A program made the translations under genes and the position numbers. From contig CAWFOM010000010.1 in the NCBI GenBank assembly GCA_963817385.1, positions 315,344 to 379,343 of the forward strand: a DNA stretch of 64,000 bases. Direction: 5' to 3'. Under the pieces are notes generated by a model, which worked only from the letters and a program-made list of their open reading frames with translations, searched no databases and had not been told where the DNA came from. Source of the DNA: an uncultured delta proteobacterium. GTDB taxonomy: Bacteria > Desulfobacterota > Syntrophia > Syntrophales > UBA5619. This document shows, one piece after another, positions 1 through 64,000 of this stretch; within the stretch, counting starts at the first letter, position 1, and the number at the start of each line of letters is the position of its first letter.

Positions 1-749
1 CCGTCGATTCCGTGGAGAGCCTTCACCTCCAGATGGAAGCGATGAAGGTCTCCTTCGCTTTAGCAAAGCAGCATATCGCCGACCGGGCTTGGATGACCAT
101 CGAACCTGCTTCGCTTCTGGAAGACTCCTTTCTGGAAGGCCATTCCCGTACTATCCGGATGGACCGTGCCGCCTTCCCGGCATCTTCCATACCCCCGGAT
201 GGAGGAACCGTCTATCTGACAACCGCCGATAAAAACGGAATGATGGTGTCCTATATCCAGTCCAATTACCGTGGTTTCGGATCAGGGATTGTCATTCCCG
301 GCACTGGGATCAGCCTTCAGAACCGCGGTGCGGGGTTCACCCTTGAGGAAGGTCATCCCAACTGTGTCGACGGCGGGAAACGCCCCTATCACACTATTAT
401 TCCGGCATTTCTGTTGCGGGACGGAGCCCCTTTGATGAGTTTCGGCGTCATGGGCGCCCATATGCAGGCACAGGGACACCTGCAGATGATGCTCCGCATC
501 ATCGCTTACGGGCAAAACCCGCAGGCCGCAGCCGATGCCCCCCGCTGGTACCTCGATGAGGAATCGCGCTTGTCTCTCGAGCCGGGTTTTGGTCCTTCCA
601 TTCGCGAAGAGCTTCGGGACCGGGGCCATCGGTTGACCCCCGATATTCCGACCTCCGTCTTCGGCGGGGCACAGCTCATCTATCGTTTGCCACACGGCTA
701 CTGTGCTGCCTCAGATCCAAGAAAAGACGGCCAGGCCGTCGGTTTCTAA
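1..749 (+). CDS. ggt: gamma-glutamyltransferase, C-terminal part (5' end outside window)
   Basis: Frame is open to the window edge. Motifs GTVYLTTADKNGMMVS, KRPYHTIIPAF and terminal DPRKDGQAVGF are typical of GGT. Confidence 0.9.
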   Translation, partial: VDSVESLHLQMEAMKVSFALAKQHIADRAWMTIEPASLLEDSFLEGHSRTIRMDRAAFPASSIPPDGGTVYLTTADKNGMMVSYIQSNYRGFGSGIVIPGTGISLQNRGAGFTLEEGHPNCVDGGKRPYHTIIPAFLLRDGAPLMSFGVMGAHMQAQGHLQMMLRIIAYGQNPQAAADAPRWYLDEESRLSLEPGFGPSIREELRDRGHRLTPDIPTSVFGGAQLIYRLPHGYCAASDPRKDGQAVGF

Positions 750-954
750 GAGGGTATATTGGGCAAATGAAGTGTAACCAAGCCGATGCTCCGAATCGCC
801 GGTACACCTGACATTTCCCACACCGGGAAAACCGATAAAACACCAAATCTCATTGACTTTCTCTTCTGTTTCTGTTTATGTGCCGCAGTTTTCGTCGTAG
901 CGGCTAAGTATTTTCACCGTTAACCGCCGACAGGATCGGTGTTGGTTTGTTGAT

Positions 955-1992
955 ATGAAACTTGAAGAATTCGACTACGCCCTTCCGGAAGAACTGATCG
1001 CCCAGGAACCCGCCGCGGTCAGGGACCTCTCCCGGATGATGGTCGTGCACCGGCTGACGGGGCGCATCGATATCCGTTCGTTCCGCGATCTTCCGGAATA
1101 CATCGGCCCGGGCGACGTGATCGTCGTCAACGACTCCCGCGTCTTTCCGGCGCGTCTCATCGGCCGGAAGGGGACCGGCGGACTGATCGAGATCCTCCTG
1201 CTCACCCGCAGTCAGGACGTGCTGCCGGGCGAGCACTGGGAGGTCCTCCTGCGGCCCGCCAAACGGGTCGCCATCGGGATGACCATCTCTTTTGCCGACG
1301 CGTGCCAGGCGACGGTCGTCAGCCGCCTGTCAGAAAAACAGTGGCTCCTGGAATTCACCACCTCGATGCCGTTCGAGGAGTTTCTCGCCCGGCAGGGAAG
1401 AGCCCCGCTGCCGCCCTACATAAAACGCAAACGGGATCGGTCGCGTTCGGAACGTGATCTGGAGAGATACCAGACGGTCTATGCCCGCGTGAAAGGTTCG
1501 GTCGCGGCGCCGACGGCGGGCCTCCACTTCACGCCGGGGGGCCTGGATCGGCTGCAAAGCCTCGGCGTAACCATTGCCCCCGTCACACTCCACATCGGCT
1601 ACGGGACATTCCTGCCCATCGAAACAAAGCGCGTGGAGGATCATGTCATGGAGGAGGAGCATTTCGCCCTCGGCGAGGAAACCGCCCGAAAGGTCAACGA
1701 AGCAACGCGGGTCATCGCCGTCGGGACGACCGCGACCCGCGTCCTGGAGTCTGTCGCCGGCGAAGAGGGTCGGATCGGGCCTGCTGCCCGCTCGACCAGG
1801 CTCTATATCTATCCCGGGTATCGGTTCCGGCGCGTCGATGCGCTTCTCACCAATTTTCACCTCCCGAAATCGTCCCTCTTTCTCCTGGTGTCCGCCTTCG
1901 CGGGCCGGGAACTGATAAAGAAGGCCTACCGCCTCGCCATCGAGAACCGGCTCCGTTTTTACAGTTATGGGGACTGCATGCTGATCCTGTAG
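955..1992 (+). CDS. queA: S-adenosylmethionine:tRNA ribosyltransferase-isomerase
   Basis: 345 aa. N-terminus MKLEEFDYALPEELIAQEP, then PPYIKR, VAAPTAGLHFT, TNFHLPKSSL. Lies directly upstream of tgt. Confidence 0.95.
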   Translation: MKLEEFDYALPEELIAQEPAAVRDLSRMMVVHRLTGRIDIRSFRDLPEYIGPGDVIVVNDSRVFPARLIGRKGTGGLIEILLLTRSQDVLPGEHWEVLLRPAKRVAIGMTISFADACQATVVSRLSEKQWLLEFTTSMPFEEFLARQGRAPLPPYIKRKRDRSRSERDLERYQTVYARVKGSVAAPTAGLHFTPGGLDRLQSLGVTIAPVTLHIGYGTFLPIETKRVEDHVMEEEHFALGEETARKVNEATRVIAVGTTATRVLESVAGEEGRIGPAARSTRLYIYPGYRFRRVDALLTNFHLPKSSLFLLVSAFAGRELIKKAYRLAIENRLRFYSYGDCMLIL

Positions 1993-1997
1993 GGTGA

Positions 1998-3119
<1,122 letters not shown>

Positions 3120-3182
3120 TGGGTGCGACTCCGGCGAAAAATTAAAATGCAATGATTATTTCTGATAAGGGAGGGCTTTACT

Positions 3183-3518
3183 GTGACGAATCTGGCTTAT
3201 GCGATGGGCTCACTACCGGGCGGAGGGGGTGGTGGAGGCGCCGCCGGCGGCGATTTCAGTTTTATCATTATGATGGGCATTCTTTTTGCCATCTTTTACT
3301 TTCTTCTGATCCGGCCCCAGCAGAAAAAACAGAAGGAGGTCAAGAATATGATCGCAAATCTCGCCCACGGAGACCTGGTGATGACCTCCGGCGGGATTCA
3401 GGGGAAGGTCACGGCGCTGACCGACACGGTCGTGACGATCGAGATCGCTGACAAGGTCAAGATAAAGGTCGCCAGGAACTTTATCGGCGCCGTCCTGCAA
3501 AAGGCGCCAAAGGAATAA
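3183..3518 (+). CDS. yajC: preprotein translocase subunit YajC
   Basis: 111 aa with one TM segment followed by RPQQKKQKE and GDLVMTSGGIQGKV. Sits between tgt and secD. Start is GTG 3183, or ATG 3204. Confidence 0.85.
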   Translation: MTNLAYAMGSLPGGGGGGGAAGGDFSFIIMMGILFAIFYFLLIRPQQKKQKEVKNMIANLAHGDLVMTSGGIQGKVTALTDTVVTIEIADKVKIKVARNFIGAVLQKAPKE

Positions 3519-3536
3519 GGCTGAAAGGGGTAAACC

Positions 3537-5138
3537 ATGTTTAAAAGTATCCGAATCAGGGCCGCCCTCACGATCGTCATCTGTCTGGCCGCGCTCGTCT
3601 ATCTGGCGCCCACGCTGACGTCAGATCTTCCCGAGATCTGGAAGAATTACCTCCCGACGGATAGGATCCATCTCGGACTCGACCTGCAGGGGGGGATGCA
3701 TCTTGTCCTGGAGGTGGAGACCGCCAAGGCGGTGGAGAGCACCCTGGAGAGAACCGTAAACGATCTTAAGGAAAACCTCATGGATAAACGGATTCGCTTC
3801 AAGCTCCGCGATCGAACCAAGGAGAAAAACGTCTCGTTCGATTTTCCGGACGCCGCGTCGCGCGATGCCTTCGACAAGATCCTCAAGGACGAGTACCCGG
3901 ACCTTGAAACTGCAACCTCCGAGATGGTGGAAGGCAGGGGCGTGGTATCCCTGAAGATCAAGGATAAACGCGCCGTTGAGATAAAGAAGATGGCCGTCGA
4001 ACAGAGCCTGGAGACGATCCGGAACCGCGTCGATCAATTCGGCATCTCCGAACCGGAGATCATCCCGCAGGGGGCGGATCGGATCATCGTTCAGCTCCCC
4101 GGGGTTAAGGATCCGGCCCGGGCCAAAAACCTGATCGGCCGGACGGCCCTTCTGGAATTCAAGCTCGTCGACGAGGAGCACAGCCTTGATGACGCCCTCA
4201 AGGGAAACGTCCCCGAGGGGGACATTGTCGCCTATGAATCCCGACTGGACCGGACCTCGGGACGCAGGTCCCAGAACCCGATCCTTCTCAAAAACAAGTC
4301 CCTCCTGACGGGCGACGCCCTGGAGAACGCCAAGGTCCAGATCGGCGACCGCTTCGGGGAACCGCACGTATCCATCAAGTTCAACGCCCAGGGGGCAAAG
4401 GACTTCGACCGGATCACCGGAGAAAACGTCAAAAAACGTCTGGCCATCGTCCTGGACGGCACGGTCCACTCCGCCCCGGTGATCCAGGAGCAGATCTCCG
4501 GGGGGCAGGCCCAGATCACCGGCTCGTTTACGATGGAAGAGGCAACCGATTTGGCGATCGTCCTGCGCGCGGGCGCGCTTCCCGCGCCGGTGAACATCCT
4601 CGAGGAGCGGACGGTCGGTCCCTCCCTCGGCCAGGATTCGATTGACAAGGGTACCTGGGCAAGCATCATCGCCGGCATTCTGATTTTCATCTTCATGGTC
4701 TTTTACTACCGGATGACCGGACTTATCGCCGACGTCGCCCTGGCCATGAACATGCTGCTCCTGCTCGGCGTCATGGTTGCCTTCAAGGCGACGCTGACCC
4801 TCCCCGGCATCGCCGGCATCGTGCTCACCATCGGCATGGCCGTGGACGCAAACGTCCTGATCAACGAACGGATCAGGGAGGAGCTCCGGCTGGGGAAGAC
4901 GCCGCGGGCGGCCATCGAGGCCGGCTATACGAAGGCCTTTTTGACGATCTTCGACTCCAATGTGACGACCCTCGTGGCGGCGCTCTTCCTCTTCGGCTTC
5001 GGCACCGGTCCGGTTAAGGGATTCGCCGTTACGCTGACCATCGGCATCGTCGTCAGCATGTTTACCGCCGTTTTCGTCACGCGGATCATCTTCGACTACT
5101 TCGTCTGGAATCGAAAGATCCAGGCGATCAGCATTTAG
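3537..5138 (+). CDS. secD: protein translocase subunit SecD
   Basis: 533 aa. LGLDLQGGMHLVLEV, periplasmic domain, C-terminal TM bundle with GIAGIVLTIGMAVDANVLINERIREE. Confidence 0.95.
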   Translation: MFKSIRIRAALTIVICLAALVYLAPTLTSDLPEIWKNYLPTDRIHLGLDLQGGMHLVLEVETAKAVESTLERTVNDLKENLMDKRIRFKLRDRTKEKNVSFDFPDAASRDAFDKILKDEYPDLETATSEMVEGRGVVSLKIKDKRAVEIKKMAVEQSLETIRNRVDQFGISEPEIIPQGADRIIVQLPGVKDPARAKNLIGRTALLEFKLVDEEHSLDDALKGNVPEGDIVAYESRLDRTSGRRSQNPILLKNKSLLTGDALENAKVQIGDRFGEPHVSIKFNAQGAKDFDRITGENVKKRLAIVLDGTVHSAPVIQEQISGGQAQITGSFTMEEATDLAIVLRAGALPAPVNILEERTVGPSLGQDSIDKGTWASIIAGILIFIFMVFYYRMTGLIADVALAMNMLLLLGVMVAFKATLTLPGIAGIVLTIGMAVDANVLINERIREELRLGKTPRAAIEAGYTKAFLTIFDSNVTTLVAALFLFGFGTGPVKGFAVTLTIGIVVSMFTAVFVTRIIFDYFVWNRKIQAISI

Positions 5139-5212
5139 CGGGGCCCGGGAGGGCCGTTACACCGGTCCGGGACGAAGACGTCCGGCGCCTGTATGTTTTT
5201 GAGGAGAATGGT

Positions 5213-6121
5213 ATGGAAATCATAAAAACGGAAACCCATTTCGATTTTGTCAGGCTGATGAAACCCGCGGTCATCCTGTCGGTCGCCGTGATCGTCATCG
5301 GCATCGCCTCCCTGATCTGGCACGGGGGGCCCAATTACGGCATCGACTTCGCGGGCGGCTCGCTGATCCAGATAAAGTTCCAGGAGGACCCCAACGCCGA
5401 CAAGATCAGAAGCGCGCTCAAACCGATGGGCTTCGAGGGAAGCATCATCCAGAAGTTCGGACCGAAGGAAGTCATCGTCCGGACGGCCGAGTCCGGTGCG
5501 GACCCCAAGGGGCTTACCTCCCGCGTCGACGAGGCGCTCACCGCCGCCTTCGGCAAGGGCGCCTACGAGGTCCGGCGGATCGAGGTGGTCGGCCCCAAGG
5601 TCGGAAAGGACCTGACGCGGAAGGCCATCCTGGCCATCATCTTTTCCTGGATCGGCATCCTGATCTACGTGGGGGTGCGCTTCGAATTCCGCTACGCCCT
5701 GGGCGGGATCATCGCGCTCGTCCACGACGTCTTAATCACGATCACTTTCCTCTCGGTTTTTGGCAAGGAGTTCGATCTCAACATCGTGGCGGCACTCCTG
5801 ACCATCATCGGTTATTCGATCAACGATACCATCGTGATCTTCGACCGGATCCGGGAGAATACGCGGAAGAACATCAAGATGTCCCTGTTCGACATCATTA
5901 ATGTAAGCGTGAATCAGACGCTCAGCCGGACGATCCTGACATCACTGACCGTTTTTATGGTCCTGCTTATCCTGTTTGTTTTCGGAGGGGCGGTCATCCA
6001 CGATTTCACCTTCGCGCTCCTGGTGGGTACGGTTGCCGGCGTCTATTCGACCGTCTTCATTGCGAGCCCGATCGTGCTTCTTTTCGAGAAGATCAAACCA
6101 TCGAGCATGAAGAGGAAGTAA
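5213..6121 (+). CDS. secF: protein translocase subunit SecF
   Basis: 302 aa. GIDFAGGS, YSINDTIVIFDRIREN. Immediately follows secD. Confidence 0.95.
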   Translation: MEIIKTETHFDFVRLMKPAVILSVAVIVIGIASLIWHGGPNYGIDFAGGSLIQIKFQEDPNADKIRSALKPMGFEGSIIQKFGPKEVIVRTAESGADPKGLTSRVDEALTAAFGKGAYEVRRIEVVGPKVGKDLTRKAILAIIFSWIGILIYVGVRFEFRYALGGIIALVHDVLITITFLSVFGKEFDLNIVAALLTIIGYSINDTIVIFDRIRENTRKNIKMSLFDIINVSVNQTLSRTILTSLTVFMVLLILFVFGGAVIHDFTFALLVGTVAGVYSTVFIASPIVLLFEKIKPSSMKRK

Positions 6122-6125
6122 TAAT

Positions 6126-6638
6126 TTGTCACCCCTAGAGATTGGAGGACTGACCCTGTTCATCCTGGTGCTCCTGTTCGGCACCTTCTCCGTCCTCTTC
6201 GGTTTTCCGGGGACCGCCATCATCTTCCTTGATGCGGCCCTCTATGGCGTCTTCACCGGGTTCGAGAAGATCGGTCTCAAGATCCTCGTAACCCTGCTTA
6301 TCCTTTCGGCGCTCGCGGAAATCGCGGATTTTGCCGTAGGCATGGCGGGCGCCGTGAAATTTGGCGCTTCCCGGAAGGGATTCTGGGCCTTTTTGATCGG
6401 GGGGATTGTCGGGGCACTCTGCCTGTCCCCCTTTTTCTTGGGTCTTGGCCTCATCGTCGGGACCTTCCTCGGGGGCTTCGCCGCCATGGTGACGGTGGAA
6501 CTGCTCGCCAGAAACCGACTCAAACCGACGCTCCGGGCAGCGTACGGGGCCATCCTGGGACGTGCGGCGGGAATCTGCGTGAAGGGGTTTTTTGCCCTGA
6601 TCATGCTCATTATCACCTTAACCAGTATCTATTCGTAA
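6126..6638 (+). CDS. DUF456-like small integral membrane protein
   Basis: 170 aa, about four hydrophobic helices, TTG start. The family assignment is from memory only. Confidence 0.55.
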   Translation: MSPLEIGGLTLFILVLLFGTFSVLFGFPGTAIIFLDAALYGVFTGFEKIGLKILVTLLILSALAEIADFAVGMAGAVKFGASRKGFWAFLIGGIVGALCLSPFFLGLGLIVGTFLGGFAAMVTVELLARNRLKPTLRAAYGAILGRAAGICVKGFFALIMLIITLTSIYS

Positions 6639-6648
6639 GGACGAACCG

Positions 6649-7260
6649 ATGAGTAAAACGAAATCCAAGCTGCGGGAATATATCGAAGCAATCCTCCTGG
6701 CCATTCTGATCGCCTTCTTCATCCGCACCTTCGTCATCCAGGCGTATAAAATTCCCTCCGGCTCCATGAAACCGACCCTCTTGATCGGCGACCATATCCT
6801 CGTGAGCAAATCCATTTATGGGATCAAGCTGCCCTTCATCCGTTCCACCGTCATCCCCATCGGAGAGCCCAAACGAGGGGACATCGTGGTCTTTATCTAT
6901 CCTGAAGACCGCTCGAAGGATTTCATCAAGCGGCTCATCGGCGTTCCCGGCGATACCATTGAGGTCCGTAACAAGAAGATCCTCCTCAACGGGCTTCCCT
7001 TCGATGACGTTCACGGGGTCCATTCGGACAGCATCATCATTCCCGGATCGGTCCAACCCCGCGACAATTTCGGACCGGTCAGAGTGCCGGAAGGCTCCAT
7101 CTTCGTCATGGGGGACAACCGGGATGAGAGTTACGACAGCCGTTTCTGGGGGTTCGTCAACATGAAGGACGTCCTGGGAAAGGCCCTGATTATCTACTGG
7201 TCATGGAACCAGGAGGAGTACGGCGTTCGCTGGAGTCGGATCGGCACCGTTCTTCGCTAA
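6649..7260 (+). CDS. lepB: signal peptidase I
   Basis: 203 aa. IPSGSMKPTL (catalytic Ser box), KRLIGVPGD, GDNRDESYDSRFWG. Confidence 0.9.
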   Translation: MSKTKSKLREYIEAILLAILIAFFIRTFVIQAYKIPSGSMKPTLLIGDHILVSKSIYGIKLPFIRSTVIPIGEPKRGDIVVFIYPEDRSKDFIKRLIGVPGDTIEVRNKKILLNGLPFDDVHGVHSDSIIIPGSVQPRDNFGPVRVPEGSIFVMGDNRDESYDSRFWGFVNMKDVLGKALIIYWSWNQEEYGVRWSRIGTVLR

Positions 7261-7288
7261 AAAACGAAGGATTCGGATTCCCCAACCT

Positions 7289-7330
7289 GTAAACGAGCGC
7301 CGGCCCTCTTGGTGCTCGTTTACCCATTTT
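7289..7330 (+). terminator. hairpin downstream of lepB
   Basis: Perfect 10-bp stem GTAAACGAGC (7289-7298) / GCTCGTTTAC (7314-7323), followed by CCATTTT. The T tract is weak. Confidence 0.45.
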
Positions 7331-7348
7331 CAACGGCCATCTTTTGGC

Positions 7349-7376
7349 TTGACACAATCCGGTCATTCAGTATAAA
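7349..7376 (+). promoter_or_regulatory. sigma70-type promoter of the pyr operon
   Basis: TTGACA (7349-7354), 16-nt spacer, TATAAA (7371-7376). Confidence 0.45.
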
Positions 7377-7403
7377 GACTACGCCATCAGCGGTTGGTAC
7401 AGA

Positions 7404-8075
<672 letters not shown>

Positions 8076-8143
8076 TCCATGAATCTTCGCCCCGCAGGGG
8101 AGACCTCCCTGCCGGTGCGATCGCCTACATTTGAGGTTGAATC

Positions 8144-9070
8144 ATGAAACTCAGCAGAAAAGACATCCTCGGTATTCAGGATTTCTCCGTTGAGGAGATC
8201 AATCTTGTTCTCGATACGGCGGAGTCCTTCATCGAGGTCTCCACCCGGGAGATCAAAAAAGTCCCCACGCTGCGCGGTAAGACCGTGATCAATCTCTTCT
8301 ACGAGGCGAGCACCCGGACGAGGACCTCCTTTGAGATCGCCGGCAAACGGCTGAGCGCGGATACGATCAACATCTCCGCTTCGACCAGCAGCATGGTCAA
8401 GGGAGAAACCCTGATCGACACCGCGAAGAATCTGGAAGCGATGAATCCGGATATCATCGTAATCCGCCACAGCGCCGCCGGGGCGCCCCACATGCTGGCG
8501 AGACTCCTCAGGCAGTCGATCATCAATGCCGGCGACGGGGCCCATGAACACCCCACGCAGGCGCTTCTGGATCTGATGACGATCCGTTCCAAAAAGGGGC
8601 GGATCGCCGGACTTCAGGTAGCCATCGTCGGCGATATCGCCCACAGTCGCGTTGCCCGTTCGAACATCCACGGCCTGATCAAGATGGGGGCGCAGGTCCG
8701 CGTAGCGGGTCCGGCCACCATGCTCCCCCGCGACATCGAAAAGATGGGGGTCCGCGCCTATACCAAGATCGATGAGGCCATTCGTGAAGCCGATATCATC
8801 ATGATGCTCCGTATCCAGACCGAACGGGAGAAGCACAACATCTTCCCTTCCCTGCGTGAGTATGCCCAACACTTTTCCCTCAACTCCCGGAACATCAACC
8901 TGGCCCGGGAGGATGTCCTGATCATGCATCCGGGACCCGTGAACCGCGGGGTGGAGATCTCTCCGGATATCGCGGACGGGCCCCGTTCGATCATCCTCGA
9001 TCAGGTCACCAACGGCGTAGCGGTCAGGATGGCGCTTCTCTATCTGTTATCAGGAGGCAGCGATTCATGA
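8144..9070 (+). CDS. pyrB: aspartate carbamoyltransferase catalytic subunit
   Basis: 308 aa. [29 protein letters not shown]. Confidence 0.95.
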
Positions 9071-9194
9071 CGGCTTCGGAAAAAGTCCATATGCGGCGTT
9101 GCGCTTCCCCCTTCGTCACTGCGGCGTACGGAACAGTACGCCTCATTCCTCAGGAGTCGCGCGCCTTGCCTCTGGCTCTTTTTCCGAAGCCGTC
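9069..9194. repeat. palindromic MITE/REP-like intergenic repeat, copy A
   Basis: Terminal inverted repeats GACGGCTTCGGAAAAAG ... CTTTTTCCGAAGCCGTC and a central hairpin GGCGTAC-N6-GTACGCC. My hand alignment to copy B (16921-17043) gives roughly four-fifths identity. Confidence 0.7.
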
Positions 9195-9224
9195 CAACAA
9201 TTTACCCAGTCGAGGATATCATTC

Positions 9225-10511
9225 ATGACTCTCTTACTGAAAGGCGGCCGGTTGGTCGACCCTTCCCGGAAAACGGACGGCAAGATGGACCTGCTTATCG
9301 AAGACGGAAAAATCGTCCGAACCGGGAAGAACCTCCTGAAGGAGGGAACCCCTTCCGATGCGGAGGTCATTGACCTCCACGGCAAGCTGGTCGTCCCCGG
9401 CCTGATCGATATGCATACCCACTTGCGGGAGCCGGGATTCGAATACAAGGAGACGATCGCCTCCGGAAGCGAGGCCGCCGTCGCGGGCGGCTTCACCTCC
9501 ATCGCCTGCATGCCCAATACCGACCCCATCAACGACAGTCGGTCCGTAACCGAATTCATCCGCAGAAAGGCGTTGGAGTGCGGCGTTGCGAACGTCTATC
9601 CTATCGCGGCAATCAGCATGAAGTCGGAGGGAACGACCCTTACCGAATTCTGGGACCTCAAGGAGGCCGGCGCAGTCGGTTTCTCGGATGATGGGAAACC
9701 CGTCATGAATGCCGCTCTGATGCGCCGGACGCTCGAATACGCCTCTTCGCTGGATATGCCGGTCATCGTCCACTGCGAGGATAAAAACCTCTCCTCCGGA
9801 GGGGTGATGCACGAGGGCGCCGTGGCCACCGAACTCGGCCTGGCCGGCATCCCTGCGGCAGCGGAAGACGTCATGGTAGCTCGGGATCTCCTCCTGGCAG
9901 AATTTACCGGGGCACCCGTGCACATCGCCCATGTGAGCACCGCCGGGGCGGTCCGCCTTATCCGGGAAGCCAAGGCCAGAGGTGTTTGCGTGACCGCGGA
10001 AACCGCCCCCCACTATTTTTCCCTGACCGATGAGGCCGTCCGGGGGTTTGACACCAACGCCAAGGTTTACCCGCCCCTGCGCGGCGCGGACGATGTCACC
10101 GCCGTCCGCGAGGGGCTTCGAGACGGGACCCTCGATGTGATCGCCAGCGATCATGCGCCCCACGCCAGGACTGATAAGGAGGTAGAATTTGACTATGCCG
10201 CGAGCGGCTTGACGGGTCTCGAAACCTCACTCGCCCTCTCCCTTCGGCTCGTTGCGGACGGCGTCCTGTCGCTTTCCGGTCTGCTCGAAAAGCTGTCCCT
10301 CCGTCCGGCCGAGATCCTTCGCATCCCCAAAGGCACCCTCGCCGCCGGCGCCGACGCCGATGTCACCGTCATCGATCCGGAACGGGAATGGACCGTCGAC
10401 CGCCGACTCCTCCGCTCCCGCGGCAAAAACTCCCCCTTTCACGGCTGGGTCCTGAAGGGGAAGACGGTCCTGACGATCGTCGGCGGCGTCGTTCGCTACC
10501 GCGACCGGTAA
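9225..10511 (+). CDS. pyrC: dihydroorotase
   Basis: Starts MTLLLKGGRLVDP. DMHTHLREPG, HVSTAGAV, ASDHAPH. The tracked ORF from 9099 only reads through repeat copy A. Confidence 0.9.
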   Translation: MTLLLKGGRLVDPSRKTDGKMDLLIEDGKIVRTGKNLLKEGTPSDAEVIDLHGKLVVPGLIDMHTHLREPGFEYKETIASGSEAAVAGGFTSIACMPNTDPINDSRSVTEFIRRKALECGVANVYPIAAISMKSEGTTLTEFWDLKEAGAVGFSDDGKPVMNAALMRRTLEYASSLDMPVIVHCEDKNLSSGGVMHEGAVATELGLAGIPAAAEDVMVARDLLLAEFTGAPVHIAHVSTAGAVRLIREAKARGVCVTAETAPHYFSLTDEAVRGFDTNAKVYPPLRGADDVTAVREGLRDGTLDVIASDHAPHARTDKEVEFDYAASGLTGLETSLALSLRLVADGVLSLSGLLEKLSLRPAEILRIPKGTLAAGADADVTVIDPEREWTVDRRLLRSRGKNSPFHGWVLKGKTVLTIVGGVVRYRDR

Positions 10512-10520
10512 GAAAAGTAA

Positions 10521-11315
10521 ATGAACGCCAGGACGCAACATCGGACGGAGGCGATCGTCCTTCGCCTCCTCGATTACGGAGAATCGGACCGGATCGTAAC
10601 ATTCTTCACTGCCGGGTACGGAAAGATCAGGGGGATCGCCAAGGGTGCGAGACGCAGCCGCAAGCGGTTCGCCAACGTCCTCGAACCCTTCTGCTGTTCG
10701 CATCTCCTCTTTTCCCGCCGGGGGCCGGACAGCCTGGCTCTGATCGACTCTTCCGAGGTGATCTCTCATTTTCCCCTCATCCGCGCGGATCTGGAAAAGA
10801 CGCTAAGCGCCTCCTATCTGATCGACCTGACTGATCAGTTCACCCCGGACGATAAAAAAAACGAGGCGCTATTCAAGCTCCTGCACGATTTTCTTTTCTT
10901 GATCGAAGAACGCCCCGCCGCTGAGTCGATCCTCCGCTTCTTCGAAATACGCCTCCTGAAGCTCTCCGGATACGACCCGGTGCTGGATCATTGCCTGGTG
11001 TGCAAAAAACCGGTCGAACAAGAGACCCTCTATCGGTTCATCGCCGCCGACGGCGGCTTGACGTGCGCCGGATGCCGGCCCGCGGGCGCAGGCGGCATCC
11101 CCGTCTCCTTGGGAACGATCCGGACGCTCGTGTTGGGACGGGAGGCGCAAATCGACCGGCTGGGCCGCATCCTTCTTTCGGGGCAGTCCGCCGACGAAAG
11201 CCGGCAGCTCCTGGCCCATTTCATCCGACACATCCTCGGACGTGAATTGAAATCGCTTCACGTGCTAAATGAAATCCGGCGGCTGTATATCTCGCGCGCC
11301 CCAAATGGCTATTGA
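10521..11315 (+). CDS. recO: DNA repair protein RecO
   Basis: 264 aa. OB-fold N-terminus (EAIVLRLLDYGESDRIVTFFT), CLVC...C..C zinc motif. Confidence 0.85.
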   Translation: MNARTQHRTEAIVLRLLDYGESDRIVTFFTAGYGKIRGIAKGARRSRKRFANVLEPFCCSHLLFSRRGPDSLALIDSSEVISHFPLIRADLEKTLSASYLIDLTDQFTPDDKKNEALFKLLHDFLFLIEERPAAESILRFFEIRLLKLSGYDPVLDHCLVCKKPVEQETLYRFIAADGGLTCAGCRPAGAGGIPVSLGTIRTLVLGREAQIDRLGRILLSGQSADESRQLLAHFIRHILGRELKSLHVLNEIRRLYISRAPNGY

Positions 11316-11402
11316 CACCCGCGGGCTACCGTGTTAAGAACCCGACCGGAAAATTTGTCGTAAAATCAAGAAATAACGTGATCCCGATTAACAGGAGGAG
11401 TT

Positions 11403-12275
11403 GTGACCTTTCAGGAATTGATCTTCGCCCTCGAGCGCTACTGGGCCTCTCAGGGATGCGTGATCCAGCAGCCGTATGACATCGAGGTGGGCGCCGGCAC
11501 CTTCAACCCGGCCACCTTTCTCCGGGCTCTGGGACCGGAACCGTGGCGGGTGGCCTATGTGGAACCATCCCGGAGACCCACGGACGGCCGCTACGGAGAA
11601 AACCCGAACCGTCTCCAGCACTACTACCAGTACCAGGTCGTCATGAAGCCCTCGCCGCCCAACATCCAGGAGCTCTACCTCGACTCCCTCAAGAGCTTCG
11701 GAATCGATCCGTTGGAGCACGATATCCGTTTCGTGGAAGACGACTGGGAATCGCCGACGGTCGGCGCCTGGGGACTCGGTTGGGAGGTGTGGCTCGATGG
11801 AATGGAGATCTCCCAGTTCACCTACTTCCAGCAGGTCGGCGGATTCGATTGCCGGCCCGTCAGCGCGGAGCTGACCTACGGTACCGAGCGGATCGCGATG
11901 TACATCCAGGGGATCGACAACGTCTACGACCTCGAATGGACAAAGGGGATCAAGTACGGGGATGTCCACCACCAGAGCGAGGTGGAGTGGTCGGTTTACA
12001 ATTTCGAGACCGCCGACATCGGGGAGCTTCGCAAGCGCTTCGACATGTACGAGGCCGAGGGGACCCGGGCGGCGGAAAAAGGGCTGGTGCTGCCAACCTA
12101 CGACCACTGCCTGAAGTGTTCCCACACCTTTAACCTGCTCAATGCGCGCGGGGCGATCAGCGTGGCCGAGCGGACGAGCTACATCGGCCGTGTCCGGAAC
12201 CTCGCCCGGCTCAGCGCGGAGGGCTATCTCCGCCAACGGGAAGCAATGGGCTACCCCCTTCTCAACAGGGCATGA
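11403..12275 (+). CDS. glyQ: glycine--tRNA ligase alpha subunit
   Basis: 290 aa, GTG start. [43 protein letters not shown]. Confidence 0.95.
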
Positions 12276-12330
12276 CCGGGAAACGGAAGGGATACTTACC
12301 GCATAAAGACAGCATAGCGATTGGAGAACA

Positions 12331-14425
12331 TTGATGGGCACGGAACTGCTGCTCGAAATCGGAACCGAGGAGATCCCGGCCGCCTTTCTGCCGAAGGCGC
12401 TCACGGATATGGACGAGATCATCCGCAAGGAGCTCGGCGCAAACCGCATCCGCCATGAAGAGATCCGGACATTGGGAACGCCCCGCCGCCTCTTCCTGGC
12501 CGTTGCCGGCGTCGCCGAACGTCAGGACGACCAGGTGATCGAAAAACTGGGCCCTGCGAAAAGGGTTGCCTTCGACGCGGCGGGAAATCCTTCCAAGGCG
12601 GCTCTCGGCTTCTGCCGGGGGCAGGGGCTCGACGTGTCGCAACTGGAGACGGCTCTCACGGATAAGGGAGAGTATCTCTGCGCCAGAAAGAAGATCGCCG
12701 GCGAGGCGACGGAAGGGCTCCTCCCCGCGATCCTGACGAAGCTCATCACCGACATCCCCTTCCGCAAATCGATGCGCTGGTCCGATCTGGAGGTCCGGTT
12801 TGCCCGGCCGATCCACTGGATCCTGGCCCTCTTCGACGGCCGGGTCGTCCCCGTCCGGATCGGAAACATTGAAAGCGGCGCCACCAGCCGCGGTCACCGC
12901 TTCATGAGCCCCGCCTCATTTACCGTCGCCAACCGGGAGGAGTACCTGACGAAAACCCGAGAGCATTTCGTCATCGTCGATCCCGCGGAGAGGAAGAAGA
13001 TCATCCTCGAGGAGACCGACAAGGCGGCGGCGGCCGTCGGGGGCACGGTGCTCCGCCATGAGGCGCTTCTCGAGACCGTCACGTTTCTCACCGAATATCC
13101 GACCGTCGTCTGCGGGAGCTTCGATCGGGAATACCTGCAACTCCCCCGGGAGGTCCTCATCACCACGATGATCTCCCACCAGAAATATTTCCCGGTGTTG
13201 GACGCAACGAGCGGCAATCTCCTGCCCCATTTTCTCACGATCAACAACACCCTCGCCCGCGACCCGGCGGTCGTCAGACGCGGCAATGAGAAGGTGATCC
13301 GCGCCCGTCTGGCCGATGCGCGTTTTTTCTTCGAAGAGGACCGGAAGATACCTCTCGAGAACCGTGTCGAGGGTCTCAAAAAGGTCACCTTCCACACCCT
13401 CCTCGGCAGCTCCTACGAAAAGGTCATGCGTTTTCGGAAGCTCGCCGCCTGGATCGCCGGCCGCATTGAACCGTCTCATAGCCCACGGACCACCTTGGCA
13501 GCACACGTCGACGAGGCGGCACTGCTCGCCAAGGCCGATCTGGATACCCAGATGGTCGGCGAGTTTGCGGAACTGCAGGGGATCATGGGGCGCGAATACG
13601 CGCTTCTCGAAGGCAGAGACCCGATCGTGGCAAAGGCCATCTACGAACATTACCTTCCCACCGGTGCGGGCGGTGAACTTCCCGAATCCGACGAGGGGGC
13701 GATCGTCAGCATCGCCGACAAGATGGATACGATCTGCGGATTCTTCGGCGTCGGCCTGATCCCGACGGGAACAGCCGACCCCTATGCCCTGCGCCGCCAG
13801 GCCCTCGGCATCATCAACATCATCCTGAAGAAACGCTACCCGCTTCCGCTCGACGCCCTGATCGACGAGAGCCTCGCCGTCCTCGGCGGGCTTCTGAATC
13901 GCCCCGCCGATGAGACGAAAGCCGATATCCTGGAGTTCTTCCGGGGCCGGTTTGAAAATCAGCTCCTCTCCCAGGGCCACCCCTACGACGTCGTGGACGC
14001 TGTGCTCGCTACGGGAATCAATGATCTCGTGAAGGCGGAGGCGAAGATCCGGGCGATGGAGGAGTTCAAATCGGATCCCGACTTTGCACCGCTCGCCGTC
14101 GCCTTCAAACGGGTTGTCAACATCATCCGGAACGCGGAAAAAGGTGAGCTCGCCCGCGAGCACTCACTGCACCGAAGAGCAGGAGCTCCACGAGGCCTTC
14201 CTGACAATCCGCCAGATCGTCATGAATCGCTCGGCCGAGGGGGACTATCGGGCCGCACTCATCGCGCTGGCCAAGCTTCGCAAACCCGTAGACGCCTTTT
14301 TCGAGCAGGTCCTGGTCATGGCGGAAGACAGGAAACTCCGCTGCCACCGTCTCGCGCTGCTCGAAGAGATCTCGTCTCTCTTCCACGATTTGGCCGACTT
14401 CTCCAAGATCGTGACCGAATCATAA
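12331..14425 (+). pseudogene. glyS: glycine--tRNA ligase beta subunit, split by a 1-nt insertion near 14170 as sequenced
   Basis: The N-terminal ~613 aa are GlyS-like in the frame of 12331. After ...NAEKGELAREHSL that frame becomes Arg/Pro-rich junk. The +1 frame continues TEEQELHEAFLTIRQ...DFSKIVTES to a stop at 14425. Confidence 0.9.
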
Positions 14426-14620
14426 GACATCCGTGACGCAGCCCCGTTTCTCTCCTTCTCGGAGTCGTGCCATCGCCCCGGAAGGTCTGCCCTATCCTAA
14501 CGGCCAAAGTTCTTATTGAATTTATTTTAAATCTGTTTTAGCCTCTGCCGCTGATGATGCTCATCAATTTCATTGTCGTCTTGCATAATACTCGGCGTCA
14601 TTCACATAACGGAGAACGGA

Positions 14621-16915
14621 ATGATTGATATGATCAAGGACAAAGAGGTCTCGGAACTCGAAGAAAAGCTCCAGTTGCGCAAGGCCCTGGTTGACATCAC
14701 CAACAGGATCCACGCCGCCCAGAATATCAAACAGATTCTCGTCGATCTGAAGGACGGAATACTGAACCTCTTCAGCGCCCACTCCATTACCATCTATGTG
14801 GTCGACCAGCCGCGAAAAGAGATCTATTCCATGTTCCTCAGCGGCACCCAGGTGAAAGAAATCCGGGTGCCGATCAACAACAGGAGTATCGCCGGGTATG
14901 TGGCTAATACCGGCAAAACGGTCACCATCGGCGACGCCTACGATGTCGCCGAACTGAAGTTGATCGACAAGGATTTGGCATTTGATATGAGCTGGGACAA
15001 GAAGTCCGGATTCCGGACCAAACAGGTCCTGGCCGTACCGATCATCCATAACAACACCCTCATGGGTGTCCTCCAGATCCTCAACAAGAAGAGAGGCAAA
15101 GGCAATTTTTCCAATGATGACCGAGGATTTCTCCAAGAGATCTCGGACGTCCTCAGCGTCGCCTTCTTCAACCAGGAGCGGTACGCACGGCGGCGCAAGA
15201 CACGCTTCGATTACCTGATCAGCCACGACCTCATCAAGGAGGAGGAGCTGGACAATGCGTGGGAGGAATCAAGGGAAGCAAAGGAACCCATTGAAGATTA
15301 CCTGATGAAACAGCATGCTATCTCGCGAGAGAACCTTGGCCGCTCCTTCGAGGAGTTCTTCCGCTGCAAATTCATCCCCTTCTCTGATAAAACGCCCATC
15401 CCGAGCGACCTGCTCATCAATCTCAAGAAAGAGTACCTCCGCCGGGAACTCTGGGTTCCGCTGGGAAAGAAGGACGGCATCATCCATGTCATCGTAGATG
15501 ATCCGAAAAACATCCTGAAACGCGACATGATCGAAAACCTCCTGAAAACTAAATCCGTCCGCTATGATGTTTCCCTTCCCGCTGATATCATAAAATATAT
15601 CAACCATTTCTATCATTCTTCCGAGGATGACGCTTCCATCACCGAAATCCTCGGCAAACTCGACGCCGATGATGAGCCGACGGATGAAGACGAAGAGATA
15701 GTCAATGAATCGGACAGTGTGATCATGCAACTCGTCAACAAAATCATCCTTGACGCCCAGACCAAACGCGCCTCCGATATTCACATCGAACCGAACATCG
15801 CAAAAAAGAACGTCGAGGTCCGCTACCGTGTCGACGGCGACTGCGCCATCTATCAGACCCTCCCCTACAGCTACCGTGCGGCGGTCGTCTCCCGCATCAA
15901 GATCATGTCGAACCTCGATATCACCGTCCGGCGTCTTCCGCAGGACGGCAAGATCAAGTTCAAGAAACCGGGCGGCGAGGAGATCGAGCTGCGCGTGGCC
16001 ACCATCCCCACCCAGGGAGGCGTGGAGGATGTCGTGTTGCGGATCCTGGCCAGGAGCGGGAGCACCTTGCCCCTCACCGCCATGGGGATGTCGGTGCGCA
16101 ACTTCCGGGAACTCAAGGTCATCCTGGATAAACCCTACGGGATGATCCTCGTCGTCGGACCCACCGGTTCCGGCAAGACGACCACTCTGCACGCCGCCCT
16201 TCACGAGATCAACAGACCCGATCGAAAGATCTGGACTGCCGAGGACCCCGTGGAAATTACCCAGTACGGACTCCGTCAGGTCCAGGTTCATTCGAAGATC
16301 GGATTCGACTTCGCCGCCGCCATGCGCGCTTTTCTCCGGGCCGACCCGGATATAATCATGGTGGGGGAGATGCGTGACTTTGAAACGGCCAAGATCGGTG
16401 TCGAGGCGTCGCTGACGGGCCATCTCGTCTTGAGCACCCTCCACACCAACAGCGCTCCGGAGACGATCGTCCGCCTCCTCGACATGGGAATCGACCCGCT
16501 CAATTTTGCCGACGCGCTCCTCGGCATCCTCGCCCAACGTCTCGTCCGGACCCTCTGCAAAAAGTGCAAGGAGGCTTACCATCCGAAACGCAGTGAATAC
16601 GACGAGATCATGGAGAGTTATGGAGAGGAGCAATTTCTGAAGCTGGATATCCCCTATGACGACAAGTTCATGCTCTACCGTCCGAAGGGGTGTGAGGCAT
16701 GCGAAAAGTCGGGTTACAGAGGCCGGATGGGTATCCACGAGTTCATCGTCGCCACGGATGGGATCAAGCGATTGATCCAGAAGCACGCGTCCGTAGAGGC
16801 GATGCGGGATTTAGCAATAGAAGAAGGAATGACGACCCTCCTGCAGGACGGCATCAGCAAATCGATCCAAGGGGTCACCGACTTCAAGCAGGTGAGACGG
16901 GTCTGCATCAAATAG
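14621..16915 (+). CDS. GAF-domain-fused GspE/PilB-family secretion ATPase
   Basis: RBS GGAG sits 6 nt before ATG 14621. N-terminal GAF-like region (IAGYVANTGKTVTIGDAYD, LAVPIIHNNTLMGVLQILNKK), T2SSE N-domain, Walker A GPTGSGKTTT, and a C-terminal CKKC...CEAC tetracysteine. Confidence 0.85.
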   Translation: MIDMIKDKEVSELEEKLQLRKALVDITNRIHAAQNIKQILVDLKDGILNLFSAHSITIYVVDQPRKEIYSMFLSGTQVKEIRVPINNRSIAGYVANTGKTVTIGDAYDVAELKLIDKDLAFDMSWDKKSGFRTKQVLAVPIIHNNTLMGVLQILNKKRGKGNFSNDDRGFLQEISDVLSVAFFNQERYARRRKTRFDYLISHDLIKEEELDNAWEESREAKEPIEDYLMKQHAISRENLGRSFEEFFRCKFIPFSDKTPIPSDLLINLKKEYLRRELWVPLGKKDGIIHVIVDDPKNILKRDMIENLLKTKSVRYDVSLPADIIKYINHFYHSSEDDASITEILGKLDADDEPTDEDEEIVNESDSVIMQLVNKIILDAQTKRASDIHIEPNIAKKNVEVRYRVDGDCAIYQTLPYSYRAAVVSRIKIMSNLDITVRRLPQDGKIKFKKPGGEEIELRVATIPTQGGVEDVVLRILARSGSTLPLTAMGMSVRNFRELKVILDKPYGMILVVGPTGSGKTTTLHAALHEINRPDRKIWTAEDPVEITQYGLRQVQVHSKIGFDFAAAMRAFLRADPDIIMVGEMRDFETAKIGVEASLTGHLVLSTLHTNSAPETIVRLLDMGIDPLNFADALLGILAQRLVRTLCKKCKEAYHPKRSEYDEIMESYGEEQFLKLDIPYDDKFMLYRPKGCEACEKSGYRGRMGIHEFIVATDGIKRLIQKHASVEAMRDLAIEEGMTTLLQDGISKSIQGVTDFKQVRRVCIK

Positions 16916-16920
16916 CGACT

Positions 16921-17043
16921 ACGGCTTCGGAAAACGTCCGGATGCTGCGTTGCGCTTCCTCCCTCGTCATTGCTGCGTACGCTGGGGTACGCCTCATTCC
17001 TCGTGACTCGCGCGCCTTGCCTGCAAACGTTTTGCGAAGCCGT
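16921..17043. repeat. palindromic MITE/REP-like intergenic repeat, copy B
   Basis: ACGGCTTCGGAAAACGT ... ACGTTTTGCGAAGCCGT termini, the same GCGTAC/GTACGC core hairpin, and shared blocks GCGTTGCGCTTCC, GTACGCCTCATTCCTC and TCGCGCGCCTTGCCT with copy A. Confidence 0.7.
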
Positions 17044-17079
17044 CTACGATTCACGCCGCATAAAAGTGCGAGGAATGAG

Positions 17080-17268
17080 ATGACTAATACGATAATGGTG
17101 GGTGTAAAGATTCTTTCACATAAAGAGAAATATTGTAATCATTGCTCTCGGAGAGAAGAGGGATGTGACTTCAAACTTGCTACCGAGGCTGACAAATATT
17201 GTAAATCAAAATCAGAAGACAAAGAAATTGAAGCTGATTTTATATGGTGCTATAAGCCCATCGAGTAG
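17080..17268 (+). CDS. hypothetical Cys-rich miniprotein in an AT-rich islet
   Basis: 62 aa, MTNTIMVGVKILSHKEKYCNHCSRREEGCDF...WCYKPIE. AGGA lies 5 nt upstream. Composition is much more AT-rich than the flanks. I recognise no homology. Confidence 0.25.
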   Translation: MTNTIMVGVKILSHKEKYCNHCSRREEGCDFKLATEADKYCKSKSEDKEIEADFIWCYKPIE

Positions 17269-17320
17269 AGCAACTCTCCCAATCCTTCTTTGCTAGAGCT
17301 GCAACAATCACATCGACCGA

Positions 17321-17944
17321 TCAGTTAACCGGTCTCTTCAGGGCCGACGCGATGTCGGCGATGACCTGCGTCGAGAGCTGCGTCATCGCCCGGCTCATGG
17401 CTTCCGCAAAACCGGAAGCTCCCTCCGTTTTAAAAAGCGCCTCGCTCCGGTATGTCTTCTGAAAGACAACGCGCTCAGGCAGTTCCCGCCGCGAGAGGTC
17501 GAGGAGGGTGAGCGTCGCGACCAAAAGGGCTTTCCTGCCCCCTCCTTCCTCTACCTCGAAAAAATCCTCCACCCCCCCTTCCATGATGAAACGGGGCTCC
17601 TCGGCATTGCGAGGGGAAAGCACCGCCCGGAAGATGCCGGCATGACGCAGATCGCGCCGCAGAAGGTCCGCCACCATCTCCGCAGGCGCGACCCTCCAGC
17701 GGTGCTCATGATAGGCATCCAGGCGGAAGGGTCCCTGACGGTAGAGCATGGCCGGACCGGCCAAGAGTCGGTCCGCGGTAAAATGCTCCACCTTGAGCAT
17801 CTCTGGGACTCCGACCCCTCCCGCAGCGTTGGGGGAGGGATATTCGAGAACGTATTGTCGAACCAGCGGGGCCGACCCCGTCGGGCCGAGGCAACCGGTC
17901 AGTCCGATCATAACCAGGATGATCCCGAAGCGTTTCATCATCAC
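17321..17944 (-). CDS. ABC-transport auxiliary lipoprotein (PqiC/YmbA-like)
   Basis: 207 aa. Lipobox LTGC after a signal peptide. Last gene of the Mla/Mce-type operon, overlapping the mlaD stop by 4 nt. Confidence 0.65.
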   Translation of the reverse strand: MMMKRFGIILVMIGLTGCLGPTGSAPLVRQYVLEYPSPNAAGGVGVPEMLKVEHFTADRLLAGPAMLYRQGPFRLDAYHEHRWRVAPAEMVADLLRRDLRHAGIFRAVLSPRNAEEPRFIMEGGVEDFFEVEEGGGRKALLVATLTLLDLSRRELPERVVFQKTYRSEALFKTEGASGFAEAMSRAMTQLSTQVIADIASALKRPVN

Positions 17945-18927
17945 CTCACCTCTCCCCCGCTCTCCCGATCGTCGCGAACAGGCCGGCTGAAGAGCAGATC
18001 CGAGGGATTTTCACGGAGCCGCTCGATCAGCTTCCGGAGACTCTCCACCGCCTGGCGGAATTCATCGATCGTTGTATCGAGATCGGCGGCCATCGTTCTC
18101 GTCCGGCGGTCAAGCCCTTCGATAAGGTTCCTCGCCCTCCCGGCGGTTTCGGCGGCCTGGATCTTTTCCATTTCCGTCGTAACAGCGGCGACGAGTTGCC
18201 TGGTCTCGGCAATCCCCTGCCGGCTCTCCCCGACCCCCTGCCTGGCCTCGCCGATCCCCCGTTCCACCCCCTCGATAATTCCCTCCACCTTCCCCGCGGC
18301 CAGTATGCTCTCGACCCTTTGGAGGCTGCGATCCAGACCGACCGTCGACGAATCGAGGTTTTTCATGATCCGCTTCATCTCCCCACCGGTGAGATAGGTC
18401 TCCACCGCCCGTGACGTCTGCTTGAGCTGGTCGACGACCCCCTTGAGATCCACCTCGGCGATCTGCTCCATTATCCGATCTACGCTGGAGAACACCTGCT
18501 TCGACTGGGAAGGCTGCGAAGGGATGACCGGGTAGAGGGTCTTCATCTCTTTCGGAGGGAGAAAGAGATGAACGCGCTCGGGTCTCCGGTCGAGTTCGAT
18601 AAAGACGATCCCCGTGATACCCGCAGCTTTGAGCTGACTCACCGCGCTGCGTTCGATGTCGGCTTCAAGGTTGATCTTGATCACCACTTCCACCAGCTTC
18701 TGATCGGGGGCGACGCCGATTCGCTGCACGCTCCCGACATCCACCCCGCGGTATTTGACCCGCGAGTCGACCTGCAACCCCTGCACGGATTCGTCAAAAT
18801 AGGTCACGTACCGCGTCCCCTTCTCGAAATACTGCGATGCCCCCAGCCAGATGACAGCAGCGACGCCGATCATGACCCCCCCGATGACAAAAAGACCGGT
18901 CATGAATCTCGCCTGTCGATTCGCCAT
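17941..18927 (-). CDS. mlaD: MlaD/Mce-family substrate-binding protein
   Basis: 328 aa. N-terminal TM helix, Mce domain (FDESVQGLQVDSRVKYRGVDVGSV), long coiled C-terminus. Confidence 0.8.
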   Translation of the reverse strand: MANRQARFMTGLFVIGGVMIGVAAVIWLGASQYFEKGTRYVTYFDESVQGLQVDSRVKYRGVDVGSVQRIGVAPDQKLVEVVIKINLEADIERSAVSQLKAAGITGIVFIELDRRPERVHLFLPPKEMKTLYPVIPSQPSQSKQVFSSVDRIMEQIAEVDLKGVVDQLKQTSRAVETYLTGGEMKRIMKNLDSSTVGLDRSLQRVESILAAGKVEGIIEGVERGIGEARQGVGESRQGIAETRQLVAAVTTEMEKIQAAETAGRARNLIEGLDRRTRTMAADLDTTIDEFRQAVESLRKLIERLRENPSDLLFSRPVRDDRESGGEVR

Positions 18928-19698
18928 TTACCCCCCCTTTCCCCCTTCTTCCCGAAAGAGAAATCGCCGGATCCGCGGGTCTTTCGCCGAGAGGCGGAGT
19001 TCCTCCGGGGCGCCCGCCGCGATGATCCCCTTTTCCTCCCGATCGAGCATGATGACCCGATCGGCGACACGCAGCACCAGCTCAACCTGGTGGCTCACGA
19101 TGACCATCGTCGTGCCGAGACCCGCGTTGATCCCCTTGATCAGCGTCTCCAACTCCGCCGCGTTGATCGGATCGAGACCCGCCGAAGGCTCGTCAAAAAA
19201 GAGGACCCCCGGGTCAAGCGCCATCGCCCTGGCTAGTCCGCCCCGCTTCCGCATCCCCCCCGACAGCTCTGTCGGGTAGTGGTTCTCATACCCCGCGAGG
19301 TTGACCATCGCGAGTTTCATCCGTATGATGAATTTCCTCGTCTCGGGGGAGATCCCGTTTACGGAACCGAGCGGTAAGGCAACATTCTCCCCAAGGGTCA
19401 TGGATCCGAGGAGGGCGTCTGACTGGAAGAGGACGCCGATCTCTTTCCTGATCCGATTGAGCTCCTCGTCGTCGGCGGCGGCGATATCGGTTTTGCCGAT
19501 AATCACCCGGCCGGCGGCCGGCCGGATGAGGCCGATCATGTGCTTGAGAAGCGTGGATTTGCCGCAACCGCTCCCCCCGATGATGCAGAGGATCTCCCCG
19601 CCAAACACCTCCAGACTGACGTTTTCCAGAACGGTCGTTTCTCCGAAGTTTGCCGTCAGCCCTTCCACGGTGATGACCGGTTCACCCGCTTTGCTCAC
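18928..19698 (-). CDS. mlaF: ABC transporter ATP-binding protein (MlaF-like)
   Basis: Walker A GGSGCGKST, signature LSGGMRKR, Walker B LFFDEP. Confidence 0.85.
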   Translation of the reverse strand: MSKAGEPVITVEGLTANFGETTVLENVSLEVFGGEILCIIGGSGCGKSTLLKHMIGLIRPAAGRVIIGKTDIAAADDEELNRIRKEIGVLFQSDALLGSMTLGENVALPLGSVNGISPETRKFIIRMKLAMVNLAGYENHYPTELSGGMRKRGGLARAMALDPGVLFFDEPSAGLDPINAAELETLIKGINAGLGTTMVIVSHQVELVLRVADRVIMLDREEKGIIAAGAPEELRLSAKDPRIRRFLFREEGGKGG

Positions 19699-19730
19699 TG
19701 GTATTCTCCCTCTCCCGTTTCATCCCTTCC

Positions 19731-20876
19731 TCAACCCACGTAATGCAGGACGACCGCGAACGCCGAGTCCACGATCACGATCAGTAGAATGGAGGTGACA
19801 ACCGCCGAGGTGGTCGCCGCGCCCACCTCCTCGACGTCTCCCCGTACCTGAAACCCGCGCTGGCAGCCTATCCACGCGATGACAAAGGCAAAGACCGCCG
19901 CTTTGACAAGGCCGGAAACCAGGTCGGATGCGGAGATGGCCCGTTGACTCTCCAGGAGATACGTATAGGGGGTCAGATCGAGCCCCGTTACCCCGACGAT
20001 CATCCCGCCCGCAATCCCGAAGAGATCGGCATACAGGGTGAGCAGGGGCAGGACCAGCACCGTGGCGATAAGCTTGGGAACGGCGAGAAAACGGATCGGG
20101 TCGAACCCCATGGTCGCGAGGGCATCCACTTCGTCATGGACCACCATGCTCCCGATCTCCGCGGCGTAGGCCGATGCGGAACGGCCGGCCACCAGGATGG
20201 CGGTCATGATTGGCCCCAGTTCGCGAACAATGGCCACCGCCACGAGCGATGCGACGTAGATATTTGCCCCGAACTGCTTGAGCTGGAGGGAGGACATGAA
20301 CGCAATGATCAACCCGATGAGGAGGCTTATCAGTCCGACGATGGGCAGCCCTTCCGCCCCCGCCCGCCGCATGGAGAAGAGGACATCGCCCCAGCGGACG
20401 TCACGGGGATGGCCGATAAGATGGGCCAAAGCCGCTACGAGATCTCCCAGAAACGTCATCATTGCCGAGAAATCCCCGGCAATCCGGAAGCCGGCGTCTC
20501 CCATCGCCTCGATAACGCCCCCGGACGCCCCTTCCGTGCGGAGCGGCGGCCGGGCCAGCCCTTCGCGGTCGATCAGACCCATGAGCCGATGGATCTCGGG
20601 AGAAACATGGAGGTACGAGTGGGTGCGGCCCATCCGGAGGACCTTCTCTTCCAGCCGGAAAAGGGTGAGGAGACCCGCACTGTCCATATAGGAAAGCCCG
20701 GCCAGGTCGACCGTGACGGCCGCGGTCCTCCGGTCATCCAAGAAGGCTTCCATTTCGGCGAGCAGCCGATCCGCATCGGCCAGGGATACCCGCCCGGAGA
20801 GGGAAATAACCATCTCTGCTTCGTTTTCCGATTGCACCTGGAGGGTGTAACGGCTCTGTGATGCTGTCATTTGCAT
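19731..20876 (-). CDS. mlaE: MlaE-family permease with N-terminal STAS domain
   Basis: 381 aa. The first ~100 aa look STAS/anti-sigma-antagonist-like (VTVDLAGLSYMDSAGLLTLF). The rest is the MlaE permease core. Confidence 0.8.
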   Translation of the reverse strand: MQMTASQSRYTLQVQSENEAEMVISLSGRVSLADADRLLAEMEAFLDDRRTAAVTVDLAGLSYMDSAGLLTLFRLEEKVLRMGRTHSYLHVSPEIHRLMGLIDREGLARPPLRTEGASGGVIEAMGDAGFRIAGDFSAMMTFLGDLVAALAHLIGHPRDVRWGDVLFSMRRAGAEGLPIVGLISLLIGLIIAFMSSLQLKQFGANIYVASLVAVAIVRELGPIMTAILVAGRSASAYAAEIGSMVVHDEVDALATMGFDPIRFLAVPKLIATVLVLPLLTLYADLFGIAGGMIVGVTGLDLTPYTYLLESQRAISASDLVSGLVKAAVFAFVIAWIGCQRGFQVRGDVEEVGAATTSAVVTSILLIVIVDSAFAVVLHYVG

Positions 20877-20963
20877 GGAGATATCGATCCCCCGGTAAAG
20901 AAATTGCTCCCCTTCCCCAACGGACGTTCGCGCCGACGCCTCCGAGGGGATTCGGCAGGCTTT

Positions 20964-23589
20964 TCAGGAGCGCTCCAGCCGCTCCTTCCAGTCAGCCAGT
21001 CGCTGCATCGCTTCAAGGGGCGTCAGATTCATCAGATCGAGCTTACGGATCTCATCCGCGATTCCGTCCTTCTGGTCCGCAAAGAGGTTGAGCTGGTTTG
21101 TGCTCTTTTGGCTCGTCTTCCGGCCGCGGGCGATCTTCGGCATCCCGACCTCGTCGAGTTCCCCCTGCTCCATGTTCCGGAGGATCTCCCTCGCCCGCGA
21201 AAGCACCTCGGCGGGCACCCCGGCGATCCGCGCCACCTGGATGCCGTAGCTCCGGTTTGTCCCCCCTTCCATGATCTTCCTCAGGAAGATGATCTTCTCC
21301 CCCCATTCCCGGACGGCGATGTTGAAATTCCGGACCCCGTCCTTCGTGACGGCGAGTTCCGTGAGCTCGTGATAATGGGTGGCAAAGAGGGTCCTGCGCC
21401 CCGAGGGGGGCTGCGTCGTGGATATATTCCGCTACCGCCCAGGCGATGCTGAGGCCGTCGAAGGTGCTCGTCCCCCGGCCGACTTCGTCCAGGATGATGA
21501 GGCTCCGCTTGGTGGCGTGACGGAGGATGTTCGCCACCTCGGTCATCTCGACCATAAACGTGCTCTGTCCCCGGGCAAGGCTGTCGGCTGCGCCGATACG
21601 GGTGAAAATCCTATCGACGATCCCGATCCGGGCCCGGGCGGCGGGAACGAAGCTCCCCATCTGGGCCATGAGCACAATCAGGGCGACCTGCCGGATATAG
21701 GTCGATTTTCCCGCCATGTTGGGACCGGTGATGATGAGAAACCGGTTCTTCTCCAGATCGAGGCAGAGATCGTTCGGAACGAACCCCGTGGCTGCGGGTA
21801 TCCGCTCCACGACCGGATGTCTGCCGTCGGTGATCTCGATTGTCTCTTCCGCGTCGACCACGGGGCAGCAGTAATTGTTTCGCTCGGCAACCTCGGCAAG
21901 CGATGCAATCGCGTCAAGATCGGCGATCTTAGACGCCGTTTCCTGTATCCTCCGGATTGCCCCGGCGATCCTCGTGCGGATCTCGACGAAGAGATCGTAT
22001 TCCCGGGCCTGCCGCCGCTCTTCCGCATGGAGGACCGTCTCCTCGTACCCTTTGAGCTCCTCATTGATGTACCGCTCCGCATTGACCAGGGTTTGCTTGC
22101 GGATATAGTCAGGCGGAACCAGAGAGGCGTTCGCCTTCGTCACCTCGAGGTAATACCCGAAGACGCTGTTGAATCCCACCTTCAGGGAAGCGATCCCCGT
22201 CCGTCGCCGCTCTTTCTCCTCGAGGGCTGCGATCCACTGACGTCCGTCCCGCATAATCGCGATGAGTCCGTCAAGCTCCGCATCGTACCCTTCCCGGATG
22301 ATCCCCCCTTCGCGTATCGTAAGCGGTGGGTCCTCGACGATCGCACGCTCGATCAGTTCCCGAATGTCGGGCATCTCATCGATCCCGATATGGATCGCCC
22401 TCAAGAGCGGCGCTTCGCCCTCACGGATAAGAGCACGGATTGCCGGCAGTGCGGCAAGAGACGTTCGGAGAGCCGCGAGATCCCGTCCGTTGGCGATTCC
22501 CACGGCGATCCGGCTTCCGAGGCGTTCCAGGTCGTAGACGGATTGGAGAGAGCTGCGCAGGTTCTCCCGGAGCAGATGGTTGTTGCGAAGCTCGGAGACG
22601 GCGGCCAGCCTTTCCCTGATCCGTACAGGATCGCGGAGGGGATAGTTGAGCCACCATCGGAGCCGTCTTGCCCCCAGAGAAGTGACCGTCTGGTCGAGGA
22701 CATGGAAGAGCGACCCGGCCTTCTTCCCCTCGACGATCGTGGCGAAGAGTTCGAGATTGCGCTTGGCGACATCGTCCAGGATCAGATGGGCGCCGCTTTC
22801 GTACCAGACAAGATCGTTGATATGGCCGAGTTGGTCCTTCTGCGTCTCGGCCATGTAGGCAAGGACGGCGCCGGCGGCGGCGGCCGTCGCCGGATGGCTC
22901 TCCAATGCCAGTTGCGCAAGTTTTTCCGCGGGGAAGTGGCTGCCCAGACGGAGCATGGCCGCTTCCGGATCGAATCGCTCCGGCGGGAAGCGGTTGATCA
23001 GGCAGCGCTCCTCATCGCCGGCAATGGCCCTCAGCAGATCGTCATCCCGGAGATCCTCCGCGACGATCAGCTCGCGGATCTCGATCCCGGCCGTCTCGGC
23101 GCGAAAAAAGTCGCGGTCCGCCGCTTCGGTCACCCGGAATTCCCCCGTCGAGATATCGACGAAGGCAAGGCCGAAGCGGCCTTCCCGGACGACCAGCGCC
23201 GCGAGAAAGTTGTTCTCCTTGGAGCGGAGGTTTTCCGTATCGAGAACAAGGCCGGGGGTCACGATGCGCACGACCTCGCGCCTGACGACCCCTTTGGCCT
23301 GCTTCGGATCCTCCATCTGCTCGCAGACGGCTACCTTGAACCCCTTGGCAATGAGCTTTGCAATGTAGGAGGAGCCGGCATGGTAAGGAACCCCGCAAAG
23401 GGGTATGGCGTCCTTGCTGTTCTTGTTGCGGGAGGTAAGCGTGATCTCGAGTATGCGGGAGGCGGTCACGGCATCCTCGAAAAACATCTCGTAAAAGTCG
23501 CCCATCCGGAAAAAGAGAATGCAGTCGGGATAGCGCTCTTTCATCTCCGCATACTGACGCATGGCCGGGGTCAGGTCGCTCACTCCCAT
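20964..23589 (-). pseudogene. mutS: DNA mismatch repair protein MutS, split by a 1-nt insertion near 21393-21396 as sequenced
   Basis: Starts [17 protein letters not shown]. Walker [10 protein letters not shown]. After ...[11 protein letters not shown] the frame degenerates. The other frame continues [12 protein letters not shown]...[18 protein letters not shown] to a stop at 20964. Confidence 0.9.
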
Positions 23590-23982
23590 CGGCCTCCCCT
23601 CTTTTGCAGATCGATATACGACGAGCGCTCCACCTTCCCCCGTCCGCCGATAAAGGCGTTCAGGAGCCAACTCACAAGACCGATGATCAGGGCGCCGATC
23701 ACGGCGGTCCAGAAACCGTGGACCGTGAAACCGGGTATCAGCTCGGAGACGATCTTCAGCATCAGGGCGTTGATCACGAAAGGTGAAGAGTCCGAGCGTC
23801 ACGATATTGAGGGGGAGCGTCAGGAGGATGAGGAGGGGGCGGAGAAAGGCATTGAGGAGTCCCAGCGTCGCCGCCGCCAGTATCGCGGAAACCATGCCGT
23901 CCACACGGATGCCGTCAAGGAGCCTGGATGCCGCCAGAACAGCCGCCGTCAATACCACCCAACGTAGCAGTACCCCTCTCAT
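23580..23982 (-). pseudogene. DUF360 / phage-holin-IV-like membrane protein, split by a 1-nt insertion near 23778
   Basis: The N-terminus ...[11 protein letters not shown] continues in the next frame as [23 protein letters not shown]... once one base is removed. Confidence 0.65.
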
Positions 23983-24131
23983 TCCGATCCCCCCTGCCCC
24001 TTAGCAGGGTGGCGAAAACACCCTGCCGAAACCAGCCGCCGCGGAGTGATTTCCCGCCCTCTCACCCATTTACAGACCCCGACAGGGGACGGTTGCCCAA
24101 ACGGCGGCCGGGTCTGGACCGACTCCATTCA

Positions 24132-24626
24132 CTATGTGAACCGCCTGAATTGATCCTCTTTGGCGCCGCAGACCGGACAGATCTCCGGCCGGACGCCGTC
24201 CGCGACATAACCGCAGACCAGGCAGACAAAGTATTCCGTCTCCCGTTCGGCCATCAGGTGGTTCATCGCCTCCTTGTAGAGTTTCGCATGCGTCTCCTCC
24301 ACATCCTTACTCTGGCGGAAAAGGAGGACCGCAGCCCGGTTTCCCTCCGCTTCAGCCCGTCTGACGAAGTCGGCATAGGCGACCTCTGCCACCCCCCGCT
24401 CCGACTGGAAACTCTCCGCCAAATTCTCCTCGGTCGTCTTGAGCTCATGGAGCGCCTTGAGCGCCCTCGACCCGTGGATCTCTTCCGAGCGGGCGATCAC
24501 CCGGAAGAGCTTGGCGATCTGCGGATACCCATCCTCCTCGGCCTTTTCCGCATACACCTTCAGACGCAGAGAGGCCTTGGCCTCACCGGTATAAGCCTGC
24601 TGCAACGCATCGTGCGTGCCATCCAT
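24132..24626 (-). CDS. rbr: rubrerythrin
   Basis: 164 aa. Diiron four-helix region (GEAKASLRLKVYAEKAEEDGY, SEEIHG, ETHAKLY) plus a C-terminal rubredoxin-like CLVCG...CPVCG. Confidence 0.9.
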   Translation of the reverse strand: MDGTHDALQQAYTGEAKASLRLKVYAEKAEEDGYPQIAKLFRVIARSEEIHGSRALKALHELKTTEENLAESFQSERGVAEVAYADFVRRAEAEGNRAAVLLFRQSKDVEETHAKLYKEAMNHLMAERETEYFVCLVCGYVADGVRPEICPVCGAKEDQFRRFT

Positions 24627-24763
24627 GCCGTTTCCCTCAGCTCTCCGTAGTGAATCTTCTTCTCCGCACTCCCTCTCATTTCCTCCGTAAGGTGAGGAGA
24701 GAGTGAACGTTTTACCCAGTCATCAACGATAGACGTCGGCGGAAAGATGTCCGAACGCCGCTG

Positions 24764-24922
24764 CTATTCCGGCGCAAATTGATCTTTCGCTGCGCCGCAG
24801 ACCGGGCAGACCCACTCATCGGGCAGGTCTGCAAAAGCGACCCCTTTTTTGACACCCGCATCCGGATCACCCTCGGCAGGGTCATAGACATACCCGCAGA
24901 CACTGCATACATATCGTTTCAT
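24764..24922 (-). CDS. rubredoxin
   Basis: Hand translation, below the ORF-track size cutoff: [52 protein letters not shown], 52 aa with two CxxCG knuckles. Confidence 0.85.
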
Positions 24923-24969
24923 CTTTTTTCCTCCTTCTCCGGTATGGTGAACCGTTTATGTCCGCCCGG

Positions 24970-26173
24970 TTACAGGCGGATCCGGACTTTCTGCGCCATT
25001 GCCTTTCCCAGTTCATAGCATCGGGCCAGAACCTCTTCATCGGGAACATTCTTCACGCGGATCCCCTCTCCGGCGATCTCCACCTTCATCTCGGTGAGGA
25101 TCTCCTCGATCTGGCGCACCGCCTCGCCGCTCCAGCCGTAGGAGCCGAAGGCGGCGCCGACGAGGTTTCGCGGTTTGAGCCCCCGCAGGTAGGTCATGAT
25201 GTCCGCCATCTTGGGAAGCATATTGTTGTTGAGCGTCGGAGAACCGACGGCGAGCGCCCCGGCGCCGAGCAGTTCGTAGACCACGTCGCTCCGATGCACC
25301 TCGTCCATCGACATGAGCTTGACTGAGAGGCCTCCCGCGGCAAGTCCTTCGCTGATCGCCCGGGCCATCTTTTCCGTGCTCTCCCACATCGTCGCGTAGA
25401 CGACCACCGCCTTTGCCGTCGGCTTCTGCGCGGCCCATCTCCCGTACCGCTCGATGATCCCGCCGATATCCCTGCGCCAGATCGGCCCATGGTCCGGGGC
25501 GATCATCTGAAACGAGAGCCCGGCGGCGGTGACCTTCTCCAGGAGTTTCGAGACCAGCGGCGAGTAGGGGAGGATGATGTTTGCGTAATAGGTCGCCGCC
25601 TCGTAGGCAAGGATCGCCGGATCGATCTGGTCGTCGAACCGCTCCAGGGACGCATAGTGCATCCCGAAGGCGTCCTGGGAAAAGAGGAGCTTTTCTTCGT
25701 TCAGATAGGAGAACATGCTGTCGGGCCAGTGGAGCATCCTGGTCTCCATGAAGGTGAGCGACCGGTTGCCGAGACTGAGCGTCTCTCCGTCCTTGACGGC
25801 GGTAATTTCCGCCGGGAAGGAAAAGTGCTCCTCGAGGGTCTTCGCCCCGACGGCGGAGGCGAACACCTTTTCGGGCCTCACGGCCTCGATCACCTCCGGC
25901 AGAGCATCCCGAGTGGTCCATCTCCGCGTGGTTGGAGATGATATAGTCGATCCGCGCCGGCTCGATCACATCGGCGATCCGGGCCATCATCTCCTCCCGG
26001 AAGGGGGCCTTTACCGTATCGACAAGGGTGATTTTGTCGGCCATGATCAGGTAGGCGTTGTAGGTGCTCCCCCGCAGCGTCTGATAACCATGGAAATCCC
26101 GGATATTCCAGTCGATGGCGCCGACCCACCAGACATCGTCCGTCACCTTGACCGCCTTATAGGGACTCTTCAT
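24970..26173 (-). pseudogene. fprA: A-type flavodiiron protein (FprA / rubredoxin:oxygen oxidoreductase-like), split by a 1-nt insertion near 25906
   Basis: Metallo-beta-lactamase-like N-terminus ([18 protein letters not shown]) in one frame. [15 protein letters not shown]... and the flavodoxin domain follow in the next frame. Confidence 0.85.
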
Positions 26174-26796
26174 TTTGCCACCTCTCCCTTTGAAAAACCG
26201 ATATCGAAGGCGCGGAGGTTGGCCTCGACACGGGAGGCCGGCATCCCCTCCCGGATCACGGCCTCAAAGACCTCCCGGTCGACGGGCAGCACCCCCAGGC
26301 CTGCGACGGCGCCGATCATGACGATGTTCCCGAGGATGGGATTCCCCAGGGCGACCGCCTCATCCGTCGCATCGAGGAAGCGGGCCGTATCCGAGAGCGC
26401 CGCCACGGCTTCCCGGATCTTCTCCGGCCCCGGATAATCGGCCTCTCCGGTGATCACCCCCACGGGGTAGATCGGCCGCATGTTCACCAGGACCTTCACG
26501 GCGGGGTTGCCGTAGTCGGCCAGCACCCGGATCGCCTCGATCGGCTCGATGGCGACGATCAGATGCGCCCTCCCCTTCGGGATCTGCGGGCTCCAGACCG
26601 CCGTCGACGAAACCCGGATGTGGCTCATGACCGAGCCGCCCCGCTGGGACATCCCGAACGTCTCGCCGATCGTCACCCTGAACCCCTTGCGGACCAGCAT
26701 GTTCGACAGGACCCGCGAGGCCATGACGTTTCCCTGGCCGCCCACCCCGGTTATGATGATATTGTAGGGATCTTTCATCACGGTCCGCTTCTTCAT
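26170..26796 (-). CDS. iorB: indolepyruvate:ferredoxin oxidoreductase beta subunit
   Basis: 208 aa. [30 protein letters not shown] overlaps with iorA upstream and fprA downstream. Confidence 0.85.
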
Positions 26797-28740
26797 GCGC
26801 TCGCCGCCTCCTCGCTCCGGATCGCCTCGGCCGGACAGATCCCCGCGCAGACGCCGCAGCCGGCACAGATCACCTCATCGATCCGCGCCTTCCCCTTTTC
26901 CCGGTCCCACAGGAGTCCCGGACAGCGGAAGATCCGCGTGCAGAGGCGGTTGCAGCCGCAGGCATCACCCCGGCAGAGGAGTTCATCCACGCGCATCTGG
27001 TAGCGCTTCCGTCCTTTTTTTTCGGGTGACAGGGCGCAGGACTGCTTCAGGATCAGGACCTTCACGCCTCCTCCCCCCTCCATGAGATCGTTGAGCGTCT
27101 CCCGCGTCTCCTTAAGGGCGAACGGATCGCCGATGACGACCTTCGCCCCTATGGAGGCGCAGAGGGCCGCGATATCGACCTTGGGGGAGGCATCCCCCAT
27201 GGCGTTGACATCGATGCCGGGATGGGACTGGAATCCCGTCATCGCCGTGCCGCTGTTGTCCAGGGCGATGAAGATGATATTCGCATCCTGATGGACGGCG
27301 TTGATGAGCGCAGGAATCGCCGCATGGTAGAAGGTCGAATCCCCACAGACGGCAATGATCGGCTGGTCCATCCCGAACGCCCCCAGCTTGCCGAATCCGG
27401 AGGCCACGCCCGTCCCCGACCCCATTGCATGAAGGGTCTTGGCGGTATGAAACCCGGCGGCAGGAAAGAGGCATGCCATCGCATAGCAGCCGATGTCCCC
27501 GCAGACGAACCCGCCGCGGCCGTCGCGCTGCAGCGCCTCGCGGATGCTCCAGTAGGAGGCGCGGTGGGGACAGCCGGGGCAGAAGGTCTGCTCGCGCCGG
27601 GGCGCCAGAGCGGCCAATGCCCGGAGCTTCTCTCCGTAGGCCGCCGGAAGCGACTTTGGTTCCATCCCCAGAATCAGGCCGACGGCCCGAGCAACCAGGT
27701 CGGGATTCAGCTCGCCCGCCATCGGCAGGGTCCCGTCGTTCTTCCCGTAAAAGGTCTTGCTGCCGATCGCCCGCACCTGCTCGGCGGCCAGAATCTTGAC
27801 CTGCTCCTCGAGAAACGGGAGCACCTCCTCGACGATCAGGATCTTCTCCGCCGCCGCCAGATATCGCTTCAGAAGCTTGGGCGGTATGGGCCAGGTCGTG
27901 CCGAGCTTGAGAATGCCCACCCGGTCTTCGGCTTCGATTAGTGACAGGGCCTCGCGGCTGTAGAGCATGCAGGCGCTGCTTGTGATGATCAGGAGCTCCG
28001 GCCGCTCAGGACCCGAATAGGAGTTAAAGGGGCTCTCTTCGAAGATCTCCGCCGCTTTCCTGATCTTCTCCTGCTGGAGTCGGTGTTTCTCGACGACCGG
28101 GAAGCTGATCATCGGCCCCCGCTCGGGATCGGAAACCGCGGCCGTCGCAGCAAAATTCCGCCTTTCCCACTATGGAGGGAAGTTCACCGAGGACGACGTT
28201 TCCGCTTGCATGCGACATGCGGGTCACGCTCCGGAGCATGACGATCGTCCTAAGCTCCTCCGAGAGGGTGAAGGCCCAGCGGGTCATCTCCTTCGCCTCC
28301 TGGAAATCCGCGGGCTCGAGGAGCGGAATCTCCATGAGCCGCGCGAAATGACGGGACTCCCCTTCGTTGACGCTCGAGAGCGCTCCGGGATCGTCGCAGG
28401 TGACGAGGACCATCCCGCCCCGCGTTCCCGACCCGACCAGGTGGAGGAGAAAATCGGAGGCGACATTGACGCCGTTTTGCTTCATGACGCAGAGCGACCG
28501 AAGGCCGGCAAACGATGCCGCCGCCGCCACTTCCATGGCCACCTTTTCGTTGGTGGACCACTCCACATAGAGCTTTCCCGCCTCCGCGAACCGGGAAAGG
28601 GTTTCGATGATCTCCGAAGAAGGGGTGCCGGGATAGCCGGCGGCGACCCGGACCCCGGCCTCCAGGGCGCCGCGGGCGATGGCCTCGTTTCCCATGAGCA
28701 GGAGCTCGTCCCCCGCTTTCTGTTTCCTATCAATTGACAT
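26793..28740 (-). pseudogene. iorA: indolepyruvate:ferredoxin oxidoreductase alpha subunit, split by a 1-nt insertion in the A-run 28152-28155
   Basis: N-terminus GNEAIARGALEAGVRVAAGYPGTPSSEI. After ...GKAEF the next frame continues AATAAVSDPERGPMISFPVVEKH... It also carries the TPP-binding region and a C-terminal 2x[4Fe-4S] motif. Confidence 0.85.
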
Positions 28741-28773
28741 CCGCGCCTCCGCACCAGACTTGATCCCTGCACA

Positions 28774-29910
28774 TCATCCCACCTGCCCCATCGGATCGGT
28801 TGAACCCGCCCGCACAGCGGAAGAGCTTGCCGCCGCCCGCTTCTTGTTGAGCGAGGCCGCCTTGAGTTTCTCCCAATTACCCGCCGGAATATCCCGAAAC
28901 TCGAGAACTCCGCGGCGTCGGGCCAACTCCAGGATCTCACTGCCGCGCCTGGTCCTGACGATCACCTGGTTCCACCCGCGGGCCGTCTCCCATCCCTCCG
29001 GAAGGCGCGCTGATCCGACTGAGAGATCGCTGAATTCGGCCGTCATGTCGTCGCAGGAAAGGCAGGATTCCCGGACGCAGGGGTTAACCTCGTCGAGGGA
29101 AACCCGGACGGTCCCGTCCTTCGTGGACACTTCCAGGGTATGGTATCGGCTGGGGGGGATATCCATCCCGGTCACCCGGGCAAGATCGGTTTTTTGTTCC
29201 ACGAGTGTGACAAGGTCCCGCCAGGAAAGGGCCCAGCCGCAGAAGAGCCCCACAACCAGTTGGAGTTTTTCAATGCCGCTCGCGGGCGCCGTGACAGGCT
29301 GGGTGCGCATCTTGGCGAGGGCCAATGCCTGACAGGGGGTGGCGACGACGCCGATTCTCCGGTAATCGGAACGAACCGCCCGGTTGAATTCAGCAACGGT
29401 AGGAGAGACGACGAATCTGCTTTTCCCCGTCTTGCCTGCCGCTTCGGGGTCGCTGACCGTGATCGCCCGGGGGAGAAGCCCCTCTCCTTCCGCGGCAAGA
29501 ACGGCTGCATCGATCAATCCCTCCCGAAGGGCCAGGGCAATCAGGGCGGTGACTGTTCCGCCGTGCTGGGCCTGACGTCGGATCCCCTCATCCGTCGCCC
29601 GGGTGATAAAAAATCCTTCCACCGCCCCCAGTTCCGGCGTCCAATTCGCACCGGCATGGAGTTTCCGGTGCAGGGCTTCCCGGTCCACGGGCGTCCGCGG
29701 GCAGCAGGCATAACAGCGCCCCCGCGCAAGATCACAAAGATGGAGGGTGACTGTTCGGTCACGGTAGGAGGCCTGATAGGGGCAGAGGTTGACGCAGGCT
29801 CCGCAACCGGTGCAAAGACCGGCCCTGATGATCGACTCCTCCAGTTCCTTCTGCCCCCCCTGTCCGACTCCCGTATCCGCTGTATCCGTATCCCGCTCGT
29901 TCAACCGCAT
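28774..29910 (-). CDS. FrhB/FdhB-family (coenzyme F420 hydrogenase/dehydrogenase beta-like) iron-sulfur flavoprotein
   Basis: 378 aa. N-terminal CTGCGACVNLCP ferredoxin motif, HGGTVTALIALAL and GVVATPCQ blocks typical of the family. Confidence 0.65.
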   Translation of the reverse strand: MRLNERDTDTADTGVGQGGQKELEESIIRAGLCTGCGACVNLCPYQASYRDRTVTLHLCDLARGRCYACCPRTPVDREALHRKLHAGANWTPELGAVEGFFITRATDEGIRRQAQHGGTVTALIALALREGLIDAAVLAAEGEGLLPRAITVSDPEAAGKTGKSRFVVSPTVAEFNRAVRSDYRRIGVVATPCQALALAKMRTQPVTAPASGIEKLQLVVGLFCGWALSWRDLVTLVEQKTDLARVTGMDIPPSRYHTLEVSTKDGTVRVSLDEVNPCVRESCLSCDDMTAEFSDLSVGSARLPEGWETARGWNQVIVRTRRGSEILELARRRGVLEFRDIPAGNWEKLKAASLNKKRAAASSSAVRAGSTDPMGQVG

Positions 29911-30062
29911 GACGCCGCTCCACCTCCAAATCGCGAATCCCCGGGAATGGCAGGTCCTTCCCCTGTTTTCCGCAGCATTCTAACACACGCATCCGTTTCC
30001 CTGTCAACCCATAAATGCCGACGGAAAAGGAAAACATTTTTCACGAAGGGAAAAGACTGTTG

Positions 30063-30091
30063 TTGACAACGACCCGCTCTTATACTATGAA
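30063..30091 (+). promoter_or_regulatory. possible sigma70 promoter for tRNA-Asn
   Basis: TTGACA (30063-30068), 17 nt, TATGAA (30086-30091), about 20 nt before the tRNA. Confidence 0.35.
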
Positions 30092-30110
30092 GGCCCTTCG
30101 AAACCGATAT

Positions 30111-30186
30111 TCCCCAGTAGCTCAGTCGGTAGAGCAGATGGCTGTTAACCATCGGGTCCGTGGTTCGAGTCCGCGCTGGGGAGCCA
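30111..30186 (+). tRNA. tRNA-Asn (anticodon GTT), CCA encoded
   Basis: The cloverleaf folds by hand. Acceptor TCCCCAG/CTGGGGA, D arm GCTC/GAGC, anticodon stem GATGG/CCATC with loop CTGTTAA, T arm CGTGG-TTCGAGT-CCGCG. Confidence 0.92.
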
Positions 30187-30195
30187 GTAATAACA

Positions 30196-30230
30196 GGGGT
30201 TAGCCAATCTATGGGTAGCCCCTTTTTCTT
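30196..30230 (+). terminator. intrinsic terminator after tRNA-Asn
   Basis: GGGGTTA...TAGCCCC stem (7 bp, one G-U pair) followed by TTTTTCTTT. Confidence 0.5.
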
Positions 30231-30369
30231 TCGTTTATTGTTTTCTAGAATGTTTATTCCAGATCGAGGACCCGAAAAGCACCACAGGGTACAAAGATTC
30301 AATCCACGGGAAATTTCAAAAAAGATTTTGAAAATATGCCGCTTCATTCTGTGACGGAACGGATAATCA

Positions 30370-30399
30370 TTGACAAATCGGGAGAACGGGCACTATAAT
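30370..30399 (+). promoter_or_regulatory. consensus sigma70 promoter
   Basis: TTGACA (30370-30375), 18-nt spacer, TATAAT (30394-30399), 57 nt before ATG 30456. Confidence 0.6.
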
Positions 30400-30455
30400 A
30401 ACTAACATTACAGATAATCGCGGCTCCATCAAAATTCTTATAGGAGGGTACAACC

Positions 30456-30632
30456 ATGGCAGTGAAGAAGGCAGTAAAAAAAACCGCGGCCAAAGCCAAG
30501 GGCAAAAAGGGCGAAGCATACACCTGCGGAGTCTGCGGTCTATCGGTGACGGTGGTTGAGGCCTGTGGATGCGCGGAAGCCCACCCCATCATCTGCTGCA
30601 TGAAACCCATGAAGAAGAAACGCGGCAAGTAA
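30456..30632 (+). CDS. lysine-rich desulforedoxin-like miniprotein
   Basis: Hand translation, 58 aa: MAVKKAVKKTAAKAKGKKGEAYTCGVCGLSVTVVEACGCAEAHPIICCMKPMKKKRGK. RBS AGGAGGG at 30442. The Y.C..CG..V.V...(L/I).CC...M pattern matches desulforedoxin. Confidence 0.65.
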   Translation: MAVKKAVKKTAAKAKGKKGEAYTCGVCGLSVTVVEACGCAEAHPIICCMKPMKKKRGK

Positions 30633-30745
30633 TCGATCAATCTTCCACTCTTCGGCAAAGGGAGTGTCGTCTCCCCCGGGGAGTGGAGCTATCTCTCGAA
30701 TTCTATCTTCATCTTGGGGCTTTCCTGAGGGCTCCGTTGTTTTTA

Positions 30746-31720
30746 TCACGCCATTCCTATTTTGGCCATGCGCTTGTGTATCGTCTGCGCCTGCCCGATC
30801 ATCTCTGCGACGATATCCCGGACCGGCATGATTTTTTTGGGGATGCCTATCCCCTGTGAAATGGAAATGGTTCCCGCGTTCAAATCGCCGGTCTGGTACA
30901 TCTTCCTCGCCGCTTCGCCGGAAACATACGGGAGTATCTCCTCCAGCGAACCTCCCCTTTTTTCAATTTCAAGGGTCTTCCTGGCCGGCTCATTCATCCA
31001 TACGCGATGCGTGAAACCGACCGAGAACATGATCAGGTCGGTGCTGAGCTCGTTGGCTTCGCAAAGCGCTTGCTTCAGATGCGGATGCACAGGGCATTCG
31101 TCGGAAAGGACGAAGCGCGAACCGACAATAGCTGCTTCCGCCCCGAGCGAGAGGACGGCGTAGAGTCCTCGCCCGTCGGCAACGCCGCCGCCGCCGATGA
31201 CCGGAATCCGAACCGCGTCGACCGCCGACGGCACCAGCACCAACGTGGTGATGTTCAATATCCCCGTCGCCCCGCCATTTTCATATCCCACAACCGTTAC
31301 GGCGTCTGCGCCAAGCGAGGCCACTTTCCTGGCGTAACGCACCCCGACGCATTTGTGAATCCAGGTCATGCCGTATTCCTTGAAGAGCGCCACAAGATCT
31401 ACCGGCGCCTGATGGCCGGATGTCTCGACTATTCTTACTCCCTCGGCGGAGAGTACATCGAGAAACACCCGATTATCGGGCGGCATCAGTTGGGGAAAGA
31501 GATTAATATTTACGGCGAATGGTTTATCGGTCAATTCCCTCGTTTTTCTAATTTCCAGACGAAGTTTCTCCGGGTCCTTGAAGATTGCCGAGGCGATAAT
31601 GCCGAGCGCGCCGGCATTGGAAATTGCGGCCACGAAGGGGGCCAGCGTAATGTCCATCATGGTCCCGCCGATAATCGGATATTGAATCCCCAGCAACTCG
31701 GTTATCCTGGTCTTGAACAT
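30746..31720 (-). CDS. NAD(P)H-dependent flavin oxidoreductase (nitronate monooxygenase / FabK-like)
   Basis: FKTRITELLGIQYPIIGGTMM, GALGIIAS, IPVIGGGGVADGRG. Start taken at ATG 31720, after AGGAGAG. Confidence 0.8.
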   Translation of the reverse strand: MFKTRITELLGIQYPIIGGTMMDITLAPFVAAISNAGALGIIASAIFKDPEKLRLEIRKTRELTDKPFAVNINLFPQLMPPDNRVFLDVLSAEGVRIVETSGHQAPVDLVALFKEYGMTWIHKCVGVRYARKVASLGADAVTVVGYENGGATGILNITTLVLVPSAVDAVRIPVIGGGGVADGRGLYAVLSLGAEAAIVGSRFVLSDECPVHPHLKQALCEANELSTDLIMFSVGFTHRVWMNEPARKTLEIEKRGGSLEEILPYVSGEAARKMYQTGDLNAGTISISQGIGIPKKIMPVRDIVAEMIGQAQTIHKRMAKIGMA

Positions 31721-32050
31721 GGCCTCTCCTATCAATCAAGGTTCTGATCTTCCTTATATACAACCACCGTCGAGATGCTTTTTGAAGCACCGTCGATGAA
31801 GGTATATCCTGAGATCTCGTGAATAATGGAATTCTTTAACAACAATATGCTTTTAAGCGACGTGAGTATAGGGAGATGCATTTTGTGTGTCAAGATAATA
31901 AAACCACCGGCGCCGTTTCGACGAGCCTGAGTACGCAAATCATTACCTCTGACGAAAATGCTTGATTTCATGCCGTTATCAGTAATAATGTTATCGTTAA
32001 GATAATTATGATTCGGCCGCATCAAAATGAAAACAGGAGGAAAACCCACG

Positions 32051-32407
32051 ATGAACTTCAAGTATACCCGTATTTACGCCGGACCGGACGGGAATACCCA
32101 CTTCCAGGATGTCGAGGTACCGATGACTTCCGAGCAGGGCGACCAGTTTAAGTCAATCCTCATGAAAGCGACCGGCATCATTTTCCGAATTACCGGGCCG
32201 GGGTATGATCTTGACTGGCATCCGGTCAGACGGAAGCAGTTCGTGATTACCCTCGAAGGGGAGGGTGACGTTGTTGCCAGCGACGGCACGAGGCGCCGTT
32301 TCGGGCCGGGCGATATTATGCTGGCGGATGACATGAACAGCAAGGGACATCTCAGCAAGGCGGTCGGCGGCAAACCAAGAAAGTCTATCTTCGTAACGGT
32401 AGACTAA
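32051..32407 (+). CDS. cupin-domain protein
   Basis: ~118 aa. The block pattern W.PV..KQFVITLEGEGDV...DGTRRRFGPGDIMLADD is compatible with a single cupin barrel. Confidence 0.55.
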   Translation: MNFKYTRIYAGPDGNTHFQDVEVPMTSEQGDQFKSILMKATGIIFRITGPGYDLDWHPVRRKQFVITLEGEGDVVASDGTRRRFGPGDIMLADDMNSKGHLSKAVGGKPRKSIFVTVD

Positions 32408-32484
32408 ACCATTCAGACCTTTGTAGACGGGAACGAAACGACCGTCGTTGCAGAAACATCGCCACCTATTCAGGAGGAACCCCT

Positions 32485-33738
32485 ATGACAGAGGTAGTAA
32501 TCGTATCAGCCTGCCGGACCGCGATCGGCGCCTTCGGCGGATCGCTTCGCGACGTGAACTGCGCCCAGCTCGGCAGTGTCGTGATGAAGGAGGCCGTCAG
32601 AAGGGCCGGGATTGACGCCGCCCTTATCGATGACGTCCGTTTCGGCTGCTGCATGGAGCCGGCGGACGCCCTCAACGTCACCCGCATCGCCGCCCTCATG
32701 GCGGGTATCCCGGATACCGTCACGGCAGTAACCGTAAATCGGGTCTGCATCTCCGGAATGGAGGCCGTCGTCTCCGGCATGGCAATGATCCAGGCCGGCA
32801 TGGCGGAGATCATCCTCGCCGGCGGCATGGAGCACATGTCGGGGGTTGCCTATTCGGTTCCCGCCGCCCGCTGGGGCTGCCGCTTCCAGGACCAGATCTT
32901 CGTTGATGACATCATCCACGGCCTCCATGCGGGCTCGCACCTTCTGCCCGGTCTGGAGAAGGGACCGGTCAAGGAGGGGGGCGTCGTTGAGCTCTTCCGG
33001 GGAAAACCGTATATCATGGGGGTCACTGCCGAGTTGATCGCCCAGATGTACGACCTCTCGCGGGAGGAGATCGACGCGGTTGCGCTCCGCAGCCACAATA
33101 ACGCCGAGCGGGCCACCCGCGAAGGCGACTTCAAGGATGAGATCGTCCCTGTGGAGATCCCCCAGAAAAAAGGGAAACCGCCCGTCATCTTCGACAAAGA
33201 CGAACACTTCCGGCCGGGGATCACGATGGCCGATCTCGCCTCGCTGCCGGCCGCCTTCATCCCGAAGACCGGCAAGGTCACGGCCGGGAACTCCTCCGGC
33301 GTCAACGACGGGGCGAGCGCCATGGTCATCATGTCGGCAGCAATGGCGAAGGAATTGGGGATTATTCCCCTCGCCCGGATCAAAGCGGTGGGCCGCGGCG
33401 GCTGTCACCCCTCCGTCATGGGGCTGAGCCCCGTCCCCGCCGTCCGGAATCTCCTGGCCAGGACGGGTCTCACCCTCTCCGATTTCGAACTGATCGAGGT
33501 CAACGAGGCGTTTGCCGCACAGTACCTGGGCTGCGAGCGTGAACTCGGACTGAACCGGGAGCTTGTCAACGTCAACGGTTCCGGCGTGGGTCTCGGCCAC
33601 CCGGTAGGCTCCACCGGATGCCGGATCATGGTCACTCTCCTCCATGCCATGAGGAAGCGGGGCAAAACCCTCGGGATGGCCACGCTCTGCGGCGGCGGCG
33701 GTGTTTCTCTCGCCACCGTCCTGGAGGCGTCGGCATAA
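32485..33738 (+). CDS. acetyl-CoA C-acyltransferase (thiolase)
   Basis: 417 aa. VIVSACRTAIGAFGGS, NRVCISGMEAV (active Cys), GNSSGVNDGASA, NGSGVGLGHP, CGGGG. Confidence 0.9.
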   Translation: MTEVVIVSACRTAIGAFGGSLRDVNCAQLGSVVMKEAVRRAGIDAALIDDVRFGCCMEPADALNVTRIAALMAGIPDTVTAVTVNRVCISGMEAVVSGMAMIQAGMAEIILAGGMEHMSGVAYSVPAARWGCRFQDQIFVDDIIHGLHAGSHLLPGLEKGPVKEGGVVELFRGKPYIMGVTAELIAQMYDLSREEIDAVALRSHNNAERATREGDFKDEIVPVEIPQKKGKPPVIFDKDEHFRPGITMADLASLPAAFIPKTGKVTAGNSSGVNDGASAMVIMSAAMAKELGIIPLARIKAVGRGGCHPSVMGLSPVPAVRNLLARTGLTLSDFELIEVNEAFAAQYLGCERELGLNRELVNVNGSGVGLGHPVGSTGCRIMVTLLHAMRKRGKTLGMATLCGGGGVSLATVLEASA

Positions 33739-33836
33739 ACCGCCCATCCATGCCCATCTTCCCGTCCCGGATCGAGGTTACATTTTCTTCTTGACATCCT
33801 CCTACTCTTTCGCTACGGTCGGCTATCCAGTCTTAC

Positions 33837-33845
33837 CGGTCTGAC
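33837..33845. promoter_or_regulatory. candidate GntR operator half-palindrome GGTCTGACC
   Basis: 9-nt palindrome (GGTC-T-GACC), preceded by the direct half-site GTCTTAC, just upstream of the GntR start. It resembles the GT-N-AC type of GntR sites. Confidence 0.25.
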
Positions 33846-33862
33846 CAATTTTGAGGGAACGG

Positions 33863-34627
33863 ATGACTTTTGAAAAGCTGACCCAAACCAAGTTCAAGAA
33901 GAAAAGTTCCTTTATCGCCGACCAAATCCTGCGGATGATCGACTCCGGGCGCTACAAGGCAGGAAGCAAACTCCCCTCTGAGCGCACCATCACCGAACAG
34001 ATGGGGGTGAGCCGCCCTTCCCTGCGGGAGGCGATCAGCGCCCTGCAGATCGTCGGCATCCTGGAAAGCCGCCCCGGCGACGGCACCTACGTCTCCAACC
34101 CCGCAGCCACCGAAGAGCTCATGCGGCGGGCTGTCGCCGTCCTCGAGGAATGCGACAGCCCCTTTGAAAATATGCAAGCCCGCAAGGCGTTGGAAATAGG
34201 CGCGGTCAGACTCGCCATCGCGGTCGCGACCGATGCCGACCTCAATGCCCTCAAGGCGGTGTCGGACGAAAAATGCCAGCGGGGACGCCGGGGGGATCTG
34301 GAGGAGTATCTCCGCTACGGGAAGGAATTCCACCTCGTCATCGCCCGCGCCACAAAAAACCGGACCATCGAGGCGATCATGGAGAAGCTCCTCGATATGA
34401 CCATCCAGCCCCTCTGGATCAACATGCGCCGGGACTATTTCCTCAAGGATCCTTCCCGGATCGAACTGATGATCGATATCCATGATCGGATCATGCGGGC
34501 GATCGTCGACCGCGATATGGACCGGGCAACCCGCGAATTGGAGATCCACTACGACATGCAGATCGAGCAGATCTACGGTCAGAGTGATGAAAATAATCAC
34601 GAGCAGCCTACCGGCATGCAGAAATAG
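33863..34627 (+). CDS. GntR/FadR-family transcriptional regulator (FCD domain)
   Basis: LPSERTITEQMGVSRPSLREAISALQIVGILESRPGDGTYV is a winged HTH. The C-terminal domain is helical. An alternative TTG start lies at 33851. Confidence 0.85.
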   Translation: MTFEKLTQTKFKKKSSFIADQILRMIDSGRYKAGSKLPSERTITEQMGVSRPSLREAISALQIVGILESRPGDGTYVSNPAATEELMRRAVAVLEECDSPFENMQARKALEIGAVRLAIAVATDADLNALKAVSDEKCQRGRRGDLEEYLRYGKEFHLVIARATKNRTIEAIMEKLLDMTIQPLWINMRRDYFLKDPSRIELMIDIHDRIMRAIVDRDMDRATRELEIHYDMQIEQIYGQSDENNHEQPTGMQK

Positions 34628-34771
34628 AATGCCGGACAAACCGTAAAGGGGGTGATGACGGCGATATTCGGTGGAAGAAGGAAGGGGTAGATTTCCCGAG
34701 GGTTCTTTTAACTGTCGGGTCGCCGTCGGGCATTTCCAATCGGCGAACCAGCCATGTCATGGAGGGTAAAA

Positions 34772-35766
34772 ATGAAGAATATTTATAAGTTGTCAGTTTT
34801 ACTGTTGGTCGTCTTATTCATTGCTGTCGGGGCGGGAAGCGCTCTGGGCGCCGGTAAATACCCGGAAAAACCCATCACCCTGATCGTCCATGCCTCCGCC
34901 GGCGGGGGAAGCGACATCTTTGCCCGCACCCTGTCCGCAGCGGTCGAAAAGGATAAACTCCTTCCCCAGCCGATCGTCGTCGAGAACAAGCCGGGCGGAA
35001 GCGGCGGCATCGCCTTCGCCTATGTGGCCGGCAAGAAGAAGGACCCCTATTTCCTCCTCACCGCGGTGACGAGCTTCATGACCACGCCGCTGATGGGGAT
35101 CACCCCGGTCGGCCTCAAGGACTTCACCCCGATCGCCAATTTCGCCTTCGACGAATATATGCTGATGGTCAACCCCAAATCGAAGTACAAATCGGTGAAG
35201 GAGATCATCGCCGACGCCAAGGCCAATCCGAAGAAAATCACCGTCGGCGGAACGCAGCTCGGCTCGTCCGACTCCATTTGCGCCTATCTGGTTGAAAAGG
35301 CGGCCGGCGTCCAGTTCAATTACGTCGTCTTCAACGGCGGCGGCGAGGTCAACGCGGCCCTCCTCGGCGGCCATATCGACATCGCGGTCAGCAACCCCGG
35401 AGAGGCGCTGGAACTCTCCAAGGCGGGCAAAGTCAAACTCCTGGGCGTCTATTCCGACAAACGGCTGCCCGGCGCCCCCGATGTCCCGACGATGAAGGAG
35501 CAGGGGGTCGACGTCACCTACGTCCAGAACCGCGGTCTCGTCGCCCCGGCCGACATCCCGGCGGACGCACGGAAGGTCCTGGAAGAGGCCTTCGCCAAAT
35601 ACATGAAGACGGACGTCTTCAAGAAATATCTCGCGGACAACATGCTCTCCGCGGCATGGATGGACGGCGATACCTTCGGCGAAATGGCTCGAGAAAGAAA
35701 ACGAAAGGTATGCCGTGATCATCAAAGACATGGGTTTGATCAAAAAGAAGAAGTAATACCTTAATT
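34772..35766 (+). pseudogene. tctC: tripartite tricarboxylate transporter substrate-binding protein (TctC/Bug family), C-terminus shifted by a 1-nt insertion at 35691-35694
   Basis: Signal peptide, then YPEKPITLIVHASAGGGSDIFAR. After ...DGDTFGE the next frame gives WLEKENERYAVIIKDMGLIKKKK-stop, a family-typical tail. Confidence 0.85.
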
Positions 35767-35782
35767 ATCGATACAGGCAACG

Positions 35783-35815
35783 GGCGGGGGCGCAGCTTCT
35801 GCGCCCCCGCTTTTA
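35783..35815 (+). terminator. strong GC hairpin with T tract between tctC and tctB
   Basis: GCGGGGGCGCA (35783-35793), loop GCTTC, TGCGCCCCCGC (35799-35809), TTTTAT. Confidence 0.6.
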
Positions 35816-35844
35816 TCAGGCGGAATGAAGAGGCGAGGCGGCTG

Positions 35845-36306
35845 ATGAAAAAAGCGGATTTGATTACGGGTGTTGTTCTTTTGGTGCTCTCCGGCTATGT
35901 GATCCGGGAGGCCTGGCAGATGCCCCCATCGGCGACGTTCGGTCCGGGTTCGGGGTTTCTCCCCTTCTGGCTCGGGGTGATCCTGGCGGTTCTGGCGGTG
36001 ATCCTGCTGGCAACCACCTGGCGCCGCCGGGCGACTGAGAAGGACGGCATCTCCCCGTTCCCGGGCAAGAAGGCGCTCATCGCGATCGGTTCGGTTCTGG
36101 GTGGGCTTGCGGCCTACATCATCCTGATCGAGGTGCTGGGATTTCTCCTGGACACGTTCCTGTACGTGGCGTTTCTGCTGGGGGTGGTGGAGCGGGAACG
36201 TTGGCTCATGACGCTCCTGGTTGCGGTGTCGACGACGGCGGGGCTTTATCTCATCTTTCAGGTTCTCCTGGGGATTACATTGCCCTCGAACATGTTCGGA
36301 TTCTAG
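35845..36306 (+). CDS. tctB: tripartite tricarboxylate transporter small membrane subunit TctB
   Basis: 153 aa with four TM helices. Lies between tctC and tctA. Confidence 0.8.
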   Translation: MKKADLITGVVLLVLSGYVIREAWQMPPSATFGPGSGFLPFWLGVILAVLAVILLATTWRRRATEKDGISPFPGKKALIAIGSVLGGLAAYIILIEVLGFLLDTFLYVAFLLGVVERERWLMTLLVAVSTTAGLYLIFQVLLGITLPSNMFGF

Positions 36307-36326
36307 TCTGAGGCGGAGGTAGTATC

Positions 36327-37835
36327 GTGGATATATTTAATAATCTTATTCTGGGATTTCAGGTCGCTTCCTCCTGGGAGAATCTCCTCTTCTGCTTTAT
36401 CGGGACGCTCATCGGGACGCTCATCGGGGTTCTGCCGGGGATCGGCCCGACGACGGGGGTGGCGATTCTGATCCCGATCACGTTCGGGATGAATGCGACG
36501 ACGGCGATCATCACGATGTGCGGGGTCTATTACGGGGCGATGTACGGGGGATCGACGACGTCGATCCTCCTGAACGTGCCGGGGGAGTCCTCCTCGGTGA
36601 TGACGACGCTGGACGGCTACCAGATGGCCAAGAACGGCCGGCCGGGTCCGGCCCTGGGGATGGCGGCCCTCGCGTCGTTCATCGCGGGGACCTTTGCGGT
36701 CCTGATGCTGACCTTCATCGCGCCCATGCTGGCCAATTATGCGGTTTCATTCGGGCCGCCGGAGTATTTCACCCTGACCTTCATGGGCCTCACGATGGTG
36801 ACCTCACTGGGGGGCGACTCGCCGCTCAAGGGGATCATCAGCGGGGTTTTGGGGTTGATCGTCGCCTGCGTCGGGATCGACGCGATCAGCGGCGTCGCCC
36901 GGTTCACCTTCGACAGCATGTACCTCCTCGACGGCGTCGGGTTCATCGGGATGGCGGTGGGGCTCTTTGCCGCCTCGGAGGTCCTGGTGAACATCGAGGC
37001 GCCGATGCAGCAGATCTTCACGGAGGCGAAGCTGAACTTCCTGAGCCTCTTTCCGAACCTCCAGGACTGGAAGGATTCATTCGGGGCGATCTGGCGAGGA
37101 TCGATCATCGGCTTTTTCGTGGGGGTCCTCCCCGGGGCGGGGGCAACGATCGCCTCGTTCATGGCCTACGCGGTCGAAAAGAGGATGAGCAAGCACCCGG
37201 AGAAGTTCGGGACTGGGGTCATCGAGGGGGTGGCGGCGCCGGAGGGGGCGAACAACTCGGCGGCGGGCGGCGCGATGGTGCCGCTCCTGACACTGGGGAT
37301 CCCCGGATCGGGGACGACGGCGGTCATGCTGGGGGCGCTGATGATTCACGGGCTCAGACCCGGGCCGCTCCTCTTTTCGACGCATCCCGACTTCGTCTGG
37401 GGGCTGATCGCCAGCATGTACATCGGCAACGTCATGCTTATCATCCAGAACATGCCGATGATCGGCCTGTGGGTGCGGCTGCTGAAGGTCCCCTACTCGG
37501 TCCTGATGCCGCTGATCATCACGATCTCGGCGGTCGGCGTCTTCGCGACGGACAACAACGTCTTCGACATGTGGGTGATGTTTGTCTTCGGCGTAATCGG
37601 CTATGTGATGCGGAAGCTCGATTATCCGCCGGCGCCGATGGTCCTGGCCTTGGTCCTGGGGCCGATGGTGGAGATGTCGCTGCGCCAGTCGCTCACCATC
37701 TCGCACGGGAGCATGGCGATCTTCTTCACCCGCCCCATCTCGGGTACGCTGGCGATCTTCGCTCTCCTCTCCCTCTTCGCCCCCCTCTTCCGGATCCTCT
37801 GGATCAGGTACAAGGCGGGAAGGGCGGCGGCGTAG
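36327..37835 (+). CDS. tctA: tripartite tricarboxylate transporter large permease TctA
   Basis: 502 aa, GTG start. GTLIGVLPGIGP, YGGSTTSILLNVPGE, PGAGATIASFMAY. Confidence 0.9.
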   Translation: MDIFNNLILGFQVASSWENLLFCFIGTLIGTLIGVLPGIGPTTGVAILIPITFGMNATTAIITMCGVYYGAMYGGSTTSILLNVPGESSSVMTTLDGYQMAKNGRPGPALGMAALASFIAGTFAVLMLTFIAPMLANYAVSFGPPEYFTLTFMGLTMVTSLGGDSPLKGIISGVLGLIVACVGIDAISGVARFTFDSMYLLDGVGFIGMAVGLFAASEVLVNIEAPMQQIFTEAKLNFLSLFPNLQDWKDSFGAIWRGSIIGFFVGVLPGAGATIASFMAYAVEKRMSKHPEKFGTGVIEGVAAPEGANNSAAGGAMVPLLTLGIPGSGTTAVMLGALMIHGLRPGPLLFSTHPDFVWGLIASMYIGNVMLIIQNMPMIGLWVRLLKVPYSVLMPLIITISAVGVFATDNNVFDMWVMFVFGVIGYVMRKLDYPPAPMVLALVLGPMVEMSLRQSLTISHGSMAIFFTRPISGTLAIFALLSLFAPLFRILWIRYKAGRAAA

Positions 37836-37881
37836 ACAACAAGCCGGATGGCGAGAGCGTTTTTTAGATTATGCCCCATAA

Positions 37882-38439
37882 ATGATCGATGAGGAGTTGT
37901 TGATGAAAGTAATCGGAGTTCATATGGAGCGCTGCACGGGTTGCAAGACCTGTGAGCTGTACTGCGGAGCGGAGCGGGGGAGCGAGGGAAAGACGCTGCT
38001 TGCGGCGGTCCGGGAGACCCCGGCGCCCCAGCCGCGGGTGCGGGTCGAGGGGGGGCGGGACGCCTGTTTTCCCCTGCAGTGCCGCCACTGCCTGCAGGCG
38101 CCGTGCCTCGACGCCTGCCTCACCGGGGCGCTGATCCGTGATCCCGCAAGCGGGATGGTGATCATCCGGGAGGATCTCTGTATCGGGTGCTGGACCTGTA
38201 CGGCCTTCTGCCCCTACGGGGTGATCAGCCCCTCCCCGGAGCGGAAGATCGCGATCAAGTGCGACCGGTGCCTGTACATGGAGAAGCCGGTCTGCGTCGA
38301 CGTCTGTCCGACGAAGGCGCTGGAGGTGGTCGAGATCGAGGCTCTCGAAGAGCTGCTCCGGGAGAAGCGGCGCAAAACCGCGCACGGGATGGCGGCGGCC
38401 GGGGGCGTTGGGTTGAGCCTTCTGGACCTGGGAAGATAA
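37882..38439 (+). CDS. CooF/HycB-like multi-[4Fe-4S] ferredoxin
   Basis: 185 aa. CTGCKTCELYC, CRHCLQAPCLDAC, CIGCWTCTAFCP, CDRC...CVDVCP. Confidence 0.75.
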   Translation: MIDEELLMKVIGVHMERCTGCKTCELYCGAERGSEGKTLLAAVRETPAPQPRVRVEGGRDACFPLQCRHCLQAPCLDACLTGALIRDPASGMVIIREDLCIGCWTCTAFCPYGVISPSPERKIAIKCDRCLYMEKPVCVDVCPTKALEVVEIEALEELLREKRRKTAHGMAAAGGVGLSLLDLGR

Positions 38440-38483
38440 ACGAGCATACATAAAATCGAATAGTCGGGGAGTTAAAGAAGCTT

Positions 38484-39936
38484 ATGGAAACAATTCATTT
38501 CAAGACGGTGGACCCGGTGAGCCAGGATCTGCTCCGCGGGGCGTCTCAGAAGGGGCTTTCTCTCAACTGGGAGAGGTATGAAAAACAGCAGCCGCAGGAC
38601 GGTTTTCTGCGCCTGGGGCTCTCGTGCCCGTACGGGTGCATGCAGGGACCCTGCCGGATCGATCCGTACGGACGGGGAGCGGACCGGGGGATCTGCGGGC
38701 TGGACCGGGACGCGATGGCCGCGGCGTTCCTGCTTCGCCTGACCCTCCAGGGGGTGCTGGAGACGATGCACGCCTATCCGGCGGGTGACGCGGGGAGATC
38801 GCCTGGCCGGCGCCGCTCGACAAACCGGCTGCGGCGGCCCTGGCGGCAGCCGGCGGGGGGCCTCGTCTCCACCGGGGAGATAGCGGCGAGCGCGGTCATG
38901 CTGGCGCGACCTTCGGCGACCCCGGAGGAGCTGGTCCGTCAGGCCGTCCGGCTGGGTCTTCTCGGGATCGGCATCGCGGAAGCGGGCAGGAAATCGGGAC
39001 AATCCTCCGGGTCCCGGGGATGCCGGGTCGGTTACGGCCTCCTCGCCGGAGAGGCGATCACGATCGGCCTGGCCGGGCGGGTTCCGGCGGCGCAGGTTGA
39101 GGCGCTCCTGAAGGCCGGCGGGAAGAAGCCGGACGTGCGGCTGGTATCGCTCGGGGAGTGGCTCCCCGCCGGGGAGGGGTTTCTTCCCATCGTCTGCACG
39201 TCGGGCGAGGCGGAGACCGTCCTGAGCTCGGGGAAGATTAACCTCCTTCTGGTGGGTCCCCAGTGCGATCCGGGCATCCCGGCCCTCTGCGCACGGATGA
39301 AGGTGCCGGTTCTCATGAGCTCCGACAACCCCGCTGCGGCGGCGGTTCTCAAGCAGGCCCGGGCGGCGTTCGAAGGCCGGGGTCCCTCCTCCTTCTCCCC
39401 CGATGCAGCCCTGATCGGGGAAGGACGCGTGAGCATCGGCGAGCGCGAGATCCAGGCGGCCCTGAAGGACGGCCCTTCGGCGAAGATCGCCCTGATCGGC
39501 GGCGCGGACACCCTCCTGCAGTCTCTCGGCCACCTTCCCGTGGAGCTGGCCAAGGCGCTCCGCGGCGAGGCGCTTGCGGTCGCCTCCTGGGGCGATGCCG
39601 CCCTCTGGATGCTCAAAGCAGGAGCTTCCCGTCGGGATCCTGGAGGCGGAGGAAGGGCCGATGACCGCGGTCAGGACACTGGCGAAGGCCGGAAAGCTTT
39701 CGGCAATCAAGGGGATCTGCTTCACGGGTCTCAGGGACTGCCGGGAGTTCACGCGGGCCCTGGGGCTCGCCGCACTCGGGCTGAAGGTTTCTCTCGCCGT
39801 GCCCGTTCCCCTCTGGGGGAGCGAGAAGGTCCGCACGGCGCTTCGGGAGAGCCTGGCGGCCGCGGGCGGGATCCTGGCCCATTTTGACCACCCGGCCCAG
39901 GGGGAAGAGCTCCTGGAGTGGTTCCTCCGGGCGTGA
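38484..39936 (+). pseudogene. short CooS (Ni-CO dehydrogenase)/hybrid-cluster-family protein, split by a 1-nt insertion near 39621
   Basis: The N-terminus ERYEKQQPQDGFLRLGLSCPYGCMQGPCRIDPYG...GICGLD aligns with the CooS N-terminal Fe-S motif. After ...ALWMLKA the next frame continues ELPVGILEAEEGPMTAVRTLAKAGKL...IKGICFTG... to 39936. The repaired product is about 480 aa. Confidence 0.6.
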
Positions 39937-39959
39937 TGGAAAGGATGAGGAGCATCTCC

Positions 39960-41211
39960 ATGCAATGTATCATCGTTGGCGGCGGCGTCGCCGGTTTTCA
40001 GGCCGCCGCGACCTGCCGGGCGATATGGCCCGAGCGGGCCGTGACCCTGATCGACGCCGAGAGTGAATGCGGATATTACCGGACGCTCCTGCCCCAGTTC
40101 ATGGTGGGGGCGCTCCCGGAAGAGAAGCTCTTCTTCCGGCGGGAGGGGAATGACCCGCTCCTGAAAGTACGAACCGGCGTCCGGGTGAAGAAGCTGGATC
40201 GCAGCGGCTCCCGGCTCATTTTGGCCGATGGGGAGGAGATCCCCTACGACCGCCTGATCCTCGCCCACGGCGGGGATCCGTACCTGCCCGGCATCCTCGC
40301 CGGTCCGCCCGCGAAGGGGATCTTTCCCGTCCGCGACCTGACGACGGCGCGGGCGGCGAAGGCGTGGCTTGCCGATCACCGGCAGGTGATCGTCTTCGGC
40401 GGCTCGCTCGTCGGGGTAAAGACGGCGGTTCATCTGCGGCAGGCGGGGTTCGACGTCTCGCTTATCGTCAGGCGGGGCCATATTCTCCTGCGCGCCCTCT
40501 CTCCGGAAGCGGCTCAGGTCGTCGAGGCGCATCTCGAAGGATTTGGGGGTTCGCCTGGTTGTCGATGCGCCCCTGGAGGATATCCGCATCGAGCAGGGGG
40601 CGATCGCGGCCCTCAAGGCGGGGGGTCAGTGGATCGCCTGCGACACCCTGCTCGTGGCGGCCGGAACCGCGCCCGACACGGCGTTTCTGGAGGGGACGGG
40701 CCTTCTGACGGAGGGTGAGCTCGTCGTCTCCCCGGCGCTGCAGACGGCCGATCCGCGGATCTTCGCCGCGGGCGATGTGGCCGTGATAGCCGGCGCGGCC
40801 GGGGAGAAGATCAGCCCGAACACCTGGCCGCAGGCCGTCTCGCAGGGGAGGACGGCGGCGGAGAATCTCTACCGGAAGACGCCCCTGCCCCATCGCGACC
40901 GGACACGGATCAATGCGATGGAGCTCCATGGTCTGGCCATGGTCATCCTCGGCCCCCCGGTTGACGGGGCGGAGGTGATCTCGTATGCGAGACCCGAGGA
41001 GCGTGTCCGGCGCGAGCTCTTCCTCAGGGGAGGAAAGCCGGTGGGAGGCGCGCTGATCGGCGACATCTCGGCCGCCGGAACGCTCCGCGCCCTGATCAAT
41101 GCCGGGCGGGAGATCACCCCCGGGGACGCCGCGCTCCTCAAGCCCCTGACGAGGAGCGTCATCCGTTTTCCCGAACACGCGGGCCGCAGGCAGGCCCTGA
41201 TTCTTTCCTAA
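39960..41211 (+). pseudogene. FAD-dependent pyridine nucleotide-disulfide oxidoreductase (FNOR-type), split by a 1-nt insertion at 40539-40542
   Basis: IIVGGGVAGFQAA and VIVFGGSLVGVKTA are two Rossmann GxGxxG motifs. AHLEG then the next frame gives LGVRLVVDAPLEDI...FAAGDVA. Confidence 0.8.
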
Positions 41212-41226
41212 CATGAGGTTACGTCT

Positions 41227-41952
41227 ATGATGATTCTTGAAGAGAAATGTGTGGGCTGCGGCCGTTGCCAGCCCTACTGTCCCACCGCCGCGATCAGATA
41301 TGACGGGCTGAAAAGCGCAATCGACCAGGATGTCTGCTATGAATGCAGCACCTGCCTGCGCGCCGCGCACTGCCCGGTCGACGCCATCGCGGAATCGCCC
41401 AATGTGTACGACTACCCCCGGGCGCTGCGCCGCTATTTCAGCGATCCCAGTGCGACGCACGCGGCCACCGGCATCCAGGGCCGCGGAACCGAGGAGTCCA
41501 AGACGAACGATGTCACCCTCCGCGTCGGTCCCGGCGAGGTCGGCGTCGCCATCGAGATCGGCCGGCCCACACTCGGGATGTCGATTCTGGACATCCAGAA
41601 GATCTCCCGGGCGATCGCCCGCGCCGGCGTCCACAAGATCGAGGCGCACAACCCGATCCACTCCATGATCGCCGACGAGGCGACGGGGGATCTCAAGCCG
41701 GAGATGCTCGGGGAACGGGTGCTCTCGGCGATCATCGAGATCAAGGTGAAGCGGGATCAGCTCCGCGGCATCCTCCGGACACTCAAGGAGGTCGCCAAGG
41801 AGGTGGACAGCGTCTTCTGCATCGACGCCTGCACCATCGTCGAGCCGGGGCTCACGATCCCGGAGGAGGTCCTGGAGAGCATCCGGGCGGAGGGGTTAAC
41901 CTGGCGGCCGAACGCCAAGATCAACATGGGCCTCGGACGGGCCTGGGAATAA
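41227..41952 (+). CDS. ferredoxin-domain protein with uncharacterised C-terminal domain
   Basis: 241 aa. CVGCGRCQPYCP and CYECSTCLRAAHCP at the N-terminus. I do not recognise the remaining ~170 aa. Confidence 0.55.
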   Translation: MMILEEKCVGCGRCQPYCPTAAIRYDGLKSAIDQDVCYECSTCLRAAHCPVDAIAESPNVYDYPRALRRYFSDPSATHAATGIQGRGTEESKTNDVTLRVGPGEVGVAIEIGRPTLGMSILDIQKISRAIARAGVHKIEAHNPIHSMIADEATGDLKPEMLGERVLSAIIEIKVKRDQLRGILRTLKEVAKEVDSVFCIDACTIVEPGLTIPEEVLESIRAEGLTWRPNAKINMGLGRAWE

Positions 41953-41962
41953 GGATACAATC

Positions 41963-42614
41963 ATGACTCACAGTTTGCACAGGGAAGGCAGCCGGGAATC
42001 GCTGGAGAAGGACTATGTCCTGTTCATCTACCCGGCGAGGGGATTCAACTACAAGGGGAGCGCCCCGAAGGTTCGTCATATGGTCGAGCTGCTCTATCAG
42101 GCCGGTCCGGTCAACATGATCCCGACGTCACTTGCGCCGCAACATGTACAGCGGGGTGACGAACGAGGAGATCCTCGACAGCATTACCGTCGAGGGGACG
42201 CGCGTCTACTCCGTCTTCAACGACCGGGAGAAGCTCAAGAAGGCGGTGATCTTGCTCAAGGAGGCGAACGAGGGGATCTCCGTCATGGTCAGCGGGCTCA
42301 CCGACCGCGTCCGGGAGCTCGCCGCGGAGTGCGGCATCACCCCCCACATGATCAACCTGTCGCTCGGCATCCACGGGCGGACGGACCGCCTGCCGCCGGC
42401 GGACATCCGGGAGTTCACGACGATGTGCGGCCACGGCGTCGTCTCGCCCTACCTGGTCAAGGATATGATCCGCCGGGTCAAGACGGGCAAGGTCAGCGAA
42501 TGGGACGGAAGCGTGCTCCTCGCGGAGCCCTGCACGTGCGGCATCTACAACCCGTGCCGTTCGGCGGAACTGCTCCGGGAAAAATCGCCTCTCTACACGA
42601 TCGACCGCTTGTAG
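41963..42614 (+). pseudogene. hypothetical protein with C-terminal Cys/His cluster, split by a 1-nt insertion near 42131
   Basis: ...AGPVNMIPTS continues in the next frame as LRRNMYSGVTNEEILDS... The C-terminus MCGHGVVSPYLVKDMIRRVKTGKVS...PCTCGIYNPC is reminiscent of BFD-like [2Fe-2S] spacing. This is a weak resemblance. Confidence 0.45.
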
Positions 42615-42630
42615 CGGCGGGAGGATCCGG

Positions 42631-43520
42631 ATGAAGCTGGGATTTATCGGTTTCGGGGGCGCGGGCTACGGCCTGGCCAAAGGGCTCAAACAGGCGGGGC
42701 TCGAAGAGCTCCATTTCCACGACCGCATGCAGGAGACGCCGCCCTACGCGGAGGTGATCGAACGGCACGCCGCCGAGACGGGCGCAGTCCGGGCGTCTAA
42801 CCGTCCGTGAGCTTCTCGACCGCGTGGAGGTCGTGATCTCCTGCGTCACGGGTGCGATGGCGATCGAAGTGGCGCGTGAGGCGGCGCCCTTCCTCAGGGC
42901 CGGCCACCTCTACGCGGATGTCAATACCGCATCGCCGCACGTCAAGGAGACCGTTGCCGGGATCGTCGAGACGGCAGGGGGGCTCTTTGCCGACGCGGCG
43001 ATGATGGGGGCGATTCCGGCCTTCCTCCACCGGGTGCCGATCCTCGCCTCGGGATCCGGAGCCGCGCGCTTCCTGGAATTGATGCAGCCGTACGGGATGA
43101 ACATCCGGGTGATCGGCGAGAAGCCAGGCCAGGCCTCCGCCATCAAGATGTTCCGCAGCATCTTCATGAAGGGTCTCCTCTCACTTTTTCTCGAGATGCT
43201 GACCGCGACACACCGCTACGGCGTCGATGAGATGGTCCTTGCGTCCATCGCCGAGTCGCTGGACGGGACGCCCTTCCGGGAGACCGCGCGGCGTGCAGAT
43301 GACCAAGGGGACCGTCAACGCAGAGCGGATGGCCCACGAGATGGAGGAGGTGATCGCCACACTGGAGGAACTCGGCGTCCCTGCGGAGATGTCCCGGGCT
43401 TCCCGGGAAAAGCTCCTTTGGTGCGCTGGCTTCGGTCTGCGCGAGCGCTTCGGCGGCGAGCTGCCGTCCACCCTCGCGGAGGTCCTCGGGGAGCTCGAAC
43501 GAACACCGGCTAACAAATAA
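42631..43520 (+). pseudogene. NAD(P)-binding dehydrogenase (6-PGDH NAD-binding fold with DUF1932-like C-terminus), two 1-nt insertions (~42799, ~43292)
   Basis: MKLGFIGFGGAGYGLAKGL Rossmann start. ...GAVRAS then the next frame gives TVRELLDRVEVVISCVTG... ...FRETAR then the next frame gives VQMTKGTVNAERMAHEMEEV... to 43520. Confidence 0.7.
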
Positions 43521-43667
43521 GGTCCGCATGAGACAGGCCATGCCAGCCCGGCCTTTTTCCAAAATCATTGGTGAGTTAACAGGAGTCTTGCAAAACACCC
43601 TGTTTGCAGGCTGTTCAAACATGGTTCAGATGCAAGGCGCGCAAAAACCGAAGAGTGAGGTGTATAT

Positions 43668-44409
43668 ATGCAGGTTGATGCGCTCACGATCATGGTTCTC
43701 GCCATCCTTTTCGTCTCGACGCTGGTCCGCGCCGTCTTCGGTTTCGGAAACGCCCTGATTGCTATGCCGCTCCTGGCCATGACCTCGATCGGCATGAAAA
43801 CGGCATCGCCGCTTGTCGCCCTGATCGCAACTCTCCTGTCGCTCATGATTCTCTGGAAGGACTGGCGGATTATCGATTTCAAGTGCACCTGGAGGCTTCT
43901 GGCCGCCACCCTGCCGGGGACCCCCCTCGGACTCCTCCTCCTCAAGGGTCCTTATGAAAACACGGGCAAGATCATCCTCGCCCTCATCATCATCGGGTTT
44001 TCCCTTTACAGCCTATTCAGACCGCGGCTCATTGCGCTCACGCGCGAATGGACCGCATATCCCTTCGGCTTTCTCGCCGGCATCCTGGGCGGCGCCTACA
44101 ACTCCAACGGCCCTCCCATCGTGATCTACGGAACCATCCGCAGATGGCCGCCGGACTGCTTCCGGGCGAACCTCCAGGGCTACTTTTTCCCGGCAAATCT
44201 CATCATCATCACGGGGCATGGTCTGGGCGGTCTCTGGACACCAGCGGTCGGATGGTATTTTCTCCTCGCACTGCCGGCGATCCTGCTTGTCCATGTGGGT
44301 CGGAAACCGCCTCAACCGCATAATCCCCCCGGGACATTTCGAGCGATATATCCACATCCTCCTGATCCTGATCGGCGCTTTGCTCCTCATCCAGACAATT
44401 ACGGCCTGA
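43668..44409 (+). pseudogene. TauE/SafE-family anion exporter, C-terminus shifted by a 1-nt insertion near 44292
   Basis: Multi-TM protein with FGFGNALIAMPLL and GILGGAYNSNGPP. ...ALPAILLV then the next frame gives MWVGNRLNRIIPPGHFERYIHILLILIGALLLIQTITA-stop. Confidence 0.75.
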
Positions 44410-44422
44410 AGCCCTCGGCGAC

Positions 44423-45301
44423 CTACCTCCCTTCTCTCCCGCCCGGAGCGTCTCCCGGCATGAGAGTCGTCACGGATGCGGCCGCCTCGCCATTTTCCGC
44501 CGCACGGGGGTTCACGGCGCCCTCCCCGGGCGGCGGCTCTCCCCCTGCTCCTCCCTGATCCGTGCCGGCAGAGGCGGGTTCGTTCATCATCTCCTCAAAA
44601 TCGGGGATGACGATCCCGCGCCGGACCATGATGCGGTAGATCGCTTCCGCCCTCTTCTCCACATAACTGCCTCCGCCGACGGGACGGTACCTAAGCGGGC
44701 TGGGCAGGACTACGGCCAGGAGTGCCGCCTCTCGTGCCGTCAGGTCGGCGGCGCTTTTCCCGAAGTAGTGTCGTGCGGCGGCTGCGATCCCGAAGATGCC
44801 GTCCCCCCACTCGGCAACGTTCAGGTAGATCTCGATGATCCGCCTCTTGGAAAGATTCCTCTCCAGACGCCATGTCAGAATCGCCTCCTTGAGCTTCCGA
44901 ACCGGACTCCTCGAAGGAGTCAAATAGAGGTTCTTCACAAGCTGCTGGCTGATCGTGCTTCCCCCTGCCTGGAATTTTCGCTTCTTGAGGTCCTTCTCGA
45001 GGGCCTTCTGGATCGCTTCGAAATCGAACCCTTCATGGACCCAAAACTTGTCATCCTCGGCGATGATGACCGCTTTGAGAACATAGGGGGAAATTCTCGC
45101 AAGCGGCACCCACTCCTGGAGGATCCTCTTGCGAATCCCTTCCCGCTGCCACTGCCGTTCCCGGTACTCCATGAAGGCGGTTTTTGTCGGTCGCTCCTGC
45201 TTGAGCCGGGAGACGTTCGGATGGACGAGATAAACGACGATCGGCGATATAAAAACGACCGAGATCAGGATGACGATAAAAGCTGCCCATCTCTTTCCCA
45301 T
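44423..45301 (-). CDS. mtgA: monofunctional peptidoglycan glycosyltransferase
   Basis: TM anchor, IIAEDDKFWVHEGFD, GGSTISQQLVKN, RKLKEAILTWRLE. The C-terminal tail is low-complexity. Start taken at MGKRW. Confidence 0.85.
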   Translation of the reverse strand: MGKRWAAFIVILISVVFISPIVVYLVHPNVSRLKQERPTKTAFMEYRERQWQREGIRKRILQEWVPLARISPYVLKAVIIAEDDKFWVHEGFDFEAIQKALEKDLKKRKFQAGGSTISQQLVKNLYLTPSRSPVRKLKEAILTWRLERNLSKRRIIEIYLNVAEWGDGIFGIAAAARHYFGKSAADLTAREAALLAVVLPSPLRYRPVGGGSYVEKRAEAIYRIMVRRGIVIPDFEEMMNEPASAGTDQGGAGGEPPPGEGAVNPRAAENGEAAASVTTLMPGDAPGGREGR

Positions 45302-45601
45302 ATTTTCAAACCCCTGCGCTGATATCCGACCGGACCGGACATCACGGAACCATACCCTATTTTTTATCCGTTGGAAAGGAGAGGTGGAAATCACCCTTGA
45401 GCATACGCTTCAGGATGAAGACGATCTTCTCGCTGCAGCAAATTAATGATACTTCTCCGAGGATCGCTGTCGGTGAGCCGATTATGGTGGAAAATACTGA
45501 TCATTTCCAGTATGAACATGCCAAGCGGGCAGTGAGCGGTCACGAGGATATCGGACCTCAAAATCGACGGTCCCCGATGCCACTTTTCCTTTTTCGTCAG
45601 G

Positions 45602-45796
45602 TTACCGCTGGTGATCCGCCGGATCTATCGGTCGTTTTGCCTTATTGATCTGTTTAAGAACCTCGTCCAAATCAAACCGCCAGGACCTTCCGATCTTGAA
45701 ACCCGGCAATTTCCCCTCTGCGGCAAGCTTGCATACCGTCTCTTGCGTGATGCGAAGAAACTCCGCTAATTCTTTTGGCTTCACGATTTTCGTCAT
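45602..45796 (-). CDS. excisionase/MerR-type helix-turn-helix DNA-binding protein
   Basis: 64 aa. KPKELAEFLRITQETVCKLAAEGKLPGFKIGRSWRF. GGAGG lies 6-7 nt before ATG 45796. Confidence 0.6.
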   Translation of the reverse strand: MTKIVKPKELAEFLRITQETVCKLAAEGKLPGFKIGRSWRFDLDEVLKQINKAKRPIDPADHQR

Positions 45797-45972
45797 CAAT
45801 GTGCCTCCGTTATTCACTGTTCCCCTGCTTTACCGATTGCTCTCCGCAATGCGATCAAGGTCCCTCTGCTCCGCCATGCACAGCATGAAAACCGGCGTCT
45901 GCGAAAAATCCTGAATCCATCCACTTCGAGGGGGTCACCCGAATGGGGGAAACACTTCCCTCGGACCGTTAT

Positions 45973-46488
45973 TCAGTTTATGCCGGATATCGTTTCCGTC
46001 TCGGCTCCGCCCATCACCCGGTCGATGTCGAGGAGGATCTTGACTCCCTGCCCCAATTTTGCCATGCCGAGGATATACTCCGTGTCGAGTTTCGACCCGA
46101 AATCTGGCGTGGCCTCGACGTCCGCGGCGTGTATATTCAGCACTTCCGAAACGGAATCGACGACGATACCCATGAACACCTTTCCGGCGCCAAGTGCGAT
46201 TTCAACAACAATAATGCACGTCCTTTCGGTGTAGGCCATCGTTTCAATTCCAAACTTGAGCCGAAGGTCGACGACAGGGATCACCTTGCCGCGCAGGTTG
46301 ATGACCCCTTTGATCTGTCCCGGCGCCCTCGGCACCGCCGTGATCGGCATCATCCCGATGATCTCCTTCACCTTAAGGATCCCGATGCCGTACTCCTCTC
46401 CCGCCAGAGAGAAGGTCAGATATTTCCCTTCGTGATGCGCTCCGGTCTTGGCGGCCTGCTCTGTGATATCCATCGTATCTGCTCCCAT
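45973..46488 (-). CDS. cheW: chemotaxis coupling protein CheW
   Basis: 171 aa. YLTFSLAGEEYGIGILKVKEI, GVINLRGKVIPVVDLR, GIVVDSVSEV. Confidence 0.9.
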   Translation of the reverse strand: MGADTMDITEQAAKTGAHHEGKYLTFSLAGEEYGIGILKVKEIIGMMPITAVPRAPGQIKGVINLRGKVIPVVDLRLKFGIETMAYTERTCIIVVEIALGAGKVFMGIVVDSVSEVLNIHAADVEATPDFGSKLDTEYILGMAKLGQGVKILLDIDRVMGGAETETISGIN

Positions 46489-46917
46489 TTACCTCAATCT
46501 CCCGTTTGATAATCCCGGCTTCTCTCCCCTGAACAATGCCGGTCGGCGCGGAAAGAACGGAGGGGGTGTAACCCTCCCCACACGGACCGCGTCGATGTTA
46601 AAAGTCCTTGAAATCGCGCGTCTCCAGAGGGATGACCAGATACAACTTCGTTGACACCTCCATGGTTTACTTTTTTTCAATTATTAGGTCTTCGAACTCT
46701 TTCGCTGATTCGAAGATATTTCCTGCCATGCAGTGCAGATTGAGCAAGAGGGATGCCAATTCGATCTAGTTCTCCGGGCAGATCATCCTTTCGGGTTATA
46801 ATCAGCAAAATTTCGTCAGGAATATATTGTTTACGAGTGGTTGGACGCCTTATCTTGTTTTCACGTGAAGTACATCAACCTGTCTATCGATTCCGGGAAC
46901 TATGAATGGAATGGTGG

Positions 46918-46980
46918 CTTGTCCGGGAGTAACGGATTTTGTCCGGTGAAGGCGGATTCTGTCCGGTTATCCCGGACAAG
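46918..46980. repeat. TGTCCGG repeat cluster (three direct copies plus one inverted)
   Basis: CTTGTCCGGG...GGATTTTGTCCGGTGAAGGCGGATTCTGTCCGGTTATCCCGGACAAG. Contains the perfect palindrome TGTCCGG-TTATC-CCGGACA. The outer 10-mers CTTGTCCGGG/CCCGGACAAG are inverted. Confidence 0.45.
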
Positions 46981-47120
46981 CGCCATATTGGAGCAGTATT
47001 TCGATGTCTTCACTGGTATACAGGTGTCATGATCCGCCGGTAAACCGCCGGGTCAAGACGCGTCGAAGGGTTCATGTTCCTGAGAATTGTTTGAGAAATG
47101 CGCCATTGTGAAAATTAGGT

Positions 47121-47149
47121 TTGACTTTCCCGCCCATTTCTCCTATATA
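47121..47149 (+). promoter_or_regulatory. sigma70-type promoter candidate
   Basis: TTGACT (47121-47126), 17 nt, TATATA (47144-47149). Confidence 0.4.
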
Positions 47150-47183
47150 GGCCGTCGGTTTCCGTGTGCAGCTTGTCGTCCAC

Positions 47184-47199
47184 TGGCAAAATCTGTGCA
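47184..47199 (+). promoter_or_regulatory. sigma54-like -24/-12 element candidate
   Basis: TGGCAAAATCTGTGCA has the GG and GC dinucleotides at the spacing of the TGGCAC-N5-TTGCA consensus. It lies ~50 nt before ATG 47248 and ~200 nt after the TGTCCGG cluster. Confidence 0.3.
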
Positions 47200-47247
47200 C
47201 CGTTGCAGGAGTGGGGGGGCCCCCGAATAACCAAGAGGAGGTACTTC

Positions 47248-48213
47248 ATGATGAGACGGCGGATTTTCCTCTGGATGGGACTCGGCGTCCTGTTCGCATG
47301 GCTCGGGTTGTGCGCGGAAGGTCTTGCCCGGGAGACCTATCAGGTCCGAAGCGGCGACACCCTCTCCGGCATTTCCGAAAAGAGCGGCGTTTCCATCGAC
47401 GCCCTGAAGGCCGCCAACAACCTGAAGGGCTGCAAACTAAAACCCCGTCAAATCCTCGTTATTCCCGCCTTGCCTGCCGATACATCCTCGAAATCCCGAC
47501 AGCCTCCGTCCACCAGGACCGAAGTCTATCGGGTCATCAAGGGAGATACCTTTGCCCGCATCGCCAAGAAAACCGGGATCTCCGTCGCCGAACTCCGCGA
47601 ACTCAACCGCCTGCAGGGAAACGCCCTGAAGATCGGGCAGAGGCTTGCCCTTGCCAAGAAACAGGATCGGGACGCGGATCCGGCGCCGATGGAATATAGG
47701 AAGAATCTGGTCATATCGGATGCGGAGGAGGAAGAGGATGATGGCGGGATCGCCACCGAAGAAGCCTTGGCCGAGATCGAGAGGCGCAAGCAGGAGAGTG
47801 CGGCGCTCCTCGGGAATTGGACCAACCCCGACGAACCGAAACTGCTCGTCAAGGTTGCGATGGGCTTTCTCGGCGCTCCCTACCGCCTGGGCGGCTACTC
47901 GGTAACAGGACTCGACTGTTCGGGATTCGCGAAGAAGATCTATCAGATTTTCAATATCGATCTTCCCCGGACGGCCTTCGAACAGTCCCGTGTCGGCTTG
48001 CGCGTTTCGCGCAACGAGCTTATCGAAGGGGATCTTCTCTTCTTTAATACGAGAAGAAAGCTCGGACATGTCGGAATCTACATCGGCAACAACCAATTCG
48101 TTCACGCCTCTTCGCGGAAACGGGGAGTCCGCATCGACAATCTCAGCATGCCGTATTTCGATAAGCGATTCGTCCGGGCGGTCCGTCTCAAGGGAAGCGA
48201 TGAGGGCCTGTAG
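47248..48213 (+). CDS. LysM-repeat NlpC/P60 peptidoglycan endopeptidase
   Basis: Signal peptide, two LysM repeats (YQVRSGDTLSGIS..., YRVIKGDTFARIA...), acidic linker, NlpC/P60 core GLDCSGFAKKIY...GHVGIY. RBS GAGGAGG. Confidence 0.85.
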   Translation: MMRRRIFLWMGLGVLFAWLGLCAEGLARETYQVRSGDTLSGISEKSGVSIDALKAANNLKGCKLKPRQILVIPALPADTSSKSRQPPSTRTEVYRVIKGDTFARIAKKTGISVAELRELNRLQGNALKIGQRLALAKKQDRDADPAPMEYRKNLVISDAEEEEDDGGIATEEALAEIERRKQESAALLGNWTNPDEPKLLVKVAMGFLGAPYRLGGYSVTGLDCSGFAKKIYQIFNIDLPRTAFEQSRVGLRVSRNELIEGDLLFFNTRRKLGHVGIYIGNNQFVHASSRKRGVRIDNLSMPYFDKRFVRAVRLKGSDEGL

Positions 48214-49213
48214 GGAACCGGTGGAATCCGGCCGTTTAGCGAATGACGGGACAATCCCCGTATTGATCCTGATTCTTGCGCTTGTTCTCCTGTTTCTGAC
48301 TGCGGCAACCGATCTTTCCGCAGCTCCCCGAATCTCCAACTATCATGCAGTTTTCATTCCTTTTTATAGCGAGACAGGGTCGCTTATGGCCGCCGTCCGC
48401 CGGTACAATCAGGACGCCGACGACTTTTTTCTCGTCCTTGATCCGTACCGTTTCGAGCTTAGCGGGATGAGTGGTGCGAAGGTCGTCTCGGCCCGTCTTT
48501 CCGGGGCCGATGCCTGGCGGGAAACCCCCTTTTCCCGTGCTCTCGCCCGGCATACCTCTCCTCCCTATCCTATCCAGAACGACGGCCTGCGCGAGGCCGA
48601 CCATCCCGTAGCGGGTTTTTTCCTGACGGCCGACCTCTGTCCCGCGAAAAAGTCCCTGGATCGCCGTTTCATCGAAGCGACGACCGCGCTCCCGCTGAAG
48701 CCGCCGGTGCCGGTCGCCCTGATGGTAAGCGGCCTCTGGATTCAGCGGCATACCGACGATCTGGCCTGGCTAAAGTATCAGGCAGCTGCGGGAAGGATCT
48801 CGATCACCTGGGTCAACCACTCCTTCACCCATCCTTACGATCCTTCCGCCCCCCTGGAGAAGAATTTCCTCCTGAGCCCGAAGACGGATCTTCTCAACGA
48901 GGTACTCTCCCTGGAGCGCCTCCTTCTCGAACAGGGGCTGACGCCCTCCCCTTTCTTCCGTTTTCCGGGTCTCGTCTCGAACCGGCACCTGATCGAACAG
49001 CTCCGCGACCTCTCCCTCATCCCGGTCGGCAGCAACGCCTGGCTTGCCAAGGGGGAATCGCCGCACCCGGGGAGCATCATCCTGGTTCACGCCAACGGCA
49101 ACGAACCGGAGGGGATAAACCTCCTCCTCTCTTTCTTCAGCGAGCATCGCGAGGCCTTCCGCCGGGGCGATGCCACCCTCCTTCCTCTCCGGGAGGCTTT
49201 CTCGCCCCGCTGA
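48200..49213 (+). CDS. polysaccharide deacetylase (NodB-type) family protein
   Basis: N-terminal TM/signal segment, FLTADLCP, NHSFTHP, ILVHANG. The start is uncertain (ATG 48200 overlaps the upstream stop; GTG 48221 is possible). Confidence 0.7.
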   Translation: MRACREPVESGRLANDGTIPVLILILALVLLFLTAATDLSAAPRISNYHAVFIPFYSETGSLMAAVRRYNQDADDFFLVLDPYRFELSGMSGAKVVSARLSGADAWRETPFSRALARHTSPPYPIQNDGLREADHPVAGFFLTADLCPAKKSLDRRFIEATTALPLKPPVPVALMVSGLWIQRHTDDLAWLKYQAAAGRISITWVNHSFTHPYDPSAPLEKNFLLSPKTDLLNEVLSLERLLLEQGLTPSPFFRFPGLVSNRHLIEQLRDLSLIPVGSNAWLAKGESPHPGSIILVHANGNEPEGINLLLSFFSEHREAFRRGDATLLPLREAFSPR

Positions 49214-49257
49214 TCTTTGTTTTCCCATGCCCTCCGGCAGTTTTGCGTTGATTTCTT

Positions 49258-49286
49258 CCCGGATTCCCTCTATATTTCCTCCAAGT
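49258..49286 (+). promoter_or_regulatory. sigma70-type promoter candidate
   Basis: TTGATT (49258-49263), 17 nt, TATATT (49281-49286). Leaves a ~140-nt leader before ATG 49428. Confidence 0.45.
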
Positions 49287-49427
49287 GAATCGGGGTTGTA
49301 CGACCGAGCGGAATGGGCTGTCCGCATGATCTTCATTGTCGCCACGCGCCGCCCCCTGCCCGGATGGCCGTCCGATACCCGGAAGGCGGCTCAGCTTCAC
49401 CGGGAGAACAAAAAGAAAGAGGAACCC

Positions 49428-50294
49428 ATGTTAAAGAGCTCCCTTGTGTTTGTCGCCATCGGAATCGCCGCCATGCTATGCGGCGGTTGTGTAGCCAAGA
49501 GCGATTATCTCCAGAAACAGGCTGAAGCCGATGGCCTGAACCGGAATCTGGCGGTCCTGACCGCTGAAAACACCGGCCTCAAGGAGCAGATCGACCGCTT
49601 GCATGCCAACCGGGACAGACTGATTGTCGAGCGGGATACGCTGGTGGCCGAACGGGATAAACTGGCTGCCGAGCGGGATGACCTCAGCACCCGCCTCGTT
49701 GCAAAAACGGGGGAGACGATCCGTGCGATCGATAAGTTACAGGAACGGAATGCCGAATTGGAAGGCGACAAGCAGATGCTCCAGGAGAGCATTACCCTGC
49801 TCAAGAAGACCCGGGAGGAGGCGGTCCGGACCGTCAGCAAGACCTACGAAAATCTCCTCGCCGAGATGAAGGGCGAGATCGAACAGGGGCAGATTGCCAT
49901 CACCGAGCTCAAGGGGAAGCTGACCGTGGATGTCGTTGACAAGATCCTCTTCGACTCCGGCCGGGCGGAGGTCAAGCCGGAAGGACTGGAAGTGCTCAAA
50001 CGGGTCGTCGCGATCTTGATGGAGGTTACGGACAAGACGATCCGCGTCGAAGGCCACACGGACAATGTGCCTATCTCGGGGGCCCTCGTGAAAAGATATC
50101 CGACGAACTGGGAGCTCTCCGCCGCCCGGTCGATCACGGTCACCCGGTATCTGGAGAAGGAAGGGCTTGATCCCGCACTCCTGTCGGCGGCCGCCTTCGG
50201 GGAGTACCAGCCGGTGGCCGACAACGATACCCCCGAGGGACGGGCCAAGAACCGGCGGATCGCCATCATCCTGCTGCCAAAGGAGGAGAAGTGA
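49428..50294 (+). CDS. OmpA/MotB-domain lipoprotein with long coiled-coil region
   Basis: MLKSSLVFVAIGIAAMLCGGC signal/lipobox-like start, heptad-rich Leu/Glu/Arg region, C-terminus RVEGHTDNVPI...NWELSAARS...NRRI. Confidence 0.85.
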   Translation: MLKSSLVFVAIGIAAMLCGGCVAKSDYLQKQAEADGLNRNLAVLTAENTGLKEQIDRLHANRDRLIVERDTLVAERDKLAAERDDLSTRLVAKTGETIRAIDKLQERNAELEGDKQMLQESITLLKKTREEAVRTVSKTYENLLAEMKGEIEQGQIAITELKGKLTVDVVDKILFDSGRAEVKPEGLEVLKRVVAILMEVTDKTIRVEGHTDNVPISGALVKRYPTNWELSAARSITVTRYLEKEGLDPALLSAAAFGEYQPVADNDTPEGRAKNRRIAIILLPKEEK

Positions 50295-51427
50295 CCGGTT
50301 CCGCCGCGCATCCCACGTCCGCAGCCAAGTCCGCGCCGCCGGCGATAAAAACCATGGCGGCAAGACCCAACATCCGGGACCTTTCGCTCCCGGAGATCGA
50401 AGCCTTCATCACGAACATGGGCAAGGAGAAGTACCGCGCCCGGCAGATCATGAAGTGGCTCTACCAGGCGGGGGCGACCTCCTTCGCTCAGATGACCACC
50501 CTGGCCCGGGAGTTCCGCGCCCGGATGGAGGAACTCTTTCTCATCGCGGAGCCCTCGATCGATCTCGTCCAGCAATCGGCGGACTCCACGAAGAAGATCC
50601 TCTTTCGGCTCGCCGACGGCCTCGCCGTCGAGAGCGTCCTCATCCCGGGGAAGAACCACTGGACCGCCTGCATCTCCACCCAGGCGGGCTGCGCGATGGG
50701 TTGCAGCTTCTGCCTAACCGGCCGCCAGGGTCTCAAGCGGAACCTCCTCCCCTCCGAGATCACAGGCCAGATGACGATGCTCCGCCGCCACACCGCCGAG
50801 GGTCCGAACATCCTGAACATCGTCCTGATGGGGATGGGGGAGCCGCTGGCGAACTACGAAAACACCGTCAAGGCGATCCGGATACTCACCTCCGACTACG
50901 GTCTGGGCTTCTCCAACCGGAAGATCACCGTCTCGACCTGCGGCCTCGCCCCCCAGATCGTCCAGTTGGGGAAGGATATCTGCGTCAACCTCGCCATCTC
51001 GCTCAACGCCCCCGACGACCGGAGACGGAACGAACTGATGCCGGTCAACCGGAAGTATCCCCTGGCTACGCTGCTGGCGGCCTGCCGTGATTACCCGATG
51101 CCGGGACGACGGATGCTCACCTTCGAATATATCCTCATGGCAGGGATCAACGACGCCCCGGCGGATGCGGAGAAGCTGGCCCGCCTGCTCAAGGGGCTCC
51201 GGTGCAAGCTGAACCTCATTGCCTTCAACGAATTCCCCGGTTCGCCGTTCAAGACGCCCTCACCCGAAGCGGTCAGCACCTTTCAACAGGTTCTTCTCGA
51301 CCGCCACTACACGGCGATCCTCCGGGCGAGCCGCGGCCGGGACATTCTCGCCGCCTGCGGGCAGCTGAGCGGCCAGGACTCCCGGAAAACGGGGCCCGCC
51401 CCGGACAGCGGCAACCGCCGGCCGTGA
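50291..51427 (+). CDS. rlmN: 23S rRNA/tRNA (adenine-C2)-methyltransferase RlmN (radical SAM)
   Basis: YRARQIMKWLYQ, CAMGCSFCLTG, GMGEPLAN, CGQL. GTG 50291 follows AGGAGGAG. An alternative ATG lies at 50354. Confidence 0.9.
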   Translation: MTGSAAHPTSAAKSAPPAIKTMAARPNIRDLSLPEIEAFITNMGKEKYRARQIMKWLYQAGATSFAQMTTLAREFRARMEELFLIAEPSIDLVQQSADSTKKILFRLADGLAVESVLIPGKNHWTACISTQAGCAMGCSFCLTGRQGLKRNLLPSEITGQMTMLRRHTAEGPNILNIVLMGMGEPLANYENTVKAIRILTSDYGLGFSNRKITVSTCGLAPQIVQLGKDICVNLAISLNAPDDRRRNELMPVNRKYPLATLLAACRDYPMPGRRMLTFEYILMAGINDAPADAEKLARLLKGLRCKLNLIAFNEFPGSPFKTPSPEAVSTFQQVLLDRHYTAILRASRGRDILAACGQLSGQDSRKTGPAPDSGNRRP

Positions 51428-51474
51428 TCACCCCGGCCACATCTGCATAGTTGACCGTTCAGCTTTGAAGCTGG

Positions 51475-52113
51475 ATGCGCATCGGTAAAATAAAAGCTGT
51501 TCGGCGTGATTCACGCCCGTTCGGTAACAAGGCGGGACCGATGGGGTACCGGATTTTTTCTAACGGGTTGGTGCAACCGATGGTGAAGAAGGCAAAATGG
51601 GCGACGGCCAGGATTGTGTTCATCCTCGCAACATTGGCCAGTGTAGCTTCGGGCAATGTTCTGGGCTACCTCCTGGGACCCCTCTATTCCTGGTATTTTT
51701 TCAATGATCTTAAATTTTTCAAATACCGTCGGTATTTTTTCTCCATGCCCGTCTGCGCCTGGAGACTTCTCACCGAATGGATCCGGAACCCGGCTTACCG
51801 CAGCATGTTTGCCATTCCCCTCGCGTCGCCGCCCGTGACAGGCCCGGATCGATCCGTCGTCCGCGTCCGCACAGCCTGGCCTGAAAATGACGGCTCCTGC
51901 AACGGCTGCATACAATGCTGCACCAGGAGATCCTGTCCGCTGCTGGACACCGACCAGAATCGGTGCAGAAGCTACGGATCGTTCTTCTGGCGCTATTTCA
52001 ACTGCGGACGATACCCCGAAAACGCCGACCAGATCCGATACTATGAATGCCCGAAATGGGAAATGTCCAATGAGCAGCGGAGTCTTAGGGGAGTAAATGG
52101 GGATAGATTTTAG
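51475..52113 (+). CDS. YkgJ/UPF0153-type CxxCxxCC cysteine-cluster protein with N-terminal TM segment
   Basis: CNGCIQCC is an exact CxxCxxCC, followed by CPLLD...RC...NCGRYP. A hydrophobic segment RIVFILATLASVASGNVLGYLLG lies upstream. The start is uncertain. Confidence 0.5.
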   Translation: MRIGKIKAVRRDSRPFGNKAGPMGYRIFSNGLVQPMVKKAKWATARIVFILATLASVASGNVLGYLLGPLYSWYFFNDLKFFKYRRYFFSMPVCAWRLLTEWIRNPAYRSMFAIPLASPPVTGPDRSVVRVRTAWPENDGSCNGCIQCCTRRSCPLLDTDQNRCRSYGSFFWRYFNCGRYPENADQIRYYECPKWEMSNEQRSLRGVNGDRF

Positions 52114-52124
52114 GTTGGGTTCAT

Positions 52125-52298
52125 ATGGCTTATGAAGCGATCCAGGTTGAGTGCTACAGCGGTTATCGGGTCAATGAACGCCCTGCCGCTTTCACGTTCA
52201 GGGAACGTCGCCGGGATGTATTGGAAATCGTCGATCGCTGGTATGAAGGTGGCATTGATGCTTCCCGACCGGAAATAAGAGAATACTTTCCCCCTTGA
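52125..52298 (+). CDS. small hypothetical ORF, possibly truncated
   Basis: Hand translation: MAYEAIQVECYSGYRVNERPAAFTFRERRRDVLEIVDRWYEGGIDASRPEIREYFPP-stop, ending in a C5 run. The N-terminal pattern resembles a small conserved anaerobe protein family whose members are longer. That recollection is from memory and uncertain. Confidence 0.3.
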   Translation: MAYEAIQVECYSGYRVNERPAAFTFRERRRDVLEIVDRWYEGGIDASRPEIREYFPP

Positions 52299-52427
52299 CT
52301 TCATTACAATGAAAAAATACAGCACGCATATCTGGGGGAGTGACGTATTGGTGATCAAAAAACAAATGCCGGGTTGAGCGCAAAACACACTCACCCCGGC
52401 ACTTACATTCAGTCCATGATCAGGGGG

Positions 52428-52751
52428 TTATTTCATACTTTCTTTAAGATCTATCTGTTTCTTGAGTACCCGTTTATTGGTGCTTGGTGTTCCAGCATCT
52501 GCCCCACCACTCGCAGGGCACTCCACATCCACCATACGCCCTTTAATTCCCCTGCATGAACAAGATACTGATCCACCTTGAGGGGGTGTCTGCATGGATA
52601 TTCCGCGTTCTCCTTCAGCACATGCTTCAGAAGCTTTCGGAAGAGCCAGAGCCGGAGCAGACACAAAAAGTGTCCCTGTTATAAGGGATACTGCGGCAAC
52701 CAAAAGAATGGCTTTCGACGTGGTGTTGCATTTCATTTGAGTGATGCGCAT
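52428..52751 (-). CDS. hypothetical secreted Cys-containing small protein
   Basis: 107 aa. Signal peptide KAILLVAAVSLITGTLFVSAPALA. The mature part has five Cys (CAEGE, SCSC, VECP). AAGGAGGA RBS, and a TTGACA-17-TATCCT promoter upstream on the minus strand. Confidence 0.4.
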   Translation of the reverse strand: MRITQMKCNTTSKAILLVAAVSLITGTLFVSAPALALPKASEACAEGERGISMQTPPQGGSVSCSCRGIKGRMVDVECPASGGADAGTPSTNKRVLKKQIDLKESMK

Positions 52752-52810
52752 CGTTATTCCTCCTTTTCATGCTTGATTGAATTGATAAGAACTTACTTTT
52801 GCATGGATTG

Positions 52811-52839
52811 AGGATAGGGGAAAAAATCTTGTGTGTCAA
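52811..52839 (-). promoter_or_regulatory. sigma70-type promoter for the 52751 gene
   Basis: On the minus strand: TTGACA (52839-52834), 17 nt, TATCCT (52816-52811). Confidence 0.4.
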
Positions 52840-52850
52840 GGGGAATTATT

Positions 52851-52862
52851 ACAACCGGTTGT
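52851..52862. promoter_or_regulatory. perfect 12-nt palindrome ACAACCGGTTGT in the divergent control region
   Basis: Read directly. Lies between the two divergent promoters. Confidence 0.35.
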
Positions 52863-52893
52863 GTCGAGAAAGTTGTATTCACAGGCGATTCTC

Positions 52894-52924
52894 TTGACAG
52901 TATAACCACATTGTGGTAGATAAT
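52894..52924 (+). promoter_or_regulatory. sigma70-type promoter with an embedded 13-nt palindrome
   Basis: TTGACA (52894-52899), 17 nt, TAGATA (52917-52922). The spacer contains ACCACA-T-TGTGGT. Confidence 0.45.
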
Positions 52925-53187
52925 TATTCAGTTGCCAGGGATCTTTTTCGCCACCTTCTAACTTTTTCGGTCCGAGTTTTGAGCAACCCGATGGCGATGG
53001 TCGCGAGATGGTCTGAGGTTTATGACGGGCGGCGGTTCAGTCGTTGTTTTTCAAGAAAATATAGAGGGGTGAAGAATAAGGACCGGTGATGAACTCGACG
53101 GTGAAGATGAAGGGCCGCCGTATCGGGGACTGCAATTAGAGCATTTCTGAAAGATTTGATGTCTTTGCTGGCGGAGTGGGAATACAA

Positions 53188-53571
53188 ATGGATAAAGATG
53201 AGTTTTCAAGGATTCGTCGCCATTTGGGGAAAACTCAAAGCCAATTAGCACGGTTGTTAGGTACGTCTTCAAAAGCCATCCAGAGCTTCGAGCAGGGCTG
53301 GAGAAACGTTCCCGTACACACGGAACGCCAGTTGCTTCTACTTCTGGTCCTGAAGAGTTCTCTTGGCAAAAAGACCAAACCCTGTTGGGTGATACGTAAG
53401 TGCCCTCCCAAGAGAATGCAGGCCTGTCCTGCGAGGGAATTTAGAGCAGGACATATTTGCTGGTTTATCAACGGAACATTCTGCCATGGAGAGGTGCAGG
53501 AAAGCTGGCCCAAGAAAATGAAAATATGCCGCCGGTGCGAAGTATTCCGGTCCATGCTGCCTGACTTCTAA
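53188..53571 (+). CDS. XRE-type HTH regulator fused to a Cys-rich CW...CW domain
   Basis: LGKTQSQLARLLGTSSKAIQSFEQG is the HTH. The C-terminus PCWVIRKCPPKRMQACPAREFRAGHICWFINGTFCHGEVQ...KICRRCEVF matches my memory of the 'two-CW' sensor domain. Confidence 0.6.
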   Translation: MDKDEFSRIRRHLGKTQSQLARLLGTSSKAIQSFEQGWRNVPVHTERQLLLLLVLKSSLGKKTKPCWVIRKCPPKRMQACPAREFRAGHICWFINGTFCHGEVQESWPKKMKICRRCEVFRSMLPDF

Positions 53572-53678
53572 AAAAGCTTTCTGAGGATCCACACCCAAAA
53601 CTCTCCTGAATGATTCGAGCAATAGAGGCATAGGAACTTAAGTACGGATCAGGAACAGAAAAGAAAAGGAGACCCGCT

Positions 53679-54668
53679 ATGTTTATGTTTACCGCAGGCA
53701 ATCGCCTTTCACTCCGTCGAGTGCTCGTTTTGACCATTTTCGCCCTTACTCCGGCGGCTCCGCCACCTGAGGCATACGCCTTTACCTTATTGGCGCCAAA
53801 GGGCCAGAAGGCCTCCCTGGAATACACCATCGATATCAAGGGCAATGCGAGCGGCACGAATAACAATTACCAATCCCAGCAATGGTCGACGAGTCGCTCG
53901 CTCGTCGTCAGGGCCACGCTGATAGCGCAGCAGCCAAGCATCCAGGATCCGGGTGATCTTGGTGGACCCCATAGAGCCGCGAGCCCCCCGAAGAACGAGG
54001 CGTTCAAGCCCTCGCCCGAGATGGCGGCACTCGTGGCTAAATTGGAGAAGTGCGGCGATGATATGTCCTGTCGGATGCGGGTGACGCAGGAGATGAGGCA
54101 GGATCCAAAGGTCAAAGACGATATACAGACGTTAACGAAAGCGGGCGAGTCGTTGCGCAAGGGTTCGCCGCGCTATCAGATCTGGTTTGCCGACCGGAAG
54201 ACCCCGGCCACTGGAAAGATCAAGATGGAGGTACAGAGAGATCAGCTCTTCAAGACCGCGGTAGATGAACGAGAGACCTGTCGCGAAACCGCGGAGTTGA
54301 AGTTCGAAGATCTGATGCGTGGTGAGTGGCCCGCAACGATCAAGATCGACGCGCAGGCGGGGACCTACGCCGCGAACATCGGCCGCCTGGACAACACTTT
54401 CACGGCTAAGATTGATTGCGTTCGCCTCGACGGCAGGAAACGAAGCGAGCAGCACTCGACAAGCGGCAGAAAATTCCTCCCCGAGAAATATCAAAAAGGC
54501 ACACCCGACGAGATCCAAGTTCTTCGGGGCCGTCCGGAAGCCGCCCCGGACGGGGGGTGGCTTGCGCAGGACAAGAAGGTGCTCATCGGCCTCTATGGTA
54601 CACTGGTTGGCGACGTGCCCATGACCGCCGAAGTGAAGGTGCGCTGGTCGTTGATGCTGAAGAACTAA
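53679..54668 (+). CDS. hypothetical secreted protein, no recognisable domain
   Basis: 329 aa. RBS AAGGAGA. Signal peptide ending PEAYA. Hydrophilic mature protein with four Cys. Confidence 0.55.
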   Translation: MFMFTAGNRLSLRRVLVLTIFALTPAAPPPEAYAFTLLAPKGQKASLEYTIDIKGNASGTNNNYQSQQWSTSRSLVVRATLIAQQPSIQDPGDLGGPHRAASPPKNEAFKPSPEMAALVAKLEKCGDDMSCRMRVTQEMRQDPKVKDDIQTLTKAGESLRKGSPRYQIWFADRKTPATGKIKMEVQRDQLFKTAVDERETCRETAELKFEDLMRGEWPATIKIDAQAGTYAANIGRLDNTFTAKIDCVRLDGRKRSEQHSTSGRKFLPEKYQKGTPDEIQVLRGRPEAAPDGGWLAQDKKVLIGLYGTLVGDVPMTAEVKVRWSLMLKN

Positions 54669-54983
54669 GTCGGCTCTTCTGGAGTGCACCCTTTTAAATG
54701 GTATTCATTATCCGTTATCGACTGAACTTAGTAATCGCAGAAGTTAGGGAAAGTTGCCGCTTTCAGATGGCAATGATCACTCCTACGGCATCCCCGACAT
54801 ATCTCTTCCGCAATCTTCGGCAAAACACCCACATTTTTTGTCCTTTTCGTTGACACACAAGACCTTCTTGTTCTATGTCTCTTCACGAAAAAGAAATATC
54901 TTAACAGAATCAGATTGATTATTTTGGACGCGGGAACACCCCTGAGCCTGCCGGTACTGACGGAAAGGTATCCCCGATAAGCT

Positions 54984-55742
54984 ATGGATCTCACACAACT
55001 GATCATCATCTTCGGCGCCAGTTTGATCTGTAGCACCTTTGGAACACTGGTTGGCGGAAGTAGCCTGATCACAATCCCGCTTCTGATTCTGATGGGCCTT
55101 CCACCCCATACAGCCATCGGCACGGACAGATTGGGAACCACCGGGATCGGGCTGGCAGGCCTTTATTCTTTTCATCGCAAGGGGATGATGCGCTACCGTC
55201 TGGCCTTTATCGTCGGCATTCCTTGTCTTCTCGGAGGCTTCATCGGGGCTAACCTCGCACTTCAGATCAGCCCCGAACTCCTAAAGAAGTTCATCGTGGC
55301 ACTGACGGTTGTCCTGCTGATTGTTGTGGTGGCCAATCCGAGGTTGGGGGTTGTGGCGGTGGCAACGAAGCGTCCCCTAACCACCGGAAGATACATTTTA
55401 GGTGCCTTTTTGAGCCTCCTCGCGGGCATCTATGGCGGCTTTTACGGGGCCGGAATGGGGACGTTCATGTCCTACATCATGATCCTCGTTTTTTGTCAGA
55501 CCTTTCTGGAAAGCGCCGCCAATACGAAGGTTGCCGGGATCATGATGAGCGTTACTTCGGCGGCTACCTACGCCTATCACGGCGCCATCCATCTTCCTCT
55601 GGCCTTGGTCATGTTTGCCGGTTCCTGCATCGGCTCGTACATGAGCGCCCAATATTCCGACCGGATCGGAAACGTCTGGATCAAGCGAATCTTCATCGTG
55701 GTAGTCTTGATCATGGCGGTGAAGCTGCTGATGGATGCCTAG
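54984..55742 (+). CDS. TauE/SafE-family anion exporter (second copy)
   Basis: 252 aa, multi-TM. FGTLVGGSSLITIPLLILMG, GTDRL, GIYGGFYGAGMGTF. Confidence 0.8.
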   Translation: MDLTQLIIIFGASLICSTFGTLVGGSSLITIPLLILMGLPPHTAIGTDRLGTTGIGLAGLYSFHRKGMMRYRLAFIVGIPCLLGGFIGANLALQISPELLKKFIVALTVVLLIVVVANPRLGVVAVATKRPLTTGRYILGAFLSLLAGIYGGFYGAGMGTFMSYIMILVFCQTFLESAANTKVAGIMMSVTSAATYAYHGAIHLPLALVMFAGSCIGSYMSAQYSDRIGNVWIKRIFIVVVLIMAVKLLMDA

Positions 55743-55942
55743 GACTGCCCATATACCTCTCCGCAAAACTGGATAGGGCGATGAGGTGCATTTTACTCTG
55801 TACCGAATTTGCATCAGATTCAGAAGATCGATGTCGCATCTGCTTCCGGGAGATTTTCTCCCTTCATTCCACGAATGCGATATGATACTTTAACGGCTGT
55901 CTCAGCAGGCATTTAAGTCATTGTTGTCCCAGCGGGGGATCC

Positions 55943-56315
55943 ATGACGTATCGTCTCTTGGCGGATCTGGTGGTCATAATCCATGGCGGATTCGTCCTCT
56001 TCGCGGTCTTGGGCGGATTTCTCGTCCTCAGGCGGCGGTCGCTTGGCGTGGCTTCACGTCCCGGCCTTCTTGTGGGCGGGATTCATCGAGTTCACTGGCG
56101 GCATCTGCCCGCTAACGCCGCTGGAGAACATCCTCCGCGCCCTGGGAGGGGAAGAAGCTTACCGGGGCACATTCACCGACCGCTATCTGATGCCCCTCCT
56201 CTACCCGGACGAGCTCACCCAGGGGTACCAGATCCTCCTCGGAAGCCTTGTCCTGTTCCTCAATGCCGCGATCTATGCCGCCCTCTGGCAGCGGAGTCGA
56301 ACAAAAACCGGGTAG
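55943..56315 (+). pseudogene. DUF2784-like membrane protein, split by a 1-nt insertion near 56039
   Basis: MTYRLLADLVVIIHGGFVLFAVLGGFLVLRRR then the next frame gives RLAWLHVPAFLWAGFIEFTGGICPLTPLEN... Confidence 0.6.
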
Positions 56316-56347
56316 AGCTCTTGCAGAGCAGACCCCTGCCGGCGCAT

Positions 56348-56376
56348 TTGACATTTTCGGCCCGCTCGGCTATGGT
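56348..56376 (+). promoter_or_regulatory. sigma70-type promoter candidate
   Basis: TTGACA (56348-56353), 17 nt, TATGGT (56371-56376). Confidence 0.35.
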
Positions 56377-56517
56377 GTCCGCACATTTAAAGCTCTCCGC
56401 AGCAAGCTGCGGAAAATCTACGATCATTAAATGAACAATCTATCCGCTTTTTGTTCGCTTACCCCGCGGCTTGCCGCGGGGACTACGCTCACGGGCGGAT
56501 TCATGTAAGAGGCAGCC

Positions 56518-58104
56518 ATGACGCACCCCGAGCTTTTTGCCGCGATGAGCCGTCCGGAATTCTATCCCCACCGCCCGGAAGCGATCACGGTCGTTCAGAC
56601 ACACATATCCTTTATCTTCATCGCCGGAGAAGAAGTTTACAAGGTCAAGAAGGCCGTCGATTTCGGCTTTCTCGATTTCACGACCCTCGAAAAGCGGAAA
56701 TTCTACTGCGATGAGGAGCTCCGGCTGAACCGGAGACTGGCCCCGGAGGCCTATCTCGGCGTCGTCCCGATCGTCGAGGACACCGCCGGCCGGCTCGCGC
56801 TCGGCGGGAACGGTCGGATCGTCGAGTACGCCGTCCGAATGAAGAAGCTCCCCCAGGAGCGGATGCTCGGGCGACTCCTGGCCGAGGGAAAGGTCGAGCC
56901 CGCCGTCATGGATGCGATCGCCGGCAAACTCGCCGATTTCCACCGCCGGGCTGAAACGGGGGGGCGGATCGACGAGATCGGCGGCCTGGAGACGATCCGC
57001 CGGAACCACGAGGAGAATTTCGCCCAGACGGCGGACTACGTCGGCGTCACGATCCCAACGGGCCGTTACGCCTTCATCCGCGCCTATGTCAGGGATTTTC
57101 TGAACCGGCAGGAGTCCCTGTTCCACCGGCGCGTCGCCGAGCACCGGATCCGGGACTGTCACGGCGATCTCCATCTCGAGCACATCTGCGTCGACAACGG
57201 GATCACGATCTTCGACTGCATCGAATTCAACGAGCGGTTCCGCTTCGGGGACGTCGCCGCCGAGGTCGCCTTCCTCGCGATGGACCTTGACTACAACGGC
57301 TACGGCGCCTGGGGGGAGTCCTTCGCCGAGGCATACATCCGTCATGCAGAAGATCCGGATATCCGGCGGCTCCTCAATTTCTACCGCTGCTACTACGCCT
57401 ATGTCCGGGGGAAGGTCGTGGGTTTCCGGATCAAGGATCCGGCTATCGGGGAGAAGGAACGGGGAGAAGCGCGGGAAACGGCCGCCCGCTATTTTGATCT
57501 GGCCTACACCTACGCCGCCCGGCTGGAGCGTCCCGCCCTGATCCTGACGGCGGGCCTCATGGGGACGGGGAAGAGCGTCCTTGCCCGGGGCCTCGCGCCC
57601 TTGCTCGGCGCGGATGTGATCCGCACCGATCTGGTCAGGAAGGAACTCCTCGCCATCCGCCCTGCGGAGCGCCGCCCCGATCCCTTCGGCCAGGGGATCT
57701 ATTCCGACGAGATCTCCCGGCTGACCTATGACCGGGCGCTGGAGATCGCCGGCGCAGAACTCCAAAAGGGGCGATCGGTGATCATCGACGCCTCATACAA
57801 GAGGCGGGCGGAGCGTATCCGGGCTGCGGAGGCGGCAAAAAAATGGAATGCCGATTTTTTTCTCATCGAATGCGTCTGCCCGGAAGGGATCATCAAGGAG
57901 CGCCTCGATGCCCGGCAGGCGGACGGCACCGACCCCTCCGACGGCCGGTGGGAGATCTTTCTCGCCCAGAAGGCCGATTTCGACCCCATAACGGAGTTTC
58001 CGGCGGAAACGCACCTGGTCGTCGATACGGCACGGGATCCCGAGGAGTGCCTGGACGAGGCGCTTGGGAAGATCAGGGGGTTCGTCGCACCGGAGGCTTG
58101 TTAG
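56518..58104 (+). CDS. bifunctional aminoglycoside-phosphotransferase-like kinase / P-loop (AAA_33-type) kinase
   Basis: 528 aa. APH fold signature CHGDLHLEHI...DCIEFNERFRFGDV. The C-terminal domain has Walker A GLMGTGKS. Confidence 0.8.
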   Translation: MTHPELFAAMSRPEFYPHRPEAITVVQTHISFIFIAGEEVYKVKKAVDFGFLDFTTLEKRKFYCDEELRLNRRLAPEAYLGVVPIVEDTAGRLALGGNGRIVEYAVRMKKLPQERMLGRLLAEGKVEPAVMDAIAGKLADFHRRAETGGRIDEIGGLETIRRNHEENFAQTADYVGVTIPTGRYAFIRAYVRDFLNRQESLFHRRVAEHRIRDCHGDLHLEHICVDNGITIFDCIEFNERFRFGDVAAEVAFLAMDLDYNGYGAWGESFAEAYIRHAEDPDIRRLLNFYRCYYAYVRGKVVGFRIKDPAIGEKERGEARETAARYFDLAYTYAARLERPALILTAGLMGTGKSVLARGLAPLLGADVIRTDLVRKELLAIRPAERRPDPFGQGIYSDEISRLTYDRALEIAGAELQKGRSVIIDASYKRRAERIRAAEAAKKWNADFFLIECVCPEGIIKERLDARQADGTDPSDGRWEIFLAQKADFDPITEFPAETHLVVDTARDPEECLDEALGKIRGFVAPEAC

Positions 58105-58840
58105 AGATCTCAGGAGGCTGGACGGGGAAATCACTCTTCACTTCAGTCTTCTTTCCCGCCTCCGCCTCGGCGAGACGCCTTTTCGTTTCGATGAGGTAAT
58201 AGCTTACCTTGTAATCGAGGCCTACGTTCGCATATTCCCGCGCAACCTTCTCGAACCTCCGGAGCGCCGCCCGGTACTGCTTGATTTTGAAGTAAAATTC
58301 CCCCACGTAGAACTCCTGCTCGCCCAGGGTCTTTTTGCACTCCCGGATCATCTTCTCGGCCAGGAAGGCAAATTTGCTGCCGGGAAAGCGAGCCGTCAGC
58401 CGCTCGAACTCGCTGAGGGACTTAAACGCCTCGGACTGGTCGCGGTCGATCGTTGATATCTCGTTGAAGTGGCAAAGCCCGATCTGATACATCACATAGG
58501 GGAGGTTCTCGTTCGTCGGGTGGAGATTGAGAAATTCTCTGTAGGCGAGCTCGGCTTCGAGATAGTCCTTGGCGCTGAACGAGGAGTCGGCGATCCCCAG
58601 TTCCGCCATAATGGCGAACTTACTCAGGGGATACTCCTCCTTGAGTCGCTGGAAAACCTCCAGGGACTTTTTATAGCTTCCGTCCTGATAGTATGCCACC
58701 CCCTGCTGGTAGAGCCCATCCGGTGTGGCACGGGTCAAATCGATTTTCTTCGTCCACGGCCACGTGAAGGTGCAGCCGGAGAGCATCAGAACCAGGACCA
58801 TAAGCATCAATGGGATTCGTTTGCTGCGCACAGTTTTCAC
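58073..58840 (-). CDS. bamD: outer membrane protein assembly factor BamD
   Basis: Lipobox LSGC. TPR-like repeats (LYQQGVAYYQDGSYKKSLEVF, AELAYREFLNLHP, YVGEFYFKIKQYRAA). Confidence 0.85.
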   Translation of the reverse strand: MKTVRSKRIPLMLMVLVLMLSGCTFTWPWTKKIDLTRATPDGLYQQGVAYYQDGSYKKSLEVFQRLKEEYPLSKFAIMAELGIADSSFSAKDYLEAELAYREFLNLHPTNENLPYVMYQIGLCHFNEISTIDRDQSEAFKSLSEFERLTARFPGSKFAFLAEKMIRECKKTLGEQEFYVGEFYFKIKQYRAALRRFEKVAREYANVGLDYKVSYYLIETKRRLAEAEAGKKTEVKSDFPVQPPEISNKPPVRRTP

Positions 58841-58859
58841 CTTTCGGGCGCCCGGAAAA

Positions 58860-59189
58860 CTAGAGGGCCTTCTTGATGAACGCCTCCAGGCGTTCCATCG
58901 GCACCAGGCCGACGAGGGTATCGAAAACCTTCCCCTCCTTAAAGAGGAGCAGGGTCGGGATGCTCCTCACGCCATAAGACGCCGCCGTCTTGGGATTGTC
59001 GTCGATGTTGACCTTCGCCACCTTGAGCTTATCGTGGTACTGACCTGCAAGCGTCTCCACCAGAGGACCGATGGCTTTGCAGGGTCCGCACCAGGGCGCC
59101 CAGAAATCGACCAGGGCAGGCTTGTCCGCCTTGAGAATCTCCTCCGCAAAGCTCCCATCGCCGACGTGCGCTAAAAATTCTTCCGCCAT
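58860..59189 (-). CDS. trxA: thioredoxin
   Basis: 109 aa starting MAEEFLAHV after AGGAG. FWAPWCGPCK active site. Confidence 0.9.
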   Translation of the reverse strand: MAEEFLAHVGDGSFAEEILKADKPALVDFWAPWCGPCKAIGPLVETLAGQYHDKLKVAKVNIDDNPKTAASYGVRSIPTLLLFKEGKVFDTLVGLVPMERLEAFIKKAL

Positions 59190-59347
59190 ATACCTGTCTC
59201 CTTTCAATCTTTGTAAGGCACTATCGCATATCTCGGTAAATGATGTCAAGGCTGCCATTTTGACAGCCGCCGGCAATTCTGTTATACGCTGAAAGGCAAC
59301 CACCGCGCAAATACCGCTGCGTTGCGACGCGTTTTTAAGGAGAGCCG

Positions 59348-60060
59348 ATGAAACCTCTGGGCATAATCTCGGGAACCGTCTTTCTGCAGGGACAGGGGAT
59401 CTTCGCAGACCTGCGGGAGGAGATGCGGGAAACGCCATTCGGCCGGGCGCTGGTCTTGCGCTCCGCCGAGGTTGTCTTCATCCCCCGTCACGGGAAGGAT
59501 CCGCACCACCACATCCTGCCACACCTCATCAACCACCAGGCCAATCTGCAGGCCCTGAAAGACCTGGGCGTGGTAGCAGGTCCTCGGCGTCAATTCGACC
59601 GGTTCCCTGAAGCGGCGGATTAAACCGGGGATGATCGTCATTCCCGACGACTACCTCATGCTTGCTGCCGGCCCCACGGTCGTCCGGGAGAAGCCCGTTC
59701 ATATCACCCCGGCATTGAATGCGGAGGTGCGGCGGAAATTGCTGGAGGCGGCACGGGATTGCGCCATCGAGGTGATCGATGGAGGAACCTACTGGCAGAC
59801 CGCCGGCCCGCGTTTCGAAACACGGGCGGAGATTGCGATGATGTCGCTCATTCGCCGACCTCGTGGGGATGACGATGGCCAGCGAAGCGATTGTCTCCCA
59901 GGAGCTCGATCTGCCCTACGCCTCGCTCTGTTCGGTGGACAATTACGCCCATGGCCTTGAAGACAAGGAACTGACCATGGAAAAGATCCTCTGGCACGCG
60001 CGGCAAAACGCCGAGACAATTCTCCGGATCCTGACCCGTTATCTAAACGCTCTGTCCTGA
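59348..60060 (+). pseudogene. MTAP-family purine nucleoside / 5'-methylthioadenosine phosphorylase, two 1-nt insertions (~59576, ~59850)
   Basis: FIPRHGKDPHHHILPHLINHQANLQALKDLGV then the next frame gives QVLGVNSTGSLKRRIKPGMIVIPDDY...ETRAEIAMMSL, and the next gives FADLVGMTMASEAIVSQELDLPYASLCSVDNYAHG. Confidence 0.8.
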
Positions 60061-60077
60061 CGTGCGGAGCATCTGAT

Positions 60078-60513
60078 TCAGAAGGCGCCGAGCTGGCAGG
60101 GTTTAATCTTGATTTTCAGCGTCTCGCAGGCGGAAGAAATCTTCATCCGCGGGATCTTCATCTCCGCGGCGATCTCCCAGGCGGCTGCGCAGGGGAGCCT
60201 GCCGCCGGCAAGACGGCTGCGAATGGCCCTTTCGATCTCCGGAGTCACCTGCGCTGCCGGCCGGACGCTCTTCCCTTCGGTCGTCATAACCGAAAAGACC
60301 GAGCTGGCAGCGGCTGATCCGGACCTCCAGCAGATCGAGCGTCCGTCCCACCTCCGCCAAGGCTGCGCCGAGTCTGGCTCCAATCCGCTCCGCGTCGGCG
60401 CAGGCGAGTTTCCCGTTGGCAACCTTCTCACGCACCGCGGCGGCTATTTTCTCATCCGGCTTCCCGCCCGGCGCATGCTTGGCCGAATAGCGTCCTTTAT
60501 CAGCGTGTGTCAT
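60078..60513 (-). pseudogene. tandem-duplicated CQLGxF-motif protein of unknown function, split by a 1-nt insertion near 60279
   Basis: Half 1 is ...VANGKLACADAERIGARL...LEVRISRCQLGLFG. Half 2, in the next frame, is ...LAGGRLPCAAAWEIAAEM...LKIKIKPCQLGAF. Confidence 0.5.
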
Positions 60514-60576
60514 AGTCTCATCCTCACGTTTTCTTGCTCCCCTTGTAATAAATCGGGCAATTACGGAAATCCATCA

Positions 60577-61030
60577 CTATTTCTTATAGTGAAACGGCTC
60601 GACGGCGGACAGCGCCTCGGCATCCAGCGTCTGAAAGCCATTTTTTTCCAGGAGCTTTTCGGCCGTCTCGATCCGATCGACGCTGACCACGAAGACCGCC
60701 TTCCGGCTCCCCTCCAGGACGAAGCCGTAGGCGTTATTGATGTTGATCCCTTCCGCAAAGAGGAGCTGCGTCAGTTTGTCGAGGCCGCCCGGCTGATCGG
60801 GGATGACGACGGCCAGGACACGGCTCAGGGTGACCGTCATACCGGCCTTCGTGAGCGCCGCCTCGGCCCGGGGGGGATCGTCGACGATCAGGTTGATAAC
60901 ACCGAAGGTATCGGACGTGGCGATCGTCGTCGCCCGGATGTTGATCTTCTCCTTCGCCAGGAGCCTGTGTCACCGCCGCCAGCCTCCCCGGCTTGTTTTC
61001 CGCGAATATCGAAAGCTGATAGGTAATCAT
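60577..61030 (-). pseudogene. tandem ACT-domain protein, split by a 1-nt insertion near 60964
   Basis: MITYQLSIFAENKPGRLAAVTQ then the next frame gives LLAKEKINIRATTIATSDTFGVINLIVDD...VLAVVIPDQPGGLDKLTQLLFAEGININNAYGF. Confidence 0.75.
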
Positions 61031-61042
61031 CTCCTCCCCCCT

Positions 61043-62341
61043 CTAATCCTTCCGGTTGTCGATCACCCGCACCGCCTTGCCCTCGCTCTTCGGGAGACTG
61101 TCCGGCTCCACCAGATCCACCTTCGGGGTGATCAGGATGTCGCTCCTGAGCTCCTCCACAATCCGCTGCCGCAGGGCTTCAAGCTGCTGCAAGTTCCCGC
61201 CGAAGAACTCCCGCTGGATCTCCACCTTGACGGTCATCTGATCGTTGTAGCCCTCCCGGTCGAGGACGATCAGGAAGTTTGTCCCCACGCCGGGGATCTC
61301 CATGAGCCTCTTTTCGATCTGGATCGGGAAGATGTTCACCCCCTTCAGGATCATCATGTCGTCGGTCCGCCCCTTGATCCGCTCGATCCGCCGGTGGGTC
61401 CGGCCGCAGGGGCAGGGGCCGGGGATGATCCGGGTCAGATCCTTCGTCCGGTAGCGGAGGATCGGCATCCCCTCCCTCAGGAGGGTCGTCATCACCAGTT
61501 CCCCCTCCTCCCCCTCGGGAAGCGGTTTGAGCGTCACGGGATCGATGATCTCGGCGATGTAGTTGTCCTCCCAGAGGTGCATCCCGTGCTGTTCCGGACA
61601 CTCGAAGGCCACGCCGGGGCCGTTCATCTCGGAGAGGCCATAGGAGTTGAATCCCCTGAATCCGTAGAACTCCTCGATTATCTGGCGCATCTTCTCCGAA
61701 TGCGGTTCGGCGCCGAGGAAGGCGATCTTCAGCTTTGTATCCCGGCGGGGATCGACGCCGGCTTCCGTAAAGACGGTCGAGAGGTGGAGGGCATAACTGG
61801 GAATGATATGGATGACGGTCGTCTCGAAATCCCGCATCAGTTGGATCTGACGCTTGCTGTTCCCCGCCCCGGCGGGGATCACCAGCGCCCCGATCTTCTC
61901 CGCGCCGTAGTGGAATCCGAGGCCCCCCGTGAAGAGGCCGTAGGTCATCATGTTCTGGAACACATCTGAGCGTCTCATCCCGGTCATGTACATGGAGCGG
62001 GCGAGGAGATTCGTCCAGGCCGCGATGTCGTTTGCCGTGTGAAAGATCACCGTGGCCCTGCCCGTCGTCCCGGAAGAGGAGTGCATCCGGATGATCTCAT
62101 CGCGGGAGCAGGTAAGAAACCCATAGGGCCATTGCTCGCGGAGGTCCTCTTTCGTGGTGAGCGGAAGGATCTCGAGATCCGCGACCGTCCGGATGCGGCC
62201 CGTATCCAGCCCCCTCTCGGCAAAAAGCTTCCCATAATAGATGGATTTTTTCGCCCGCTCCAGTGTTTCGCCGAGTCGGGCAGCCTGCAGCTTCTCAAGG
62301 CAGCCCCGGTCCATCGTTTCGATCTCTTTTTCCCAGTACAT
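61043..62341 (-). CDS. paaK: phenylacetate--CoA ligase
   Basis: 432 aa. HSSSGTTGRATV, SYGLSEMNGPGVAFEC, YRTKDLT, KGVNIFP. Confidence 0.9.
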   Translation of the reverse strand: MYWEKEIETMDRGCLEKLQAARLGETLERAKKSIYYGKLFAERGLDTGRIRTVADLEILPLTTKEDLREQWPYGFLTCSRDEIIRMHSSSGTTGRATVIFHTANDIAAWTNLLARSMYMTGMRRSDVFQNMMTYGLFTGGLGFHYGAEKIGALVIPAGAGNSKRQIQLMRDFETTVIHIIPSYALHLSTVFTEAGVDPRRDTKLKIAFLGAEPHSEKMRQIIEEFYGFRGFNSYGLSEMNGPGVAFECPEQHGMHLWEDNYIAEIIDPVTLKPLPEGEEGELVMTTLLREGMPILRYRTKDLTRIIPGPCPCGRTHRRIERIKGRTDDMMILKGVNIFPIQIEKRLMEIPGVGTNFLIVLDREGYNDQMTVKVEIQREFFGGNLQQLEALRQRIVEELRSDILITPKVDLVEPDSLPKSEGKAVRVIDNRKD

Positions 62342-62410
62342 GCCGCGCCTCCGCCTGTTATTGGATAGGCGATTTTCTACAACCGATCTGCGATAGTATC
62401 AAGTTAAACA

Positions 62411-63103
62411 TCATTTTACGACAAAAGGATTGAAATTTGTTTCGTAATCATAGAAATCTTCGCGTTCGGCCTTTTTCAGGTAATTGACGGCCAGGTAGGT
62501 AAGAGGCGTCAATGCCGCTTCATAGAGGGACTTGATGAGCCACTGAGTCACAGCCATCTGTGCTAAAACCGTTACCGGAATGATCCCATAAAAAGCTATG
62601 GTGATAAAGATTGACGAATCGGCCATCTGCCCCAGCAGGGTCGACGAAATGGTGCGGACCCAAAGATGACGTCCCCGCATGGCAATCTTGATTTTCGCCA
62701 GCACAAAAGCATTCAGAAACTCTCCCGTCAGATAGGCGATGAAGGACGCGATCAGCAGTCGAGGGGTGAACCCGAAAATCGCCGCATAGGCCTCCTGGGA
62801 CCGTTCGGGCGACGGGAAATTGGCAATCTGCCAGAAAGGGGCGGGAGGCAGCATCATGCTCAGGTAAATGGCCGCCACCGCCAGGGCGTTGCAGGCAAAA
62901 CCAATCCAGATAACCTGCCGCGCCCGCCGGTATCCGTAGACCTCGGTGAGAATATCTCCCAAAATATAGGACACCGGGAATATGATGATTGCAGCGGGAA
63001 GAAAGAACGGACCAAGGGCCACAGGCTTGATCGCAATGATATTCGATACGACAAGGCAGGTCACAAAGACACCCGTCAGGGCGGGGAATAGCCGGTAATG
63101 CAT
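62411..63103 (-). CDS. yhhQ: queuosine-precursor transporter (YhhQ/DUF165, VUT family)
   Basis: 230 aa. IIFPVSYILGDILTEVYGYRRARQVIW, SSTLLGQMADSSIF. Confidence 0.85.
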   Translation of the reverse strand: MHYRLFPALTGVFVTCLVVSNIIAIKPVALGPFFLPAAIIIFPVSYILGDILTEVYGYRRARQVIWIGFACNALAVAAIYLSMMLPPAPFWQIANFPSPERSQEAYAAIFGFTPRLLIASFIAYLTGEFLNAFVLAKIKIAMRGRHLWVRTISSTLLGQMADSSIFITIAFYGIIPVTVLAQMAVTQWLIKSLYEAALTPLTYLAVNYLKKAEREDFYDYETNFNPFVVK

Positions 63104-63129
63104 GGGAAGGATCCTTTTCTCGATTGTCC

Positions 63130-63540
63130 CTATCGTGTATATTCCGCATCCACGGAAATGCCAATGCCGCCCCTGACGGCAAAATCAGCCGTAATCTTGC
63201 ACCAGCGCGGAGCAAGCGCGCCGACGACGTCGTCTAAAATGACATTGATGACATGCTCGTGGAATGTTCCTTCATTGCGGAACGAGTGGAGATAGAGTTT
63301 GAGGGATTTCGATTCCAGGATAAGCATGTCGGGAACATACTGGATTTTCAGTTTTGCAAAGTCCGGCTGCCCCGTCAGCGGACAGACACAGGTGAATTCC
63401 TCGGTAAACAGGGTAATCGTATAATCCCGCTCGGGATGATGATTGGGAAATGCCTCCAATGTTCGACCCGGGTTGATCTTGTCTTTTCCAAGGACCGTCA
63501 GGTTCTTAAGGTCCGATTTTGCCGTCAATCGTTTTCTCAT
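63130..63540 (-). CDS. queF: NADPH-dependent 7-cyano-7-deazaguanine reductase (type I QueF)
   Basis: EFTCVCPLTGQPDF, ESKSLKLYLHSFRN, FHEH. ATG 63540 is preferred over TTG 63546. Confidence 0.9.
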   Translation of the reverse strand: MRKRLTAKSDLKNLTVLGKDKINPGRTLEAFPNHHPERDYTITLFTEEFTCVCPLTGQPDFAKLKIQYVPDMLILESKSLKLYLHSFRNEGTFHEHVINVILDDVVGALAPRWCKITADFAVRGGIGISVDAEYTR

Positions 63541-63936
63541 ACGCAATTATCCTTTGCTGACGTTGCTCATCAGGAAAACTCTGTCTCCGAACAGTGCGAT
63601 GCGTTAGCCCTATCATATATGAGAGCATCGTTCAAATTATTTCGCGGAGGAATAACGATCAAGCTGCGAGCGACCCGGATGGTTGCAATATGCCGGTTTG
63701 CTGAACTGCCTGAGCAGGTATCCTCGATCTGGGCCTCCGCGCGGCGATATCTTCTTTCAGCTTGACGGAAAACTCCGGGAGGCCACGCCCAACCTTTCAG
63801 ATCAGACGGGAGTATTCGCAAAAAATGTTGCCAAATTGCCATCGGCACGTTAATAATCACTCCCGTATTGCGCAAGTGGAAATCGCACCGGTGAATACTC
63901 TTTTACCGAAGCGGACGGCATGTGGGGAGGCATCTC

Positions 63937-64000
63937 ATGACCGGCATAATCCTTTCCGGCGGCAGGAACAGGAGAATGGGAGAAAACAAGGCGTTTCTCC
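63937..64000 (+). CDS. mobA: molybdenum cofactor guanylyltransferase, N-terminal fragment (runs off window)
   Basis: Hand translation MTGIILSGGRNRRMGENKAFL matches the MobA GG.S.RMG..KA.L start. Confidence 0.55.
   Translation, partial: MTGIILSGGRNRRMGENKAFL

Follow-up and report, generated by a model that had tools for sequence, protein, structure and literature searches.

A conserved operon of anaerobes from two phyla carries a five-gene core encoding a CooF-like polyferredoxin, a short protein derived from CooS, an FAD-dependent NAD(P)H oxidoreductase (FNOR) and two further proteins, called here Fer4X and unk216. These genes keep the same order and strand within 6.5 kb at 33 of 33 informative loci, defined as those holding all five core genes (MAGs of Syntrophales, Desulfobulbales, Desulfobacterales and Rhodospirillales), an arrangement far beyond chance. 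The region is read, with the scales evenly balanced, as one GntR-headed operon that takes up an organic acid and converts it by redox chemistry. Judged by its metal ligands, the CooS-like protein is not a Ni-CODH; by gene context, the Fer4X–unk216 pair is the deeper unit and is more tightly tied to carboxylate transporters than CooS/CooF/FNOR.

Gene layout, control region and reading frames

The locus lies in a window of 64,000 nt, the whole stretch of DNA analysed. All eleven co-oriented genes of the initial annotation (11/11) are found on the + strand where they had first been placed, between 33.86 and 44.41 kb. Intergenic gaps from TctB through the dehydrogenase measure 10–67 nt, the GntR–TctC gap 144 nt and the gap ahead of TauE 150 nt. 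The features are as follows.

32485..33738, +, thiolase, neighbour only (Pfam Thiolase_N, Thiolase_C)
33791..33819, +, possible sigma-70-type promoter: TTGACA (33791–33796), 17-nt spacer, TACGGT (33814–33819)
33834..33850, +, putative GntR/FadR-type operator TACCGGTCTGACCAATT, core inverted repeat GGT-N3-ACC
33863..34627, +, GntR/FCD regulator, FadR subfamily (Pfam GntR E=3e-20, FCD E=6e-22)
34772..35756, +, TctC, periplasmic binding protein of a tripartite tricarboxylate transporter (Pfam TctC E=2e-41)
35845..36306, +, TctB, small membrane subunit (Pfam TctB E=5.5e-25, full profile)
36327..37835, +, TctA, large membrane subunit (Pfam TctA E=5e-174, full profile)
37903..38439, +, CooF/HydN-type polyferredoxin (Pfam Fer4_11 E=4e-18)
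38484..39933, +, short CooS-derived protein, 483–484 aa (hhalign; Pfam Prismane sub-threshold)
39960..41211, +, FNOR, FAD-dependent NAD(P)H oxidoreductase (Pyr_redox_2 and rubredoxin-reductase-type C-domain)
41227..41952, +, Fer4X, 2x[4Fe-4S] and a C-domain of no known family (Fer4-type Pfam; intact)
41963..42611, +, unk216, Cys/His protein of 216 aa, without Pfam match
42631..43517, +, beta-hydroxyacid-dehydrogenase-like NAD(P) oxidoreductase (NAD_binding_2 and DUF1932)
43668..44409, +, TauE/SafE-family anion exporter (Pfam TauE E=1.4e-23)

The regulator could start at 33851 or 33863, and the ATG at 33863 agrees with the orthologues. It is 90% identical to its orthologue in the related locus L001, and its top NCBIfam resemblances (LldR, NanR, ExuR, PdhR and GlcC) each fall under the respective cut-off. 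The TTGACA/TACGGT pair is a possible sigma-70-type promoter, read straight from the sequence, with a weak -10 hexamer; it failed a consensus scan for sigma-70-type sites. The putative operator, whose GGT-N3-ACC core we take to resemble PdhR/LldR boxes, occurs once in the window. Of 13 Syntrophales-type loci, 11 have it 25–32 nt 5′ of the GntR start, and L029 has a variant. No such site stands 5′ of TctC or CooF, GntR alone having one upstream. As for the transporter, TctA is 94% identical to that of L001, and all three subunits score well over the Pfam cut-offs of the TctCBA families (Salmonella citrate system, Bug proteins). Unlike the Salmonella citrate system, the binding protein is nearest to uncharacterised UPF0065/Bug proteins, which are the closest solved relatives of TctC.

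The dehydrogenase has an intact 295-aa orthologue in L001 with NAD_binding_2 and DUF1932, weak NCBIfam resemblances to HIBADH, L-threonate dehydrogenase and tartronate-semialdehyde reductase, and uncharacterised PDB relatives. This Rossmann dehydrogenase and TauE had been counted as genes of the cluster, and both are present here, but their distribution (about 14 related loci, and six loci confined to Syntrophales, respectively) marks them as lineage-specific accessories. Membership had also been suggested for genes just upstream. The thiolase is syntenic in close Syntrophales relatives only (L001, L014, L019 and L020), as is the downstream mtgA, and is taken as a neighbour of the cluster; the NMO-family flavoprotein and small 'cupin' ORFs were rejected as operon members because none of the related loci has a counterpart of them.

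Six genes are interrupted, by seven +1 frameshifts and one compensated −4/+1 pair. The frameshifts already noticed in the initial annotation are real in the given sequence and map as +1 insertions to TctC (35680, touching the last ~25 codons), the CooS-like gene (39615, in addition to the pair at 38787/38855), FNOR (40536), unk216 (42134), the dehydrogenase (42800 and 43292) and TauE (44285). The Pfam match of FNOR is split across two ORFs (profile positions 1–195 and 197–291), and L001 carries an intact orthologue of 416 aa. That the cluster is a decaying pseudogene array in this genome, with real frameshifts, is very unlikely. Eight or nine frame disruptions across ~9 kb would fit decay, and a disrupted mutS could mean a real mutator background, since true frameshifts might in principle arise from a real mutS defect. 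However, all uncompensated shifts are single-base insertions, the corrected frames are without nonsense codons, and the shifted genes match L001 no worse than the intact ones (77–97% protein identity, at ~89% DNA identity); moreover, housekeeping genes elsewhere in the window are disrupted too, and the 443-kb source contig fits a long-read assembly. An 89%-identical contig carries all the genes intact, and mutS, at another place in the window, is broken as well; assembly error rather than decay is therefore the most likely source of the frameshifts, and the organism probably has a working operon.

The CooS-derived protein and its electron-transfer partners

A genome scan retrieved 47 loci with CooS-like homologues of 40–70% identity, all from MAGs (Syntrophales, Smithellaceae, Desulfobulbaceae, Desulfocapsaceae, Desulfobacteraceae, Rhodospirillales and Acetobacteraceae). 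Gene-neighbourhood conservation, named beforehand as the refuting test, came out strongly positive, the core being co-located in ~45 species-level genomes. TctC/TctA and GntR occur in most related loci, and FNOR is missing from locus L015. On every contig that reaches far enough upstream, the CooF-like gene directly precedes the CooS-like one. Across the 33 informative loci, median identity is 70% for Fer4X, 69% for unk216, 50% for FNOR and 48.5% for the CooS-like protein, the least conserved of the core.

The CooS-like protein is a remote relative of Ni-CODH over its whole length. Against 22 true CooS sequences, hhalign gives a full-length match with 100% probability at 26% identity, and its first 90 residues are a strong match to CODH (PDB 6elq, E=1e-25). 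Pfam Prismane matches residues 50–94 only, with a score of 24.7 under the cut-off of 27, and TIGR01702 gives 55 bits for a cut-off of 478. Ligands were checked in 55 family members with hhalign and MAFFT against the same 22 sequences. All four B-cluster cysteines are retained in 55/55 proteins, and both methods agree that the D-cluster C39 and the C-cluster C476 are Asp in 55/55, that H261 is R/Q and that the C446 column is without cysteine. C333 is mostly Thr, and the regions of both acid-base residues (K563 and H93) are deleted. Since the D-cluster and, in every one of the 55 proteins, at least three of the six C-cluster ligands are gone, the protein, by these residues, is not a Ni-CODH and cannot be a canonical CO dehydrogenase. 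It may still be catalytic, because C241, C272, C415, C422, D345, D374, H469, D471 and H472 are 83–100% conserved over homologues of 40–70% identity; C241 and C415 correspond to C295 and C526, with an alignment of these equivalents that depends on the method.

Ni-CODH CooS–CooF–FNOR clusters couple CO oxidation to NAD(P)+ reduction, e.g. in Geobacter sulfurreducens (PMC4703632; PMC8776680, PMC6344411). The present locus shares with them the gene order CooF, CooS-type, FNOR, as well as a homologous N-terminal helical domain with its four B-cluster cysteines. It differs in the length of the CooS-like protein (484 aa versus 600–800 aa), in the ligand replacements and in the genes alongside, since Fer4X–unk216 always comes next and TctCBA and GntR are usually joined. 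The family would have been filtered from published CODH surveys because these left out sequences <550 aa (PMC6344411) or sequences <400 aa or without motifs (PMC8776680). The mini-CooS of Thermosinus carboxydivorans (Techtmann 2012, PMC3328121; clade G in PMC8776680) is of similar size (482 aa versus 483–484 aa here), likewise adjoins a cooF gene and likewise has a G+C content above that of the surrounding genome (PMC3328121 for Thermosinus). However, its clusters B, C and D are reported to retain their complete set of 11 Cys and one His (PMC3328121), which the family described here does not have.

The CooF-like protein probably holds four [4Fe-4S] clusters, as four Cys motifs are present in its translation, and has NCBIfam resemblances to the YgfT N-terminus, HydN, DmsB and PadI (6e-20). 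The top NCBIfam resemblance of FNOR is PadH (1.4e-44, under the cut-off). In the NADH-dependent phenylglyoxylate dehydrogenase PadEFGHI, PadH and PadI form a flavoprotein/polyferredoxin pair tying a low-potential Fe-S enzyme to NAD; a pair of such proteins is encoded here too. In contrast, the scores are far under the equivalog cut-offs, and the catalytic PadEFG subunits (2-oxoacid:ferredoxin oxidoreductase type) are missing.

The Fer4X–unk216 pair

Pfam matches in Fer4X are of Fer4 type only (residues 2–54), and matches to PDB sequences are confined to this ferredoxin domain. The C-domain of ~170 aa is alpha/beta, with conserved SDP and GRGTEExKxND motifs; it looks PII/ACT-like in an AF2 model of low quality (pLDDT 62), which yields no significant fold match. 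Homologue names are generic or transferred ('4Fe-4S binding protein', 'Fe-S-cluster-containing hydrogenase component 2', 'PreA subunit'). For unk216 there is no Pfam, NCBIfam or PDB sequence match, its AF2 model (pLDDT 83.5) finds no PDB fold below E=0.02, and all named homologues among those listed are called hypothetical. The superfamily comprises 622 clusters at 50% identity, with an invariant N-terminus M-[TS]-H-x-L-H-R-x-G and invariant D17, H128, C155-G-H157, C190-x-C192 and N196.

Among 80 remote metagenomic loci, nearly all have the two genes side by side, and just 3–5 of the 80 contain a CooS-like gene. In P0390, unk216 is naturally fused to a CooF-like polyferredoxin. A TTT, TRAP or MFS transporter is present in 27 of 51 remote loci of at least 4 kb. 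Recurring neighbours are LarA-type 2-hydroxyacid racemases, D-2-hydroxyacid dehydrogenases, GlcDEF-like oxidases, HpcH and DHDPS aldolases, PdxA, MmgE/PrpD, aconitase, an OadA-like carboxylase and aldehyde:ferredoxin oxidoreductase, a set so heterogeneous that no single substrate emerges. The genomic theme recalls LutABC/GlcDEF (LldR/GlcC-like GntR regulator, carboxylate transporter, multi-subunit Fe-S enzyme), and GlcDEF-like genes adjoin remote pairs, although Fer4X and unk216 have no sequence or fold relationship to the LutA/B/C or GlcD/E/F domains. The initial interpretation stands as regards the conserved neighbourhood and the departure from canonical CODH, but the unit bound most closely to carboxylate transporters is the pair starting at 41227 and 41963.

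A proposed redox step and its alternatives

The best reading of the operon, which we would give an equal chance of being right or wrong, is that it encodes an iron-sulfur oxidoreductase, linked to NAD(P), for a hydroxy- or oxo-carboxylate that the cell imports. TctC would capture the hydroxy- or oxo-di/tricarboxylate in the periplasm for import by TctBA, and the FCD-type GntR would bind GGT-N3-ACC before its own gene until released by the acid or a derivative. Fer4X–unk216 would be the substrate-converting heterodimer. The invariant three Cys and His of unk216 suggest a catalytic metal site, to which the N-terminal His/Arg motif may contribute. It could plausibly be a [4Fe-4S] cluster in which one iron is left open, on the model of aconitase or IspH, and would be fed by the two [4Fe-4S] clusters of Fer4X. 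The likeness to aconitase and IspG/IspH (three-Cys [4Fe-4S] with a substrate-binding iron) is one of analogy only, in exactly three invariant Cys plus His and in the dedicated 2x[4Fe-4S] partner; unk216 is not homologous to them, and its cluster is a guess from sequence. In the subfamily bearing the CooS-like protein, the pair would be wired to the pyridine-nucleotide pool, electrons passing between NAD(P)(H), the FAD of FNOR, the four CooF clusters, the B-cluster of the CooS-like protein, Fer4X and unk216. The CO-inactive CooS-derived protein would pass electrons on or serve as a scaffold, and may have a second site in remodelled form. Synteny suggests that the five core proteins may associate physically. 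The direction would be either reduction or reductive dehydroxylation using NAD(P)H, or a low-potential oxidation giving NAD(P)H.

It is also conceivable, if rather unlikely, that catalysis falls to the CooS-derived protein, with a remodelled Cys/Asp/His cluster in the former C-cluster pocket acting on the imported acid or on a small molecule, and that Fer4X–unk216 are electron carriers or auxiliary subunits. The conserved C241 to H472 set favours this, and hybrid cluster proteins (PF03063, the same Pfam family) show that a CODH-type fold can hold non-CODH clusters. Nevertheless, most remote Fer4X–unk216 loci lie beside transporters and hydroxy-acid enzymes without any CooS-like gene, and the low conservation of the protein and the shifting C295/C526 equivalents also weigh against it. 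The shared Pfam family, together with the link of some CODH paralogues to oxidative-stress genes, would allow an HCP-like stress or detoxification system that deals with reactive nitrogen or oxygen species and has nothing to do with the transporter. This is highly improbable, as 127 related loci show no recurring stress genes, their recurring neighbours being transporters, carboxylate regulators and hydroxy-acid or aldolase enzymes. A genuine CODH–CooF–FNOR module, oxidising CO, reducing NAD(P)+ and lying beside a transporter by chance, is extremely improbable. Its gene order is the known CO-to-NAD(P)H context (PMC8776680), the N-terminal match to 6elq agrees with it, and some homologues are named 'carbon-monoxide dehydrogenase catalytic subunit' in their source annotation. 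Against this stand the ligands and acid-base residues gone in 55/55 proteins, the sub-threshold profile scores and a linkage to TctCBA, Fer4X and unk216 that is conserved over two phyla.

The preferred NAD(P)-linked oxidoreductase fits the earlier idea of a different step on an imported carboxylate, with which a CooS-like protein that is not a canonical CODH is consistent. Since this protein has lost the CO-converting metal site, the operon probably serves a redox step, so far undescribed, in the conversion of an imported acid and not CO metabolism.

Gene content, reading frames and flanks of the cluster

The eleven co-oriented genes at 33.85–44.41 kb have exactly the identities and the order that the initial annotation had read from the DNA alone, and the same genes occur in the same order, every one intact, in L001, a 92.5 kb metagenomic contig (ENA ERZ27297473) with ~89% DNA identity over 13 kb that serves as close reference.

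Features of the cluster and its downstream side
33863 (+), likeliest start codon (ATG) of the GntR regulator with FCD domain
41227–41952 (+), Fer4X, an N-terminal 2x[4Fe-4S] ferredoxin domain and an unassigned C-terminal domain
41963–42611 (+), unk216, a Cys/His-motif protein
Dehydrogenase (+), NAD_binding_2 and DUF1932, domains present in the L001 orthologue
mtgA (−), downstream of the cluster and convergent with it

The regulator belongs to the FadR (FCD) subfamily, with a PF00392 score of 72 bits for its N-terminal winged helix and a PF07729 score of 78.9 bits for its C-terminal FCD domain. It falls below the cut-off of every named NCBIfam equivalog (LldR, PdhR, GlcC and others), and its best sub-threshold resemblances there (LldR, NanR, ExuR, PdhR and GlcC) are to regulators that respond to sugar acids or to hydroxy or oxo acids. 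TctC (PF03401, 142.7 bits), TctB (PF07331, 88.6 bits) and TctA (PF01970, 579 bits) all exceed their cut-offs and make up a tripartite tricarboxylate transporter (TTT). CooF is a CooF/HydN-type polyferredoxin (Fer4_11, PF13247, 65.8 bits versus a cut-off of 26.2), whose translation contains four CxxCxxC...C motifs. The FAD/NAD(P) oxidoreductase (FNOR) has the expected fold with two dinucleotide-binding motifs, its Pyr_redox_2 domain (PF07992) being divided between two reading frames here and complete in L001, and scores 152.7 against the PadH equivalog, whose cut-off is 475. The dehydrogenase reaches 20–32 bits with the models for HIBADH, L-threonate dehydrogenase and tartronate-semialdehyde reductase (cut-offs 290–400), while the last gene encodes a TauE/SafE exporter (PF01925, 84.3 bits versus a cut-off of 32.6).

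Comparison with L001 establishes that the frameshifts flagged in the initial annotation are real in the sequence, as seven +1 insertions and one compensated pair.

Frameshifts in the cluster relative to L001
35680, +1 insertion, TctC
38787/38855, compensated −4/+1 pair, CooS-like gene
39615, +1 insertion, CooS-like gene
40536, +1 insertion, FNOR
42134, +1 insertion, unk216
42800, +1 insertion, dehydrogenase
43292, +1 insertion, dehydrogenase
44285, +1 insertion, TauE

None of the insertions lies within a long homopolymer, the corrected frames are free of stop codons, and the shifted genes share 77–97% protein identity with L001, comparable to the intact genes. Assembly or sequencing errors are the preferred reading of these frameshifts. 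True decay of the cluster, or a mutator background from a real mutS defect, is a minor alternative. Outside the cluster, mutS (20967–24000, minus strand) shows the same kind of split, by a frameshift near 21,400, with MutS_V profile positions 1–108 and 113–188 on two overlapping ORFs. A GC3 frame-plot of frameshift density across the window was too noisy outside the cluster, and split ORFs were assessed by Pfam instead. Upstream of mutS is a small gene with a Phage_holin_4_2 domain, into which the stop-to-stop translation continues. At 24973–28773 (minus strand) lies a flavodiiron-like ORF (ODP and flavodoxin domains), whose ODP match begins at profile position 67, and beside it pieces of a 2-oxoacid:ferredoxin oxidoreductase (POR, TPP_enzyme_C and a truncated POR_N); both are probably further frameshift-split genes. 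The protein P0008, from a 443-kb contig, is the window's own truncated CooS-like product.

The idea that genes just upstream take part in the same pathway gained no support from comparison with 48 related loci. The NMO (flavin oxidoreductase) gene, the small ‘cupin’ ORFs, in which Pfam detects no cupin domain, and the FrhB-like gene have a counterpart in none of them and were rejected as members, while thiolase and mtgA show synteny at the lineage level only, common to close Syntrophales relatives. The FrhB/FdhB-like protein (28774–29910, minus strand) combines F420 hydrogenase/dehydrogenase beta-subunit domains with a 4Fe-4S motif and is not conserved beside the cluster elsewhere. A tRNA-Asn(GTT) gene (30111–30186, plus strand) shares a low-GC stretch at 30–32 kb (GC 0.51) with the NMO-family gene (30746–31735, minus strand), and nothing in this stretch is syntenic with the related loci.

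As to regulation, a 17-mer with a core inverted repeat GGT-N3-ACC, TACCGGTCTGACCAATT (33834–33850), ends 12 nt before the GntR start codon, just 3′ of a possible TTGACA-17-TACGGT promoter. It occurs once in the window. Of 13 Syntrophales-type loci, 11 carry it as well, 25–32 nt ahead of the GntR start, among them a locus with a GntR protein of only 69% identity; locus L029 has a variant. No site of this type precedes TctC or CooF, and a consensus scan for promoters and terminators gave nothing above shuffled expectation. The pattern fits an autoregulated, GntR-headed transcription unit with the 17-mer as putative operator.

The CooS-like protein and its metal ligands

The reconstructed CooS-like protein has 483 residues, and its homologues (479–494 residues), from Syntrophus, Syntrophales and ‘Deltaproteobacteria’ MAGs, are for the most part named hypothetical. 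Similarity to CO dehydrogenase (CODH) detected by HMMER is confined to the first ~90 residues (PDB 6elq, E = 1e-25), and scores stay below those of a CooS both for Pfam PF03063 (24.7 bits versus a cut-off of 27, over residues 50–94 only) and for NCBIfam TIGR01702 (55 bits versus 478). Profile–profile alignment (hhalign) to 22 genuine CooS proteins, drawn from loci L052–L080, extends over the whole length with 100% probability and 26% identity, which makes the protein a true but highly derived CooS descendant.

Two independent alignments, one made with hhalign and one of 55 family members made with MAFFT, served to map the ligands; cluster positions follow CODH-II numbering.

CODH ligand positions and the residues found there in CooS-like proteins
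B-cluster, four cysteines (C48, C52, C57 and C71 of the CooS-like protein): invariant in 55/55, aligning with the CooS B-cluster cysteines
D-cluster C39: Asp in 55/55
D-cluster C47: Ser in 47/55
C-cluster H261: replaced by Arg or Gln
C-cluster C333: mostly Thr, but Cys in the window protein
C-cluster C446: column without cysteine (Gly by hhalign; Ala, Ser or Thr by MAFFT)
C-cluster C476: Asp in 55/55
C-cluster C295 and C526: perhaps retained as C241 and C415 by hhalign only; gaps there in MAFFT
Acid–base residues K563 and H93: in regions without counterpart in the profile–profile alignment

This mapping excludes a canonical [Ni-4Fe-4S] cluster for the family, and on its strength the reading as a CO dehydrogenase was rejected. 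Judged by ligands and scores, the protein does not count as a CODH family member. Several residues (C241, C272, C415, C422, D345, D374, H469, D471 and H472 of the CooS-like protein) are 83–100% conserved, and the old C-cluster pocket may possibly house a different site.

The family has remained undescribed because surveys of CODHs removed such sequences by their length and motif filters, dropping those <550 aa (PMC6344411) or those <400 aa or without motifs (PMC8776680). The nearest described relative, the mini-CooS of Thermosinus (482 aa), likewise adjoins cooF and has a high G+C content; it was reported with all ligands retained (PMC3328121), unlike the present family.

Conservation of the five-gene core and of the Fer4X–unk216 pair

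In a scan of one genome per species, 47 loci were found with CooS-like homologues of 40–70% identity, mostly full-length. The carriers, all MAGs, belong to Syntrophales, Syntrophaceae, Smithellaceae, Desulfobulbaceae, Desulfocapsaceae, Desulfobacteraceae, other Thermodesulfobacteriota, Rhodospirillales and Acetobacteraceae; with the metagenomic contigs included, none of the carriers found is a cultured host. The association of these genes, proposed from the window, recurs elsewhere: wherever CooF, CooS-like, FNOR, Fer4X and unk216 occur together (33 loci), they share one strand, come in this order and lie within 6.5 kb. The sole exception to this core is L015 (2700–6300), with CooF, CooS-like, Fer4X and unk216 and without FNOR. 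Across the same 33 loci, median identity to the L001 proteins is 70% for Fer4X, 69% for unk216, 68% for CooF, 50% for FNOR and 48.5% for the CooS-like protein.

TctC(B)A and the GntR gene are usually found upstream of this core, although in alphaproteobacterial loci they are downstream or on the other strand; one or two paralogous Fer4X–unk216 pairs (35–46% identity) are added in many loci, the dehydrogenase is found in ~14 loci and TauE in six, all close Syntrophales-like relatives. Recurrent neighbours include a xylose-isomerase-like TIM barrel (15 loci), MmgE/PrpD (9), a DHDPS-family aldolase (7) and PdxA (7), and more rarely DUF362 (5), aconitase (5) and HpcH aldolase (3). L023 (13700–16600) and L026 (11900–14700) each have two Fer4X–unk216 pairs and, after them, a third unk216 copy without a partner (60–63% identity to the main type) and an HpcH aldolase. 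In the window, 38000–42000 has 67–68% G+C versus ~59% overall; a G+C excess was likewise reported for the Thermosinus mini-cooS (PMC3328121). Both the G+C content of this stretch and the distribution over two phyla are compatible with horizontal spread.

The pair formed by Fer4X and unk216 extends well beyond this operon. A metagenome scan seeded with five remote unk216 members gave 80 loci, with Fer4X directly upstream of unk216 in nearly all, and CooF, CooS-like and FNOR confined to the few that belong to the window's own subfamily; the trio is thus one branch's add-on to the pair. Transporters in the 51 remote loci of at least 4 kb are TTT (18), TRAP (6) and MFS (4), and LarA-type nickel-dependent 2-hydroxyacid racemases/epimerases stand beside remote pairs in 13 loci. 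Other recurrent neighbours are D-2-hydroxyacid dehydrogenases, GlcD/GlcD/GlcF-like oxidases, SDRs, PdxA and TIM-barrel isomerases. One operon type (L109, L139 and L158) consists of HpcH aldolase, a 112-aa ORF, aldehyde:ferredoxin oxidoreductase (AOR), Fer4X and unk216; another (L090, L091, L093 and L095) of an IMPase-family gene, an OadA-like carboxylase, Fer4X and unk216, with Tct genes upstream on the opposite strand in L090 and L091. By these remote contexts, the pair stands on its own as a unit, linked to the import of carboxylates and to hydroxy-/oxo-acid metabolism. Papers on the LarA superfamily make no mention of Fe-S, ferredoxin or TTT neighbours, and a link to nickel-pincer (LarA-type) enzymology was rejected, the new Ni-pincer family of 2026 being an unrelated aldo-keto reductase.

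Searches of Pfam, NCBIfam, PDB sequences and PDB folds gave no match for the Fer4X C-domain or for unk216 and recognized only the ferredoxin domain of Fer4X. All unk216 homologues that bear a name are called hypothetical, and the names of Fer4X homologues are only generic or transferred, for instance ‘4Fe-4S binding protein’. An exhaustive profile search yielded 622 unk216 clusters at 50% identity, nearly all stand-alone proteins of ~205–220 aa beginning at profile position 1. Invariant or near-invariant across this superfamily are M-[TS]-H-x-L-H-R-x-G at the extreme N-terminus, D17, H128, C155-G-H157, C190-x-C192 and N196. A natural fusion is provided by P0390 (a metagenomic protein of 411 aa, from a cluster of seven members), which joins an unk216-family domain to a CooF-like Fer4_11 polyferredoxin. 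The paralogues of Fer4X keep the eight ferredoxin cysteines and the SDP and GRGTEExKxND motifs. In the AF2 model of unk216 (pLDDT 83.5), the Cys/His loops sit in a helical part that comes after an alpha/beta ferredoxin-like domain; the model of Fer4X is weak (pLDDT 62). Fold searches with both gave only generic ferredoxin-like/PII hits (E > 0.003). The two proteins show no homology to each other (hhalign probability 6%).

Proposed function and its meaning

The system is rated as a multi-subunit Fe-S/flavin oxidoreductase operon with its own transporter and regulator. What the model builds on is observed: the genes present and their synteny, the cofactor motifs, and a CODH site that has been lost. 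TctCBA would import a hydroxy- or oxo-di/tricarboxylate, which Fer4X–unk216 would convert at a Cys3/His metal site, electrons passing to or from this site via the two Fer4X clusters. In the window's subfamily, the FAD of FNOR, the four clusters of CooF and the B-cluster of the CooS-like protein would connect these electrons with NAD(P)(H); the sequence LIVRRG after the second dinucleotide fold of FNOR, without an acidic residue, hints at NADPH, by what is a rule of thumb only. The operon would work like CODH–CooF–FNOR or a PadEFGHI-type NAD-linked Fe-S enzyme. Flow could go either way, as an NAD(P)H-driven reduction (e.g. reductive dehydroxylation or C=C reduction) or as a low-potential oxidation feeding NAD(P)+, the direction in which CODH and PadEFG use the same type of module.

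The chance that the catalytic pair represents a new enzyme family is substantial. A fuller reading, tentative and on balance rather doubtful, is that Fer4X–unk216 is an unrecognized Fe-S metalloenzyme family whose site combines the invariant N-terminus (Thr/Ser-His-x-Leu-His-Arg) with a 3Cys/1His cluster, and which performs new hydroxy-/oxo-carboxylate redox chemistry in anaerobes, e.g. CoA-independent reductive dehydroxylation or low-potential oxidation, one branch having recruited into its NAD(P) wire a CODH descendant without the Ni-Fe-S cluster, possibly with a new cluster. No description of the cluster or of the two unannotated families was found in the literature, including that on mini-CooS, CODH-like proteins, CooS–TctA and Syntrophus.

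Establishing the function would define the role of a widespread, overlooked branch of the CODH/HCP superfamily after loss of its CO-converting cluster, and would give the first functional handle on two unannotated families, the Fer4X C-domain and unk216 (~620 clusters at 50% identity). With its binding protein, regulator, operator and enzyme, the operon is also a tractable case for assigning a substrate to an orphan TTT transporter of syntrophs and sulfate reducers, in which the turnover of organic acids is what drives carbon flow to methanogenesis and sulfidogenesis.
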